DNA from: a virus
Lineage: Duplodnaviria; Caudoviricetes
Direction: 5' to 3' (one strand)
DNA: 64,000 nucleotides
Virus record (IMG/VR): IMGVR_UViG_3300005805_000071
Location: 1-64,000 of that record
Made by a program: the position numbers and the translations under genes. The notes under the pieces were generated by a model that searched no databases, had not been told where the DNA came from, and worked only from the letters and a program-made list of their open reading frames with translations. Numbering within the stretch: the stretch's first letter is position 1; each line of letters opens with the position of its first letter. Of the stretch, positions 1 through 64,000 are shown piece by piece.

Positions 1-315
1 CTGAACAACTTCTTGCTCTTCTTCGATGAGTTCGCCATCTTCTTCGGTCTCCTCAAAAGTAGGCTTTTTATTTAGAGAATCTTGCTTGTCTCCTGACGCA
101 GCAGAAGGCTTAGTTCCAGGAGCAGTTGCACCCTTCATCTTAGCAGCAACCTTTTTACCGATTGATTCGGTATCATCTGGCTTACCTGAAGTGGGGGTAG
201 GACCACCAATTTCTTCTGCTTCGTTGTGTAGATCGGATCTTTCAGCGGGTTTTGCACCCTTGGTTACTGCATTAGTACCCTCATCTAGATCCATGCTTGA
301 AATATCTTCTGACAT
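1..315 (-). CDS. gp22: Prohead core/scaffold protein gp22, N-terminal part (runs off the window start)
   Basis: Manually translated: MSEDISSMDLDEGTNAVTKGAKPAERSDLHNEAEEIGGPTP... ATG at 315, GGAG SD at about 325-328, late promoter at 358-365. Lies directly downstream of gp21. Confidence 0.8.
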   Translation of the reverse strand, partial: MSEDISSMDLDEGTNAVTKGAKPAERSDLHNEAEEIGGPTPTSGKPDDTESIGKKVAAKMKGATAPGTKPSAASGDKQDSLNKKPTFEETEEDGELIEEEQEVVQ

Positions 316-357
316 TTGAATTGTCTCCTGTCTATTTTACGGGGAATTTCGTGTAAT

Positions 358-365
358 TATTTATA
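358..365 (-). promoter_or_regulatory. Late promoter TATAAATA upstream of gp22
   Basis: Exact T4 gp55 consensus. Confidence 0.85.
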
Positions 366-376
366 TATTAAAAATA

Positions 377-1024
377 TTATAAACCTCTAAGGAACGCTGC
401 AAATGCTTTTACTTTGCGTTCTTGGAGGTCAAAACGAGTTGCCTCGTCAATGGTTTTCTTAAGATTGTTGATATCAACTTCTCTTAACATACCACTTTCC
501 CAAACCCACTCTTTACCTTCCATGATTCCCTCAACGAAAGCATCAGGAGCAGAAGGGTCAGCTACGATATCCGCAGCAGTGGCAAGCATAAAATCTTCGC
601 CAACATAATTGACACCATCTTTAACTGTTAGAGATCCTAGACCTCTTGAAGAAACACCGAGTTTTACACCCTCATCAAGTAAGTTTTTAGCGATTTTGCC
701 CATTGGAGTTTCCAATAGTTTCGCCTTACCGATGAAATTGTTTCCTTCTCTTTTTAGGGAAAGAATTTTGTGAGAAACACGATCAAGATTGATGGTAGGA
801 CCATCGGGATGACCGAGTTCTCCAAGAGCTCTGCCTGTTCCAACAAAGTTCTCATTATATTTAGCAACTTCACGCTCAAGGATATTTACGGGATAATTTC
901 TACCATTGCGGTTTGTAATATCTCCCTGTAGAAAAATACCCTCAATAAAATGGGTTTTCTTACCATCTTTTTCTTCGGTAAGAACTTGAATCTCTTCAAT
1001 ATTCTCCGTAATTAGTTTCATCAT
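377..1024 (-). CDS. gp21: Prohead core protease gp21
   Basis: IEGIFLQ..NRNGRNYP, ALGELGHP, GVSSRGLGS and DIVADPSAPDAFV motifs of the T4 gp21 family. Confidence 0.95.
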   Translation of the reverse strand: MMKLITENIEEIQVLTEEKDGKKTHFIEGIFLQGDITNRNGRNYPVNILEREVAKYNENFVGTGRALGELGHPDGPTINLDRVSHKILSLKREGNNFIGKAKLLETPMGKIAKNLLDEGVKLGVSSRGLGSLTVKDGVNYVGEDFMLATAADIVADPSAPDAFVEGIMEGKEWVWESGMLREVDINNLKKTIDEATRFDLQERKVKAFAAFLRGL

Positions 1025-1185
1025 TCTTCTTCCTCTGATACCTCTTGATTGAAGATGTTTTGTGCTACTTCAACTTTTCTTTGTTGAATTGCGTCAAATG
1101 CTTTTGACTGCAGAACGTCACTTACAAGTTCAATTGTTTGAGCGTTGTTTTTTGCAAAAATACTATCGAAAATTTCTGTAGACAT
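1021..1185 (-). CDS. Small acidic protein in the gp67/gp68 (prohead core) position, 54 aa
   Basis: Not in the ORF track. MSTEIFDSIFAKNNAQTIELVSDVLQSKAFDAIQQEKVEVAQNIFNQEVSEEEE; its stop overlaps the gp21 start (ATGA); sits between gp20 and gp21. Confidence 0.65.
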   Translation of the reverse strand: MSTEIFDSIFAKNNAQTIELVSDVLQSKAFDAIQQRKVEVAQNIFNQEVSEEEE

Positions 1186-1209
1186 GATAATAATTAACTC
1201 CTATCTAAT

Positions 1210-1216
1210 TATTTAG
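1210..1216 (-). promoter_or_regulatory. Late promoter CTAAATA upstream of the 1021-1185 ORF and gp21
   Basis: NTAAATA overlapping the gp20 stop. Confidence 0.7.
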
Positions 1217-2850
1217 AATTCTGCTTTTTTCAGATCTCTTGGATCAGCTTCAACTCCACCATCTCCCATCTCTGGTGGACCAGTTTCCTCTGGAGGAAGA
1301 GCATTAGGATCCATAGCAGCATTCGGATCCATTGGCATTCCAGTAGCAGGATCCATCATTGCATTCGGATCCATGATCTTACCTTCTTCCATTTCTTTTT
1401 CAATTTGCTTATCAATATCCTTAAATTCCTCATCGGACTGCTTAAGAATATTGCGACGAATTTGTTCGATAGAGAAATACTTACCAACAAAAGGATCCAT
1501 GGTTGCAACGAGATTCATTCTCTCGTTCATCATCTCCATGTTCTTGAGTTCGTTGAAGTAGTTGTCAGCAATAAAATCATACTGAATATGATTTTTAATT
1601 TGATCCCAATCTTCAAGAGTAATTACACCTTTAAGAAGAAGTTGCGTCTTAAGAATATCTTGGAATAGATCTGAGAAACGCTTACGAAGACGATTGATAA
1701 ACTTCTGGAACTTGAGTTCGTCTCTCGTGATTTCAGTCGAACGACCGATGTTAAAAGTAGTTTCAGTTTCTAATCTTGAGGAAGGAACGTTGAGTGCTTT
1801 GTACAGTTTCTTTTGAAAATACTTAACATCTTCAAGTTCTCCAAGATTCTGACCACCAGGAAGAGTGGAGATTTCAGTTCCTCTACCACCTTCACGGCGA
1901 GGGAGCCAGAAGTCCTCAAGCATACTCATGAACTTACGGTCATCCTTAATCTCACCAGTGTTAGCGTCATACACTAACTTGTTTCTGTAGCGAGACATAA
2001 CCTCACGGAGATATTGCTCCGCCTTGATCTTAGGTAGGTTGCCAACATCAATATAGAAAATTCTACGCTCTGGAGCACGAGACAATCTATAGATAACCAG
2101 TGAGTCTTCGATCATTCTCAACTGGTTAACTGCTTTGATCGCTTTGTGTAGATGCGAAAGCACCATATTTTTGTTCATATCAAAGATGCCAGAATGCACA
2201 AAGGTAATTGCATCTGGAGCAATTTTGATACCCTGAGTATCACCAGCCTTCAAACCCTTTCCATTGTAGATAAAATACTCAACCGTTTTTTGCATGAACG
2301 CTTGAGCAGGATCTTCAGGATTAATTCTATCGGGTCTATTTTCAATTTCAACTACTTTACGTATTTTTCTAGGATCAACGTAACGTAATTCAATAACTCC
2401 ATCTGCAGGGTTTTTTGTATCGATGACTTTATGATAAAATAATCTTCCATCAACATACCAACGACGGAAAATTTCGTATGATTTATTTTCAAAGTCTAAA
2501 AGTTCTAGAACATAATCAAATTCTTCACGAATAAGTTTTTTAACTTTTTCGCTAACGCCTTTAAGATTTTCTAAATTTATTTCTACTGGAACATCATTAT
2601 AGTTCCCGCAAATTGCTTCATTGACAACATCATCTACAGCAGAGTCGCACTCTGGTTGTAGAATCATATCTCTGTAGCGAGTGATCATTTCCCACTCGTT
2701 TTTTACAGCTCCGTCAATATCGACGTAATAACCGTAATGACCGCCAGCTGCAATCGGAGTTGCTCCGTCCTGATTGTCTTTCTGCACAAAAGAAGGCCCT
2801 TTCGGAACCTTCTTTGCTCTCTCTACAGAGTATCCAAATAATTGTGACAT
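1213..2850 (-). CDS. gp20: Portal vertex protein gp20
   Basis: YRLSRAPERRIFYIDVGNLPK and EDFWLPRREGGRGTEISTLPGGQNLG motifs. C-terminal MDPNA repeats. Confidence 0.97.
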   Translation of the reverse strand: MSQLFGYSVERAKKVPKGPSFVQKDNQDGATPIAAGGHYGYYVDIDGAVKNEWEMITRYRDMILQPECDSAVDDVVNEAICGNYNDVPVEINLENLKGVSEKVKKLIREEFDYVLELLDFENKSYEIFRRWYVDGRLFYHKVIDTKNPADGVIELRYVDPRKIRKVVEIENRPDRINPEDPAQAFMQKTVEYFIYNGKGLKAGDTQGIKIAPDAITFVHSGIFDMNKNMVLSHLHKAIKAVNQLRMIEDSLVIYRLSRAPERRIFYIDVGNLPKIKAEQYLREVMSRYRNKLVYDANTGEIKDDRKFMSMLEDFWLPRREGGRGTEISTLPGGQNLGELEDVKYFQKKLYKALNVPSSRLETETTFNIGRSTEITRDELKFQKFINRLRKRFSDLFQDILKTQLLLKGVITLEDWDQIKNHIQYDFIADNYFNELKNMEMMNERMNLVATMDPFVGKYFSIEQIRRNILKQSDEEFKDIDKQIEKEMEEGKIMDPNAMMDPATGMPMDPNAAMDPNALPPEETGPPEMGDGGVEADPRDLKKAEF

Positions 2851-2886
2851 TCTAAAAACCTATAGTAGCAAAGATTCCCTTGCTAC

Positions 2887-2893
2887 TATTTAT
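2887..2893 (-). promoter_or_regulatory. Late promoter ATAAATA upstream of gp20
   Basis: Intergenic; overlaps the 10-bp hairpin at 2862-2889. Confidence 0.75.
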
Positions 2894-2904
2894 CAAGTTT
2901 TAAA

Positions 2905-3579
2905 TCATTGTGAATCTACAGCACCAGCAAGAGCTTCAGTGCCATCAATTTCAACTTCAGTATCACCCTCAAGTGGCTTCCAGTATTGAACTTGAAGTTC
3001 TACAGTGAACTCTTCAATAGCATCATTGGAACCAAAATCCAGATCAATTGACGAAACGTTTGATGGCCAGCAATCGTAGAACTTATATGATCTGACAGCA
3101 TTTCCTCTTCTATCTAGTTGAGTTACTTGCATATCCTTCATATAGTTTAGATAGCTTGGGGTTCCAGTTACAGCTTCGCTGTAATCAATAAGAGTTGCAT
3201 TCTCATCATAGATTTGAATGCACTCCATCCACTTTTCGAACCATGAACGAAGTCTGAAACCAGTATCATTGTGGATTGTAATAGTCCAAGGTTCAAAGGT
3301 ACGATCACCTGCAATTTTTAGCATTCTTCCACGGAAAGGAACCTCGATGACTCCAATTGTGGATGCTGGAATTTGGGCAGCTTTTACGATAAATCCACCA
3401 AGAACTCTGATCGAATTCAAACTTTCTGCATTAGCAGCATCATTAGGATCACCACCCGCAGCTAGACCGACTGCAGATGGAAAATCAATATCAACTTGGA
3501 ATAGATTTGGTCTTGCATAATCATAATTAGAATATGATTTAAAAGAAGTAATTCTTCCTCTTACGTTTGATGTTGCCAT
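2905..3579 (-). CDS. gp19: Tail tube protein gp19
   Basis: ARPNLFQV, FRGRMLKIAGDRTFEPWTITI and IEEFTVELQVQYW motifs; follows gp18. Confidence 0.95.
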   Translation of the reverse strand: MATSNVRGRITSFKSYSNYDYARPNLFQVDIDFPSAVGLAAGGDPNDAANAESLNSIRVLGGFIVKAAQIPASTIGVIEVPFRGRMLKIAGDRTFEPWTITIHNDTGFRLRSWFEKWMECIQIYDENATLIDYSEAVTGTPSYLNYMKDMQVTQLDRRGNAVRSYKFYDCWPSNVSSIDLDFGSNDAIEEFTVELQVQYWKPLEGDTEVEIDGTEALAGAVDSQ

Positions 3580-3616
3580 TAGTTTATCCTCCTATTTGAA
3601 AAAAAATATTCAAGAA

Positions 3617-5818
3617 TTACGATGCGACCTCTTCAAATGCAACACCAGTTCTGGTTGCGATGAAGGAAATTGTGATGTAGTTGATGGTTCTTGTTGGCTT
3701 GAGATAAATCTCAGCATAGAACTCTCCTCTATCGACCGAATCTGGAGGATTATTTGTCTCATCACACTTAACGAGGAAGTCTGTTACTCCTCTTCTACCT
3801 TGGATATTTCTTAGGTATGGCTCAACGAAGTTTCTAAATTGTGATCTGCTAGTTTCATCGTTTTGTGAGAATAGAAGTGCCTTTGCAGCAGTTCCAACAG
3901 TCTTTTCAATAGTTAAGAATAAACGACGAACATTGATTCTATCAAATGCCGAAGCATATCCTAGTGCAGTCTTATCTCCAAAGAGAACAATTCCTTGACC
4001 AGGGAAAGATACGATTGGATTGACTCTCTCACTGTAGAGAGTATCTCTTTGTGGTTTGTTTGGTGAATATGCTAGTTTGATTGCATTTCTTAGGACACCT
4101 CTTTGGAATCCTGCAGGTGAATACCATGCATCAACATCTCTAGCAGTAGAAAGGCATAGACCTGCCATATCAGCACCGCAGGGAATATAACGATATACAT
4201 CATTATATACATCATAGATATACTTATATCCAGTATCAAAAGCAGCATAGGAGGTGCTTGGGAACTTAGCGAAATAATTTGCTAAGTTATTTGTGATTGC
4301 ATCAGTATCAGTAATTCCTAGGACATGACCTCTTGTTGGTGAGAAGAATGTCATGCAATCCTTTCTAGAATGTACTAGATTTAGAATTAGATTTGCTTTA
4401 GTTAGAGCATCTAATTCATCATCGCCCATTCCACCAGGAATGAAGAAGTCGATATCTTCTGCTTCTACATCAGCAAATAGACTTAATGCATTTTGATATG
4501 CCTCTGAAGCAAATCCCCAAGCATCAACACCACCACTAAGAACATATTGTACAGATGCTCCATTTACACTATTTACAAAAACATTATTATCTACTACATT
4601 TGTAACTCCATCTGCAGTTTGTAGTAAGTTATATGCTGAGTTAGCAGCTGCAGTACCAGCAGCAACACCACCAGAAACAGCGAAGGTATCTGTTGTATTG
4701 TGCTCACCCCAATAAACGTAGTTTGATTTATTCTTCAGTACGGTTGGGAAATAGTTTAGTTCTCCGTTAGTTGTCTTTGCGTCAGATGCTTTTGATAAAC
4801 CGCTAAATCTTTCTAGAATAGTGTTTGGAGTACCAGTAACAGCACCAGTAGCATCTACAACTACTACATGAACTTCATCCTGATAACCATTTTTTTCTGC
4901 AACGAAAGGTGATGTTCCAGGACGAACACCAATACTAGCCCATCTTAGACCTTTGAAAACTTCTCTGGTTAGATATTCTTTAGCAACAGCACCAATATTT
5001 ACTGAGTTAGCATTTCCATCCGTGATGTCATTGCCAGCAGCAAAATTGATTGCTCCTCTATCGTTAACCGATAAAAGTCTTCTGGATACTAGTTCAACAA
5101 CAGCAGAAGAACTTCCCTGAACTACTGTATCTGTTGCGATTAAAACACCAGTATAGGTTGGTGATAATTCAACTTCTAGAGTTCTTGTTTCTGAATCCCA
5201 TGCCAAAACAGTTACAGAAGATCCACCTGCAGTAGCAGCACCAGGGACAAATGATCCAACAATATCAGTTAGTCTTAGATGTACAGAGTACTTATAAACA
5301 GTTGCAGATGCTCCGCTAGATGCACTGATAGAATCTCCAGCAGCAAACTGCCACTCATCACCAGAAGAAGGTGCATCGAGAGTGAGGATCTGATCTGGAC
5401 CTGCATCGGTCATGTATACCCTAACTCCATTTGCATAAGCACCTGGAGTCTTTGCTGCAAAATGCCATACATTACCAGTGGAATAATTATTTTCATAATC
5501 ATCAAGATTCTTAATCTTCACAGCACCGCCGTTTGAAACCGCATTTCTTAATGCTGCATCATCGGTTCTTGCAATCTTGATTGTACCACCGTATAGAATA
5601 TACTGTGCTGCAGAAAACCAAGTTTCGAAATTTTGCTCAGTTGGTCTACCAAAAACTTGCTTTAGTTGCTCTTCAGTTGTGATTACTCTTAATTCGTTAA
5701 CTGGACCACGAGCAAAGGATCCAGCAAGTCCAGCGTAAGCTGGGTTTGTTGCGGTAGTTACAGTAGAGTTATCAATTTCTCTGATAACTACCCCTGGCGA
5801 AAGTTGACTTAATGCCAT
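3617..5818 (-). CDS. gp18: Tail sheath protein gp18
   Basis: SPGVVIREID start, WYSPAGFQRG, FDRINVRRLF and IYLKPTRTINYITISF motifs. Confidence 0.97.
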   Translation of the reverse strand: MALSQLSPGVVIREIDNSTVTTATNPAYAGLAGSFARGPVNELRVITTEEQLKQVFGRPTEQNFETWFSAAQYILYGGTIKIARTDDAALRNAVSNGGAVKIKNLDDYENNYSTGNVWHFAAKTPGAYANGVRVYMTDAGPDQILTLDAPSSGDEWQFAAGDSISASSGASATVYKYSVHLRLTDIVGSFVPGAATAGGSSVTVLAWDSETRTLEVELSPTYTGVLIATDTVVQGSSSAVVELVSRRLLSVNDRGAINFAAGNDITDGNANSVNIGAVAKEYLTREVFKGLRWASIGVRPGTSPFVAEKNGYQDEVHVVVVDATGAVTGTPNTILERFSGLSKASDAKTTNGELNYFPTVLKNKSNYVYWGEHNTTDTFAVSGGVAAGTAAANSAYNLLQTADGVTNVVDNNVFVNSVNGASVQYVLSGGVDAWGFASEAYQNALSLFADVEAEDIDFFIPGGMGDDELDALTKANLILNLVHSRKDCMTFFSPTRGHVLGITDTDAITNNLANYFAKFPSTSYAAFDTGYKYIYDVYNDVYRYIPCGADMAGLCLSTARDVDAWYSPAGFQRGVLRNAIKLAYSPNKPQRDTLYSERVNPIVSFPGQGIVLFGDKTALGYASAFDRINVRRLFLTIEKTVGTAAKALLFSQNDETSRSQFRNFVEPYLRNIQGRRGVTDFLVKCDETNNPPDSVDRGEFYAEIYLKPTRTINYITISFIATRTGVAFEEVAS

Positions 5819-5859
5819 GTCTTATTCTCCTGGAAGATTGTCAAGGTTTACTCTGAAAT

Positions 5860-5866
5860 TATTTAT
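5860..5866 (-). promoter_or_regulatory. Late promoter ATAAATA upstream of gp18
   Basis: Intergenic. Confidence 0.8.
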
Positions 5867-5908
5867 CAAAACGATTATTTCCATTGGGGAAATCATGCAT
5901 GAACACAG

Positions 5909-6148
5909 TTACCAATCAGGATATTCCCATCTATCTAAAATCTTACTAGACATTCTTCCAACTGTTATTCTTTTTATAGTACACTCCTTACATTCATAAG
6001 AATATGCTGATGGATAAAATCCTCTGTCTTTTCTTGTCAAATAAAAATCTTCTAATAAATTTTTAACTTGCCCACAAGATCTACATTGACGATCTACAAA
6101 TAGTAGGTGTTCTAAATTTATTTGATTATTAAGATCCACTATCTCCAT
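5909..6148 (-). CDS. Conserved hypothetical protein with CxxC...CxxC (putative Zn-binding)
   Basis: CRSCG...ECKEC, C-terminal WEYPDW. Start is ATG 6148 or 6154; overlaps the end of gp17. Confidence 0.7.
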   Translation of the reverse strand: MEIVDLNNQINLEHLLFVDRQCRSCGQVKNLLEDFYLTRKDRGFYPSAYSYECKECTIKRITVGRMSSKILDRWEYPDW

Positions 6149-7788
6149 TCCCACATAAACGATCTGTCACCATATTCATCTAGGTGCCACCGATCACCAT
6201 CATTATCCACAAAACTTTCTTCTTCTGTTCCATCTAATATGAAACCAAAAGGAGCCATATCTGCTTCAATTGCTTCTCTTTGGTCATCATAGATTCTTTG
6301 ACGAACATCATTATTCGTCATTTCTCTAAAGTAAGGTTGCATTGCAAGCCAAGAGAATATCACAAGAGACATTGCCAAGTCATCATTACATCCTTCTTCT
6401 GCCTCAAATGAATTGCCCTTCTGAATGAATGTTGTGAGTTCACTAATAATATCGTAATCCTTTACGATAAGTTTATCTTCTTCTATCAGTGCTTTCAGGT
6501 TAGAGCAACCAACTTTTTTAACAGCGGAAGTCATACGAACTCCAAGTGAAGCCTTCTTTCCACTAAAACCAGATCCTACAATCTGACCTGCACGACCTCT
6601 CATCGAACACATTAATAGGTTGTCGTATTCCAAATCATATTGTAGAATATCAGCGACTTGTGCGCCAATATCATTGACTTCTATTAGTATGTATGCTTTG
6701 TTATAATTTTTTGCTACATCATGAATAATATTTGGTAAGAGAATTGGTTTAATGTCATTGTTCTTGTACTTACCGACAATATTATATGGAATCGTTGTGA
6801 TATCAACAATAATAAATGCAGAGTAATCCTGACTAGTTCCCCTTGAAGTATCAACAGTCAAGATATACTGGTGATCTGGTTTTGCTTCTTCATAGATATC
6901 AAGTCCCTTGTTAGATCTAATAGGATCTTCATAAACCATGTTTCTGAGTTTTGCTGGATTGATGAGAGTATCAACCGATCCTAAGAACTCGCACTCAAAC
7001 TCCTGAGTAAACTGTCTCTGTGATGTATTAGCAATCGTCTCTTCTTTCCACTTAGCATCTCTACCTGGAACCTGAGACCAGTGTACTTCTAGAGGAACAT
7101 AACTATTCTTATTTCTTTCAGCATCATGCCAAAGTTTATAGAACATATTCATTCCGTTTGGTGTCGAAATGATAATAACTTTGGTGGTCTTACCAGATGA
7201 AATAGTTGGATATACAGACGAGAAAAACTGCTCTGCGATGTTGTTTGGGATGAACGCAAATTCGTCCAAGAAGATGATATTGAAGGAGTTTCCTCGGACT
7301 GCGCTAGATGATGTAGATGCTGCAATGATCTTAGAACCATTCTCTAATTCTAGAGATCCCTTGTTCCAAGAGACAATACCATGCTGCATCCACTTTGGAA
7401 GATTTTCATATGATAACTGCAAACGAGACAGAAGTTCTCTTGACGTTTCAGCCTTGTTTGCTAGAATGGCAATCTTAACGTTATCGTTGAATAACGCATA
7501 GTGCATCAAATAGGAAACGCAAGTCGTTGATTTCCCTGTCTGACGTGGAAGCTTTGCAATATTAAATCTATTCTTATGAAAATTTGTAATCAACTCTTCT
7601 TGGAAATCCCACATCTCAAATGGGATTAGACCTTCATCAAGAGAAACAATTTTTACATAGTTCTTAGCAAAGTACAATGGATCTTGACTACACTTGATAA
7701 ATTCTTCAATTTGTTCTTGTGTAAATTCAACTGATACGTTTGCTTTTTTTAGATTAGGATTACCAAGATAAATGTCGTTAGCGTTCAT
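6139..7788 (-). CDS. gp17: Terminase large subunit gp17
   Basis: Walker A PRQTGKST, Walker B IIFLDEFAF, nuclease VDTSRG and DDLAM. Uninterrupted, with no intein-sized insertion. Confidence 0.97.
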   Translation of the reverse strand: MNANDIYLGNPNLKKANVSVEFTQEQIEEFIKCSQDPLYFAKNYVKIVSLDEGLIPFEMWDFQEELITNFHKNRFNIAKLPRQTGKSTTCVSYLMHYALFNDNVKIAILANKAETSRELLSRLQLSYENLPKWMQHGIVSWNKGSLELENGSKIIAASTSSSAVRGNSFNIIFLDEFAFIPNNIAEQFFSSVYPTISSGKTTKVIIISTPNGMNMFYKLWHDAERNKNSYVPLEVHWSQVPGRDAKWKEETIANTSQRQFTQEFECEFLGSVDTLINPAKLRNMVYEDPIRSNKGLDIYEEAKPDHQYILTVDTSRGTSQDYSAFIIVDITTIPYNIVGKYKNNDIKPILLPNIIHDVAKNYNKAYILIEVNDIGAQVADILQYDLEYDNLLMCSMRGRAGQIVGSGFSGKKASLGVRMTSAVKKVGCSNLKALIEEDKLIVKDYDIISELTTFIQKGNSFEAEEGCNDDLAMSLVIFSWLAMQPYFREMTNNDVRQRIYDDQREAIEADMAPFGFILDGTEEESFVDNDGDRWHLDEYGDRSFMWEWR

Positions 7789-8222
7789 ACAAAATTACGG
7801 TTGTCCACTTCACCTTTTCGTCTTGCTTCTAGAAGAGCAAAATCTTTTACCTTAGTATCTCCTAGATAAGACCAAGCATAACCCTGTTGGATCATTTGCT
7901 CATTGATGGAAGTGGGTTCATCATTAATATATAGCCATCCTAAAATTCTTCCATACTTTTCTGTACTGTCTGGAAGTTCTGTTTTAATAATAATATTTTT
8001 TGCAAACTCAAGACGATGCTTCAACCAATCTTTTGATTCAAGACCGAGTTTCTTTTCATATGAATCTTTAGTGCGACTCTCTGGCGTATCAATACCAGCA
8101 AGACGAACTCTTTTAGCAAGAGAGACATCGAATCCTAGATCAATATCCACATCAATCGTATCGCCATCGACAACTTTATGAACTTGTCTAACGCGATAAA
8201 CGTAAGGATCTTTTAAACTCAT
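7785..8222 (-). CDS. Thermonuclease (SNase-like) nuclease
   Basis: KVVDGDTIDV, RVRLAGIDTPE and KYGRILGWLY are typical SNase motifs. Confidence 0.9.
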   Translation of the reverse strand: MSLKDPYVYRVRQVHKVVDGDTIDVDIDLGFDVSLAKRVRLAGIDTPESRTKDSYEKKLGLESKDWLKHRLEFAKNIIIKTELPDSTEKYGRILGWLYINDEPTSINEQMIQQGYAWSYLGDTKVKDFALLEARRKGEVDNRNFV

Positions 8223-8326
8223 TTTTTCTTTCCGCCGTTCTTTGCTTTCTTAGCAGTTGCATTTCCCTGGTTCTGCTTCTTATTTCCAGCAGATCCTTTT
8301 TTACCTTTGTTTGGTGACTTAGACAT
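8219..8326 (-). CDS. Very basic 35-aa peptide
   Basis: Not in the ORF track. MSKSPNKGKKGSAGNKKQNQGNATAKKAKNGGKKK; coupled by a TGATG overlap upstream and an ATGA overlap downstream. Confidence 0.7.
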   Translation of the reverse strand: MSKSPNKGKKGSAGNKKQNQGNATAKKAKNGGKKK

Positions 8327-8892
8327 CAGCAGTTCCAAGCTCGTAATGATTTATTTATGCGTGAGTCTGGATCATTTGCAGTTTTAGAGGAAGTTAACTT
8401 CTTCTTCATTCCAGACATTCTAGCGCAGAACGATGCGCGACGGGGATTTCCAACCTCTTTGCTTGGTGCTTTAAGATCGCTTCCTGGATTCGCAGCTTCG
8501 TAGGATTTACGTCCTTTTTCGTTGAGTCCGCCATTTTTGTTTTTTCCTTCTTTGTTCTGCCAAGCCTCTCCTTCTTCAATATACTCTCCAAAGGAAGGAA
8601 TGTAAGAATTATTTAAACGTGCTTTCTTCTGTGCTTTTTCATATTCTCTGTGTGCTCTATTTCTTGCTCCCTCTGCTTCCATAGGACTTTTACCTGCCTT
8701 GGTTGCAGCAGCATGAGCCTCATCGCCAGCAGCTTTCTTTTTCGCTGCATGATCAGCATAATGTTTTACAATTTGATCTTGCTTCTGAGTATTACTAATA
8801 ACTTCAGAAGAACTTACTTTTTGTTTGATGCCGCCGAACTTTGCTCTACGAGCATTACCCGAAGAAGTGTTTTCCCTTAGATTATCTTCCAT
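8326..8892 (-). CDS. Hypothetical basic protein with a C-terminal phage domain (DUF6321-like, recalled)
   Basis: AWQNKEGKNKNGGLNEKGRKSY...RRASFCARMSGM...DPDSRINKSLRAWNC. Late promoter at 8912-8918. Confidence 0.75.
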   Translation of the reverse strand: MEDNLRENTSSGNARRAKFGGIKQKVSSSEVISNTQKQDQIVKHYADHAAKKKAAGDEAHAAATKAGKSPMEAEGARNRAHREYEKAQKKARLNNSYIPSFGEYIEEGEAWQNKEGKNKNGGLNEKGRKSYEAANPGSDLKAPSKEVGNPRRASFCARMSGMKKKLTSSKTANDPDSRINKSLRAWNC

Positions 8893-8911
8893 GGTTTATT
8901 CCTAGATGTAC

Positions 8912-8918
8912 TATTTAT
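8912..8918 (-). promoter_or_regulatory. Late promoter ATAAATA upstream of ORF 8326-8892
   Basis: Overlaps the upstream stop. A second copy lies inside that ORF at 8352-8358. Confidence 0.7.
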
Positions 8919-10192
8919 CTCTGCTCCAACCAGTTTAGTACAGCGACAGCAGCTTTGTTTGTGTTTGGTGATGCACAGACAAGAGTGTAAACATCACTCA
9001 CAGTTCCCAAAGAACTTCTGCCGAGTTGTAGTGATGCTTGTTTATCCAACTCAATCAAACTAGATCCACCACCGATAGTAAATCCACCCAACAGAGTGGT
9101 GCCTCCTGTATAAGCAGTAGCACTAATATCATATTGAGTAAAGATATTTGTGTCGGTTGGGTCGGTCCAAACTGCTCCAGTGAGAGTTGGGTTTTCAATC
9201 AATCTCCAAAATACATTCGTGTTGTCATTCGTAGCAACCTGAAGAGATCTTGGAAGAACTACACCTTGTAATGCTGTTGATTTGAGACGAATACTAATGA
9301 CTGGATAATATGTATTAGCAGCCGTTAGTGTGGTGCCAGTAATAGCATTACTACGACTTACAAGATTACCGAGTTTCTCTGGTTCTCCTTCTTGGATAAG
9401 TGAGTTGGAACCTTGATAGAGATAATGAGTTCCAGCGGCACCACCAGTATTCTCTAACTCCAAACGGATGGGAAGGAATGGAGTAGCACACCAAACACGA
9501 TCAATATTATTAGCATTATTGAACTTGTGAATGACGTGAGTTTCTCCATCAATCACAAAACTGAAAATAACTTGACCCGCACCATACCACTCATAATCAA
9601 TATTGATTAGTTGTTGAGTAGTTGGTGATGCTGTGATTTGACTTGGACCAGTTCCATCTAACTTATCACCATTCCAATCTTCTCTAGCAACTCTTCTTTC
9701 TACTACGGTGCCAGTTGCTTTACTACGAATAACACAGTAGTAGTTTCCATCTCCACCATCTTCAAAGAACACTCCATCGTTATCGTTGAAAACACCAAAC
9801 CTTCTACGAACACCTGTTACTGGTGCTTCCAAACGAATACCAAAAGAACACTGTGTTGCTCTGCCTGGAATATAACGCATCACAGTTCTGGTCTGACGGA
9901 TCACCTTATCTCCAACATTACTTCCAACTGACATAATCACGTTAGAAGCATTTGGGTTGTGAACTGCCGAAGCAGTGCCAGTTGTGGCAGTATCCCAGTT
10001 ATCGGTTTCTAAACCATACTGGAAGGTATTAAAGAATGTTGTTTGGTATGGAGATACCTTTAATCTATTCTTAGATGAAAACTGAGGTCTCCAATCTGTT
10101 TGTTCTCCCCAGTGATCAGCAATATTTACAACTTCAAATAAGGATCTTTCTTGATTTAGAAAGTCCTGCGTATTCTTGTTCCACTGTGCCAT
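8915..10192 (-). CDS. Hypothetical protein, beta-rich, probably virion-associated
   Basis: 425-aa ORF in the late operon between gp16 and gp17; no recognised family. Confidence 0.75.
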   Translation of the reverse strand: MAQWNKNTQDFLNQERSLFEVVNIADHWGEQTDWRPQFSSKNRLKVSPYQTTFFNTFQYGLETDNWDTATTGTASAVHNPNASNVIMSVGSNVGDKVIRQTRTVMRYIPGRATQCSFGIRLEAPVTGVRRRFGVFNDNDGVFFEDGGDGNYYCVIRSKATGTVVERRVAREDWNGDKLDGTGPSQITASPTTQQLINIDYEWYGAGQVIFSFVIDGETHVIHKFNNANNIDRVWCATPFLPIRLELENTGGAAGTHYLYQGSNSLIQEGEPEKLGNLVSRSNAITGTTLTAANTYYPVISIRLKSTALQGVVLPRSLQVATNDNTNVFWRLIENPTLTGAVWTDPTDTNIFTQYDISATAYTGGTTLLGGFTIGGGSSLIELDKQASLQLGRSSLGTVSDVYTLVCASPNTNKAAVAVLNWLEQR

Positions 10193-10194
10193 TA

Positions 10195-10524
10195 TTAGAA
10201 TGCCCCATACTTATGAGCTGATGAATCAACGTTTAATCTATTAGATTTGGTAATATTAACCTTTGGTTTCTGTGGTGGATAGATCTGCTGAACCATCGCA
10301 CCAGGATACTGTTCCTGAAGCATCCATGTCAAATCACCATGATTGGGAATTCCATCTTCAGAAATTATTTCTATACGAAATAACTCACCATTATAGATGA
10401 TATCTGCACTGTAAGTTTCTCCTACTGGTTCTGCATTTTTACCATCAGAATGCACATGAAGAGTTCCGTTGAAATCTCCAGCAATATTTACTGATTCGGA
10501 TAAGAATTGTTTGTAAGACTTCAT
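10195..10524 (-). CDS. Hypothetical protein
   Basis: Probable start MKSYKQFLSES at 10524, just after the upstream stop. The K.F..FL.E start is common in T4-like late genes. Confidence 0.7.
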   Translation of the reverse strand: MKSYKQFLSESVNIAGDFNGTLHVHSDGKNAEPVGETYSADIIYNGELFRIEIISEDGIPNHGDLTWMLQEQYPGAMVQQIYPPQKPKVNITKSNRLNVDSSAHKYGAF

Positions 10525-10525
10525 A

Positions 10526-11056
10526 TCAGCCTCCAACAATTTGGACTTCTTCTACAACGATGTTTGCAGCACCAGCAGTAATTTTGATACATCTGTGTAC
10601 ATGACCTTGTTCTCCGCCAGCATAAACATAATCAGATGCAGCTGCAGATGAATCAATATCAGTAGTGATTGTATTGCTAGTGGTAGCAGTAATTACTTTA
10701 CCTGAAGATGCAGCAGACTCAAACTCAATACCGATAATACCAGAATAAGGAGCGCATGTTTCAATGTAATCTCCAACACTGAACGGATGAGTATTACCAG
10801 TTAGACCAACGCCGCCATCGCCTAAAGTATATACTGCAGTTTCAGAATCAGTTGCCCTCGTAATTCCAGCTCTTCCAGGATTAGCACCTTTCAATAAAAC
10901 TGATTCACCTGCTAGTAATGTGATAGCAGGACCATTATTAAATTGAACGGTAGATGCTGAAGTAGCACTCACTCTGTAAATACCAGTATTCACTCTCAGA
11001 TACGATTCTCCTGCCGCAGAGATGGTGTTTGTATTTAATACGTTTAAAACGGACAT
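10526..11056 (-). CDS. Hypothetical protein (likely structural)
   Basis: 176-aa ORF preceded by CTAAATA at 11091-11097. Confidence 0.7.
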   Translation of the reverse strand: MSVLNVLNTNTISAAGESYLRVNTGIYRVSATSASTVQFNNGPAITLLAGESVLLKGANPGRAGITRATDSETAVYTLGDGGVGLTGNTHPFSVGDYIETCAPYSGIIGIEFESAASSGKVITATTSNTITTDIDSSAAASDYVYAGGEQGHVHRCIKITAGAANIVVEEVQIVGG

Positions 11057-11089
11057 TTCAATACCCCAAAAATAATTCTTTCCTATACT

Positions 11090-11491
11090 TTATTTAGTTT
11101 CTTTTGAGTTTTGCTTGAGAAGTTTTGCCAATTCTGATGTTGATCCAACAAACATAGTATTATTAACTGTAGTAGGACTTGATCTAGGTTTCTCATCGAT
11201 ATCTTTCATCTTTTTCTGGAGGTCGATTAATTTGTCAGTAACATCCGCCACATTCTTGATGAGTTGTCCAGCAACTTCATATGCTCTAGGGTGATCTGAA
11301 CTTCTAGCAACATCAAGAATACCGTCAATGGCTTCTTGACCTTTCATGACAAGATTGTGCAACTGTGCTCTAGTTACTTCATAATCTTGTTGTATTTCTG
11401 GTTTTTGTGATTGTGGAACTTCCTTTGGCGATTCAATAATCTCAGTTGGTTCCACATCAAAAACTTGGTCTAATCCATCATAAGTGCTCAT
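11090..11491 (-). CDS. gp16: Terminase small subunit gp16
   Basis: DYEVTRAQL...HPRAYEVAGQLIK...NNTMFVGSTSELAKLLK, the T4 gp16 family pattern. Confidence 0.93.
   Translation of the reverse strand: MSTYDGLDQVFDVEPTEIIESPKEVPQSQKPEIQQDYEVTRAQLHNLVMKGQEAIDGILDVARSSDHPRAYEVAGQLIKNVADVTDKLIDLQKKMKDIDEKPRSSPTTVNNTMFVGSTSELAKLLKQNSKETK
11091..11097 (-). promoter_or_regulatory. Late promoter CTAAATA
   Basis: Overlaps the gp16 stop, upstream of ORF 10526-11056. Confidence 0.7.
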
Positions 11492-12270
11492 ATTGGTTCA
11501 TCCTGTCCTGTGTTTGGGTTCCATTTTTGTATGTCAGTAAATTCTGAGAACACCTCATTAAATCCAAAATCATCTCCAGATTCAGCATCAATAGGATCTG
11601 GTTCAACAGTATATCTTTGAACTCTTGGTGCATTTACTTGATCCATAGATGCATATGTATCTGTAATAACTTTTCTGATTTGTGTTAGATCTCTTACTGG
11701 TCCATACACGTATGTTTTTGCAGTAAACTTTAATGTATAGATAAGAGTTCTTCTTTGGTCAATGTCTCCATCATAATCATCTCTATAAGTTACACTATCA
11801 AGATTGACAATAATATCTTTTGACTCACTAACCTCTGGAAGCATATTGATAGTTATGCTATAAGATGGTTGGAAGAATGGAAGAATTTGCTCAACAATCT
11901 GTAAAGCATCATCTTGATTTTTTGACAAAATATTCAATTCAAAATCTAAATTGTATGGAACTGGCATGAAAGATTTTTTATCATCAACTCTAACAACTTG
12001 AGTTGGTGCAACTTTTCTTGATGTATCGTATGTAATACCAGTTAATTCAAATGCAATTCTGGGAAGTGTAATCTGAATTTTTGCTTGCTGTGGATCTGGA
12101 GTTTGTCTTAATCTTGCAAGATATTTTTCTGCAGGACCGTATGCCAAGGGAACTTTCATTACCTCAGTTTTATCATTTGAAACTCTTCTTAATTGAATAT
12201 TATTAAAAAGAGTTCCAAAACCAACGATGGTTTTTTTAAATATTTCGTGATAAAAATAAGTCCCTAACAT
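11488..12270 (-). CDS. gp15: Tail terminator / sheath stabiliser gp15
   Basis: MLGTYFYHEI, VPLAYGP, LPRIAFE and QIVEQILPFFQP motifs. Confidence 0.93.
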   Translation of the reverse strand: MLGTYFYHEIFKKTIVGFGTLFNNIQLRRVSNDKTEVMKVPLAYGPAEKYLARLRQTPDPQQAKIQITLPRIAFELTGITYDTSRKVAPTQVVRVDDKKSFMPVPYNLDFELNILSKNQDDALQIVEQILPFFQPSYSITINMLPEVSESKDIIVNLDSVTYRDDYDGDIDQRRTLIYTLKFTAKTYVYGPVRDLTQIRKVITDTYASMDQVNAPRVQRYTVEPDPIDAESGDDFGFNEVFSEFTDIQKWNPNTGQDEPI

Positions 12271-13430
12271 TAGAATCTGTCTCCCATATTTCCATATTCA
12301 CCAAACGGATTATCTTCTGTGAAATCAACAATAAGATCTCCTTTGACTTCAAAGTATTTATTTTGTGCTCCTTCAATTTCTCCCATAGTATATGAATCTA
12401 GAATATTAATTGTTCTTGATGTTCCAGACGTTACACCAACAACCGTTTCATTATCGCTAAATTCTCCTGTCAAATTATTTAGACGTAATTTTCTAGTGGT
12501 CGGATTCCAAGAAACAACCTCACCATAAGGTCTTTCGGGTGAAGGTTCTAAAGTAAATGATGGTGCCGATGTGTATCCAGAACCAGGATTTAATGTTACA
12601 CCTGTAATTTGTCCAGCATCATTTACTTGCACAACTCCAGTTGCTTGAGTTCCTCCAGCTGGAGGTGCTGAAAAAGTGATCGTTGGTGGATCTAGTGGAT
12701 CGTATCCATCTCCAGTATCCCATACTGTAAATCCTAAAGTCCAATCTACGTGAGTATATGCTATTGATGCATCGTGACTTGCTCCATATACAGTTTCTCC
12801 AACTGTATAATTTCCAGTACCACCAGAAGCAAAGGTTAGATCTAATGTGTATCCATCTTCATCTTCAATTATATCCACTTCTTCAATTCCAGATTCCAAA
12901 TCTTCATGACTATACTGGAATAGTTCACATTTAAGTTCCCATACATATCCTCTTCCAAGTTGATAGAATGGTTTTTCATGCTCAACAAAACTAATTTGAT
13001 ATAAGTCACTTGCCCATGGAGCCCAGATTAAATCTCCCTCATTAGGTCTTCCTTCAACTATCAGATTTGCACTATCATCTACTAGTTGTGTAAAACGTCT
13101 TTTAGAAATGACAAACGTAGTTTTGTCCTCAATACGAATACCAAATTTACTTAGTAAATCCCCTTGTCCTTCCCATCCATCTACAGTATTGCAATATGCT
13201 CTAACTAAATAATTACCTTCAAATTTGGACATTGTATCTTCATTGAAGAGTTGATCTTCTTTCACCAAAGATCTTGGGATATAATAAACATCTTGACCGT
13301 AGATATCTATTGATTCTGTTATCAAATCCGAAAGAAGATTTTGTTCTCCAACTGTTCCATTTAGTCTAAGTCTACAACTTGGAACTGGATCTGGACTTTG
13401 AGTGCAACTAGATTCTGTGTGATTTGACAT
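12270..13430 (-). CDS. gp14: Neck protein gp14 with an internal insertion
   Basis: ESIDIYGQDVYYIPR, GDLLSKFGI and PNEGDLI motifs; C-terminal DFTEDNPFGE. Confidence 0.92.
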   Translation of the reverse strand: MSNHTESSCTQSPDPVPSCRLRLNGTVGEQNLLSDLITESIDIYGQDVYYIPRSLVKEDQLFNEDTMSKFEGNYLVRAYCNTVDGWEGQGDLLSKFGIRIEDKTTFVISKRRFTQLVDDSANLIVEGRPNEGDLIWAPWASDLYQISFVEHEKPFYQLGRGYVWELKCELFQYSHEDLESGIEEVDIIEDEDGYTLDLTFASGGTGNYTVGETVYGASHDASIAYTHVDWTLGFTVWDTGDGYDPLDPPTITFSAPPAGGTQATGVVQVNDAGQITGVTLNPGSGYTSAPSFTLEPSPERPYGEVVSWNPTTRKLRLNNLTGEFSDNETVVGVTSGTSRTINILDSYTMGEIEGAQNKYFEVKGDLIVDFTEDNPFGEYGNMGDRF

Positions 13431-13434
13431 AGGA

Positions 13435-14241
13435 TTAACCGATTAAATCCATTGGTGGTAATTCAAAAGTGTCTCTTAGTTCTTCCTTGAGATCTTTTAA
13501 TTCTTGCTTTGCTTCTTCGAGGATTTTTCTTCCATTTAAGGTAACACCACCTAACATTTGAATGCCATCATATTTGCTTAAATTTTGTCCCCACTGTTCT
13601 TTAAACAACGCAGTAGCATAATCTTTTAACCAGTGCTCATTCCAAGTCTTTGGATATAAATCTGGATCGACACCCATGATGCAATCAACAACAATATATT
13701 CACCAACACCTAGTTCTGACCAGTCAATATCTACATATAATTTATTTGTATTTGCAGTATATCTCAATCTCTTGTATAGTCTTGAATTAGTAACCCAGTC
13801 TAAGGTTTCAAGATAGTTCTGCACCATATAATAGTGTAGAATTTGATTATTGGTGAATGCATAGATGTCATTCAAAAATAACTGATATTTAATATTAAAT
13901 ATATTACCTGGGATAGACGAAGATGCACTAACTTGAGTGAACACATTATCTACTCCCTGAACACCAGGAGGAAGTTCAACGTAAGGATTTGATTCCAACC
14001 AATCTGTTCCAGCAATAGCAGAAGAACTAGTAGCCACAGTTTTCATATTCTCTGTAACTTCTATTTTAATTAAAGATCTGTATGATCCCTCATAGTGGAA
14101 TTCTTGATAGTGACTCACTGCTTCATCGATAAGATCATCAAGTTGCTCATCACAAACATTAATGTCAATAGCAGGGTATCCAAGTCTTCTTAGACACCAT
14201 GCTTTAAATTCTGCTCTAGTTTCTGGTTTTGATGCTGACAT
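13435..14241 (-). CDS. gp13: Neck protein gp13
   Basis: LRRLGYPAIDINV and WGQNLSKYDGIQMLGGVTLNG motifs. Confidence 0.93.
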   Translation of the reverse strand: MSASKPETRAEFKAWCLRRLGYPAIDINVCDEQLDDLIDEAVSHYQEFHYEGSYRSLIKIEVTENMKTVATSSSAIAGTDWLESNPYVELPPGVQGVDNVFTQVSASSSIPGNIFNIKYQLFLNDIYAFTNNQILHYYMVQNYLETLDWVTNSRLYKRLRYTANTNKLYVDIDWSELGVGEYIVVDCIMGVDPDLYPKTWNEHWLKDYATALFKEQWGQNLSKYDGIQMLGGVTLNGRKILEEAKQELKDLKEELRDTFELPPMDLIG

Positions 14242-14255
14242 TTGCTAGTTCCTCC

Positions 14256-17200
14256 TTACCATGCGGTTGCGTCATATGCGATTCTCTTCCAACTATTTGT
14301 AGCAATGCAAATGTAAACATAGTTCGCATCATAACGAATTTCTCCTGTAGTTCCAGCAGCGGTAGATGATGTTGGTGCCGCTGCAGATGAAATTCCAGAA
14401 GTTCTTGTTGAAGTGTCTGCATTACCAGTTACATTACCAGTTACATTACCAGTTACATTACCAGATAAAGTTGCTGTAATTGTACCTGCTGTAAAATTAC
14501 CAGATGCATCTCTGGAAACAATAGTATTTGCAGAATTGTTTGGAGATGCATTTGAAGTAATTGTTGGATTACCAGAAATTCCATCTCCATTTGTAATTGA
14601 AATACCAATACCAGATGCAACAACACTTCTAGTTGCAGCAGTTCCAGTTGCAGTTCTAACAATCAATCCAGTTGTAGTTAATCCTGCAACTGCGGTTAAA
14701 TCCGAATCTAATGGTTGAGCATCAGTAATTCCATAACCAGATAGAGTTGTTGGATTTGTTCCTGAAGTTACCAAACCCTTGGCATTAATAGTCACAGATC
14801 TATATGTTCCTGCAGTTGCAACAGTGGCAAGAGTTAATGCAGTAGAAGCATTTGCAGAACCATTGACGTTCATTGAACCAGTAGCATCTCCAGTGAAGGA
14901 GAGAGTTCTAGTTGATGTCCACTGTCTAGCATCTCTAACAGTACCAACGATATCTGCATTATTAAATGTGGCAGTTGCGTTTACAGTTAGAGTATCACCG
15001 ACAGCATTACCGATGATAGTGTTTCCTCTAACAGTTAGATTACCTTCTGTTAAAATACTACCATCAGAAGATCCAACACTAAACTGAGTTGAAGTACCAT
15101 CCGTAATTATGAAATCTTCACCTGCACCAGCAGATCCGTTAATTGTTATTCCAGCGTTAGCAGTGATTAAACCAGTAACACCTAAAGTTGAAGATAATGT
15201 AGTTACCCCAGTAACTCCTAAAGTTCCAGTAATAGTTGCATTTGTACCAACTCTCAATTGCTTAGCAATTGCTACACCGCCAGCAGTAGAAATTGATGCA
15301 TTAGTATCAGTTGCGGTAGATGCATCAGTAGTATTAGTCTGTCTAATAACACCAGAATAAGTCTGTGTTCCTTGATAATCAATACCACCTTGATAAACAG
15401 CTGCTCCATATACTTTAAGATCACCATTAACAACAAAGTTTTCACCAATATGAGCACCACCAGTAACTTGTAAAGCGCCTGCTAGTGAGGGAATCGAAGC
15501 TCCGTTTGGAATTGTTCTTCCTGTTGCATTAGTAATAGTTGTTATTCCAGTAATACTAGTTGCATCGTCAATAGTAGTTGTTCCACCAGCAGAGTCAATT
15601 GTAAGGTTACCTGAAGAGGTATCAATTTCATTGTCACTAGCAATTCCAATACGAATATTGTCAATTGTAGCACCACCATTGGCATCAAGTAATCCAGTTA
15701 AAGTTGTCGATCCACCAACATTTAAATTTTCTGAAATTCCAGTGCCACCAGTAACAATTAAAGTACCTGTGGTTGTTGAAGTGGATGAAGTACCAGTACT
15801 TAAACTTAATCTACCTGCAAATAATCTTGCATCAGTACCACCAAATACTTCAGAAGTATTACTAGCATTTTCTAAGAATCTATATCCTAATGAGGAATCA
15901 TCCCAACCAAAGAAACCTAGTTTTGCTGATACATCAAAGTATCTAAACTCAATACCACGATCCTTATTATCGTCCGATGCTGGTGCAGTATCTCCACCGA
16001 GAGTTAGGATAGGATCATCAACAGTAATAGTCGTCGCATTTACAGTTGTCGTTGTTCCATTTACGGTAAGATTTCCCGAAATAACTGTATTGGCATTTCT
16101 TATTGTGCAAGTTCCAGTTGTAGCTCCAATACTCAATGTAGTTGCGAAACCACCAAAGTTTATATTTGTTGTACCTGATGTATTGAGAAGATTGAACGTT
16201 GACTGAGTTGAATTTAAATCTCCACCATCAACTCCTAAATCACCAGTTAAAGTTGTATTTCCATTAACTCTTAACTGCCCACCGATTCCTACACCACCAG
16301 TTACGACAAGAGCACCATTACTGGTTGATGATGAGTCTGTAGAATTTGTAATCGATGTTACACCAGCAACTCCCAAAGTTCCACTAATAGAAGTATTACC
16401 TGATGCACCAAGTACGCTAAATTTAGCAGTATCTCCACTGTTTTTCTTGCCAACATAGAGACCTTCATTTGCTCCAGTACCACCAATATGAAGAGTAGTA
16501 CCAATACCAGCACCACCAGTTATTCTTGCGTTAGTTGTAGTATGAGTCGCATATGAAGGAGTATATGATGCGGTGGATCCAAGTGTAGAAGTATATCGAA
16601 CTTCTAGGTTGTTAACTCTCGAAGCAGTACCACCACTACCAGTATCTTTTAACTGTAGAGATCCATTTAAGTATAAGTTATTATTGAAAAGAGTATCTCC
16701 TTCAACATATCCACCACCATCAAATTTGAATGATCCGTAATCTCCACCACTGATCTCCCACGCACCAGTAGTGCCATTTTGGACTACTGTTGGAATATCA
16801 GTATTTTGGAAATAAACATAAGAACCAGATTGAGTAGTTAGATTACCAGTGAGAGTAGTTGCTCCAGTAACACCCAAAGTCGAACTTAATGTAGTTGCTC
16901 CAGTTACTCCTAATGTTCCAGAAATAGTAGTATTACCTGAAGAACTATCAACAACAAATTTGTCTACAGATGAAGCGTTTTGTATTTTAAATAATTCTGT
17001 TGCTGCTGTATTAGAACCAACAATCGTCACATTTTTGTTTAGTGTGACATTATCAGTAACGGTTACAGTTCCTTCAATTGTAGTATTACCAGTAGCAGAA
17101 TCTACTAAAAACTTAGTTACAGGAGTACCAGCACCATTAGTAATTCTGAAGTATTCGGTTGCTGCAGTTGTGTTACCAGCAATCGTTACACCATTATTAA

Positions 17201-19325
17201 ATGTAGCTAGATTAGTGACCCCTAGAGTGCCCTGTAAGGTAGTATTACCAGCAACATTCGCAGTTCCACCTACCCAAAGGTTCTCACTGATTCCAGTGCC
17301 ACCAGTTACTACCAGAGTACCTGTGGTTGTGCTAGTTGAACCAACGTTACTACTGAGGGCAAGGTTGCCAGCAATAAGACCAGCATCAGTACCAGTAAAG
17401 ACTTCAGAAGTATTTGTTGCATTGTAGAGGAAACGATAACCACCAGTAGTTCCTGCTAGAGTCGTATATGAATCATCCCAACCATAGAAACCTAAACGTG
17501 CTTCAGTATCATAATACTTGAACTCAACACCACGATCCTTATTATCATCTGTAGTTGGAGTTTGATCACCACCAAGAGTTAGAATAACATCATCAATGGT
17601 GATAGTTGTTGAATTTACAGTTGTCGTTGTTCCATCAACTTGAAGATTACCTTTGATTTGAACTGTACCAGTATCATCTCCAATTCCAGCTGGATCTAGA
17701 ACAATTGTAGAATTGGTGGAACTTAATACGTTGTTTGCAAAATAGAAATCTTCAACACGAACATCAGCACTAGAAGAAATTAATGAAATCTGCTGTGCAG
17801 CTGCAAGAGAAATAGTTGTATTAGTTGAAGTAATATCAATAGATTCATCAGCAGTAACTTCAATCTTTGCTTCACCTGTACCTGCATTATTGGCAGTTAA
17901 ACGAAGGAATCTATTAGATGCTGTATTTGCATTCATTAACAGAGTTAATGAACCAGCACGATTGATAGTTTGAATTGCGGTGCTGGTTTTATCTAAAGTA
18001 ATATCAGAGAAAATTGTTGAAGTTGTAGTATTAATATCTACATTATCATTAGCAGCAAGGCACTGAAGCAGAGGACTGCCCCCAGTAGTATTAACTGATA
18101 AATCGTTGATTGTGGTGATGCCGCGATAGCCAGTAGAAGCAGTAAGCTCATTATCGAGCTCGTAAGCAGTATAGGAATTTCCATCAGCAAAACGAATTTG
18201 ATTATTTTGAAGTTGAGTATTATCTACACCTGCCGCTGCAATAGTTACGTGTCCGTTAACATCTACATCAAAGTCTTCCTGATCGAACGATGCAAGACCC
18301 TTCTGACGGGTTGTAACTAGTCCTAGGTGTCTCCACGACACTGTTCCGTCTGAGGCATCTCCAGAGGTGTGTGAGGGGGCAGTAGCACCTGAAGTACCTG
18401 CGTTTAATGCTTGATATAATCTACCACCATTAGTAACTTTATCATAGCGAGAATATGAAGTTCCAGTTAACCATGCAGATGCAGTTGTTCCTTCTACTGC
18501 AGTTGCAATTGGATAATCTGTTGCAGCAGTAAATCTACCCCACTGGTCTACTGTAAATTGAGTTGCTTTAATTGTTTGAGTAGCACCTGCAATTGAAGGT
18601 GTATTGTAAGTTCCTGGGTTTACTGTTGTATTGATTAAATCTAAAGTTGGGTTACCCTGAACACCAGATCCATTAGTAACAGAAATTCTTCCTGCTGTAC
18701 CAGTTACAGATCTAGTAACAATATTACCATCAGAAACACGAGTAATAATACCTGTAGTAGTTAGGTCGGCAATTCCTTGAAGATCTCTGTCAAATGCTTG
18801 AGCAGATTCACCTTCAACTGTACCATCTAGATTATATTCAGCAATATTAGATGGATTTGATGCATTACTGATACGACCTTTTGAATCAACAGTTACTCTA
18901 GTATAAGTGCCACTACTGTTGATAGTACCATCGTAATGCGGAAGTGTTGTAACTAATTTTAAATCGGTGACAAGATTTAAGTTTGCAGATCCATCAAAAG
19001 TGGACGATGCTGTAATATCACCCGTTAAAGCAATTTGACGAGTGTTTGATAATCTTGTGGCAGTAGAAGCATTTCCAATTAAAGATGCTGTAATAGAACT
19101 TGCTTGGAAGTTTCCATCAGCATCTCTTTGTACTAGAGTATTTGGAGAGTTGGTTATTGATTCTAATGGTCTTTCATATCTCAAAGAACTCCATGGAGTA
19201 ATACCATCACCAATCTTTATACGACCAGTATCAATTTCAATTCCAAGTTCACCAATGGCTAACGTTGGGTTAACGTTTGACCACTCTTGAGCAGATCCTC
19301 TTCTTAATTGTATTCTATTTGCCAT
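14256..19325 (-). CDS. Long tail fibre / adhesin-like protein, 1689 aa
   Basis: Mtd/hyaluronidase-type N-terminus (RIQLRRGSAQEW..NPTLAIGELGIEIDTGRIKIGDG), Thr/Gly-rich beta repeats, internal duplicated blocks, and a WLTGTSY..YQAL..GTVSW carbohydrate-binding-like module. Confidence 0.8.
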   Translation of the reverse strand: MANRIQLRRGSAQEWSNVNPTLAIGELGIEIDTGRIKIGDGITPWSSLRYERPLESITNSPNTLVQRDADGNFQASSITASLIGNASTATRLSNTRQIALTGDITASSTFDGSANLNLVTDLKLVTTLPHYDGTINSSGTYTRVTVDSKGRISNASNPSNIAEYNLDGTVEGESAQAFDRDLQGIADLTTTGIITRVSDGNIVTRSVTGTAGRISVTNGSGVQGNPTLDLINTTVNPGTYNTPSIAGATQTIKATQFTVDQWGRFTAATDYPIATAVEGTTASAWLTGTSYSRYDKVTNGGRLYQALNAGTSGATAPSHTSGDASDGTVSWRHLGLVTTRQKGLASFDQEDFDVDVNGHVTIAAAGVDNTQLQNNQIRFADGNSYTAYELDNELTASTGYRGITTINDLSVNTTGGSPLLQCLAANDNVDINTTTSTIFSDITLDKTSTAIQTINRAGSLTLLMNANTASNRFLRLTANNAGTGEAKIEVTADESIDITSTNTTISLAAAQQISLISSSADVRVEDFYFANNVLSSTNSTIVLDPAGIGDDTGTVQIKGNLQVDGTTTTVNSTTITIDDVILTLGGDQTPTTDDNKDRGVEFKYYDTEARLGFYGWDDSYTTLAGTTGGYRFLYNATNTSEVFTGTDAGLIAGNLALSSNVGSTSTTTGTLVVTGGTGISENLWVGGTANVAGNTTLQGTLGVTNLATFNNGVTIAGNTTAATEYFRITNGAGTPVTKFLVDSATGNTTIEGTVTVTDNVTLNKNVTIVGSNTAATELFKIQNASSVDKFVVDSSSGNTTISGTLGVTGATTLSSTLGVTGATTLTGNLTTQSGSYVYFQNTDIPTVVQNGTTGAWEISGGDYGSFKFDGGGYVEGDTLFNNNLYLNGSLQLKDTGSGGTASRVNNLEVRYTSTLGSTASYTPSYATHTTTNARITGGAGIGTTLHIGGTGANEGLYVGKKNSGDTAKFSVLGASGNTSISGTLGVAGVTSITNSTDSSSTSNGALVVTGGVGIGGQLRVNGNTTLTGDLGVDGGDLNSTQSTFNLLNTSGTTNINFGGFATTLSIGATTGTCTIRNANTVISGNLTVNGTTTTVNATTITVDDPILTLGGDTAPASDDNKDRGIEFRYFDVSAKLGFFGWDDSSLGYRFLENASNTSEVFGGTDARLFAGRLSLSTGTSSTSTTTGTLIVTGGTGISENLNVGGSTTLTGLLDANGGATIDNIRIGIASDNEIDTSSGNLTIDSAGGTTTIDDATSITGITTITNATGRTIPNGASIPSLAGALQVTGGAHIGENFVVNGDLKVYGAAVYQGGIDYQGTQTYSGVIRQTNTTDASTATDTNASISTAGGVAIAKQLRVGTNATITGTLGVTGVTTLSSTLGVTGLITANAGITINGSAGAGEDFIITDGTSTQFSVGSSDGSILTEGNLTVRGNTIIGNAVGDTLTVNATATFNNADIVGTVRDARQWTSTRTLSFTGDATGSMNVNGSANASTALTLATVATAGTYRSVTINAKGLVTSGTNPTTLSGYGITDAQPLDSDLTAVAGLTTTGLIVRTATGTAATRSVVASGIGISITNGDGISGNPTITSNASPNNSANTIVSRDASGNFTAGTITATLSGNVTGNVTGNVTGNADTSTRTSGISSAAAPTSSTAAGTTGEIRYDANYVYICIATNSWKRIAYDATAW
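14421..14465. repeat. 12-bp tandem repeat (ATTACCAGTTAC x3 plus partial) encoding (GNVT)n
   Basis: Directly visible in the sequence. Confidence 0.9.
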
Positions 19326-19366
19326 TGGTAATTATCCCAAAGTATCCGTTACAATATCCCTTTATA

Positions 19367-19374
19367 TATTTATA
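19367..19374 (-). promoter_or_regulatory. Late promoter TATAAATA upstream of the fibre gene
   Basis: Exact consensus, immediately after the terminator. Confidence 0.85.
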
Positions 19375-19383
19375 AAAAAGAAG

Positions 19384-19399
19384 GGGGGCATATGCCCCC
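19384..19399 (-). terminator. Rho-independent terminator
   Basis: Palindrome GGGGGCATATGCCCCC followed on the minus strand by CTTCTTTTTT, just after the stop at 19404. Confidence 0.85.
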
Positions 19400-19403
19400 A
19401 AAA

Positions 19404-19601
19404 TCAGGATTCTACTTCATCCTCACTTTCTTCTTCATTTCCAAGGTATTCTAAAGCTTCAATTGCGCCTAAAAGTTTTAGCGCCACAGCTTCATTCTCT
19501 TTAATTTTTTGTGCTAATTGTTGATTTTCAGTGACGATAGATTGATATCTTTCACGAAATTGAGCAATTAATTCTTCTGGGGAAGATTTTTCAATTGACA
19601 T
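19404..19601 (-). CDS. Small coiled-coil hypothetical protein
   Basis: 65-aa ORF overlapping the upstream gene. Confidence 0.7.
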   Translation of the reverse strand: MSIEKSSPEELIAQFRERYQSIVTENQQLAQKIKENEAVALKLLGAIEALEYLGNEEESEDEVES

Positions 19602-19827
19602 TATTTTTCTCCTGGACTAATAATTTAAGTAATGATTTAATTTCACCCATATCAGATGAAAGTGTAGAAACTTGATCTTTTAATTTTTCAAGATCTTTTT
19701 GTTGTTTCTTTAACCTGTGATAGTTGTCTAGATACTTATCACGGGCAGTCTTGTTATTATTTAGTACGGCATTTGTTTCCTCATCCCGTACTAAATCTTG
19801 ATAATTTTCTATTTTTACTAAATTCAT
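19591..19827 (-). CDS. Small coiled-coil hypothetical protein
   Basis: LVRDEETNAVLN...EIKSLLKLL, a pattern usually seen after DUF4815 genes in T4-like phages (recalled). Confidence 0.75.
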   Translation of the reverse strand: MNLVKIENYQDLVRDEETNAVLNNNKTARDKYLDNYHRLKKQQKDLEKLKDQVSTLSSDMGEIKSLLKLLVQEKNNVN

Positions 19828-19829
19828 AA

Positions 19830-22800
19830 TTAGATCGCCGTTGCTATAGCTCTGAAATATTTAATTTGTGGAACGTATGCTTGGTTTGTCGAAGTCATTA
19901 CTATTTTAATTTGATATTTACTAAACTCAATACCAGAAACACTATACACATATGATTTAAATTGAACTCTATTTGAAGGAGTTACTAAAGCATCAGGTCC
20001 TCCAGTTTCATTGAAGAATTCCCAAGAAATTGTGTTTTCATCTCCACTAAATCCTGGTGGAACTATTCTATAAAGAACTTTAAAGTCGCTTTCGGGTGGT
20101 CTGTAAGCATCAAAGTATACATGAATAGATCTAGATACTTGATTATCTAATGAAACCATTCTTGTAATATACACAGCATCATGAGGATCTCCAATAAATT
20201 GTTCAGATAGTTGCCAATTATCTGGATTATTAATTCTACTACTTGTAGTAATGATACTACATCTATCAAGATCCACGATAGGAGTTAATAGACTAGTAGA
20301 TGAAGACATTAGCAATTGCATAGTAAATGATTTTTGACCTGCAAGTTTTTCCTGCTCATTTCTACCAGAAAGAATTAATTTTTGTCCTGACAAATAATTT
20401 GTTTGATTCAAATCAACTTCAATATATTCACCACTATTAACAAATGAGGCTTCTGTTGTATTTCCATTATTGATAGATGTTCCAGAAACAGTGTTTATTC
20501 TTGCTAATATTGGAGTAGAAGCATGTTCTACTTTTTGAACTTGTGGATGGATGTACTCAAAAGGTATATTTTGAGTTGCTCTAACTTGAGATCCACCAGC
20601 AACTATTCCACTAGTAGATACAGACTCACATTGTAAATCATAAGTATCTAGTGACACATTGTAAACTCCCTCATGAACTTTATTGATTTCAGTTAAAGGT
20701 ATTCCATCCAAATTGTAGCACTCGACAAAAGATCCTTCTTGGTGAGCAGCAGCAACAGTTCCATCTAATCCTCTTCCTGATGATGGAATAGTAATCACTG
20801 TTCCATCATTTCCTATTGCAGTATAGGAAATAATTTCTCCATTAATTTTCATATAACCAGGATTAGATTCTGAGATTGGAAGTCCATTAATTACTGTATG
20901 GAAAGCCAATGCATCAGAGACGGTGATTGACAAATCAGTATTACTTATCGATGCCCTAAGAGTTGTTGGGCTAACCTCCGAAACTACGTCACGAATCTCA
21001 ACAGTATTGGTTGGATCATGCATTCCATGATTACGATGGAAAACAGTGACTCTCTTTGATAATGCTGAATATGTAGGACTTAATGATAAGTATTTTTGAT
21101 ATGTATCACCTGAATAGGTAGTATTTGTTTCGTCTACTGTTCCAGAGATAGATGGATTTGTTTGTGAAATTGTTTCACCATCATCAAAATCCTTCGACAC
21201 ATAATTTACAGATAGAGTTCCATATGTTCCACCACCATCTAAAGACCAACCAGTAACTATTGCAGTAGCTCCACTAGTTCCTCCAGTAACAGTACTCCCA
21301 ATAGTATATGAACCTGTAGGAGAATCCACTCTTATACTACCAGTAGTTTGACTACTAATAATAGGATAGGATATTAAACCACCAATATTACTACCTTGCA
21401 AGAATGTTCCATCAACATTTTCAATTACTAATTGATGTGGATTTGTAGATTCTATAAATTGTTGAATCGTTGCAGAAGCATTTGTAGTTTGTTGATAAAT
21501 TCTTGCTCCAACTGTAAATGAACCCGTATTATCATTTAATACTAAAGTTTGTGTTGCTTGTTTAGTTTGAATTGGATTTTCTCTAAGAATTCTTACTCCA
21601 CCATTTTGCAATCCAAGAGAAGCATTATTTAAAACTAGAGTTCCATTTAAAGGACCGAATTCTGCTCTATAAATTTCAAACTTTAGATCCTGTAATTGGT
21701 TTGGAGTCCAAGTTGAACCATTCTGGGATTTGAATAAAACACCCGCATAAGGTTGTTCGGAAATTGTTCTATCTCCAGTTATATCAACCTCACCAAATTC
21801 GGAAATCCAAACTGTATATTTATTTGAGTCTGATAGTAAAACTACACAATATTCCTCTAGATCACTAACATAAACGGGGCAGTCAAATATAAATGAAGTA
21901 GGAATAGAAGCATTCTCAGAAATTTCTACTTCTTCAGGTTGTAATACTATTTGTGAATTTGGTTGAATAAATTTAGTTGGAATTCCACTCTCCATCCTCC
22001 TAATTTCACACCTAACTGGAATTCTTTCATCTTTAGTTGCAAAATATACATCAACCTTAGAAATATAACATCCACCTCTTTCCTGAACAATAAACGATTG
22101 CGCTAATGGATCATACCATCCAACAATAGTAGACTCAGTGGTAGTTCTTGCAGGAACATTTTGTGATTCTGATGGAATAACTACATCTTCAATTACACCA
22201 TCCCTGATACTTAATTGTTGCTCTTGCTCTTCCTGAAGAATTCCAGTTGCAGCATATTCAACCTGACCACTAGAAGAAGTTGTATCACCAATAGAAAGAG
22301 TTTCATTTGTAGAACTTGTAGTTAATTTAAATATTCTTCTTCCTGTAGCCCATCTTGGATTACTATCTACATTTTCATCTGGAATAAAGAATATTCCCTT
22401 AAAATTACCACTTGGATCCGTTATAAGTCTTCTATCTCTAATTACTGCTCTTGCTCCAGAGCTCAATCCTTCCACAACATAATTAATTTGGATATTTCCA
22501 TAATATTCTGCATCTTCAAGTCCAGATAAAGTAGTAACATCAATATTTAAATATGGTGTGTTTGATGAATATACGTCACTGAGTTCTGTTAATTCACCAG
22601 TTAAAGTTGCTCCAGATGAAGCATATGGATCATATCTATACCCATCATTTAATCGAGCTACTTCTGCTCTAAAAATAATAGTATTAGTTCCAGTAGAAGA
22701 AGTTTCTATGATTTGAACTACCTCACCAACCTGGAATGGTATATTATTTGAATTGGAATTTTCTGTTGAATCTTTAATAACTTCTATGAGTTTGGGGAAA

Positions 22801-25800
22801 CAATATGAAGTTGCATCAACATTATCGAAAAATGCATAGAATCTTGTAGATGGTTTTAATGCCTCTGCAGTTATACCAATATTTCTACTTCTAATCCAAG
22901 GAACATTACTTCTACTAACAACTCTATCACCTAGAGATTCTGTTCTAAATGTTGGTCTTACTCTCTGTTGTGTTCCTGTTCGCCTCTCAACAATTCCAGT
23001 TGTAGTTATTGTTCTGGTCCCCCAAACAGCAATACCACCACCACTAGCATTCCATCCTTGAGGTCTACCGTCAGATGTAGTTGTTACTGCTCCAGTCCAA
23101 TCTTGTGTCCAAGAACTCCATTGTAATGGACCAAATCCATTTTCAAAGTCAAATCCACCACCCTGTTCGGCAGTTCTCTCTCCAAGACTAACAACAAGAG
23201 CACTAAAGTTTCCTTCGATATTGGTTACTTGTGTTGGTAATCTTCTAACGGAAACCCAGTCATCACTAGCAGGACTTAAAGTTATAGCACCTAAAAATGT
23301 GAAAACATTGAACGGGTTTACGTTTTCTGTTTTTGATGCATATGGTTGTTGAATTAATAATTGATGCTCAAATGGGAGAGTCACAATTCTTCTAGATTCT
23401 CTTACATTTGACGATGCTGAAGTATTCCATGTTAAAGGAACATTTGTAGTATAGTGCGATGGTCTTAAAATTCTTTCCGCAAAATCAATTGAGGCACCAT
23501 AATCAGGATTAGTAATTTCAGCAACGTTCTGATTTTCGAATGAGTCTACAAAGAATCCATTTTTAAATTTATCATTTCCAAATTCATCTGTAATGGTAAG
23601 AGATTCTGTATCACTTTCTAGTAAAGTTAGAACGCTATAATATTCGACATTTTGTAATCTTGCATCTAGACCAGCAATATCTTTCATGGTATATCTTCTG
23701 ATATTTTCTTTGAAGATATAATTATCTGTATCCACATTGAATCCATACGCATTATGGGCTATTGTGGCCAATAACATTGCACCATCTATATTACTAGGTG
23801 GTTGAGGAACTTCTGCTGGTTTTCCTAGCGTTAGTAAAAATTCTCCAGTTGTATTAACAAATAGTTTATCAATTCTAGGCAGATAAAAAGTATAATCGCA
23901 TCTAAAATCGGAGTCTGGTTTTGGTATATCAAAAGTAGTAGAATCTTCAGAATCTTTAAATACTCTACTTGCAAAATCGAAACTGGAACAATTCAAAGCA
24001 AATGGATCTGAAAGAGTTCCTGTTCCGTCTGCTAGAGCAGATACCCCTGGTCTGAAATCAAGAACATCTCTAAGTGCTTTTTGTGTGGATGTTGTATTTG
24101 TTCCACTTCCAACTGCAGATACGAATGTTGGTATTTCAGCATACTCAACACCAACATACGAATCAATATTGAAATAATCTCCAGAACTTTCGTGTGAGAA
24201 ATAATCTGCAACAATTTTTACTTTTCTAATTGGAGAGGCAACTCCCTTTTTTCTAACTATTCTTGAGACATCGTAGAAGAAGTTCTTCTGACCACTTTCT
24301 AGATAGAAAGAAGAAGTTATATTTTTACTTCCCAAGTTGATAGAACCATCAGCATCACTTAGTAGCGATTGTAGAGCATTTCCATTACTGTCAAATCCAG
24401 TTATAGTCTCATTCTGTTGGAATGGAACAGAACCTTCATAAACAATTGTCAATCTTAGTGTACCAGTATTAAAATCTACTACGTAACCCTTTGCACCAGA
24501 AGTTTGCCCAGTAACTAAAGAACCTGTTGCAAAAAAGGTTGGTTCTACTAAAGTGACATATGGCACTACAGCATCATTATTATCAACAGATTCATAAACA
24601 GCTCGTAATTTATAGACATCAGTTACTCCAAGAGAAATATCTACATCTTCAATTCTAGTTCCGTAAATATTTGAGTATGCTAACCCATATTGTATTTGGT
24701 CACTTTGACGAAGGGTTTTATTAACCTTCCATATTCTCATTTTGTTAGCATTTTTAACCTTTTCTACAACTATATTTTTCGATATAGCAGCATTAAATCT
24801 AATTGTTGTAATACCAACTAAGTTTGCAACCGTAATAGTAGATCTTGGAGTTCCAGTTGTATTAAATGTTGTGTAAGCAGCTCCCGATGGATTATCATTT
24901 TGTAGGATAACAACATCTCCAACCGAATATGAAGATCCACCAGATACACTTGTAACTACTAGATTGTAATTTTCAGTTTCTACTGCTTGGAACTGTTCAT
25001 TTGCAGCAAGAGCGATTGTGAAACTATTACTTGTAATTTGCGATTCGTAAGTTCTCTTAACGATCATACTTTCATCGCTAATAGATCTAATCGCTGTTTT
25101 TGGCATTTCAGTAAATAAATCTCCATCTTCCTTGCCAAATAGGAATGGTCTAAGTCTTATAACTGTATTGTATTGTGTTCCATTAGTAGGAGTAAAACCT
25201 GGAGATGGAGTTACATTGATGGATTGATCGGCATAATTAAATACTGAGGACAAACTAAAATTAGATGCTAAAGCATCAACTCGGAAATATTCAGACTCCG
25301 ATACATACAGTAAATCACCAGATCTAACTTCTGGAGATATATTACTATTGTAACCAGTTAAAACACCACTATCGTATGTGAAGAAATCTCCACCAAGCCT
25401 AAATGAATCCGTTAAAGAAACATCGCCAGTGAAAATTACATTATTTAGATTATCTCTCCCTACAACCTGCTTAATGTCCGAAAACTGATATGAATATACT
25501 CCTTGAATGGTTCCTTTATCTCTCCCATCAACCTCTATAACTTCACCAACTCTGAATGTACCAGTAACGCCATACAAAGATACTGTTTGTCCAGTAAAAC
25601 TGGTTCCTGAAGAAAGTCTTATAAAACCATTTGCGCCACTGGTCTTTCCTCTTATTCTAGAACCACCTTCAATTGTAGTTGATTGAGTTAAATAAATTTT
25701 TGTAATGAATGAAACATCAAAAGCAGTACAATTATAGATATCATTTAAATCACCTTCTAAAGCATCTCCACTACTAGAAAATTCCCAACTTGCAACTCTA

Positions 25801-27125
25801 GCCAATCCAACTATATTTCCTGCAGAATTTCCTGGAGTGGATGTAAAGTCATCTCTAAGTTCTATAATTTGGTATGAATCATCTATATCTGGACCACTGA
25901 TAACTGGTGTTCCAAAAACATTAGTAACTTTTATTACGTTACCAAGTTCGAATGGAATAATATTATTTTCAACCGTTTCAAAAGTTCTTGGTTTTGGAAG
26001 ATCTAAAAATGTTTGAGATTGCTTGTTGATAAGATAACCTTTTAAGTATACCTTACCAGGTGATACTTGCACAGCATATAAATTATCTGAAGTTATAACT
26101 CCAGTATCATCTGTTCTTTGCCCTGGAAGATATACACCATTATTAAAACCATCATTTAAAGACTCACGAAGTTTAATATCAAATGGTTTAATCATGAAAT
26201 CGCCTGCCAAATCATAAATCTGAGATGCAAAACGCTTTTCTAGCTCATTATATCCAGTTTCATCAACTTGTAATTCAACTTTTCCATTTTTCAATCGCAT
26301 CAATTCATAAAAATTCTTATCTGCATCATCATCAAAAGTTTTTTTAACTAATGTGGCTCTAATTCTGAATCTATGAGCTCCAGGTGCAGCATAGTTAGAA
26401 GTGCCTGCTGCATTATCATTTAGACTGGTATCATCTTCAGATGTAATAATTGATTCCGAAACTTCTAATCCAATTCTATAAGATGGATCTACTTGATATT
26501 GATCAAGAATAATACTTTGATATGGAACATCAACAAAGAATCCTCTAATAAAGTAAACACCAGTATTAACGTAAGCTATAGAACCAGTTTGATTTGCTTC
26601 GTTTGGAATGAGTTGAGCTACTGGTGTTCCAATTTCAATCAGATTAGAACCATATGTAATTTCCGAATCTACAACGATCTGCTCGTTGTTAAGTAACTTA
26701 GTAACGGTTCGATCAGATCCACCAGCTTCCTTGTATTTAACGTAAAGTGTTATAAATCCTTTCTCTGATTCATCTGAAGATAAGGTTTTAATTACCTCTG
26801 CTCTAACACCGCTAGTAACGCCAGTAATAGTTTTTCCAACTAATTCTTTTCTATAATTTTCTACTTGAGAACCTAAAAATGATGATTGGATTAGGACACT
26901 ATCCGCATTATTATCCCATGCAACTTGACCTGGAATAACCATGGAACCATCTTTAAATAGATGATTACCAACACTTTCAACCTGATTCTGTAAGATTGAC
27001 TGTAAAGTTGTTAGTTCTCTAGCTTGGATTGGAAATCCTGGTCTAAAAAGAACTCTATAAAAGTTCTTAAATTTATCAAAATCATCATAATAAGGGCTGA
27101 CGTTAAGGTTGGTGTTTTGTGCCAT
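19830..27125 (-). CDS. Large virion structural protein (DUF4815 type), 2431 aa
   Basis: NLNVSPYYDDFD, LFRPGFPIQARELTTLQSILQNQ, DKFKNGFFVDSF and DPLAQSF motifs. Confidence 0.85.
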   Translation of the reverse strand: MAQNTNLNVSPYYDDFDKFKNFYRVLFRPGFPIQARELTTLQSILQNQVESVGNHLFKDGSMVIPGQVAWDNNADSVLIQSSFLGSQVENYRKELVGKTITGVTSGVRAEVIKTLSSDESEKGFITLYVKYKEAGGSDRTVTKLLNNEQIVVDSEITYGSNLIEIGTPVAQLIPNEANQTGSIAYVNTGVYFIRGFFVDVPYQSIILDQYQVDPSYRIGLEVSESIITSEDDTSLNDNAAGTSNYAAPGAHRFRIRATLVKKTFDDDADKNFYELMRLKNGKVELQVDETGYNELEKRFASQIYDLAGDFMIKPFDIKLRESLNDGFNNGVYLPGQRTDDTGVITSDNLYAVQVSPGKVYLKGYLINKQSQTFLDLPKPRTFETVENNIIPFELGNVIKVTNVFGTPVISGPDIDDSYQIIELRDDFTSTPGNSAGNIVGLARVASWEFSSSGDALEGDLNDIYNCTAFDVSFITKIYLTQSTTIEGGSRIRGKTSGANGFIRLSSGTSFTGQTVSLYGVTGTFRVGEVIEVDGRDKGTIQGVYSYQFSDIKQVVGRDNLNNVIFTGDVSLTDSFRLGGDFFTYDSGVLTGYNSNISPEVRSGDLLYVSESEYFRVDALASNFSLSSVFNYADQSINVTPSPGFTPTNGTQYNTVIRLRPFLFGKEDGDLFTEMPKTAIRSISDESMIVKRTYESQITSNSFTIALAANEQFQAVETENYNLVVTSVSGGSSYSVGDVVILQNDNPSGAAYTTFNTTGTPRSTITVANLVGITTIRFNAAISKNIVVEKVKNANKMRIWKVNKTLRQSDQIQYGLAYSNIYGTRIEDVDISLGVTDVYKLRAVYESVDNNDAVVPYVTLVEPTFFATGSLVTGQTSGAKGYVVDFNTGTLRLTIVYEGSVPFQQNETITGFDSNGNALQSLLSDADGSINLGSKNITSSFYLESGQKNFFYDVSRIVRKKGVASPIRKVKIVADYFSHESSGDYFNIDSYVGVEYAEIPTFVSAVGSGTNTTSTQKALRDVLDFRPGVSALADGTGTLSDPFALNCSSFDFASRVFKDSEDSTTFDIPKPDSDFRCDYTFYLPRIDKLFVNTTGEFLLTLGKPAEVPQPPSNIDGAMLLATIAHNAYGFNVDTDNYIFKENIRRYTMKDIAGLDARLQNVEYYSVLTLLESDTESLTITDEFGNDKFKNGFFVDSFENQNVAEITNPDYGASIDFAERILRPSHYTTNVPLTWNTSASSNVRESRRIVTLPFEHQLLIQQPYASKTENVNPFNVFTFLGAITLSPASDDWVSVRRLPTQVTNIEGNFSALVVSLGERTAEQGGGFDFENGFGPLQWSSWTQDWTGAVTTTSDGRPQGWNASGGGIAVWGTRTITTTGIVERRTGTQQRVRPTFRTESLGDRVVSRSNVPWIRSRNIGITAEALKPSTRFYAFFDNVDATSYCFPKLIEVIKDSTENSNSNNIPFQVGEVVQIIETSSTGTNTIIFRAEVARLNDGYRYDPYASSGATLTGELTELSDVYSSNTPYLNIDVTTLSGLEDAEYYGNIQINYVVEGLSSGARAVIRDRRLITDPSGNFKGIFFIPDENVDSNPRWATGRRIFKLTTSSTNETLSIGDTTSSSGQVEYAATGILQEEQEQQLSIRDGVIEDVVIPSESQNVPARTTTESTIVGWYDPLAQSFIVQERGGCYISKVDVYFATKDERIPVRCEIRRMESGIPTKFIQPNSQIVLQPEEVEISENASIPTSFIFDCPVYVSDLEEYCVVLLSDSNKYTVWISEFGEVDITGDRTISEQPYAGVLFKSQNGSTWTPNQLQDLKFEIYRAEFGPLNGTLVLNNASLGLQNGGVRILRENPIQTKQATQTLVLNDNTGSFTVGARIYQQTTNASATIQQFIESTNPHQLVIENVDGTFLQGSNIGGLISYPIISSQTTGSIRVDSPTGSYTIGSTVTGGTSGATAIVTGWSLDGGGTYGTLSVNYVSKDFDDGETISQTNPSISGTVDETNTTYSGDTYQKYLSLSPTYSALSKRVTVFHRNHGMHDPTNTVEIRDVVSEVSPTTLRASISNTDLSITVSDALAFHTVINGLPISESNPGYMKINGEIISYTAIGNDGTVITIPSSGRGLDGTVAAAHQEGSFVECYNLDGIPLTEINKVHEGVYNVSLDTYDLQCESVSTSGIVAGGSQVRATQNIPFEYIHPQVQKVEHASTPILARINTVSGTSINNGNTTEASFVNSGEYIEVDLNQTNYLSGQKLILSGRNEQEKLAGQKSFTMQLLMSSSTSLLTPIVDLDRCSIITTSSRINNPDNWQLSEQFIGDPHDAVYITRMVSLDNQVSRSIHVYFDAYRPPESDFKVLYRIVPPGFSGDENTISWEFFNETGGPDALVTPSNRVQFKSYVYSVSGIEFSKYQIKIVMTSTNQAYVPQIKYFRAIATAI

Positions 27126-27144
27126 TTTTTTATTTCTCTTCTAA

Positions 27145-28677
27145 TTAGAATTCAATAACAATTTTGATATCTTCGATCTGATCATTTGCACGAGAGATCG
27201 GTCTTCTATTATCTATATAGATTACTTCCCCAGTGTTTTTGGAAATTTCTGGGAATGCGTAACCTGCTGTAAATCTCATACCTAAGTCATATTCAGTATT
27301 ATTAATTATTCTAGTTGATTGACCTGGAGTAACTGGAAAGTTAACATCTGGTTCAGCTGAAGCTCCAGATGTATCTCCAATAATAATATTACTACCCTCA
27401 AATAAATTTAGAGATCCAATAATTTCTGGGTAAATACCATCAACATTATTCTGATAGTACTTTAAAACTTTTGTTACTGAGTTCCATGAAATCACTCTTC
27501 CCCTAGAAGTAATTTGTTGACCTCCAACGGTTCTTGTTTGAGTAATAATTTCATCGACAACAAAATTTCCTTGGAAAGTCGGAGGAAAAATAACTGCTTT
27601 TGTAGCACTCAAAGTTAAATCATCTGCTAATTCTTCGGTATTGTACTTATATGGATTTAATACCATTCCAATTCTTCGATAATCATTATCGATAGGGAAA
27701 TCACCAGAACCCTCAGAATACGAAAGTCTGGCATTTACCATTACTCTAAAACCACCTAATTCATAAATTGGATCAAATCCATGTCCACCTTGGGGAGGAA
27801 TAATAATATCAACAACACCACCAGTTCCAGTTCCAATTCCATTAATGGATTCTACATTTATTCTTCCAAAAGTATATCCAATACCACCAGAAGTAACAGT
27901 GGCATTAACAATTCTACCACCGTCTACAATGACAGATACTCTTCCACCAACTCCATCACCAACAATAGGAACATTTTCATATGTTCCATTGTTATACCCA
28001 CTACCAGATGAAGTAATAACTACTGTATCAATTTCTCCAGATACAGCATTAGTTTTTACAGCAGAATCAGTTAATACTGGAATATAATCAGATGAGAAAA
28101 ATTTTAAAACCTGAGCAACAGGAATGGTATACATGAATTTCCATCTATACCCATCTGAGGTGGTAATAATTGATGTGGATGTTCCAGTAGGTTCGATTGT
28201 CGATGGTTTACCGTTAGGATCGGATGGGGAAGTTCCATTATAAATGCACTTATATACCTGATACGTTGAATTCACAACATAAAAGTCTGATTCATATAAA
28301 CGAGTAGATCCAGAAGCAGCTGTTTTTGTTGAAGAATAGTCATGACGATACATATCGTAAATATATCCCAAACCACCTGTAGTTTGTTCTGGTGGAATCC
28401 AGTCAATACGACGAACTACTTGAATAGTATCATTTGCCAAAACTCTTTTTAGAGAAATCATGTCATCATATAGATCACTATATTCCTCAAAACTATCTTT
28501 TGGTGAGGGGGGATTATTTTCATTCTCCCAAGTTTGAGGGCGACCAATAAAGATGTATAATCTATCTCTATTAGAACCAGTCTCAAGATCACTTAAAGTT
28601 GAATCTGGTCCTTCGAGAGATTTTATAAATTTTCCAGCCGAATAAATTCGGAACTGATCGGTTAGAAGTGCTGTCAT
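27145..28677 (-). CDS. gp8: Baseplate wedge protein gp8
   Basis: FYVVNSTYQVYKCIYN, DGYRWKFMYTI and GEVIYIDNRRPISRANDQIEDIKIVIEF motifs. Confidence 0.92.
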   Translation of the reverse strand: MTALLTDQFRIYSAGKFIKSLEGPDSTLSDLETGSNRDRLYIFIGRPQTWENENNPPSPKDSFEEYSDLYDDMISLKRVLANDTIQVVRRIDWIPPEQTTGGLGYIYDMYRHDYSSTKTAASGSTRLYESDFYVVNSTYQVYKCIYNGTSPSDPNGKPSTIEPTGTSTSIITTSDGYRWKFMYTIPVAQVLKFFSSDYIPVLTDSAVKTNAVSGEIDTVVITSSGSGYNNGTYENVPIVGDGVGGRVSVIVDGGRIVNATVTSGGIGYTFGRINVESINGIGTGTGGVVDIIIPPQGGHGFDPIYELGGFRVMVNARLSYSEGSGDFPIDNDYRRIGMVLNPYKYNTEELADDLTLSATKAVIFPPTFQGNFVVDEIITQTRTVGGQQITSRGRVISWNSVTKVLKYYQNNVDGIYPEIIGSLNLFEGSNIIIGDTSGASAEPDVNFPVTPGQSTRIINNTEYDLGMRFTAGYAFPEISKNTGEVIYIDNRRPISRANDQIEDIKIVIEF

Positions 28678-28718
28678 TAATCTATCCTACTGTTATTGAT
28701 ACTGTAAATCCCTATCTC

Positions 28719-28725
28719 TATTTAG
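28719..28725 (-). promoter_or_regulatory. Late promoter CTAAATA upstream of gp8
   Basis: Overlaps the upstream stop. Confidence 0.7.
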
Positions 28726-30833
28726 TTACGGAAATAATCATTTCTGACTGCTGTTGTATAATCAATAGATTCAATCCTCCAAGATCCTCCTGAAGATGAT
28801 CCTGTAACTATTTCTCCTCCTAGTATTGCTTGAGCAATAGCTTGAATTCCAGATCCAGCGTCTATTGTTACAATTGGAGGAACTTCATATCCATATCCTC
28901 CAGTTTGAACTTCAATTGAAGTTACTTGGTCAGAGGTTAATGTCGAGGTTGCTGTTGCTGAAACTATGGACGTTGGAATAGTTATATTTGGAGCAGATGT
29001 ATATCCAGAACCATTATCTAACATCCTAATTCCTACTACTGTTGAATTTTTGGAAAACTCATATAAGAAACCAATTTCAGGATCACCAGTGTTATATGGA
29101 ATTACATCTTCGACAATTAAAGTTTGTGTATTTGGATCCCATGAGACCACTGTAGCTTCTATTAAAGACTCTGTGCCAATAATAGTTTCTCCAGCAATAA
29201 ATCCAACTCCATTATAATAATCTGGATTTCTAGTATCCATCTTAATTGAAACATATGCTTTATGATCAACACCTTCATTTAGTAAACCAGCATCAGTAAC
29301 AGTAGCAACTCTATATGGACTACTAGAATCTCTTATCTGATCGCCCTGGACAAATAGAGTTGTGTTTTGTCCACCAACAGTTTCTTCTATACCATATAGA
29401 GTTGTTTCATTACCAGCATCTAATCCAATTTTACCTTCAAATGCAGTTCCAGTATTAATTAAATCTGGATATCCATCCCCTAAACCATCAAGTTCTAAAA
29501 TGTCTTCGAATTTTTTATTAACTAAAACTGTTAATGGATTTGTAAGTTGGTAAATTATACCCCCTTCAAAATTAACAATATTGTGAGGTAGTTGTGTAGA
29601 ATTTGATGCATCAGCAGCACCCCCATCAAAAACAGGAGCAGATTTTTCTCCAGGAGATCCTGCATCTATAAAAGCAAGTTCATCAACAATAAAAGATATA
29701 AAGAGTTCTGCTGTTGTTGGAATCCAGTCATAAACAATTGCTATCTTACTAGATGCACTTTCTAATACTCTTGCAATTCTATCACCAATATTGAATTGAT
29801 AACCACTTATTCCTGTATCTGGATCAGTTGCATTAGTATCTAGAACTATTCTTTGATCGTACCTAAAGTTTATTCCTCTTGTACAACCAATAAATCTATT
29901 TTCGTCTTTACCAGTATAACGTATTAATTCTTTTTCTAATAAAATAACTCCAGTTGGATCAAATGCTTCTGTTGAACCAACATAAATCGTATTATCTGAT
30001 CTAGAAACATCTCTAGTAAGACCTGTTATATCATATACAGTAGCATTATACAACTGCCTATTTCTTGCAACTCTTTTTAAAGTTGCTTGTCTTCCAAATA
30101 TAACTTTTGGTGGACTAGTATAGTTTACACCAGACTCTATTAATTTAATTTCTGATATTTCGCCTTGGTATACAACTGCCTCTGCTTTTGCTCCAATACC
30201 ACCGCCGCCAGTCAATAGGATGTAAGGTGGTGTTTGATAAAAGTTTCCTGGATTTGATATTGTTATATTAGATGATACTATACCTTTAGTATCTGCCTCA
30301 GCAACAGCAAAAGCACCTGTTCCACCACCACCATTAATACTTAAAAATGGATCGGTTTCATAATTTCTACCTACATTTAATAAAGATATACCTGTAACTG
30401 TTTGAGAAATTGGAACTACCGTTGCACCACCTCCAACTGCTCCTTTGATTTCTGCTGTTACTGGATAATACTGTTTATTACCAGTATTAATCATTTGTAT
30501 ATAAGAAATAGATCCATCATCATTAAGATTTACTTTAGCACTGCAAGGATCTGGAATATCCTCCCCTTCAGGAACTTGTGGTGTAAATTCAATTCTTAAT
30601 GGATCATATCCCTCTCCACCATCGAGTACTCTTACCGCAATTATCTTTCCATTTGCTATTACTGGTTTCAAAACTGCATCTCTAATTGGTTGACCACAAT
30701 TTCCAATTTTCAATAATGGTGGTTGCTCTGGATCATAACCAGAACCACCATGTTCTACAATTACAGAATCTACTTCAAATTTATCATTAAATACTGGAGT
30801 AATCCTTGCTCCAGATCCAGGTACTAATGCCAT
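28722..30833 (-). CDS. Baseplate-associated structural protein with GxGY..P.V.I.GGG repeats
   Basis: Carries the same beta-repeat as the giant gp7-like protein; located just upstream of gp8. Confidence 0.75.
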   Translation of the reverse strand: MALVPGSGARITPVFNDKFEVDSVIVEHGGSGYDPEQPPLLKIGNCGQPIRDAVLKPVIANGKIIAVRVLDGGEGYDPLRIEFTPQVPEGEDIPDPCSAKVNLNDDGSISYIQMINTGNKQYYPVTAEIKGAVGGGATVVPISQTVTGISLLNVGRNYETDPFLSINGGGGTGAFAVAEADTKGIVSSNITISNPGNFYQTPPYILLTGGGGIGAKAEAVVYQGEISEIKLIESGVNYTSPPKVIFGRQATLKRVARNRQLYNATVYDITGLTRDVSRSDNTIYVGSTEAFDPTGVILLEKELIRYTGKDENRFIGCTRGINFRYDQRIVLDTNATDPDTGISGYQFNIGDRIARVLESASSKIAIVYDWIPTTAELFISFIVDELAFIDAGSPGEKSAPVFDGGAADASNSTQLPHNIVNFEGGIIYQLTNPLTVLVNKKFEDILELDGLGDGYPDLINTGTAFEGKIGLDAGNETTLYGIEETVGGQNTTLFVQGDQIRDSSSPYRVATVTDAGLLNEGVDHKAYVSIKMDTRNPDYYNGVGFIAGETIIGTESLIEATVVSWDPNTQTLIVEDVIPYNTGDPEIGFLYEFSKNSTVVGIRMLDNGSGYTSAPNITIPTSIVSATATSTLTSDQVTSIEVQTGGYGYEVPPIVTIDAGSGIQAIAQAILGGEIVTGSSSGGSWRIESIDYTTAVRNDYFRN

Positions 30834-32521
30834 TATCTCTTACCTCTAATTCTTGGAAAAACTTGACCTGTAGTTGGTCTTGATTTATGATTTGTTGAAG
30901 GATGGATATGACCTTCATAACGTCTCTTTGGCCAATAATATAGATATCTATTATTATCAGTGCTGCCTATAGTAAAATAGGGAAATTCTGTTGGAGATAA
31001 TTGCCCATAGTTTGTCCACTCCTGAGAAGGTTCTTGCAAATGTAATTGACCACTTTTGCTACCATTACCAACAGTTAAATATTCCATAACTTCTTCTTGT
31101 GTCATATCTGGTTGCTGTTCCAATAGACATGCCACAACTCCAGTAACCTGAGGAGTAGCCATACTAGTCCCACCAGTCGCCGCAAGTTTGTAGTTACTAT
31201 CTCTTGGATCATTTACTATAACTCCACCCAGATCATCACTAGTGTTGTAAATAGATGAGATTATATTTTCACCAGGAGCCCATATATCAATAGCGGGTCC
31301 AAAATCACTAAAGTCAGCTTTAACATCTAAAAATAAACCATCAACAGCACCAACACAAACTACTCCATCAGCGTCAGCTGGAGTTGAACCTCTAGTATGA
31401 TAGTATGTAACTCCATTATGGATAAATCTATTATCATAGTCAATATCTCCTGGAACAGAGTGTTGCCAATAACCGTTCCCAGCGGCCGCAAGTACTAAAA
31501 CACCATCGGCAATAGCATCTACTATGTCCGCATCCACAGAAGTCTGTCTGGCTGGTATCCTAGTAACAAAGTTAGTATATGGAACAGGCACACCATTAGA
31601 TTCTAAAATCTGTCTTTTTTGTGATGTTGTCAGACCAGATAATCCTGTAGTAGTACCTCTAAATGTTACAGAAGATATTCCACTTAAATTGAACGTAGAA
31701 TTATAAGAATAACCCCAACTATTATTTGTTATTGTTGGATTCCTTCTACCTGTTACTGGATTTATTGGTTTGTTTTTATGAAACGCTCTAATATAATCAA
31801 ATAACAATAATGTCCAAGAAGTTAGACTAGGAGACTGAGTATAGAACGGAGAGATATTGTAAATATTTGCATCTCTAGCCCATCCTTGTGTATTTCCTGC
31901 TGCTGTTCCAGCAACATGAGTTCCATGACTGCCAGTGAAATCATATGTGTAATTTAGACCAGTAACAATTCCTAGATAGCTACTATATGTTTGAAACCAG
32001 TCTATTAAATTAGCTCTAGAACCTCCAGATCCATCTGGATTTACTGCAAACTCAGGATGATTTTGATTGATATGCTCATCAACAATTACAACATCAACAT
32101 GTCTACCAGAACTACTAGTTCTTATAGTATCTGAAATTGTATTATAGTCTCCATCTTCACCCCAGTTGTCTGTTGGTTCCTCACCAGTTATACATCTCCA
32201 CAAACCCCAATTTTTATCATTACTAGTAAAAGTAGAATATACATCTTTAGCAAAATCACCAGTTTGAGTCCACATTAGTACTGGTGTCAATCCTCTTTCT
32301 TCAGGTGTTAATTGAACATCCAATACTCTGGGATCTTGTCTTACAACATCCGCCTCCTCATCTGTCAGTAAATAGTGAGTATTCCTACTAATTGGTCTTC
32401 TCAGATGACAATCTACCTTTCTTTCTGGAATATACAGATTCCCTCCAGGAGTCTCCATATCCTCATAGAAATTATCAAGATCCTCAAAGTTTTTTAGTGT
32501 TACTATATATTCTTTTTGCAT
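30833..32521 (-). CDS. Subtilisin-like serine protease (S8)
   Basis: Catalytic triad motifs VDVVIVD, SHGTHVAGTAAG and GGTSMATPQVTG; oxyanion Asn in VLAAAGN; I9-like prodomain EYIVTLK. Confidence 0.92.
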   Translation of the reverse strand: MQKEYIVTLKNFEDLDNFYEDMETPGGNLYIPERKVDCHLRRPISRNTHYLLTDEEADVVRQDPRVLDVQLTPEERGLTPVLMWTQTGDFAKDVYSTFTSNDKNWGLWRCITGEEPTDNWGEDGDYNTISDTIRTSSSGRHVDVVIVDEHINQNHPEFAVNPDGSGGSRANLIDWFQTYSSYLGIVTGLNYTYDFTGSHGTHVAGTAAGNTQGWARDANIYNISPFYTQSPSLTSWTLLLFDYIRAFHKNKPINPVTGRRNPTITNNSWGYSYNSTFNLSGISSVTFRGTTTGLSGLTTSQKRQILESNGVPVPYTNFVTRIPARQTSVDADIVDAIADGVLVLAAAGNGYWQHSVPGDIDYDNRFIHNGVTYYHTRGSTPADADGVVCVGAVDGLFLDVKADFSDFGPAIDIWAPGENIISSIYNTSDDLGGVIVNDPRDSNYKLAATGGTSMATPQVTGVVACLLEQQPDMTQEEVMEYLTVGNGSKSGQLHLQEPSQEWTNYGQLSPTEFPYFTIGSTDNNRYLYYWPKRRYEGHIHPSTNHKSRPTTGQVFPRIRGKR

Positions 32522-32522
32522 A

Positions 32523-33626
32523 TTAGAGTTCCAACTGAAGTAAAGTTAAAGTTACCTCAACAGTACCAGTAGAACCAGATAAATTTTTAACTTTTAAATA
32601 TATGGTTCCAGATGGTACATTATCATTATTAAATCCTAAAGTTCCTGGTGTTAGCAATACAGTTTGATTTCCATTAGTTATAACTTCAGCAATAACTCCA
32701 GAACCAGGATACGGATCAGTAGTTTCACTCCTAGATGCATCATTAGTTCTAGAAGTTTGATCTGTATATACTGTTACCCAAGCAGCTCTATTAGTAGAAA
32801 TTTTCATCAACAAATATGATTTAAATCCTGTAACATCGATATTCTGACTAGCGTTATTTGCTAGTGATGAAGAAGTTGCAGAAATAGTTCCTCTAGATGG
32901 TGCGAGTGTGGTTGGTTTATTTGAAAGATCATCGTAACTTAACTGACCATTAACAAAATTACTGCCATTGTATTTAAGAACTTGACCTGAAGATGGTGCA
33001 GTAACAACTACATCATCTAATTCATCTAAAGTTAATGCACCTGTCTCCAAATTTGGTAAATTGCTTAAATCATTATAATCACCAGAAAAAGCAACATCAG
33101 AAAACGGTGCAGGACTAAGTGCAGTTGGTTTATTCGTTAGATCATTCCAACTTCCAGAAAACAAAGATGGTTTAAATAAAAGATCGGTGTAACTTCCAGA
33201 TGTGGCAACAGTAGATAAAACTGGACGATTTGTTAGATCATTATAATTACCAGTTATAGAAACAGTTGATAATGTTGGTTTATCTATCAAATCGTCATAG
33301 GCACCAGAAAATAATGCTGGTTTATTTAAGATATAAGACGGTCCTGATGTTGCTGCCCAGTCAGATTGAACTTGTGCAGCTGGAATGGTCGGTAAATTTG
33401 ATAGATCATTATAACTTAACTTTGCACTAACAAACTGAGAACCATTGGATCTTAGTACATTTCCAGATATTACACTGTTAATGTCTATAGACAAATTAAT
33501 ACCATCTTCACCCAAAGAATTATATAGTTCATTTATAGAACTATTAATTTTTTGGGCACCAGATCTAATACTATCACCAGTGCCATCATTAGCTTGTGAA
33601 CCAACATTAATTAGCTGTTTTGCCAT
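32523..33626 (-). CDS. gp9/gp10-like baseplate-fibre connector with 7 Y/W-x-DL-xx-(K/L/R)P repeats
   Basis: N-terminus MAKQLINVGSQANDGTGDSIRSGAQKIN is the T4 gp9/gp10 signature. Confidence 0.75.
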   Translation of the reverse strand: MAKQLINVGSQANDGTGDSIRSGAQKINSSINELYNSLGEDGINLSIDINSVISGNVLRSNGSQFVSAKLSYNDLSNLPTIPAAQVQSDWAATSGPSYILNKPALFSGAYDDLIDKPTLSTVSITGNYNDLTNRPVLSTVATSGSYTDLLFKPSLFSGSWNDLTNKPTALSPAPFSDVAFSGDYNDLSNLPNLETGALTLDELDDVVVTAPSSGQVLKYNGSNFVNGQLSYDDLSNKPTTLAPSRGTISATSSSLANNASQNIDVTGFKSYLLMKISTNRAAWVTVYTDQTSRTNDASRSETTDPYPGSGVIAEVITNGNQTVLLTPGTLGFNNDNVPSGTIYLKVKNLSGSTGTVEVTLTLLQLEL

Positions 33627-33648
33627 TTTTTTAGTTTCTCTATGTACT

Positions 33649-33655
33649 TATTTAT
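33649..33655 (-). promoter_or_regulatory. Late promoter ATAAATA upstream of the gp9-like gene and S8 protease
   Basis: Intergenic. Confidence 0.75.
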
Positions 33656-33663
33656 GAATAATT

Positions 33664-36600
33664 TTATACCTGATCAAATGTCACAGCATTAGTATCCCAA
33701 GAAGCCTCATTATCATCAAATTTAAACTCAAATCCTTCTGGAGGTGGTGGAACATCATATACTATATCAACAGTAGGATATGCATAACCAGATCCCCTGT
33801 TATTTACAACAACTCTAGAAACACCTACCTGTGCTCTTGCTTGAGCATCAAATCCAGTTAAAGAGTTGAAGGATATGATTGGTTCTGATGTATATCCTTC
33901 ACCACCAGAAGTTAACTGAATATTTTTAATTCTTCCATTAATAATTTCAGTTAAAGCTTCAGCACCATTTCCTAAAACACTTCCAAGATAATCAAAAGTT
34001 ATTAATGAATTCGAAGATTCGATAACCGCAACAGTTCTATCTTCAAGTTCCCCTTCTATACGTAATTTATCTCCAATTTCAACTGGAGGAATTACATCTA
34101 CAGAAATAACATCAGTATCAGAACCAATATAAGAGAATGCAACAAAAGTAGAACCAGCTCTGGGAACCTCAGCAAAAATAACTCTAGAACCAACAAGTTC
34201 AAATGCAACACCAGGTTCCTGAATAACTCCATTTAAGGATATAATAATATTATTTTCTGGTCTAATTGTTGATGATTGAACTCCATCGGTAAGTGTTAGT
34301 GAATAGAAAGAATCATTCAACTTCAAGTTGAAAGTACTTCTAAGTGAATCAAATTGGAATCCAATATCATCTAACTGGCGTAATTTTCCTAGATATACTG
34401 CACTAAACAATGATCCAATTGTAGGTGGTTCTGAGAATTGAACAGTATCACCAAATATAGTATAACTGGATCCAGGTGGTTGTAAAACACCATTTAAGAA
34501 TAGTAATAAATGACCGTCTTCTGGTGGGAAATAAGGATCGCCATTATTTTCAGTTAACGCAAAAGTATCTTGTATTCCATTAAATCCAACAAAAGATCTA
34601 GAAACTCTACCAGCAACTTCGACTACGTTTGTAACCGCTGCTCTATAGTTATATGAAGCAATAACCTGAGAATATGGGGAAAGATTGCCAACAACATTTC
34701 CTAGATATAGTCGATATCCTAATCCAATTTGAGATATCTTAGTTATTGTTGCATATGATTCTGTTGCAGTAATTAATACATTACTTATAGTACCACTTCC
34801 AGATGGGAAAACTTCACCGTCGTCAAAATAGGAAACTACGTTACCAGTAACAAAATCATCTTCTGTAAAATTAGCAACATAGATATATGCTTGAGAGTCA
34901 TTATTAATAAGTTCTACATTTAGAATTTTTGCGGAACTTGTTGTAGGAATAAGACCATTCACTTTAAATAATGTAGATCCAATTGGGAATTTTGAACCAA
35001 CCTGAGCATTTATATCAACCGTTAGCCTTACTGTTCTTGTTGTTCTAATAATATCATTTATACCAACAAGAGTTCCTTGAGGATCAACAATATCAATATA
35101 ATGAGAAGTATTATTTGAATATACTAATCTAGAAGGTAAAAACTCTCCTTGCAATGCTTCAGTCTCTAGAGTTAATTTGGAACCAGTATTCGATAAAATT
35201 GGACATACATTATAATCAAAATTATTTGAAGTGAGATCAGCACCAGAATATAATCCACTGATATATTCATCAGATCCAAACGATCCTATAACATTTACTA
35301 GTTGAACTCTATTTGTAATTGATGTAATTGTAGCTAAGTAACCATTATCATCTATTAGTGTGTGACCTACCGAGAACTGTCCAGAAGTCATAGACACATC
35401 GATATAGCTAACAAATTCTCCGTTTTCAGTTGATACTATAGTACCAGTGGTTCCAGGGAAACCCTGTCTAGTTACACTTGTATTATGTGAGAATACTTCA
35501 TCAGGATCATTATATTGTATTTCTAATCTACGAAGAATATTTTTAACATATCCCCTATTATTAATTATAGATTCAACTTCAGCAAATTCACCGCTAGTAG
35601 ATCCATAGATATAATCTCCAACAGATAAAGATCCTTTAATTGGTGTAAATGGTTCTCTTGAAGGATATGATTTTTGTGGGACAGATAAAGAATTTACACC
35701 AATAATTTGATTTATCTCTATATAAGAGGAATTATTCAATGTACCTAATAAAATAGACATATTATCAGTAATGAAATTCTGGATTTCTGTCAAATTCGAT
35801 CCAGTGATACTAATATTTGGATCTGTATATGCGTATTGTCCAGAAGCCGTTGCTGGAGAAGTTAGAGTTTCCGCAACTGCAAGTTTCATATAATCCAATA
35901 CTCTATTATATGCATATATACTTTGAACTAACTCTCCCTCCAAAGATACAATCGTTCCAGTTGTAGCATCGATATAGGATAACGTAGCATTCAGTATACC
36001 AGTATTGCCGTTAGTAAGTAAATCATACACAATAGCATCAATAATATATCCCATATCACGTAAACATTTTGCATTTCCACCAGGAATACTAAAACTTGGA
36101 TATTGGTTTAATGTTCTTTGAAGTGATTCGTACTTAATATATTCTTTATTAAATAGGAGCAGTTTAGCTGCATCTCTGTATAGTTTATTTGCATTGCTTT
36201 CCGACTGTCTAGTAACATGATTCATGTTACCATTGGTTACAGCAGTAGTTAATATTGAGAATAGTGTGGTAATTGATGATGCTACGTTAGCGCAAGTTGG
36301 ATTGCTCGGATCCACCTCAATCGTATTATCAATGACTTGAGTAAGAGATGAATAACCACCAATAGTAATGGATTGATTACGCATAGCTTCAATTGCCATG
36401 TCTCTTGCTTGATTGAAAGCATAATTCGATTGAATTTGTTCTCCAGAGAGATATGAATTAATTGTATATACTTGAGAATAATCGAAGGTACGAGCATTAC
36501 CACCATTTCTCAAATCATAGATTATAGCATCTAAAATATCTACAATATCATCAATACAATTTTGATTACCATTAGGAATTGTAAATGCTGGATATGCATT

Positions 36601-39600
36601 TAACATTCTACCAACAGCAACTTCAGCAATTAATTGTTTGTTAGATTCAATTAAGTTTGATGCATCATAATATCTTCCGAAGAACGAATTTCTTTCTGGT
36701 ATGAGAATACCAATACCAATATTGAATAATGTATCTATAGTTGCCTTTATTCTTTCGCAATTTCCACCATAAGTTCCATCATCAGCAGGGATAGTTAAGT
36801 CTTTATATTTTGGTGCAGTCGCGCCATAAGTGGTAGCATATTCCGAAGATGTTGTACCGCTAATAATCCAGTTATCAACTGCATACTGAGAAAGTTCATT
36901 AACCTTTTCAAATGCTATTACAGTTTGTAGAAGTTCATCTTTTACATATTCTATTTCTGCATTTCCGATATAGAATTCCATAGCACTAATAATATTATCA
37001 TTACCACCTGTTAACATGTCTGCAATTATAGAAGGGATAATATAATCAGTTATATCTCTTTCACATTTAGATGAGTTTCCATTTGGATATGTTAATGCAG
37101 TATAATTAACTCCATTCAACTGATATGTGAAGTAATTTTCAATATAACCTGTTGCTTCTTGTGCAATAAAATTACGATTAAACCATAATTGATTAGCAGC
37201 ATCTATATAAGCTTGATCTACTGGCGACAGTATAGTATTAATAAGAGTCCATAGGGAATCTATTGCGGACCTAACATCTGCACAAGCACCAGGATCTACA
37301 ATAACATCATAAGGAGGAACTGGTAATATATCTGAATATAATGGTGTATCACTTAAATTACCTATAACTGCATCCTGACATAACTCACTCATCTGAGTAT
37401 GAGCATAGAGACTTTGTAGAATCTGTAGTTTTATAAATCTCAAACCACCATTAGAATCTAGATAGAATCTTGCTGCAGTTGTGGTATTATAATTACCACC
37501 CACTTCAATATCTTCTGCTACAGCATCCAATAGTAATGATAAATCTAATTTACAACGATTAGTTCCTTCAATATTACCTCCCTCATCTCCAGGAATAATC
37601 AGATCTGGATATCTAGATTTCATTCTACCAGCAGCTTCTTCAACAATATGAGCAGCATTTAATCTAATTAAATTTGCAGCGTCTCTAAATCTATGTCTAT
37701 TATCGAGGTCTATTTGACCAGTGATAATTTTCTTATTGTTTGTCTGTATTTGATTAACAGTGAACGGAACAGTTAAATACTGTGATGTTACAGCGGATAC
37801 TGATCCAGAAGTTATTGTTTCACCCAAATTGAAATCACCAGATTGATTTCCTAAGAAAAGTGTTTTAAGTGCATAATTTATTCCAATAATCTCTGCTGTT
37901 TCCCCTGAATCTGAACCAGTTATAATATCTCCCTGGAAGAAATTACCTCCAGAAAGAGTGTGATATGTTAATCTCTTGGATACAATAATTTCACCAGAAG
38001 TAAAATCATCACTTTCATTAATATAATTAACATATAAACTCTGCAATAAATCATTTGCAATTACATTAGTTCCTGTATTATAATTAAAATCTAAAACTAT
38101 ATTAGTAATATCTTCAAAAGGAACGAAGTTTATTTCATATTTCTGCTCATCATCTTCGATATTTACTACTTCAACAACACTATTACCAATATCATCCAAA
38201 ATTGTATTTGGTCTATCTGGAATAATTTCTCTAGAGAATATCAATCCTGTAAAAGTGCTAGGATCACTAATAGAAATTGACGAAATTGGTTGTTCTGTTG
38301 AAGGATCTAAATATGGTGAAAGTGTTGTAATTCGTGCAAAAACTCCTGTTCTTGCACTTAAAATATAGTCACCTATATCTAAATCTAATACGCCTGATGG
38401 ATTTAGATAAGTTCCTGAAGTTTTACTAATTGTAATCTCATTTGTAACAATATTATTTGTCGTATTAAGATTAATTTCTTCAACAACAGCAGTATCTTTA
38501 GTTGTGTTAGTTATTACTTCTTCAAATTGATAAATGTTATCAACGTTGAAGGTCTCTTGAGATACTAGGATTGCATTCATTCCTGTTGCAGTTGAGATGA
38601 TAACCTCACCATTCTCAAATCCATCTCCAGTTATATTATATACTCTTAGTGATCCTGATGTTGATTGAACAATGTTGGCTGTAGTATTAGTAGTAATACC
38701 TCTAATTGATCCACCAAATTCAGGTAAAATTCCAGATAGGTTTGAAATATTAAGAATTTGAGTAGGAACAAATTGCAGTGTCAGTTTAGCATAGCTAATT
38801 TTTGTTGGAGCAGCTGGAGGTTCAGTGAAAATTATATTTCCCTGCTGTACTACGAACGAAGATCCTGGAGGTTGTATAACACCATTAATAGTGATTAAGA
38901 ACTGACTACTATCTGCAATAACAGGTTCTCCTAGAATTGTTAGTGGAAAAGCTGTTCGTTCTCCATCAAAGAGATTGGAAATATCATCTAGTCTTTGTAC
39001 GACAGATGTTAAAATTTCTTCAGATGTAGTTAATTTTTTGTTTCTAAATAAAACTTGAGTGTTATCAAAATCAGAGTATACTGGCTCAACAATAGCATAG
39101 TCTTGAATTGTTGAAACAACAGAACTTTCAATTAAATTAACGCTCTTTGTTAATTCAAATTCAGTTTTATTCGTTATTCCTTTCTTATTCTCTACAAGAT
39201 CAATTTCACCAAAAACTTTAAAACCAGCAGGATGCACGTTTTCAATTAAAGTTTCTCTCCATAGTTCAATTGGAACTGGTGATTTTATATTGTATGAGAA
39301 GTTTTGATATAGGTATGAATCTTGTATTTTTTGTACAATTTCTCCAAGTTTTCCTACATCCGAAGTAAATTTACCTGCAGTTGTGGTTGTTGAATCTACC
39401 TCAAGAACTCCCTTTGCATTACTAATACTATCAATTATTCCACTGGCTTTTGAAATTAAACCAGTTACAGGTTGACCAACTGTAAATACACCATCTATAT
39501 TTACAATTTTAAGAAGTCTTGGTCCAATTTGCCACCCATCATTAGTAGATACATATGCAGTTGCAGTTGCATTTTCATAAGTTTCACCTTGATAAATCAA

Positions 39601-42600
39601 TTCACCTGATAAAAATCTTCCAACTTCAACAATAGATTCTGCCGCTCCACCAAAAGAGTCGGTAAGAATAATCTGTCTTCCTGTACCAGCATTTACAAAA
39701 GAAATATAATTACCACTAATAGCATCTTGGGGTGTTAATGCGACTCTTAGTTGCTCATCTTCAAGACCATTTTCTAGTCCAGTAATAGCATAATAAGTTT
39801 GATTTGGATTTATATAACCAAAAGAAGTAAGAGGGAACTGAGTTCCTTCACCAACATCTTGATTTGTAAATGTTATTTCAGATCCACTCACAATTCCATG
39901 TGGGAATGAGAACTGGAATAAACCCAAATCAATGTTAACAACGTAAGTAAATGCAGACTTCAATGAAATAGTTGGAGCTGTAGAATAACCAGATCCAGTT
40001 TCTTTAACAATAATAGAGCTAAGTCTACCATTTCTAATTTCTGCTATAGCTGTAGCGCCAGATCCGCCGCCACCTTCAATTACTACTTCTGGTGCAGTAG
40101 TGTAACCAGTACCAGGATTAGTAATCTTAATACCACTAATTACGCTAGTACTTGTTAATTGTAAGTTAAGAGGGAATGTGATTTCTGGTCTTAATGTATA
40201 GTCATGGGTGTAATTAAATCCATAATTATTATTCTTTAAATTCTTAATTTTTCCAACTTGAGTACCCTTAGTGAATATAGATGCTCCAGAACCAAATGGG
40301 GGAATTTCAACTTCTAAAACAGCACCAGAACCACTTAAAAGTGGACCAAGAATACCATCAATAGCATCAACATCAATATAAGCTTGTGTGTACCCTTTTC
40401 CTGGATCTGTAATGGTTACTTCAACAATTTGACCAGCTGGATCTGTAGTTCCATCAACCAAGATTGAAACTTTTCCACCATTACCATCACCCAAGATAGG
40501 AATACCAAAGTATTGTCCAGCTGCATATTCGCTACCAGGTTCTATGATATTGACTCTTTCAATCTTTCTACTTGATTCAATTCCAGAAACAACAGGAAGT
40601 TTTTTATAAAATCCTCCTCCACTAATTAATTTTATAGACGAGATAGGTCCAGAGTCTTTCAGTGATTCTGTCGAATATGAAGATGATGCCGTAGTAGCGT
40701 TCTTTTCTGGCTCGTATGCCAAATTAAATTTAAATACATTTGGACCTTGAGTAATAGATCCACCATCTAAATCTGTAACTACAAATTTACCAATATAAGG
40801 ACTTAATTGAATGTCTAGATATGAATCGTTAGTAACTGGTCCATCAGCAGTTAGATTGGATGGATCAGCATAGTAAGTAATATTAGAAACATCATCCGTA
40901 ATCTTAAACGAAATATAAGGAGATGCTCCAGGTTGATCAAATCCAGGAGTACCACGTCTAACAATATTTTTGAAAGTATATTCAATCTTATACAAATTAT
41001 CTCTATAGAAAGATAGATAATGTCCCTGCATCGAAGGATCAGCTGTATCAAATGTATATTGCTGTCCGTAAATAAATCTAAATACTGGAGTTTTAACGTA
41101 AACTGATACAGTTTGAGCACTTGTAATATTTGATACTGGAATATCTCTCAATTCCAGGATAAATTCCTTTTTGGATATAACACTATGTACATCAAAAGTT
41201 CCATTTAGAGGTTCATAATTTACTGGAGATACTTGACAATATACTATATCACGAGTTTTTAAATAATGACTAGTTGCAGTTCTAACAAATATTAAATCGG
41301 TGTTATTTTTAGTATCGATCTGTAATACCTTAGTTAAATTTGTGATAATACTTATTTTAGTTACTGCGGTAAGATTTGTGATCGTAGCTTCTTTTCTATC
41401 ACTAGTAAAAGAAATATCATTACTGCTAATTGTTACAATTGATCCAACAACGTAAGATGATCCCTGAAGAACTTCATCAATTCTAATCAAATAGTCATTA
41501 TCAGAATAATCTTTAAAAATTCCAAAAATTTCATTAGGAATTTCAATATCAAAAGTTCCTGGTGTTGTATTATTTACTTCTGCAAAAACATATCCTTGAA
41601 TTTCATTTACAAAATTATCTGAACTTTGTAAATAACCAGTTGTCTCTGAGAATGACCCAGTTGCATCTCCAACTATTAGGTCATTATTTTCTAAATCTTT
41701 ATCAATAATTCTTGCAGTAGCAATAATAGCACCAAGATTATTTCTTTGATATAGAGTTGTTCCAACATTAAAATCAAATCCTTGATTCAAAGTTAATCTA
41801 AGAACATTATCAGTTTTTTCTGTCTGGAAATGTTTAAAGAAGAATTTATCAAAAGTTTTAGCACGAACCTTAACCTTACTTCCTCCAACTGTAGGAATCG
41901 TTGCCGTTCTGACTGACCATTTATCAAGTCTAACTGTTGGGATAGCATAATCTTGCGCTAATCCAGAAATAGCATTATTAAAATCTAAAATCTGCAAACC
42001 TTCTGGTGCTAGAGTATATGTTGATGATGAAATAATAACATCTTGCTCAGCAGCATTAGGAGTATACAATGATCTAGTGATTGCTATATCATTTGTAGTT
42101 AAGTTAATAGTACCTAATCTATCTGCATCAGCATTTTTATCCGTCTTAAATGAAAGACCAGATGGATTTCCGTAATCTGCTTTTAAATATCCTTCTGTTG
42201 GTACTCCAATAGTAGGATATGAACTATACCTAATATCATCAATCTTCATTGGCCAAGATTGATATGCTGTTGTTGATCCAAACTCAATCGTAGATGGACT
42301 TACATTTACGTTTTCTGAAATTGTTGCAGATAGAGTATCATTCCAATATAGTTTATATGTACTTACTCCTGAATTATATTCTTTTGTTACCTTTAAATGT
42401 ACCCAATCAGTAGTTAAATCGGTAATATGTGTAGATGTTGATGAAATCTGTGATACTGTAGCACCATCATTACTTAAACGAATTTTACCATATGTAGATG
42501 GTGAAGAAGTGTCAGCAAATACAACAACTCGTACTCCATTTACACCATCAGTAGCTCTTATTAATACTGGAGTTTTTGCAGTTGCAGTATTATCCCACTT

Positions 42601-45600
42601 AATCCATTCTTCAATTGTCCAATCATTAGAAGTATTTGTTAACGATCCTGCCGTTAACTTTGCATTTTGAGTTACTTCATAAGATCCTGTTCCATACTTA
42701 GTATCTACACTGATATTTACAGTTCCGCTGCTTGTTAAATCTAGTGATCTTTCTGTAATATCTTCATATGCGTTTTCTGCATTGAATAAGAATTGGGTTC
42801 TATTATCATATACAGTTCCCAATATAATGGGATCTCCAGAAACATCTGATATACAAGCAGATGTTTCAAAACCTTTTACTAAAGATGAAATCTTGGTTGA
42901 TTTTAAAACTTTTCCATCATACCTAAATTTAAACACACCAACTTGCTTAGTACCATCTAAATTGTTATTAATCGTGTATGAAACATTGACATCACCAAAA
43001 ATGTCGATGGAACACTTACCACAAGAAATGTCTACCGCTGGAGCAATTGTATTAAAACGATTTTTTACGATAGATCCGTCATTTGCAAGTCTAAAAAACT
43101 GTACAATATTTTTTACATTTGTTATCGTATTTTTTACTGCAGATGTGATATATAATTCATCATTTTCATCAATAACAGACGATATATTATTGAATGAATA
43201 ATTTGTTATACTAAACTCCTTAGTCCATTCAACTAATAATCTATTAGATGAGAGATATAATTTAGATACTAAAATATTATTTACATTTGAATTACCAACT
43301 ATAAAAATATTACCATTAGAGTCAACATTTATAGAATGTATTTTTTCTTCTAAAGATAATGAGGTTAGTTTTCTCTTGGTGATTAAATCTCCAGAGCTAT
43401 TCATGTATAGTAATATACCATCATTAATACTGGTAGTATTTGTATTAGTATACCCAGTAACAATAATATTTTCATTTAAACATACAACGTCAGTAGCGTA
43501 ATCTGCTCTAGTTATTCCACTAATACCTGCAAACTCTCTTTGCCATGAGAGAGAAACTGTAGAACCTGTGGTATTTTCAGTATATCTAGCAATTATAATA
43601 TCAGGGTTAAATACTGAATTTAAGTTGCCATTTGGTTTAGTTATTCCTACGACATAGATTTTATTATCTTTTTTCTTTACAGATACCAACTCACAGTAAT
43701 TATTTGGTGTTCCAGGTTGCGTAGAAGATAGTGATTTTGTCCAAACTACTGTTCCGTCTGAAGATAATTTTTGTAAGAATCCATGGTAGTTTCCATCAGG
43801 TAATTTTACTTTACCAACAACAATAGCGGTCTTGTCATCAGAAACAATACCATTAAGAATAGTAACCTCACCGTTAGTTGTATTGTGAGAAGTGTAATAG
43901 TAATCAGCTTTCTTCTTTGTTTGTGGGTGTGATACTCTAACAATTGGATCTGTTAAGTAACCATCACCAGAATTTATAATGTCAAAATTTTCAATGACAC
44001 CATTAGAAGAAACTACAGGAGTAATTTTTCCATACTCGCCAGTTGGAGATTCGATATTAACAGTAGGAATTTCATCAGATAAGTATCCAGTTCCAACTTG
44101 AGTTACTTCAACTCTCTCAATTCCTCTGATTGACTTAACGAGAATTGTTTTTGAAGTTGGTTCCATTTCTGGAACAGTATTTAATGTTACAATATCACCT
44201 ACAATTAGATTATGAGGTTCTGATGTTGCAACTCTACCTTTGAATACATCTTCTTGATTATCATATTCATATGTATATGATGTTATCTGCTTTCCTTTAA
44301 TTGAAGAAATTCTTGCAGAAGCACCGTAACCAGCTGTACCCTCATTATCAAATACTAATCTATCACCAACCTGATAATCATCTCCTTCATTTTCAATTAA
44401 GAATCCACTAATTTTAGCATCTTCAAATTTAGTAGTTGTGTTAACTTCAATATCTACTTTTGATGAAATATTAATTTTTGGGAAGTAATCAAATACTTCT
44501 AATCTATCCTCTTCAAAAATGACATCAGGATCATCTATTTCACTCTGATCAATTATACCATCTTTATTTTCATCTTCAATATCAAAGGTTAGAAAATCTC
44601 CATTTTCTAATGTTAAAGCATTTGTAGATTCATTTGGTTGTCTTTCAACATCAATGTCAACATTTTCAAAGGGAGTTCTATAACGAACAACACCAGTAGG
44701 TATATTTGATTGTGTAGCAAATTGATTTAAGTTCCATAATTCTGGACTTGAATTAAACTCTGGACCTAAAACATATGGGAACTTGGATTGACCAGCAGCA
44801 TCTATAGTAACAAAATAAGCATATGTTCCATTTGGATACTCTGGTGTTTTTGTAAATCTTCCATTATATTCATCTAGATAAACTGAAAGACTATTGAATG
44901 TATATTCATAATCTTCAATGAAAGTTCCAGCTGGATATTCTGATAGATCTGGACCTTCAATTCTAGATGGAACAGGATTGGTGTTTTGATCGAAAACTAG
45001 ATTTGTTTTTAAAACGTAACTACTTTGAATAGGTACTATACTGCTGGATAAATTTGTAGGATCACTTAGTCCATAAGGTCCGTATATGGGATTTCCATCA
45101 AAAGCCCATCCTAAGATTGGTGAATGGAGTACGGATTCTCTCTCAATCAATTCACCATTAACAATATCGATATTATCTCCAAGAACATATCTTAATTGTT
45201 TTGGATTTGAGATATGTGCGTATTCTCCACCAAACTGGTTATTAAAACCTTCAAAGATAGATCCATTTGCATAGTCAAATGTAGTAGTTTGATTTAAATT
45301 AAAAGTCCATTCGAAAATTTCAGACTCAAACTCGGCAAGTTCTCCAACAGATTCTAATCTAATTTGAGTTGTTCCTTGAACATATCCAATACCACGATTT
45401 ACAATTTCTATACTAATAACTCTTCCTGAATCTACTCCTTCAGTTGAAATGATAGCTCTAGCTACAGCACCATATCCATTTCCAGTTATAATTACCTTTG
45501 GCGCAGTAGTATAACCAGTACCAGCAGCAATAATAGCAATAGAAATAATTCTACCATTACTTACATATGCCTGTGCAGCTGCCCCTTGACCACTACTAAT

Positions 45601-48600
45601 TGACACTTTTGGTGGAGATGTGTAGCTTGTTCCTGGATTTGTAACTACAACTTCTTTAATTGGACCTCTAACAACTGCTCTTGCTTCAGCACCAACACCA
45701 CCTCCACCAGTAATAGTTACTATAGGTTCGGATGTATATCCAGATCCAGGAGTATTTAATAGAATATTTGTTAATCTTCCATTAGTGACCACAGCAGTTC
45801 CAGCTGCACCAATACCATCAGATCCATAAATTGAAACCAAAGGTGCATCGGTATAACCACTACCTCCATTTAATACTTCAAATCCAATAACGGATCCATC
45901 CACCACTACTTCTGCAGATGCATTTTGTCCACCACCTCCAGAAATAGTTAAAATAGGAGGAACAGATGCATCATAATCTTTTCCAGAATTGGTGATATTT
46001 ACAGATGTTACTGGACCATATGGTAGTGTTTTGGTTGATTTGTAACTCCAAATAGAAATACCATTAACAAAACTTCCAATAGGACCTGGTTTTATAACAG
46101 TTTTTAGTGATATTGTATTTGGTATTCTTGGGAATTTGTATAACTTTCTTTGGTTTCCAGGTAACAATGCTGTACCTGGGAAAGGACCAATTTTATAGTT
46201 TGGAATTCCAGATGCAGCAACATAGACATCAGTATCATTCAAGAATGTATTTTGAATATTTGAGGGGTATTTGCTAATAGTATTATTGATAGTATCATTA
46301 TCACTCTTTCCTGTATTCAGGTCAATTGATATTAGAATATTTCCTTGAGGATCTGCAACTGCAGGTTGAGGTATTTCATATTTAAATACTGTATCACTTT
46401 CTCTTGCTGTTACCAAGAAAGATCCATTATATACAATAGGATTTGCTCCATATACAGTGAATTTATCTCCAACCAATAGACCATGAGGAGTATCAGTTGT
46501 CACTGATACTGTTCTATTGTTAAGACCACCAAAGGTCATATCTTCTACTTTAAGTAGTTTTTTGACATTATATAACCAACTAGTAACAAGTTCGGATGTG
46601 TCATCAGTACCTAATTTGGAAATTGAAAGTTTATCTCCCTCTAAGTAGTAGTTACCATCATCAATGAGAATCGTTTTATTTGCATCAATAATGCCTAGTA
46701 TTGACAAGATAACTTCATTAGAAGTCCCCTTATTCAAATAAACATAAACGTTAGAAACGACTTCTGTTCCAGCATCCCACTTTGTTGGTTCAGTACCATA
46801 CAGTCCTCTAGTACACTCAATAAATTGAGTTAAAGTTTTTTCCTTATATCTAATAATTTCTGATCCAATAATCACCTCACCATTTCTGTCTGGCCAACCA
46901 ATTGTAGAGTCAACATTAACTATCAAATCTTCAGGATCTACTCTTTCAATTAATTTTGTGCTGTATGGAATAACAAATTTACCAACAACACTTTCTTCAG
47001 ATAAAATTAATTCATATACATCATAAAACGCTGTCTGAATAGCTGTATAATTTTCTACTAATGCACTTGCATATGAAACGTTTGTATCAATAGGATCATC
47101 CAACTGCTCCATTAAGGAGTCTTTAATATTATTAGGATCACCAGATATTAATTTTGCTCTCAATACAGTGTCTACAGACCAAGTTGACGCTGATGGTTTA
47201 ATAATTTGATCTTTAGGATATGTTACCGAAACCGATTCACCATATAGTAATTTAAACAAATATTTTACTGAATTTACTGTTCCCTTTGATGCATAAAAAT
47301 CCTTAATAGTACTCAATACATTAGAAATGTTTAGTGTATTTGTATCTAATGATGGTAATCCTGGTAAATATTGCTCACAAATTCTATCAACAATTTTCTT
47401 AAGAAAAACGCTATCGATACTAATTACTGAAGCATTTGCTTTATGTACAGTTGGTATAGATTCAGACTCTTTTTTAAATACAACATCATTTATATCATAT
47501 CTTAATAAACCGCTAACTCCTCTGCTGCAATTAACAAATTCAGATTTGATATATCTTTCCCCATGATTGATCAGTTCAAAACCAGTTATCTGATCTTCAC
47601 CAATTTCAGCAGATACTTTAGCTCCTACTGTTGGTGAAATATAAACCTTTGGTGGAAACTGTCTTGAATATCCACTACCAAAATCGGTGATATTGATATC
47701 AATAATTTCACCATTAAATATTGCTGCGACTGCTTTTGCTCCAGTTCCACCAATGAAATTTCCTAGATTATCTTTTCTTTCATCAACAATGTAAATACTT
47801 GGTACATCATTATATCCAAATCCACTATCTAATAGTTCAATATTAATTACTCTTCCAAAATCATCTACTTCAACATCTAATATTTGTGCCCCTGTTGGCT
47901 GTACAACTTTTACTCTAGGCGGATTTAGATATGAATATCCTCTTCCAGGAGCTAAAATATTTACCGCAACTAAAACTCCATCATCGTTAAGAACTCCCTC
48001 TGCTACAGCTTGAATGCCATTTGAATCTTCTGGTAAATCGATATAAATGTGTGGAGCAACGGTATAACCAAATCCACCAGAAATTACTTCAATACTTACT
48101 AGAGAGTCTCCATCCACAACTGGATTACCAACTTCCGCTCCATATGGATTTACGATTTGAACCCTAGGAACAAAATCATAACCAGATCCGCTACTAGTCA
48201 GATTAATAGATTGTATTGAACCATCAGTATTTACTGTAACTTCTGCGGTTGCTTGTTTACCTTCTGGATTAGTTGGCGAATTAATTACAACAGAAGGAGG
48301 ATTTGTTTGTGAATATCCATATCCACCATCCAATAATGTTAGTTTGGTTATCCCTCCAACTAAAGCTGTAGCCGTTGCATTGATACCTGAACCACCAACT
48401 ATAGTTACCTGTGGAGTATTTTCAATCTTATATCCACTACCACCAACTCTAGGAACGATTTTTTCAATTCTTCCTTGATTGTCAACAACACTAAAAGACT
48501 CTGCTCCAGATCCGACCGAAACTAAATTTGCATTGATGTATCCTACATATATACTTTCTCTTGGAGCAACTTTAAAGATTATATTATTTTGATAAATGCT

Positions 48601-49407
48601 ATAATCTATTGATGGCATGAGATAATTACCATCGGCAATAACTACGCACAATGAAGTTGCTGATGGATAAAATGGAACATTATTAACTTTTAAATTGAAA
48701 ATATATTTTAGTGGAGTATTTTCATCTGACGGCACTAAAGTATCCATAACCTGGATATTGGATTGCGAAAATCCTTTCAGGTATTCTATACTGATACTTG
48801 TAGCAGTATCAGATAAATTGATAATATCAAAAGTTCTAGGAGCTTGAGTGAAAACAATCTCATCATTTTCGACAGTATAATCTACTTCTGGAATTAAAAA
48901 CTCATCGTAAATTTTAACTATTAGATGCTTACTAGATGCTGGAAATATTGGTATATTATCTGATGTTAGTTCAAACCTTTTTCTAGTGCCGTCAAAAAGG
49001 TTAAAAGGATTTGCTAATTCAATTTTCTTAGTATTAAATTCTCCTATAGAAATTCCCGAAGTTAAAATTATACTAGGAGATTTTTTTAGATATTCATAAT
49101 AAATGATCTCATCATCTATCAATATAGTTCCGTCTTGCTCAACAAAACCATAAGTATTTTCAACTTCAATATTTTTAGTTTGATGATCAATATCAAAAAT
49201 TAGTGTTGTGTGTCCATCTAACTTTGTCAGATCATACTTTCCAATATTCAAATAATCTGATAGATTATTTACAATATCAATTGGTCCACCAGTCCTTTCT
49301 TGAGATTTGTAGTATTGTGATACAAAATCTTCAAATAAAGGACTATTTTCTTTTATGAATGCAGGAAGTTGATTTAATACTGAAAGCGAAACGGATGCGT
49401 GTTGCAT
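33664..49407 (-). CDS. Giant baseplate wedge initiator (gp7-like) multidomain protein, 5247 aa
   Basis: LPAFIKENSPLFEDFVSQYY and KDFYASKGT..SVKYLFKLLYG motifs; follows gp6. Contains G-rich beta repeats, a split YHYH-like domain, propeller-like and LamG-like segments, and four phycobiliprotein-like domains. Confidence 0.85.
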   Translation of the reverse strand: MQHASVSLSVLNQLPAFIKENSPLFEDFVSQYYKSQERTGGPIDIVNNLSDYLNIGKYDLTKLDGHTTLIFDIDHQTKNIEVENTYGFVEQDGTILIDDEIIYYEYLKKSPSIILTSGISIGEFNTKKIELANPFNLFDGTRKRFELTSDNIPIFPASSKHLIVKIYDEFLIPEVDYTVENDEIVFTQAPRTFDIINLSDTATSISIEYLKGFSQSNIQVMDTLVPSDENTPLKYIFNLKVNNVPFYPSATSLCVVIADGNYLMPSIDYSIYQNNIIFKVAPRESIYVGYINANLVSVGSGAESFSVVDNQGRIEKIVPRVGGSGYKIENTPQVTIVGGSGINATATALVGGITKLTLLDGGYGYSQTNPPSVVINSPTNPEGKQATAEVTVNTDGSIQSINLTSSGSGYDFVPRVQIVNPYGAEVGNPVVDGDSLVSIEVISGGFGYTVAPHIYIDLPEDSNGIQAVAEGVLNDDGVLVAVNILAPGRGYSYLNPPRVKVVQPTGAQILDVEVDDFGRVINIELLDSGFGYNDVPSIYIVDERKDNLGNFIGGTGAKAVAAIFNGEIIDINITDFGSGYSRQFPPKVYISPTVGAKVSAEIGEDQITGFELINHGERYIKSEFVNCSRGVSGLLRYDINDVVFKKESESIPTVHKANASVISIDSVFLKKIVDRICEQYLPGLPSLDTNTLNISNVLSTIKDFYASKGTVNSVKYLFKLLYGESVSVTYPKDQIIKPSASTWSVDTVLRAKLISGDPNNIKDSLMEQLDDPIDTNVSYASALVENYTAIQTAFYDVYELILSEESVVGKFVIPYSTKLIERVDPEDLIVNVDSTIGWPDRNGEVIIGSEIIRYKEKTLTQFIECTRGLYGTEPTKWDAGTEVVSNVYVYLNKGTSNEVILSILGIIDANKTILIDDGNYYLEGDKLSISKLGTDDTSELVTSWLYNVKKLLKVEDMTFGGLNNRTVSVTTDTPHGLLVGDKFTVYGANPIVYNGSFLVTARESDTVFKYEIPQPAVADPQGNILISIDLNTGKSDNDTINNTISKYPSNIQNTFLNDTDVYVAASGIPNYKIGPFPGTALLPGNQRKLYKFPRIPNTISLKTVIKPGPIGSFVNGISIWSYKSTKTLPYGPVTSVNITNSGKDYDASVPPILTISGGGGQNASAEVVVDGSVIGFEVLNGGSGYTDAPLVSIYGSDGIGAAGTAVVTNGRLTNILLNTPGSGYTSEPIVTITGGGGVGAEARAVVRGPIKEVVVTNPGTSYTSPPKVSISSGQGAAAQAYVSNGRIISIAIIAAGTGYTTAPKVIITGNGYGAVARAIISTEGVDSGRVISIEIVNRGIGYVQGTTQIRLESVGELAEFESEIFEWTFNLNQTTTFDYANGSIFEGFNNQFGGEYAHISNPKQLRYVLGDNIDIVNGELIERESVLHSPILGWAFDGNPIYGPYGLSDPTNLSSSIVPIQSSYVLKTNLVFDQNTNPVPSRIEGPDLSEYPAGTFIEDYEYTFNSLSVYLDEYNGRFTKTPEYPNGTYAYFVTIDAAGQSKFPYVLGPEFNSSPELWNLNQFATQSNIPTGVVRYRTPFENVDIDVERQPNESTNALTLENGDFLTFDIEDENKDGIIDQSEIDDPDVIFEEDRLEVFDYFPKINISSKVDIEVNTTTKFEDAKISGFLIENEGDDYQVGDRLVFDNEGTAGYGASARISSIKGKQITSYTYEYDNQEDVFKGRVATSEPHNLIVGDIVTLNTVPEMEPTSKTILVKSIRGIERVEVTQVGTGYLSDEIPTVNIESPTGEYGKITPVVSSNGVIENFDIINSGDGYLTDPIVRVSHPQTKKKADYYYTSHNTTNGEVTILNGIVSDDKTAIVVGKVKLPDGNYHGFLQKLSSDGTVVWTKSLSSTQPGTPNNYCELVSVKKKDNKIYVVGITKPNGNLNSVFNPDIIIARYTENTTGSTVSLSWQREFAGISGITRADYATDVVCLNENIIVTGYTNTNTTSINDGILLYMNSSGDLITKRKLTSLSLEEKIHSINVDSNGNIFIVGNSNVNNILVSKLYLSSNRLLVEWTKEFSITNYSFNNISSVIDENDELYITSAVKNTITNVKNIVQFFRLANDGSIVKNRFNTIAPAVDISCGKCSIDIFGDVNVSYTINNNLDGTKQVGVFKFRYDGKVLKSTKISSLVKGFETSACISDVSGDPIILGTVYDNRTQFLFNAENAYEDITERSLDLTSSGTVNISVDTKYGTGSYEVTQNAKLTAGSLTNTSNDWTIEEWIKWDNTATAKTPVLIRATDGVNGVRVVVFADTSSPSTYGKIRLSNDGATVSQISSTSTHITDLTTDWVHLKVTKEYNSGVSTYKLYWNDTLSATISENVNVSPSTIEFGSTTAYQSWPMKIDDIRYSSYPTIGVPTEGYLKADYGNPSGLSFKTDKNADADRLGTINLTTNDIAITRSLYTPNAAEQDVIISSSTYTLAPEGLQILDFNNAISGLAQDYAIPTVRLDKWSVRTATIPTVGGSKVKVRAKTFDKFFFKHFQTEKTDNVLRLTLNQGFDFNVGTTLYQRNNLGAIIATARIIDKDLENNDLIVGDATGSFSETTGYLQSSDNFVNEIQGYVFAEVNNTTPGTFDIEIPNEIFGIFKDYSDNDYLIRIDEVLQGSSYVVGSIVTISSNDISFTSDRKEATITNLTAVTKISIITNLTKVLQIDTKNNTDLIFVRTATSHYLKTRDIVYCQVSPVNYEPLNGTFDVHSVISKKEFILELRDIPVSNITSAQTVSVYVKTPVFRFIYGQQYTFDTADPSMQGHYLSFYRDNLYKIEYTFKNIVRRGTPGFDQPGASPYISFKITDDVSNITYYADPSNLTADGPVTNDSYLDIQLSPYIGKFVVTDLDGGSITQGPNVFKFNLAYEPEKNATTASSSYSTESLKDSGPISSIKLISGGGFYKKLPVVSGIESSRKIERVNIIEPGSEYAAGQYFGIPILGDGNGGKVSILVDGTTDPAGQIVEVTITDPGKGYTQAYIDVDAIDGILGPLLSGSGAVLEVEIPPFGSGASIFTKGTQVGKIKNLKNNNYGFNYTHDYTLRPEITFPLNLQLTSTSVISGIKITNPGTGYTTAPEVVIEGGGGSGATAIAEIRNGRLSSIIVKETGSGYSTAPTISLKSAFTYVVNIDLGLFQFSFPHGIVSGSEITFTNQDVGEGTQFPLTSFGYINPNQTYYAITGLENGLEDEQLRVALTPQDAISGNYISFVNAGTGRQIILTDSFGGAAESIVEVGRFLSGELIYQGETYENATATAYVSTNDGWQIGPRLLKIVNIDGVFTVGQPVTGLISKASGIIDSISNAKGVLEVDSTTTTAGKFTSDVGKLGEIVQKIQDSYLYQNFSYNIKSPVPIELWRETLIENVHPAGFKVFGEIDLVENKKGITNKTEFELTKSVNLIESSVVSTIQDYAIVEPVYSDFDNTQVLFRNKKLTTSEEILTSVVQRLDDISNLFDGERTAFPLTILGEPVIADSSQFLITINGVIQPPGSSFVVQQGNIIFTEPPAAPTKISYAKLTLQFVPTQILNISNLSGILPEFGGSIRGITTNTTANIVQSTSGSLRVYNITGDGFENGEVIISTATGMNAILVSQETFNVDNIYQFEEVITNTTKDTAVVEEINLNTTNNIVTNEITISKTSGTYLNPSGVLDLDIGDYILSARTGVFARITTLSPYLDPSTEQPISSISISDPSTFTGLIFSREIIPDRPNTILDDIGNSVVEVVNIEDDEQKYEINFVPFEDITNIVLDFNYNTGTNVIANDLLQSLYVNYINESDDFTSGEIIVSKRLTYHTLSGGNFFQGDIITGSDSGETAEIIGINYALKTLFLGNQSGDFNLGETITSGSVSAVTSQYLTVPFTVNQIQTNNKKIITGQIDLDNRHRFRDAANLIRLNAAHIVEEAAGRMKSRYPDLIIPGDEGGNIEGTNRCKLDLSLLLDAVAEDIEVGGNYNTTTAARFYLDSNGGLRFIKLQILQSLYAHTQMSELCQDAVIGNLSDTPLYSDILPVPPYDVIVDPGACADVRSAIDSLWTLINTILSPVDQAYIDAANQLWFNRNFIAQEATGYIENYFTYQLNGVNYTALTYPNGNSSKCERDITDYIIPSIIADMLTGGNDNIISAMEFYIGNAEIEYVKDELLQTVIAFEKVNELSQYAVDNWIISGTTSSEYATTYGATAPKYKDLTIPADDGTYGGNCERIKATIDTLFNIGIGILIPERNSFFGRYYDASNLIESNKQLIAEVAVGRMLNAYPAFTIPNGNQNCIDDIVDILDAIIYDLRNGGNARTFDYSQVYTINSYLSGEQIQSNYAFNQARDMAIEAMRNQSITIGGYSSLTQVIDNTIEVDPSNPTCANVASSITTLFSILTTAVTNGNMNHVTRQSESNANKLYRDAAKLLLFNKEYIKYESLQRTLNQYPSFSIPGGNAKCLRDMGYIIDAIVYDLLTNGNTGILNATLSYIDATTGTIVSLEGELVQSIYAYNRVLDYMKLAVAETLTSPATASGQYAYTDPNISITGSNLTEIQNFITDNMSILLGTLNNSSYIEINQIIGVNSLSVPQKSYPSREPFTPIKGSLSVGDYIYGSTSGEFAEVESIINNRGYVKNILRRLEIQYNDPDEVFSHNTSVTRQGFPGTTGTIVSTENGEFVSYIDVSMTSGQFSVGHTLIDDNGYLATITSITNRVQLVNVIGSFGSDEYISGLYSGADLTSNNFDYNVCPILSNTGSKLTLETEALQGEFLPSRLVYSNNTSHYIDIVDPQGTLVGINDIIRTTRTVRLTVDINAQVGSKFPIGSTLFKVNGLIPTTSSAKILNVELINNDSQAYIYVANFTEDDFVTGNVVSYFDDGEVFPSGSGTISNVLITATESYATITKISQIGLGYRLYLGNVVGNLSPYSQVIASYNYRAAVTNVVEVAGRVSRSFVGFNGIQDTFALTENNGDPYFPPEDGHLLLFLNGVLQPPGSSYTIFGDTVQFSEPPTIGSLFSAVYLGKLRQLDDIGFQFDSLRSTFNLKLNDSFYSLTLTDGVQSSTIRPENNIIISLNGVIQEPGVAFELVGSRVIFAEVPRAGSTFVAFSYIGSDTDVISVDVIPPVEIGDKLRIEGELEDRTVAVIESSNSLITFDYLGSVLGNGAEALTEIINGRIKNIQLTSGGEGYTSEPIISFNSLTGFDAQARAQVGVSRVVVNNRGSGYAYPTVDIVYDVPPPPEGFEFKFDDNEASWDTNAVTFDQV

Positions 49408-49429
49408 TTTTGAATATCTCTCTTTGTAC

Positions 49430-49436
49430 TATTTAA
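49430..49436 (-). promoter_or_regulatory. Late promoter TTAAATA upstream of the giant gp7-like gene
   Basis: Intergenic NTAAATA variant. Confidence 0.6.
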
Positions 49437-49443
49437 CAGAGTT

Positions 49444-51402
49444 TTAACTGAAGCAAGATGCGAAATCTGCGGTTACAGCAACAGGGGAAGTAAATGTCAA
49501 GGTTTGTGGATTTGCTGCTAAGGAATTTGGATTTCCTGTTGATGCTCCTGGACCAGTAGAAGGAATATCAGTTCCTACATTAATTTCTGGAGTTGGAATA
49601 CTTATAATTGCTCCAGCGGGAGGAGTAATATTATTTGGATTTAGTGGATTAACTGAAATCACAATATTCGTTGGACATGTTGCATCTGGAGGACACTGTG
49701 TTGTTATTGGTCCAACTACTACCTGTCCATTATCGCAATTATATGTTCCAGCATTAGTATTTGTAATGACTGGTTGATTATTGTCAATATAGTATGACAC
49801 TAAATTACCATTACCATCATCCTGTAAATACTGTGGTTGTACTATACCTGGAGTATAAAATGCAGATGATTGAACAGTGTTTCCAGCAGCAGAATCACAA
49901 CTACAATTTAATTGCATTCCAAAATTTAATGTCCATGTTGAAGGATCAGTCAAATCCTCATAAGGTATTATTTGATATGGTGTAATTCCAAATTGAACAT
50001 CATTAATATTTGGATCTGAATTTAAAATAATTTTTTCTAACTGAGAAATGGATAGCGATCTTCCAAAATTTCCTAAATCTTGCTGATCTCCATAGTCTTG
50101 CAATGCTGCCAACACTCTTCTTCTTATATCATCTGCAGTATTTTGACTTAATGAATCATCTGATAAAACACTTCTAAATGTATTTGCAGCAATAAAGATT
50201 CTAAGATTAACATAAAAATCATCTGGATCAACAATAACCGTTTCGACAGATGCCATAGCATATGGTCTAAGCTTAGAAATAATCTCATTACGAGTTAGGT
50301 TATTTAATTTTGTACCAGTTGTAGTTTTAATTGCTACAATAACCTTTCCGTATACTGGGGGATTTAATATTTCTCCTCCAAATGCATTTACATATTTCGC
50401 ATTGGGATATATATTTCTAATAATTGCCTCATAATCCCTAGCTGTTACTGCTCTGTTTTGTGCCGCATAGTATTTTGGTGCATTAAACTTGATAGATTTA
50501 ATTGATTCTGCGGGTGACCCAAGTTGAGATTTATCATTTAGGACCATTCTAACGGATAATGGTGCAATTCCATTTGAATCTACCATCGTTCCAATAAAAG
50601 ACATGGAGTTTACATTATTTCCTGCATCTCCACTTGATCTTACATATTCAAAATATATTACTTCATTGTCTTCTAATTTTTTTCCTATCACTCCATCACC
50701 AAAAGTTAATTCATATCTTCTATCTTCAGTTTCATTTAAGAAATAAATTTTATCTGTAGATTCCACAGATGTCACATTCATTACTCTATTAAATCTGTCA
50801 TATTGAGTGGATTGAATATTAGGTTTCACATAAACAGTTAACGTATCTGTATCTACATTATCATTTGGAATAATGTAATTTTGTTGAATATTTGTATCTA
50901 CAACATATTGATATGATAATAAATTTCCCTCATAAATTTTAAAATTGTCAAATATAGCTTCTCCAGTTGCTCTATTTACTGATACAGTCTTATCACTCAA
51001 TACTACAAATGTATAGGTAATTCCATTTACAACACCAGAAGCAACATCACCTTTCAGTAAAGTGACTGTTGTAGGAAAGGAACCATCAACGCCTAAAACT
51101 GTTTGAACAACACAAGTAACACATGCTTTTGCTGTAGATACTGATCTTGGGGTATAATTAATAAATCTTGCTAAAGATACTACATTATCCCTTATCGATG
51201 CTGTATCCAAAAATAGTTCGTTTAGTGCCATGTTAGCATTGAACGCACTGTAATAAGTGTTGTATGCTAACAAATCAATAAGATATGAAAGAGTAGAACC
51301 AGTAAAATCATAGTCAGTAAACTCTGGACGAGTTCTTAAATATGACTTGATAGATTCTCTAATGTCATCAAAATCTATATTAACTAAATTAGTAGGTTTC
51401 AT
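49444..51402 (-). CDS. gp6: Baseplate wedge subunit gp6
   Basis: DFDDIRESIKSYL, DYDFTGSTLSYLIDLLAYNT, YELTFGDG and QNRAVTARDY motifs. Confidence 0.93.
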   Translation of the reverse strand: MKPTNLVNIDFDDIRESIKSYLRTRPEFTDYDFTGSTLSYLIDLLAYNTYYSAFNANMALNELFLDTASIRDNVVSLARFINYTPRSVSTAKACVTCVVQTVLGVDGSFPTTVTLLKGDVASGVVNGITYTFVVLSDKTVSVNRATGEAIFDNFKIYEGNLLSYQYVVDTNIQQNYIIPNDNVDTDTLTVYVKPNIQSTQYDRFNRVMNVTSVESTDKIYFLNETEDRRYELTFGDGVIGKKLEDNEVIYFEYVRSSGDAGNNVNSMSFIGTMVDSNGIAPLSVRMVLNDKSQLGSPAESIKSIKFNAPKYYAAQNRAVTARDYEAIIRNIYPNAKYVNAFGGEILNPPVYGKVIVAIKTTTGTKLNNLTRNEIISKLRPYAMASVETVIVDPDDFYVNLRIFIAANTFRSVLSDDSLSQNTADDIRRRVLAALQDYGDQQDLGNFGRSLSISQLEKIILNSDPNINDVQFGITPYQIIPYEDLTDPSTWTLNFGMQLNCSCDSAAGNTVQSSAFYTPGIVQPQYLQDDGNGNLVSYYIDNNQPVITNTNAGTYNCDNGQVVVGPITTQCPPDATCPTNIVISVNPLNPNNITPPAGAIISIPTPEINVGTDIPSTGPGASTGNPNSLAANPQTLTFTSPVAVTADFASCFS

Positions 51403-51818
51403 TAATCGTTCGGCCTTTCTAGAATAAACTGGTTTTGTATAATCTTTGGTTCACCAATAATTCTATAGGTCACGGTTACTACAGCAGCATCTTCGTTATC
51501 CATAATTGCTACTTTAACTTCTTGGACATCTACTCTTTTTTCGTAGTTTTGAATTGTAGTAAGTATTTTACTCTGTAATTCCATACTACTAAAGACATCC
51601 AGGGGTTCAAATAACATTGAATATACATCTGAACCCACTGTTGGTTGCATGAGTCTCTCCCCAAATCTGGTTTGTACTAGATTTCGTATTGACTGTGTTA
51701 TTGCAGCCTCATTTTTCACAGCGTAAATGTCTTTGGTGATCGGATTACTCCTAAAATCAACATTTATATCTGTATAAGATCTAATGTATCTAGTTTCTTC
51801 CGAAGACCTGTTTGGCAT
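51402..51818 (-). CDS. gp25: Baseplate wedge protein gp25
   Basis: AITQSIRNLVQTRFGERLMQPTVGS...YEKRV. TATAAATA promoter at 51845-51852. Confidence 0.92.
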   Translation of the reverse strand: MPNRSSEETRYIRSYTDINVDFRSNPITKDIYAVKNEAAITQSIRNLVQTRFGERLMQPTVGSDVYSMLFEPLDVFSSMELQSKILTTIQNYEKRVDVQEVKVAIMDNEDAAVVTVTYRIIGEPKIIQNQFILERPND

Positions 51819-51844
51819 TACACGAAGATTAATTTATCTATGGT

Positions 51845-51852
51845 TATTTATA
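51845..51852 (-). promoter_or_regulatory. Late promoter TATAAATA upstream of gp25
   Basis: Exact consensus. Confidence 0.85.
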
Positions 51853-51855
51853 CTA

Positions 51856-52056
51856 CTAGTGCCATCTTTCTACATAGTCATCAAACCCACCTTTACCTCC
51901 ACAGGGACGAGAAAAACGGTCAGATGGGGGTTCGTTCGTCTTCTTTTTTGCTTTTTCTAGGTAATAATCCGCTTTTCTATCAGTAATTAAACAAATAGTA
52001 CCAAAATCATGCTCCATCATGTCAATATTTCTGTCTGGATTGGGGTGAATTGCCAT
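51856..52056 (-). CDS. Small hypothetical protein
   Basis: 66-aa ORF (MAIHPNPDRN...GGFDDYVERWH) with a GGAG SD. Confidence 0.7.
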   Translation of the reverse strand: MAIHPNPDRNIDMMEHDFGTICLITDRKADYYLEKAKKKTNEPPSDRFSRPCGGKGGFDDYVERWH

Positions 52057-52123
52057 CTGTTTTCTCCAAAATAGGGTAAACAGAACTTTTTACGGGGTTG
52101 CTATCCCGAAAAATGACAAAAAA

Positions 52124-52145
52124 GGGATTGAAATACTCCAATCCC
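52124..52145 (-). terminator. Rho-independent terminator
   Basis: GGGATTG/CAATCCC stem followed on the minus strand by TTTTTT. Confidence 0.8.
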
Positions 52146-52156
52146 CTTAAAAAATA

Positions 52157-52303
52157 CTATTTTCCTTGTCCACGATAACGTTTTGTGCGACCATTACGAG
52201 AACTGGAACCAAGATGCGTATTCTGAGAACGACCTTGGCGAGTTTTTTTCGGTTTACCAGGGGTATAACCAGATTTATTCAGTCCTACTTTTGCTTTTGC
52301 CAT
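52157..52303 (-). CDS. Very basic 48-aa protein
   Basis: Not in the ORF track. MAKAKVGLNKSGYTPGKPKKTRQGRSQNTHLGSSSRNGRTKRYRGQGK. Confidence 0.75.
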   Translation of the reverse strand: MAKAKVGLNKSGYTPGKPKKTRQGRSQNTHLGSSSRNGRTKRYRGQGK

Positions 52304-52345
52304 AATTTCTTCGTCAGAGACTCCTGTATTGTACCATAAATGGTG

Positions 52346-52876
52346 TTATTTGCCAACTGTGACGTTGGGTGACCCCTGTGAGATCTTCGCTGTACAGGGC
52401 GGTCCTAGTGGATCTCCTACACATGCTACACGTCTTTTCTCAAAGTAAACTGTAGTTGCTGTCGATTTAACTACTCTTGTGTGTCCCTTTCCAAAATTGT
52501 CTTCTTTTGTCAATAAACTACAGAGGCAATCGACTATAATTGGTTTAGTACAAGCAGGTGGATCTCCAGTAAACCATAAATTAGTAACTTTATTAGTACA
52601 CGTTGAAATATGATTAGTTAAAATATCTCCATCAGCAAGAGGTATTGCACCATTAACTTTAATAGTTTTAATTGCTGTTGCAGGATTTAAATGTGTAGTT
52701 GGAGTTGGGGGCCAATAGCAAGTTGAAATCATCTTTGCTAAAGGTAAAATCTTACATGCTGTATTTGCAGGCGGACAAGGAGGCATTTGACATTTTGTTA
52801 TGTCATGCATGTTTGCAGCAACACAAACACCTTCACCGCTACAAGTTCCTGTATTTAATGCTACTAATCCTGGCAT
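52346..52876 (-). CDS. PAAR-like spike-tip protein (gp5.4-like), Cys-rich and extended
   Basis: VNGAIPLADGDIL and TVYFEKRRVACVGDPL...KISQGSPNVTVG are PAAR-type repeats; 12 Cys. Confidence 0.75.
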   Translation of the reverse strand: MPGLVALNTGTCSGEGVCVAANMHDITKCQMPPCPPANTACKILPLAKMISTCYWPPTPTTHLNPATAIKTIKVNGAIPLADGDILTNHISTCTNKVTNLWFTGDPPACTKPIIVDCLCSLLTKEDNFGKGHTRVVKSTATTVYFEKRRVACVGDPLGPPCTAKISQGSPNVTVGK

Positions 52877-55800
52877 TATATTTCTTCGTACTGATCGGGA
52901 TCACTTAATTGATTTGGTGCATTTGGATTGTGATTATCAACAGCACCTATAAAATTATTTATTGCACTTTCATTAATTACTTTCGAATCTTCATATCTTC
53001 TACCACACTTAAAATCATAAGGATTTCCATATTTATTGACAGCATCAACAAAAGTATCAGTCTCTAAACTCAAATCATGAAGTATTTCAAGATTTCCTGA
53101 AAACTCATAGTCCCTACAACCTTCGTAAATATATTGAGGACCATATTGTTCCTTAATATAATCAAGATTAAAACCAAGAAAACCATATGAAGATGAATAT
53201 GGGAGGGTATAACCAGTAGTACGAGGGATACCATATGGTTGCCCATCAGATTGCCCAGCATATAATACATTGGCATAATAGACTTGACACCATGCATCAG
53301 CAAGTTCAACATTGCTGGCACCATATTCATCAACTAAATCGTCGTATGCATTCATAACTGCACTGTCTTCATAGATACATGATTTACATGGACCTCTATC
53401 ATTATCATAATCAAATGGAACCTTTACCCCAATATTAACTCTCATAAAAGTGTTTTGCCTTGGATCTGGACAATATCCTTTGATTAAGTATATTTTTTTA
53501 CTTGTAGCACAAGGCAGATTATAAAAAGCATAACGAACTCTAGATTCCTTAGCACCATCATATATAATAGTTCTATTTTCATCTAAATCCATTTCCCACA
53601 TTTTATTAATATCTGCTTCGTATTGTGCATCAATCTGGTTTAATGCCTTTTCAAAAGTATTATTGGAACCTTTAGTGTAAGTTTTATAAAACTCCTTAAA
53701 TTGTTTCCCATAATAATTGCCATCATCCAAGTTTGATACTGATACTTTTATTGTTTTAGCTTGATCTATACTAGAATTGTTAAATGACGTTGGTGGAGCA
53801 TATTGTATTGAACTAGATTGTTGTTTAGTATTTTTTAAACTTCCAGTAATAGCAGAAGGAACCGAAGTCTTAACCTTAGAAAACTCCGCATCACTCAAAC
53901 CATTGTTTATAAGACTTAATTGCTTATTCGCGTTATCTTTTAAAGATTGTACATTTAATTGGGTTTGCTTATCGATACTTGCTTTTAAATTTTTATAATC
54001 CTTTGATGCCTTTGAACTTGATTTAGCCGAGTTTGATGGCGGCAAATAGAATTGGGCATTTTCCTTAGGAAATCCAGATTTGGGTTTAGTATATAATTGA
54101 GAATTTTTTTCCTTTAATAACTCTTTAATAGGACCCTTCAGATAGGTATTTGATTGTTCTGCGTGTACGGGAGCCTGTAGTTTTGAATACTCATTATAAT
54201 CGAATCCAGATTTATTTACCGTCTTAGTTTTACTTGTTCCTGCAATATATTTGCCAGAAAAAACTCCTTCGCTATTTGTAACAGGAACTTGATTTGATTT
54301 AGAATCGTTTGAACTGTCTATTGCCTGTTGATAAGAATAACTTTTAGTAGAAAGTTTTTTGAATGCTTCCGACTTATCAAATAATTCTTTATTTGCGGAT
54401 TCTGCGGTTGATATATTTGAAGATGGTTTTAATACATTTTTATATGATCTTGCAATATAGGGAACAGTTACGAATGGTGGGGTGGTTTCAGAATATCCTG
54501 AACCACCGTTAATGATTTTAATATCTGTTAAAACACCGCCAGTAAACACTGGTTCTGCCTTAGCTAATTTTGCAGACTTGCTTTTTGCTTTTTTAAATGC
54601 TGTATCTGGATCAACACCATCTTCAATATATTCCAAATATTTTTCTGTATTTACATATGGAGGTGGATATTGAATTGCAATTTTAATATCTTCTATATTA
54701 GTATCTTTTAAATTTTTTCCTGGACTTAAGATATTTACTTTAGATACCTTTCCATTTTTAATAACTGCCTGTAGCTTTGGTTTAACTACGTCCAAACCAT
54801 CAAAGGGAACTTCTGGATTAGGGATTGCTGTACTATACACAATCTCCTTTCTTTGAAATTCATATTTACCAATGATGATTGCTCTATCTGGTATTCCCCA
54901 TCCTGCTCTTACAAAGATATCAATTCCAGAAGAGGTATTGTAAACAGTATCTTTATCGAAGTCTGCAGTTCCATCAGTGATTTCAGCAATGTGCATGTTG
55001 AAATCTTCGTCGGTATGTTTTAATGATGTGATCGTCCATCCATTAACAGTATCACCTACCTGTAAATATTCCTGACCTTCACTAAATTCACCATCCTGAG
55101 TTGTTGACACCATAAGAGCAATACCAACTTTATTGGTAGCATCTGCAGATGGATAATACAAGTAATAGACATCTTGACCAGTATAGTTTACACCATCTCC
55201 AGGTTCATATCCACTTCCAGATCTAACAACTCTTAATATTTTCCAACGAGTCCAATAGCTACTACTATCATCGTCATAGTAAGACCTTAATTCCATCCTG
55301 ATAATAGTTCCCCCAGGAAGGGTATAGTCTCTCACTACAACGGTATTTCTAGATTCCCAAACACCATTTCCAGCTGGAGACATGTATGAGATTCCTCTAG
55401 ATCCATCCCAAGCAGCATAGAACCCTAAACTAGAAAGAGATTGCCCAACATCACCAGGACTCATATCATATGCTTCATTGATATGAAAAGTAATTGGTAT
55501 ACCAGGTCTTATATCACTACGTACTATGTTTGGAAATCTTACTTGCCCGATCTGACGATAACGAGTTGTATTTGTCTCCATTCTACCCCATAGTTCATAT
55601 GTGGTGTTTTCTTGTAATGAATTAGTATCATTACCTACAACAGAAACATTTTTAATTTTAAATTTAGAATCATCTCTGCTACCATCACCAACACCTTCAA
55701 ATGGTCTAAAGGTTGCTCTAAGTCTAGCAAGGACAGTTCCGCTACTATTTCTTACTTCTAATTCAGTATGATATCTATGACCAGAAGACCTGCTATCTAG

Positions 55801-56760
55801 GAAATTTTCATGCGGTCCAATCTCGGTGTATAGTTCTCCCTGTGATTGTCCAGCAACATTTAACATTAATTTCCAAGAACCAAGAGTATCACTACCAACA
55901 TCTTGCCCTTCTATACCATATGCTCTAACTTCAACATCAGCAGATACCTCTGCACCAGGATAAGAAAACGCAATACGATTGTTAGTTGTACCACAAGTCC
56001 AAATCAATGGATATGGATCATAATCACTCTCAGGAGTAATCTTACCGTCTTCTAAAGAGTAATTAATATAAGTTTGAATTGGATCACATGCACAATCATA
56101 AGGAACTTTTCTAATTCCAAAATAAGTAGAATATGAAGTGGTAGTACGAGTTGCACCAGGAACCCCAGCATTACCATCACCAGCTCCAGTTGTCCTAAGT
56201 GTATACATGTAAAAGCACATTACATGGCAAGGTTGTCCTACCACGCCATTTTCAGTCTTATACAAATAATAGAACCAACTATCAGAGCGAATTGGTTCAA
56301 AACTAATTTCTGTAGGATAGTGTTCCCAATATCTTTTCTTTACAGGAGGAGTTCTGGTGTTATAAGTTCCAAAGTTACCATAACTATAGAATTGTGGACA
56401 AATCTCATCATTATTTTCCCACCAATAACCTAGGGGAATACTCTTACAAATTCTTCCACCATAAGGATTACTATCAGATGATAACCCCCACTGTACTTCT
56501 TCTGTTACTTGATTATTCTCATCTGGATCGTTAGATGTGGATCCACCTAAAGGAGTGTGTACACCAGGTTGACCGCAATAGTCATCAAAATAATACATGA
56601 TACGATCACGCTCCCAAGTAGGTGCGTTAATCCTAGAAGTATCCCATTGAGGAAATACCTTTTTCTCAAATTGAACTCCACAAGGATTTGAACACGGTGG
56701 TCCACAAGTTCCGTCAGATGTAGGAGTATATTGATCGCAAGTCTCTTCGTTGCAAGGCAT
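52876..56760 (-). CDS. Large hypothetical virion protein, 1294 aa, Cys-rich at both ends
   Basis: Contains baseplate-type IINGGSGY..TPP repeats; coupled to the PAAR gene. Confidence 0.75.
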   Translation of the reverse strand: MPCNEETCDQYTPTSDGTCGPPCSNPCGVQFEKKVFPQWDTSRINAPTWERDRIMYYFDDYCGQPGVHTPLGGSTSNDPDENNQVTEEVQWGLSSDSNPYGGRICKSIPLGYWWENNDEICPQFYSYGNFGTYNTRTPPVKKRYWEHYPTEISFEPIRSDSWFYYLYKTENGVVGQPCHVMCFYMYTLRTTGAGDGNAGVPGATRTTTSYSTYFGIRKVPYDCACDPIQTYINYSLEDGKITPESDYDPYPLIWTCGTTNNRIAFSYPGAEVSADVEVRAYGIEGQDVGSDTLGSWKLMLNVAGQSQGELYTEIGPHENFLDSRSSGHRYHTELEVRNSSGTVLARLRATFRPFEGVGDGSRDDSKFKIKNVSVVGNDTNSLQENTTYELWGRMETNTTRYRQIGQVRFPNIVRSDIRPGIPITFHINEAYDMSPGDVGQSLSSLGFYAAWDGSRGISYMSPAGNGVWESRNTVVVRDYTLPGGTIIRMELRSYYDDDSSSYWTRWKILRVVRSGSGYEPGDGVNYTGQDVYYLYYPSADATNKVGIALMVSTTQDGEFSEGQEYLQVGDTVNGWTITSLKHTDEDFNMHIAEITDGTADFDKDTVYNTSSGIDIFVRAGWGIPDRAIIIGKYEFQRKEIVYSTAIPNPEVPFDGLDVVKPKLQAVIKNGKVSKVNILSPGKNLKDTNIEDIKIAIQYPPPYVNTEKYLEYIEDGVDPDTAFKKAKSKSAKLAKAEPVFTGGVLTDIKIINGGSGYSETTPPFVTVPYIARSYKNVLKPSSNISTAESANKELFDKSEAFKKLSTKSYSYQQAIDSSNDSKSNQVPVTNSEGVFSGKYIAGTSKTKTVNKSGFDYNEYSKLQAPVHAEQSNTYLKGPIKELLKEKNSQLYTKPKSGFPKENAQFYLPPSNSAKSSSKASKDYKNLKASIDKQTQLNVQSLKDNANKQLSLINNGLSDAEFSKVKTSVPSAITGSLKNTKQQSSSIQYAPPTSFNNSSIDQAKTIKVSVSNLDDGNYYGKQFKEFYKTYTKGSNNTFEKALNQIDAQYEADINKMWEMDLDENRTIIYDGAKESRVRYAFYNLPCATSKKIYLIKGYCPDPRQNTFMRVNIGVKVPFDYDNDRGPCKSCIYEDSAVMNAYDDLVDEYGASNVELADAWCQVYYANVLYAGQSDGQPYGIPRTTGYTLPYSSSYGFLGFNLDYIKEQYGPQYIYEGCRDYEFSGNLEILHDLSLETDTFVDAVNKYGNPYDFKCGRRYEDSKVINESAINNFIGAVDNHNPNAPNQLSDPDQYEEI

Positions 56761-56765
56761 CTAAC

Positions 56766-57050
56766 TTAGTTCTCCTCCGTAGTATTATTTAGACGCTGAT
56801 AGATGAGATCTAGGTTTTCCTTGAGAGTAAGATAATCTTCTTCTCCTTCAGGACGATAACGAATATTACCTGGATGAGTAACTTGAGTTGTTACATATTC
56901 CTCTAATTTGTTCAATCGATCAATTAATCCTTTACAGATTTCATTGATGACATTGTGAGCAATTTCATTATCTTTAGCAAGATACATCAGATCACCTTCC
57001 GATGCACTTTGAGATTTACGTACTAGTCTTGTTAATTCTGTTTCAAACAT
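56766..57050 (-). CDS. Hypothetical protein
   Basis: 94-aa ORF with normal phage codon usage. Confidence 0.7.
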   Translation of the reverse strand: MFETELTRLVRKSQSASEGDLMYLAKDNEIAHNVINEICKGLIDRLNKLEEYVTTQVTHPGNIRYRPEGEEDYLTLKENLDLIYQRLNNTTEEN

Positions 57051-57096
57051 CTTTCATAATACCTCTGAGTTTTACGCGCAGCGAACGCGCTACGCG

Positions 57097-57264
57097 CTAT
57101 TTTTCTTCCTTAAACATTCTAAAACCTAATCCGTCGTCCTCCAATTCGTATCTGAGGACATCACCTTCCATAAGTCCTAGCTCATCAACAATCTCCTGAG
57201 GGAACTCAAGAATGAGATCACCTTCAGGAGATTCCTGTAACTCGATTATAAATTTACGTGACAT
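57097..57264 (-). CDS. AbrB/MazE/SpoVT-like small DNA-binding protein, 55 aa
   Basis: Not in the ORF track. MSRKFIIELQESPEGDLILEFPQEIVDELGLMEGDVLRYELEDDGLGFRMFKEEK fits the recalled l.lP.ei...LGl..GD.l AbrB pattern. Confidence 0.7.
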   Translation of the reverse strand: MSRKFIIELQESPEGDLILEFPQEIVDELGLMEGDVLRYELEDDGLGFRMFKEEK

Positions 57265-57514
57265 ATTCCTTTACCCTTGAAAAATATCCATATAAGTTTG
57301 TGAGATTATTGGCGAAATCTTCTGCCTGCTTATATGTATCGAAAAACATAACTTCATCAACTAATATATCGATCAGATGTTCTTCGTTTGATACTCTCAA
57401 ATGTCCAGACTCTTCATTAACTTCATATAAAGGTCTGTACTTGGGCTCGATGTTTGGATTTGGGAGTGCGACCTCCACGTACCACTTAGTAATCTTCCAT
57501 TCCTCCTGAGGCAT
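57254..57514 (-). CDS. Hypothetical protein
   Basis: 86-aa ORF overlapping both neighbours. Confidence 0.65.
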   Translation of the reverse strand: MPQEEWKITKWYVEVALPNPNIEPKYRPLYEVNEESGHLRVSNEEHLIDILVDEVMFFDTYKQAEDFANNLTNLYGYFSRVKEYVT

Positions 57515-57827
57515 AATAATCCTTCCATTCCTTACTGTTCATAATCTTTAGCATCTTTTTGAGTTGATCGGGAATCTCTGACTCATCAATACCATCGGGA
57601 TTTAATCCAAGATTTTCTCTGATTTCTCGATAGTCCTCCTTCGTTATTAAGGTAGGAGTCTCATCGATATAATCAGTGATCAATCTCTTAAATGTTCCCA
57701 TGGCACCCGAGGGACTCGCACCTACCACAGTCACAAACTTCATTTCCTTCGATTCCCTCTCTTGATAACGAATAATATATTGATTATTATTCGCAAGATA
57801 AATTTGATCTTCTTCCATTTTTTTCAC
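57486..57827 (-). CDS. Hypothetical protein, first gene of the late module
   Basis: GTG start at 57827 or ATG at 57818; two CTAAATA motifs upstream. Confidence 0.65.
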   Translation of the reverse strand: MKKMEEDQIYLANNNQYIIRYQERESKEMKFVTVVGASPSGAMGTFKRLITDYIDETPTLITKEDYREIRENLGLNPDGIDESEIPDQLKKMLKIMNSKEWKDYYASGGMEDY

Positions 57828-57877
57828 CGCGAAAATTTTTTAATATAGGGACTCCGAGGGGGGACCCTTTCGAATAA

Positions 57878-57936
57878 TATTTAGATGCCTTCCGTAACAC
57901 TTTATAGCTTACAAGGACCCATTGTTTTATATTTAG
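57878..57936 (-). promoter_or_regulatory. Two T4-type late promoter motifs (CTAAATA at 57878-57884 and 57930-57936)
   Basis: Intergenic, oriented into the late module. Confidence 0.6.
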
Positions 57937-57989
57937 GGCCGCCCCCGACCCCGAAAACCCGCGCCACGACTGGGATCTGGGCGGAGTTC

Positions 57990-58030
57990 GTTATACTTAA
58001 GAGGGGCATTTGACTGCCCCTCAGTATAAC
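57990..58030 (-). terminator. Extended hairpin at the end of the early operon (probable terminator)
   Basis: GAGGGGCA/TGCCCCTC stem (58001-58022) flanked by GTTATACT/AGTATAAC, directly after the stop at 58031. U-tract is weak. Confidence 0.6.
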
Positions 58031-58201
58031 TCAGAACTCGATCTCTTGCAGGGTAGGAATACCCAGAGCGGTCTCAATAGCAGGCGACTCGATATAGTCG
58101 AAACTGCTCACATTGTCGCTGGCGATAACATCGAGAATGCTGAGAATCTCGTTGCCAGTGTTACCTTGACGAAGCATGGAGATGAGAACTTGCTTAGACA
58201 T
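58031..58201 (-). CDS. Small early hypothetical protein, 56 aa
   Basis: Not in the ORF track. MSKQVLISMLRQGNTGNEILSILDVIASDNVSSFDYIESPAIETALGIPTLQEIEF, with an A/C-rich leader. Confidence 0.75.
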   Translation of the reverse strand: MSKQVLISMLRQGNTGNEILSILDVIASDNVSSFDYIESPAIETALGIPTLQEIEF

Positions 58202-58263
58202 AGTTGGGTTGTTCGTTGTTAGTTAGTGTGTGTTGGTTAGTTTATAGTCATGCCCAGGACTAT

Positions 58264-58316
58264 CTGTGGAAAAAGTTAATTAGTTTTCCACAGGTTTGTT
58301 ATATTCTGTGGAAAAC
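58264..58316. repeat. Triple DnaA-box-like module 1 (TTTTCCACA x3)
   Basis: TGTGGAAAA 58265-73, TTTTCCACA 58284-92, TGTGGAAAA 58307-15. Confidence 0.85.
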
Positions 58317-58317
58317 T

Positions 58318-58635
58318 TCAGGCGATTCGCATACCTGAGAAGAAAGGAATTACACCGTAATCTTTAGACTGGAAGAACCATTGATAGTTCTTTTGGAAGA
58401 TACCTTCGTCGCCAACTCCATGCTCTTTGAGAATAGCATTGAGGCGAGACTTTGTGGTGTTAGATTGCCAACCACCATCGAAAAGTTCGATCCATGTTTC
58501 ACCAATTCGGGCGATCAGATTGCCGTGCAGATAGACATCGGAGACGTTGGAACATGCAACGACTTCAGTGTTATCGAGTTTCCAATCTTTACCTGCAGTG
58601 ATAGCAGCATTCATGAGACGTTCGATCTTACGCAT
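58318..58635 (-). CDS. Early hypothetical protein (MRKIERLMNAAI...)
   Basis: The ORF-track start at 58731 lies in the promoter; ATG 58635 is downstream of it. Confidence 0.75.
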   Translation of the reverse strand: MRKIERLMNAAITAGKDWKLDNTEVVACSNVSDVYLHGNLIARIGETWIELFDGGWQSNTTKSRLNAILKEHGVGDEGIFQKNYQWFFQSKDYGVIPFFSGMRIA

Positions 58636-58702
58636 GGGAGGCGATTTAAGAGGGGTTTGGTATGTCGGGGGTGGGGTTGTTTCCCTTCCCTCCGATGCAC
58701 TC

Positions 58703-58731
58703 AATATAGGCGATTCTGGGGGGCACGTCAA
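58703..58731 (-). promoter_or_regulatory. Sigma70-type early promoter
   Basis: TTGACG-17 bp-TATATT. Confidence 0.85.
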
Positions 58732-58789
58732 GCGTTTTCTGATCAGTGCTGCTTATCATTGAGATAAGGTGATTTTATGAGTCTGAGGG

Positions 58790-58818
58790 TTGCAATCTTC
58801 GAGAAAGTGTGATAGACT
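58790..58818 (+). promoter_or_regulatory. Divergent plus-strand sigma70-type promoter
   Basis: TTGCAA-17 bp-TAGACT with a TGn extended -10. Confidence 0.55.
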
Positions 58819-58911
58819 GCGGACTTAACTTGCATCTCTGAGTGACCTTTACTGTACGTTTCTTAAGAGTTAAACAGAACGCATACATATGTTTTTTTAG
58901 GTATTTTTAAA

Positions 58912-58964
58912 CTGTGGAAAAAGTGCCTTAATTTTCCACAGTTTTCCGCATACTTGTGGAAAAC
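58912..58964. repeat. Triple DnaA-box-like module 2
   Basis: TGTGGAAAA 58913-21, TTTTCCACA 58932-40, TTTTCCGCA 58942-50 (1 mismatch), TGTGGAAAA 58955-63. Confidence 0.85.
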
Positions 58965-59123
58965 TCAATTATACCTACCTTGTGATCTTTCGTAGAGTCG
59001 CTTATCCACATGATCGAGGTATTCATCAGGGGTGAGTATATCATCCCAGTCTAATGTATCCCTGTATTGTTGTTCATGAGAGAGTGCAATCGTACAGGGG
59101 TCAGTATAGGTGAAGTCGTTCAT
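58965..59123 (-). CDS. Small early hypothetical protein, 52 aa
   Basis: Not in the ORF track. MNDFTYTDPCTIALSHEQQYRDTLDWDDILTPDEYLDHVDKRLYERSQGRYN. Confidence 0.65.
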   Translation of the reverse strand: MNDFTYTDPCTIALSHEQQYRDTLDWDDILTPDEYLDHVDKRLYERSQGRYN

Positions 59124-59127
59124 TTTG

Positions 59128-59394
59128 TCAACCTTCAGTGATAACTTGCTCTAGGAGATTGTCTAGGACTTCTTCATCATACAGTTCTACGATTTCATCT
59201 TTGAGTTCATCTTGATCATACGATTTGAGATTTTCGATGATAGAATCAATGGCAAGTTGTACCAGAGTTTTCATATCCATATCGTCCACAATCATGTAGG
59301 CATAGGACTCTTTGAGTTGGTCGAATTGCTGTTCGGTCAGTGTCATTGGAGTGGGTTCAGATTTGAGGATTTCAGTGTAAAGATCTACGGTCAT
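59128..59394 (-). CDS. Small acidic early hypothetical protein
   Basis: 88-aa ORF in a tightly packed operon. Confidence 0.75.
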   Translation of the reverse strand: MTVDLYTEILKSEPTPMTLTEQQFDQLKESYAYMIVDDMDMKTLVQLAIDSIIENLKSYDQDELKDEIVELYDEEVLDNLLEQVITEG

Positions 59395-59397
59395 TTT

Positions 59398-59601
59398 TCA
59401 GTCGGCAGTGCTATTATACATCACATCTTTTTCGATCTCGTTGAGTGTTTGATCAGTCCACTTTTCCATCACGGGATTATCATTTTCATCGAACAGTTCG
59501 CTATACCAATAGTCAAAGACTTGCTGATTCAAGTTGATAAGTTCGTTGAGACCTTGGGCAATGGCATTGTTCATTTCAGTTTGCACGAGTAGGGTAGTCA
59601 T
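59398..59601 (-). CDS. Small acidic early hypothetical protein
   Basis: 67-aa ORF. Confidence 0.7.
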   Translation of the reverse strand: MTTLLVQTEMNNAIAQGLNELINLNQQVFDYWYSELFDENDNPVMEKWTDQTLNEIEKDVMYNSTAD

Positions 59602-59699
59602 TTGGTCGTTTTGTGTGTGGGTTTGTTGTTAAACAGTACAGGGCGGATTTGTACTGTTTGCTGGCGGATTGCGTTGGTTTGGCGTTGCTCTCGGGACAT
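59598..59699 (-). CDS. 33-aa ORF with a strong SD
   Basis: AAGGAGA SD; MSREQRQTNAIRQQTVQIRPVLFNNKPTHKTTK; ATGA overlap with the next ORF. Confidence 0.5.
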   Translation of the reverse strand: MSREQRQTNAIRQQTVQIRPVLFNNKPTHKTTK

Positions 59700-59852
59700 G
59701 TTATTCTCCTTGAATGATGTTAGCAACGGAATGAAGTGCGCTGCCCGTAGTATAACGTACAGAGGGCACAGTGATGAACAAAAGAATAAAGATCAGACCG
59801 AGAACTTTCATCTTATCAGGTGATTTGAAAGTGAGGGATTTACGGCGACTCA

Positions 59853-60068
59853 TTAACCACCACCGTACTCGTAAGAGATAACACCTGCTTCCCCTACAGA
59901 TACAGATTCGATAACAGTGAACTTGGCATGGTTATCAAACTCATGAGCATGATATTCACTGAACTCTTTGATAAACAATTCACGGCACTGTTCTTTAGAC
60001 TCTGCTGCGATAACTGCCATTCCAGAAGTCCAATCAGAGAGAACGTTGTTGAGGATGAAGAGTTTCAT
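59853..60068 (-). CDS. Small early hypothetical protein
   Basis: 71-aa ORF ending YGGG. Confidence 0.7.
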   Translation of the reverse strand: MKLFILNNVLSDWTSGMAVIAAESKEQCRELFIKEFSEYHAHEFDNHAKFTVIESVSVGEAGVISYEYGGG

Positions 60069-60096
60069 GATTTCAGGAATGAATGTGTTAGTTAAA

Positions 60097-60351
60097 TCAG
60101 AGATCTTGGAGCATTTCGTTCATCTCGATGCGGTTGATCTTACGATCATTCCATTTCACACCGTCAGGAGTTTCTTTCTGTCCAAACTCTTCATAGAGCA
60201 CGGTGACGAGATCATCGTAATCAGAAAAGTTGCGTGCCAGATCATACAAACCTTCATCATTTCCGATCCACAGTGCAACATTCCAGGTCTCGTAATTCGT
60301 CCAACCGTTATAGGTTTGGTCTGCAATGTTGGTTTGGTAGGTGACAGTCAT
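60097..60351 (-). CDS. Small early hypothetical protein (YNGWTNYETWNVALW family)
   Basis: The YNGWTNYETW motif is common in phage early proteins (recalled). Confidence 0.8.
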   Translation of the reverse strand: MTVTYQTNIADQTYNGWTNYETWNVALWIGNDEGLYDLARNFSDYDDLVTVLYEEFGQKETPDGVKWNDRKINRIEMNEMLQDL

Positions 60352-60386
60352 TTGAGTGATTTGTGTGTGGGTTAGTGTTAATGAAC

Positions 60387-60653
60387 TCAGTTCAGATCTG
60401 CTGCCTGAGAATACACATCGTAGAACATATCCCAGGCAAACTTATCAGCAACAAAGGTCTGAATGTCACACTGATCGCATACCCAATCGTATGCAGTATC
60501 GCAATCTGCGTTAGTATCAATCACGAAATCGTAGAGACCTTCGATTGCACTACGGAAAGCATCATTCTCAACCAGAGAAACAAAGAACCGACCAGATTCG
60601 TTGTCTTTCATGATCATTTTACCAGAGACAGAGTAGGCAGGAGAGTAGGACAT
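60387..60653 (-). CDS. Small acidic early hypothetical protein
   Basis: 88-aa ORF downstream of the promoter at about 60705. Confidence 0.75.
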   Translation of the reverse strand: MSYSPAYSVSGKMIMKDNESGRFFVSLVENDAFRSAIEGLYDFVIDTNADCDTAYDWVCDQCDIQTFVADKFAWDMFYDVYSQAADLN

Positions 60654-60704
60654 TTGAGTGAAGTTTGTTTGTGGTGGGGGTCTCTCTCAACCCCCGATGA
60701 ACAT

Positions 60705-60746
60705 ACAATAACCGATCACCCCACCCCCCGTAGTTCACCGTGATAC
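60705..60746 (-). promoter_or_regulatory. Promoter with NtcA/CRP class II geometry
   Basis: GTA-N8-AAC, then 22 bp, then TATTGT; no -35 hexamer. Confidence 0.5.
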
Positions 60747-60802
60747 AAAACCAGAGATTTATTGATCAGTGCTGCTTATGGGTCTGATAAGCACAATTTA
60801 TA

Positions 60803-60985
60803 TCACTCAACCTTGCAATCTGGGTGCCAGGTGTTAAGTTGAGCACAAACTTGCTCCTTTTGATTATACACAGCATCGAACAGTTTGTTATCACGTTGGA
60901 TCAGAAATGCGTTCCAACCGATCATTGCGGCAAATGCAATTACAAATGCGGCAATATACTTAGGAGATAGATTCATGATCACCAA
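60803..60985 (-). CDS. Small membrane protein
   Basis: One hydrophobic helix YIAAFVIAFAAMIGWNAFLI; probable ATG at 60976. Confidence 0.7.
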   Translation of the reverse strand: MVIMNLSPKYIAAFVIAFAAMIGWNAFLIQRDNKLFDAVYNQKEQVCAQLNTWHPDCKVE

Positions 60986-61242
60986 GTTCCTCGTTGAATG
61001 TGAATGTTGCGGATCTCACTATAAATGAACTTCTTCAGTTTTAGGTCATCAGTATTATCAAATGCAACATAAAGACGATTCAAATACTCATCCTGCGTCA
61101 TACATTTGATAGTCTTTGCTGTGCTCATTCCGATCTCCGTAAGTGTTGAACCTGCTTGCACTTTGTTCCGTCCGAAGTTACCTGAAACCCTACCAGTTGT
61201 TCTCAGTTTGGGTTTGATCTTTGAGAGATTGGAGTAAGTCAT
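60979..61242 (-). CDS. Small basic early hypothetical protein
   Basis: Probable start MTYSNLSKIKPKLRT at 61242. Confidence 0.7.
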   Translation of the reverse strand: MTYSNLSKIKPKLRTTGRVSGNFGRNKVQAGSTLTEIGMSTAKTIKCMTQDEYLNRLYVAFDNTDDLKLKKFIYSEIRNIHIQRGTW

Positions 61243-61246
61243 GCGA

Positions 61247-61405
61247 TCACAGATCTCCAAAATTGTTGACAAGAAAATCTTCAAGTTCAACCAGTTTGCT
61301 ATCACTGAGAGAGGTCAAATACTCATCAATGATAGTAGCAAGCAGGTCAGGATCTTGCCTACATTTGTCATACAGAAACTCAAACATAGGATTTACAGTC
61401 ATCAT
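61247..61405 (-). CDS. Small acidic early hypothetical protein, 52 aa
   Basis: Not in the ORF track. MMTVNPMFEFLYDKCRQDPDLLATIIDEYLTSLSDSKLVELEDFLVNNFGDL; TGATG coupling. Confidence 0.7.
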   Translation of the reverse strand: MMTVNPMFEFLYDKCRQDPDLLATIIDEYLTSLSDSKLVELEDFLVNNFGDL

Positions 61406-61689
61406 CAAACTCCGAGAAGTACAGGGGCAGGTTGAACAGAATAGGTGACTCCACCTTTATACTCAGCAGACACACTTACAGCATGAGAAGGTGCTCCAAG
61501 TTCATCCACAATCTTCCACGAATCCTCTCCATCTTCGATCACAACATAACCGAAAGTTCCTGCAATCGAGAGAGATTTGAGACCCCACTTTTCTGCTTGA
61601 GATTGACGATCCCACCAAGTTCTTTCATTCCAGAATTGTGCAGGATCATCATTGCGAGGTCCGAAAGTGATGCAAACAAAACGATCCAT
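61405..61689 (-). CDS. Early hypothetical protein
   Basis: Probable ATG at 61689 with GGAGG upstream. Confidence 0.7.
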   Translation of the reverse strand: MDRFVCITFGPRNDDPAQFWNERTWWDRQSQAEKWGLKSLSIAGTFGYVVIEDGEDSWKIVDELGAPSHAVSVSAEYKGGVTYSVQPAPVLLGV

Positions 61690-61694
61690 GTTAA

Positions 61695-61862
61695 TCAACC
61701 TCCGAAAAGTTCTTCAAAGAGAGGAGTTTCAGCAAAACGTTGCTGATCGTATTCATCACGAACACGATAGATTTCATCTTCAACCATCCGAACTTCCGCA
61801 CGTTTCATGTTAAGTTTGTGCCGAAGTTCGTAGAGTCGTTGATTGCGTTCTGTGAGTGTCAT
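61695..61862 (-). CDS. Small coiled-coil early protein, 55 aa
   Basis: Not in the ORF track. MTLTERNQRLYELRHKLNMKRAEVRMVEDEIYRVRDEYDQQRFAETPLFEELFGG; first gene after a promoter. Confidence 0.75.
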   Translation of the reverse strand: MTLTERNQRLYELRHKLNMKRAEVRMVEDEIYRVRDEYDQQRFAETPLFEELFGG

Positions 61863-61891
61863 TTGTTTGATTTCTTTGACTCTTATAGTAT
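61860..61891. repeat. 32-bp direct repeat, copy 1 (promoter -10 plus leader plus ATG)
   Basis: CATTTGTTTGATTTCTTTGACTCTTATAGTAT, identical at 62492-62523. Confidence 0.9.
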
Positions 61892-61915
61892 TGCAGAGAT
61901 CAGGGCAGAAGTCAA
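61887..61915 (-). promoter_or_regulatory. Sigma70-type early promoter
   Basis: TTGACT-17 bp-AATACT with a TGn extension. Confidence 0.75.
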
Positions 61916-61935
61916 GGGGTTTGAGATCAGTGTTT

Positions 61936-62124
61936 CTAATGAGTCAAATCTGCTTTGATAAGTTCTCTGCATAGTTTAAATCGTTCCCATTCGTTATCAT
62001 CGAAGTTGTCAGATGCGTATGGGATACCTACAATGTAGGCACAAGTCTTATTTACATCTTCCTGATCCTGAATTGCATGTGCTTGACTATTACTCAAGAC
62101 TGCGGCAAGTGCAAACTCAATCAT
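61936..62124 (-). CDS. Small hypothetical protein with a signal-peptide-like N-terminus
   Basis: MIEFALAAVLSNSQAHA... Confidence 0.65.
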   Translation of the reverse strand: MIEFALAAVLSNSQAHAIQDQEDVNKTCAYIVGIPYASDNFDDNEWERFKLCRELIKADLTH

Positions 62125-62327
62125 TTCAGAACAATGCGATAATCAATGGATTTGATACACCAACCTGTCGCACAAGTGATCTCTTCAACTAGATCATCTT
62201 CGTCATCTGCTTCCCAGATACTACCAAACACACCATCACGGAGTTCTTCTTTGTATTCATCAGTGATGGGTTCATCATAAGCATCATCGCTAAAATCAAA
62301 GGCGATTTCAGTAACTTGGAATTGCAT
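62121..62327 (-). CDS. Small acidic early hypothetical protein
   Basis: WEADDEDDLVEEIT..TGWCI pattern. Confidence 0.75.
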   Translation of the reverse strand: MQFQVTEIAFDFSDDAYDEPITDEYKEELRDGVFGSIWEADDEDDLVEEITCATGWCIKSIDYRIVLK

Positions 62328-62329
62328 AA

Positions 62330-62494
62330 TCAGTAGTTAGAAACAGTGGTGAAGATGATGCCAGTTTCGTTATAACGAAGGTCAACATCACACTGATACT
62401 CTTCAGAGAGATCATAGGCAAGATCGTATGCACGATCCATGTCTACAGTAGTGTTCTCCCAAGGAGCAGCATGACACTTAACGTCGATTCGCAT
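62330..62494 (-). CDS. Small early hypothetical protein, 54 aa
   Basis: Real start MRIDVKCHAAPW at 62494; the ORF-track start lies inside the promoter. Confidence 0.75.
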   Translation of the reverse strand: MRIDVKCHAAPWENTTVDMDRAYDLAYDLSEEYQCDVDLRYNETGIIFTTVSNY

Positions 62495-62523
62495 TTGTTT
62501 GATTTCTTTGACTCTTATAGTAT
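62492..62523. repeat. 32-bp direct repeat, copy 2
   Basis: Identical to 61860-61891. Confidence 0.9.
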
Positions 62524-62547
62524 GGCACAGATGGGGGGCAGAGTCAA
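62519..62547 (-). promoter_or_regulatory. Sigma70-type early promoter
   Basis: TTGACT-17 bp-CATACT with a TGn extension. Confidence 0.78.
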
Positions 62548-62613
62548 CCCCCCAGACCATTAATGTTGCTTATAGGCATCATGAGGACCGATTAAGTATC
62601 CTCATGGCAACAT

Positions 62614-63846
62614 TCATCGAGTCATGGTAGAAATAGCAGGGACACCTTGCACAAAGATAGTATCAACAACAGACTGCAATCGCTTGGCAATAGCACTACC
62701 ATAGTTGGTGAACACGGGCACGATCACACTACCAAACTGTTTGCGATACAGATGACATGCACCAGCAGGAATCTTGCCAGATGCAATATCAGCAGCATCA
62801 TCTTTGTCCATACGGATAACACGTCCTACGGTCTGTGCCATCTCGATGATAGGCATTTGACGCAACATAATGCAGTGAGAGAGACCAGGAACGTTGATAC
62901 CTTCGGACAGAATACTATAGTGAAGCAGCACAAACTTCTTAGATTTGTCTTTGCCCCACTCGGTCAGAGTGTCAAAGAACTTCTCACGATTGACCTTTGT
63001 ACGATTAACATAGGCACCGTGCTTAGATGTAATGTGAAGGATGCCATATCCACGATCTTCCAACTCTTTCAGGATGTCAGAGTTAGTGAGCATATTCCAC
63101 ATAACTTTCGTGCTGGGAGCAGCTACGAGCACCTTAGGATTGTCATGCTCGATGTTATCGAGAATGTCCACAATCATGTTACGATCTGCCTCTGCTGCAG
63201 TACGTTTGTCACGGGTAATATCTACTTTGTAGGTATCAACTTGCGGAGGAATGATACAACCAGTCTCAATCAGTTCTTTAGCACGAACGTTGTGAATCAC
63301 GTTTCCGTAGATGCTAACGTTGTTCATGCCGTTAGCATTAGGATTGGTGTGATGTTTGGGAGTTGCAGTAAAGAAATACTTGCTATCTGCGGACAGAGAT
63401 GTAGCAGCAGTGGCAATAAAATGCTTCTTCTGAGTAGAATTGTGTGCCTCATCGAAGTATGCTACATCAGCACACACACCAGCATCAACTACACGACCGA
63501 GAGAATGATAGGTAGTGAAGATGATACGATTGGTGTCCGCATGTTGAGTAACCCAATCCGCAATCTTGTCGGATTTGGTAGAAGAATAGTGATGAGTTTC
63601 ACCACTATGAACGTGCATCACATTGGCAGAGGTGATAAACTCCAGAAACTCTGCGGAGAGTTGCTCAGCAAGCAGAATACGAGGTGCAACAACAACAGCA
63701 ATTTGACCAGGATTCTGCACAAAACGTTGCAGCAGATTCATGATCATGCAGAGAGTCTTGCCACCACCAGTAGGAATAACGATCTGACCGATCTTGTGCT
63801 GGTTCATTGCATCAAGCACACGGGATTGGTGGAGTCGCAGTTTCAT
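62614..63846 (-). CDS. Superfamily 2 (DEAH-box, type III restriction Res-like) helicase/ATPase
   Basis: Walker A PTGGGKT, DEAH, TAT, LSEGINVP and QTVGRVIR motifs. Start ATG 63846, since 63873 lies in the -10 element. Confidence 0.9.
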   Translation of the reverse strand: MKLRLHQSRVLDAMNQHKIGQIVIPTGGGKTLCMIMNLLQRFVQNPGQIAVVVAPRILLAEQLSAEFLEFITSANVMHVHSGETHHYSSTKSDKIADWVTQHADTNRIIFTTYHSLGRVVDAGVCADVAYFDEAHNSTQKKHFIATAATSLSADSKYFFTATPKHHTNPNANGMNNVSIYGNVIHNVRAKELIETGCIIPPQVDTYKVDITRDKRTAAEADRNMIVDILDNIEHDNPKVLVAAPSTKVMWNMLTNSDILKELEDRGYGILHITSKHGAYVNRTKVNREKFFDTLTEWGKDKSKKFVLLHYSILSEGINVPGLSHCIMLRQMPIIEMAQTVGRVIRMDKDDAADIASGKIPAGACHLYRKQFGSVIVPVFTNYGSAIAKRLQSVVDTIFVQGVPAISTMTR

Positions 63847-63869
63847 AGTAATTTGATTGGTATGTGAAT

Positions 63870-63898
63870 ACAATAGAGCACAAAGGTCTAGAAGTCAA
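63870..63898 (-). promoter_or_regulatory. Sigma70-type early promoter for the helicase
   Basis: TTGACT-17 bp-TATTGT. Confidence 0.85.
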
Positions 63899-64000
63899 CC
63901 CCCTAGACCATTAGACAATCTTATGGATAAGATAATCAATCCTTATCGTTATTTTCTTTTTCGCTATTTTGATCAGGTGTAATAGTTTGAAGAGATTTAT

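Follow-up and report, generated by a model that had tools for sequence, protein, structure and literature searches.

The window, a 64,000-nucleotide stretch of DNA from a marine cyanobacterial virus (positions 1 to 64,000 of IMG/VR record IMGVR_UViG_3300005805_000071), carries in the slot of T4 gp7 an open reading frame (ORF) of 5247 aa, directly downstream of a gp6 homologue. The presence of this adjoining homologue places the giant gene within the baseplate module. In the encoded protein, YHYH, LamG-like and beta-propeller segments are followed, in the C-terminal quarter, by four tandem phycobiliprotein (PBP)-like domains of 155-178 aa each, which occupy aa 3899-4559 by HMM envelopes.

33664 to 49407, minus strand: ORF of the giant virion protein, 5247 aa, in the gp7 position of a T4-like cyanomyovirus
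49444 to 51402, minus strand: gp6-type baseplate wedge subunit (phrog_219, 618 bits), immediately upstream of the giant gene
37222 to 37713, minus strand: PBP-like domain R1, aa 3899-4062, with Cys3952-x-x-Asp, a second Cys4042 and an extra Cys4010
36697 to 37227, minus strand: PBP-like domain R2, aa 4061-4237, with Cys4115-Glu-Arg-Asp and a second Cys4217 (AF2 model)
36232 to 36693, minus strand: PBP-like domain R3, aa 4239-4392, with Cys4284-Ile-Asp-Asp and a second Cys4372 (AF2 model, Foldseek)
35731 to 36204, minus strand: PBP-like domain R4, aa 4402-4559, with Cys4448-Leu-Arg-Asp and no second Cys

The original prediction had located four repeats of this kind here, and the HMM envelopes agree with it, extending each repeat on its N-terminal side by 15-21 nt. 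R1-R4 share 23-32% pairwise identity with 18 invariant columns, and R2 has a small beta-hairpin inserted after the first helix. Homologues of the giant protein are annotated as 'baseplate wedge subunit', 'baseplate wedge initiator' or 'virion structural protein', and PF23786 (Pfam Baseplate_wedge) is listed for most of them in precomputed protein tables; on the protein studied here, this family scores 16.8 bits, below its 27-bit cut-off. A profile scan of the other minus-strand ORFs of the window, the strand of the structural genes, found none with the domain, and megablast against the phage collection gave no near-identical DNA match to the window.

Profile searches were employed in both directions to examine the homology. 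The four-domain stretch scores 60.7 bits against PF00502 (E 2.1e-16; gathering cut-off 22.2), and 52.3 bits were obtained within the whole C-terminal half; taken singly, R4, R1 and R3 score 27.5, 22.0 and 15.4 bits, and R2 gives no hit. R4 was also aligned to phycocyanin alpha by phmmer. The reciprocal profile, built from 98 phage copies and run against the PDB, retrieved 160 sequences with E values no higher than 1, each of them a PBP or a PBP-like bacterial fluorescent protein, with phycocyanin beta as the top match (E 6.3e-8). AF2 models of R3 and R2 (pLDDT 92.2 and 90.9) were compared with phycoerythrin beta of Phormidium (5aqd_M), giving Z 18.2 and rmsd 2.1 Å over 147 of 155 residues for R3, and Z 15.6 and rmsd 2.6 Å over 150 residues for R2. 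Every top Foldseek match of R3 is a PBP beta chain. Both Foldseek and VIA-align rank phycoerythrin and phycocyanin beta chains first, with allophycocyanin and ApcE at Z 12-15 and other globins at 12 or below. The structural alignments begin at phycoerythrin beta residue 25-27 (the HMM alignments at residue 34), so the N-terminal X/Y helices, the means by which cellular PBP subunits pair, are missing, as had been predicted. By profile and by predicted structure alike, then, the proposed homology stands, and on this evidence the four repeats are genuine PBP beta-type globin domains in a baseplate or fibre protein. Their recruitment from a host is plausible from the sequences; at 17-22% identity to cellular PBPs, any such capture would be ancient.

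Two putative bilin sites can be placed on these domains.

37552 to 37554 (R1), 37063 to 37065 (R2), 36556 to 36558 (R3) and 36064 to 36066 (R4), minus strand: Cys82-equivalent codons, from the HMMER alignment onto PBP Cys82/84
37282 to 37284 (R1), 36757 to 36759 (R2) and 36292 to 36294 (R3), none in R4, minus strand: beta-Cys153-like codons where the last helix starts, from a weak collinear match with GDC-SAL in phycocyanin beta

All four first-site codons named in the original prediction are TGT, and the codon three residues on is GAT (Asp) in each case; the site of R4 is the nearest of the four to the PBP motif AKC(A/L)RD. The P-x-G-N loop, which had been claimed for all four repeats, is exact in R2-R4, while R1 has an insertion (PGDEGGN). 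Conservation was surveyed across 461 distinct domain copies from 121 giant proteins, and the first-site Cys is kept in 95% and the Asp at +3 in 96% of them. The two residues are coupled: the Asp is found in all 440 copies with the first Cys and is also missing in 18 of the 21 copies without it. In PBPs, an Arg at +2 from the Cys (Arg84/86) binds the bilin propionate. Its equivalent occurs in 251 of the 461 copies, and within the window only in R2 and R4, R1 having Leu and R3 Asp.

A second Cys occurs in 57% of the 461 copies and, here, in R1-R3. Its assignment to beta-Cys153 comes from low-scoring collinear HMMER segments, with no significant local score, together with its position, where the last helix begins. 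An Asp equivalent to Asp39 accompanies it in 261 of 264 copies, compared with 108 of the 197 copies that lack the second Cys; this Asp is present in all four window domains. When the orthologous third domains of Syn9 and S-SM1 are compared, the second Cys and the Asp39 equivalent change together. Of the 19 cysteines of the giant protein, 8 fall in the 661-residue four-domain stretch.

The domain was expected to be restricted to cyanophages, and all 361 matching phage records are indeed cyanophage. It is absent from T4, from Pelagibacter phage HTVC008M (also Kyanoviridae) and from S-TIM5. A single-protein scan of cellular genomes returned one locus, on a contig of 42 kb; this contig is assigned to an Acidimicrobiaceae MAG and is probably of phage origin and mis-binned. 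A weak search with the R4 query, covering word-sharing candidates only, found no stand-alone short proteins (86-277 aa) with the domain.

The distribution of the domain follows that of the T-type bilin lyase gene cpeT. Among 27 T4-like cyanomyovirus genomes, 20 have both, 7 have neither and none has one without the other; some CpeT matches are weak (ACG-2014f, 11 bits; P-SSM7 and S-ShM2, 23-29 bits summed). On phage trees made with the gp6-type wedge subunit as the marker, the number of independent contrasts behind this link is 3 if well-supported branches alone are counted, or 5 on the best tree (sign test p 0.25). S-SCSM1 and ACG-2014f, which were chosen solely by their CpeT match, both proved to have the domain, and they are sisters of S-SM2 and P-SSM2, which have neither domain nor cpeT. 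Other bilin genes are found apart from the domain: P-SSM2 has a heme oxygenase and a bilin reductase, and marine cluster C phages, which carry an S-type lyase (PMC10665884), lack the domain in this analysis. No cpeT is present in the record containing the window (78.5 kb, 44% complete) or in five IMG/VR fragments related to it, and such fragments are uninformative; S-CREM1, the nearest complete relative, has the gene. When a complex was predicted for a CpeT of S-RIM12 and a domain encoded by that phage, the score was 0.00, which carries no weight either way.

P-HM1 and P-HM2 do not adsorb in the dark and P-SSM2 does; how light acts on adsorption is reported to be unexplained and not to involve photosynthesis (PMC6628666). 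P-HM1 and P-HM2 are positive for the domain (P-HM2 by tblastn) and P-SSM2 is negative. Together with the co-variation at the sites and the cpeT co-occurrence, the light-dependent adsorption of P-HM1/P-HM2 suggests a reading to which we give about an even chance. Most domain copies would be made as holo-domains, with a bilin (phycoerythrobilin or phycocyanobilin, host- or phage-made) thioether-linked inside the infected cell to the cysteine at the Cys82-like position. In R1-R3, the beta-Cys153-like cysteine would be a second point of attachment. T-type lyases act on beta-Cys153 (PMC10452541), and the second site would be served by the phage's own CpeT. The baseplate or fibres of the virion would thereby be pigmented, and the most likely role of the pigment would be to sense light and so to gate adsorption or the triggering of the baseplate. 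A bolder statement, namely that T4-like cyanophage virions are biliproteins, loaded with bilin by CpeT during assembly, and that the pigment is the photoreceptor for the light-dependent adsorption of phages such as S-PM2 and P-HM1/P-HM2, is judged rather improbable.

The same domains could instead be purely structural and carry no pigment: an ancient helical domain derived from PBPs would serve, in apo form, as a rigid block or spacer, with its Cys and Asp acting in folding or packing. This is a possibility to be taken seriously, albeit on the unlikely side. P-SSM4 keeps three to four units that have lost both cysteines, so the fold has a role without the site; cpeT is still present in this phage and hence does not strictly depend on the cysteines. 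Copy number ranges from 2 to 36 per giant protein, and several phages use the fold in pieces, repeating in tandem either profile positions 3-44 or positions 45-160 on their own, which resembles structural tinkering. No report of a coloured cyanophage virion was found in the literature searched. Packing, however, poorly explains a 95%-conserved Cys strictly coupled to an Asp at +3 exactly at the bilin site, or the coupling of a second Cys with the equivalent of Asp39, and this reading gives no reason why the domain should occur, without exception, together with a bilin lyase gene.

Alternatively, the domains may carry bilin for a non-sensory purpose, the pigment giving photoprotection to the virion or a surface for recognition or mimicry and not an adsorption switch. 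The evidence for bilin binding is identical to that for the light sensor, and the need for light in adsorption is known for not all domain-positive phages, the data covering a handful of phages. Baseplate and fibre proteins, on the other hand, remain outside the cell, which leaves intracellular phycobilisome mimicry without an obvious target, and we regard the non-sensory reading as unlikely. It is quite improbable that the cysteines serve other chemistry, such as stapling an extracellular domain by disulfides or binding a metal or another cofactor, with the CpeT link reflecting shared ancestry only: the medium around virion proteins is oxidising, few independent contrasts stand behind the phyletic link, and a third Cys (profile column 108; in R1), which tends to occur along with the second (86 of 105 copies), could with it bridge the long G-H loop, but the first Cys has no possible partner in R4 or in 57 of the 159 copies of a first set, the Cys82 and Cys153 positions lie at opposite subunit ends by established PBP geometry and not from the model, and a disulfide leaves the coupled Asp residues unexplained.

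No earlier description of these domains was found in the literature searched, as the original prediction had supposed, although a PF00502 match is already precomputed for most homologues in public protein tables. The role of cyanophage bilin genes has been called a mystery (Sullivan et al., 2010). Why marine cyanomyoviruses carry cpeT, often plus bilin synthesis genes, even where their hosts offer few or no phycobiliproteins that would match, and why the adsorption of some of them is light-dependent yet photosynthesis-independent (Liu et al.), are two questions that can now be tested directly. A pigment domain in the adsorption apparatus, present only in lyase-bearing phages, would give a concrete answer to each of them. 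Should the domains bind pigment, they would make this virion protein the first that is photoreceptive and would add to the uses of the PBP fold beyond light harvesting, and if virions are indeed biliproteins, the virus particle would sense light by itself. Should they not, they would show plainly how an antenna fold has been taken over for a structural role in a virus.

Among known systems, the closest are the PBP beta subunits (CpeB, CpcB and cryptophyte beta chains; PF00502), which share with the phage domains the globin-like fold from helix A on, the Cys-x-x-Asp at the beta-82 site, the conserved equivalents of Asp39 and Asn47, and a long G-H loop followed by a Cys that starts the last helix, a putative counterpart of beta-153/165. 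Unlike these subunits, which are free chains of 160-180 aa, the phage form is repeated four times in tandem within a virion protein of 5247 aa, often lacks the Arg at +2 from the Cys and, being without X/Y helices, would have no alpha-beta pairing of the known kind. The core-membrane linker ApcE (Z 13.7-15.1) likewise embeds a PBP-fold domain in a far larger multidomain protein, and its bilin attachment needs no separate lyase, a precedent for an embedded, self-sufficient domain; its Cys, however, is at another position, and it is located in the phycobilisome core and not in a virus particle. The cyanophage CpeT, whose structure from P-HM1 was reportedly solved by Gasper and colleagues in 2017 (cited in PMC10452541), is the product of an auxiliary gene and has until now been taken to work on the phycoerythrin of the host, and no proposal linking it to a virion protein was found in the literature searched. 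Its gene shares genomes with the domain (27 of 27 concordant), and R1-R3 keep a putative counterpart of the beta-153-type Cys on which T-type lyases act. The giant gene resembles that of T4 gp7 in directly following gp6 and in the annotation of its homologues as baseplate wedge initiator, but its product is five times longer, with the PF23786 match below the cut-off, and in P-HM1, S-PM2 and S-RSM4 the PBP-like units occupy other fibre-like proteins, not gp7.

The window spans the structural gene module of a cyanomyovirus of the T4-like type. Its structural genes all lie on the minus strand and include those for portal, sheath, terminase and head-closure proteins, a PAAR protein, a wedge subunit of the gp6 type and a number of baseplate or fibre proteins. 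GC content is 32-42%, and the source record is a 78.5-kb viral contig rated 44% complete. At the gp7 position lies a giant protein with four tandem phycobiliprotein (PBP)-like domains, R1 to R4.

Features of the window and of the giant protein
33664..49407 (-): giant ORF, 5247 aa, a single ORF adjoining gp6 on the downstream side
aa 3899-4062 of the giant protein: R1, with 8 residues inserted in its P-x-G-N loop
aa 4061-4237: R2 (window 36697-37227), with a small predicted beta-hairpin after the first helix (domain residues 35-44) and a G-H loop of 40 residues
aa 4239-4392: R3
aa 4402-4559: R4
14256-19325 (-): very large ORF, 1689 aa, structural protein with fibre-like pieces; lacks a PBP-like unit
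19830-27125 (-): very large virion ORF, 2431 aa, phrog_358, function unknown; lacks a PBP-like unit
62614-63873 (-): DNA helicase (phrog_16), >400 aa
62647-63867 (+): ORF of >400 aa overlapping the helicase on the opposite strand, probably a shadow ORF

The repeat limits of the original prediction were borne out, each N-terminus being extended by 5-7 residues, and the four Cys codons it singled out (aa 3952, 4115, 4284 and 4448) are all TGT, with GAT (Asp) three residues on in each. R1-R4 share 23-32% pairwise identity and 18 invariant columns, and 8 of the 19 cysteines of the giant protein fall within the 661-residue four-domain stretch. The giant protein also contains a YHYH domain and weak LamG-like, beta-propeller and baseplate-wedge matches, while PF00502 (Phycobilisome protein) is the sole family matched in its C-terminal half. 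The closest isolate is Synechococcus phage S-CREM1, 62.6% identical across the four domains, whose homologue of the giant protein carries the annotation 'baseplate wedge subunit'.

R1-R4 are true phycobiliprotein homologues, with a homology as strong as computation can establish. PF00502 matched the four-domain stretch with 60.7 bits (E 2.1e-16; cut-off 22.2). Among repeats scanned singly, R4 passed the cut-off (27.5 bits), R1 and R3 fell slightly under it, and R2 gave no match to PF00502. A single-sequence search of the PDB returned phycobiliproteins only, and aligned GNAKCLRDMGYIIDAIVYDL of R4 with a 20-letter segment of phycocyanin alpha. A phage-only profile was built from 80 related IMG/VR loci, which yielded 171 distinct domain copies and a final profile of 98 sequences containing no cellular PBP. 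Searched against the PDB, this profile matched 160 sequences, all of them PBPs or a PBP-like bacterial fluorescent protein, with phycocyanin beta on top (E 6.3e-8, subunit residues 34-100).

Structure prediction, which together with the two profile searches confirmed the proposed relationship, gave an all-helical AlphaFold2 model for R3 with a pLDDT of 92.2, and its top Foldseek matches were all PBP beta chains (TM 0.65-0.81). Among structure representatives, the best match of the R3 model was phycoerythrin beta 5aqd_M with Z 18.2 and an rmsd of 2.1 A over 147 of 155 residues (chain residues 27-184), followed by allophycocyanin and the ApcE bilin domain at Z 13-15 and ordinary globins at no more than 12. 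The model of R2, the repeat missed by Pfam, had a pLDDT of 90.9 and matched phycoerythrin beta with Z 15.6 over 150 residues (chain 25-184). Since the alignments begin at residue 25-34, these domains lack the X helix together with most of the Y helix, in agreement with the earlier claim that the X/Y helices are missing. Next to the PBPs, the best structural neighbours of both models include globin-coupled sensors and, at Z 10-11, the bilin-binding globin domain found in photocobilin photoreceptors (8j2y, 8j2w). The nearest non-PBP neighbours, as judged from predicted models, are bilin or heme sensor globins.

The expectation that the domain is confined to cyanophages also held. Using tblastn, the four-domain stretch matched 361 records in a phage collection of 50,697, every one of which bore a Synechococcus, Prochlorococcus, Cyanophage or marine virus name, and BFVD structure matches (E up to 1e-3) all came from cyanophage tail or structural proteins or from uncultured Caudovirales proteins. 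A profile search found no domain in Pelagibacter phage HTVC008M (Kyanoviridae per NCBI, the same family), cyanophage S-TIM5 or T4. A 63%-identical four-domain copy lies on the 42-kb contig CAYVOK010000024.1, filed under an 'uncultured Acidimicrobiaceae' MAG, which is probably a mis-binned cyanophage contig. The precomputed Pfam column lists PF00502 for most homologues, and databases therefore already 'see' the domain; a full-text literature search and a check of cyanophage genome papers and reviews found no discussion of these domains.

The residues of the pigment site were surveyed in 121 giant homologues, each with 2 to 36 copies, which together gave 461 distinct near-full-length copies. Of these copies, 95% keep the Cys82-like Cys and 96% have Asp at +3; this Asp is present in all 440 copies with the Cys and missing in 18 of the 21 without it. 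A second Cys, found in 57% of copies, follows a long loop and stands where the last helix begins, which we take to be the place of Cys153/155/165 in beta subunits, and collinear but low-scoring second HMMER segments put it on the GDC of phycocyanin beta. In the window it occurs at aa 4042 (R1), 4217 (R2) and 4372 (R3), and is lacking in R4. In cellular PBPs, beta-Asp39 ligates the beta-153 bilin. Its equivalent was found in 261 of the 264 copies that have the second Cys, but in only 108 of the 197 that lack it. In orthologous third domains, Syn9 has both the second Cys and the Asp39 equivalent, and S-SM1 has neither. Although the copy counts for both sites are phylogenetically non-independent, their pattern is as expected of a two-residue ligand site. 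The propionate-binding Arg is less conserved, being found in about half of all copies, R2 and R4 in the window among them. A third Cys is enriched in copies with the second Cys, and could form a disulfide bond with it in some copies, including R1, a point against the pigment reading.

T-type lyases load bilins onto the beta-153-type cysteine (PMC10452541), and complete genomes were scored for the domain and for the T-type lyase CpeT (PF06206). The 12 further isolates were picked regardless of the domain.

Occurrence of the domain and of cpeT in complete genomes
Both present, first set of 18, isolates: P-HM1, S-PM2, S-CREM1, P-SSM4, Syn9, P-RSM4, P-TIM40, S-WAM1, S-CAM1
Both present, first set of 18, others: four IMG/VR genomes (one is S-SM1, one a near copy of P-RSM4)
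Both absent, first set of 18: P-SSM2, S-CRM01, HTVC008M, S-TIM5, T4
Both present, 12 further isolates: S-SM1, S-SSM5, Syn1, Syn19, S-RSM4, P-SSM7, S-ShM2 (CpeT ORFs of the last two divergent and syntenic, over the family cut-off only by summing two segments)
Both absent, 12 further isolates: S-SM2, S-SSM7, S-CREM2, S-B68, S-N03

In a forward test, two CpeT proteins were searched against the phage collection, and S-SCSM1 and ACG-2014f were chosen on their CpeT matches alone. Both of these large-genome phages have PBP-like units (E 9e-17 and 3e-12), the CpeT match of ACG-2014f being weak (11 bits with Pfam, 8e-5 with tblastn). In gp6 trees they group as sisters with S-SM2 and P-SSM2, both of which lack domain and cpeT (SH-aLRT 98 and 100). 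Altogether, 20 distinct T4-like cyanomyoviruses have domain and cpeT, 7 have neither, and none is discordant. Corrected for ancestry, this leaves 3 independent contrasts if well-supported branches are counted and 5 if the best tree is taken. Every contrast is concordant, but there are too few of them for a sign test (p 0.25).

Other bilin genes behave differently. Heme oxygenase and bilin reductase do not follow the domain: P-SSM2 (NC_006883) has both, and has neither cpeT nor PBP-like units, so phage bilin synthesis genes have at least one other use. The role of bilin genes in phages has been termed a mystery (PMC3037559). An S-type lyase is present in marine cluster C phages (PMC10665884), which lacked the domain when profile-scored.

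The conserved sites, the beta-type second site and the link with cpeT across genomes are most simply joined by one reading, held to be the most likely: the domains would be chromophorylated inside the infected cell, CpeT would serve the second site, and the virion would bear bilin on its adsorption apparatus. That the domains bind bilin is judged an evenly balanced proposition; light-gated adsorption through them appears rather doubtful. P-HM1 and P-HM2 do not adsorb in the dark and P-SSM2 does, while the light-dependent adsorption of S-PM2 is independent of photosynthesis (PMC6628666). The domain, cpeT, heme oxygenase and reductase were all found in P-HM1, and the domain and cpeT in P-HM2 by tblastn; S-PM2 has the domain and dark-adsorbing P-SSM2 lacks it. 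A sensory role fits these published data, but the match rests on three phages and is therefore an anecdote, not a test.

Against the pigment reading counts P-SSM4, a natural 'apo' control. Its three to four PBP-like units (NC_006884 70400-77200) have all lost both cysteines, with Gln, Leu or Val in the Cys82-like place and the coupled Asp lost in two of three units, yet cpeT and bilin reductase are still present. The fold clearly has a structural use of its own as well, since several phages use it in pieces, as tandem arrays confined either to profile positions 3-44 (the first helix) or to positions 45-160 (the Cys helix onward).

Phages with the fold in pieces
135-146 kb: an IMG/VR genome (L080)
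170-173.6 kb: S-RSM4
55.5-58.1 kb: S-PM2

One homologue has up to 36 units. The proteins that host the domain differ as well, being the gp7-position giant in the window and fibre-like proteins in P-HM1, S-PM2 and S-RSM4. The proposed function lends itself unusually well to testing; the feature itself is a variant of the known phycobiliprotein family in an unexpected place.
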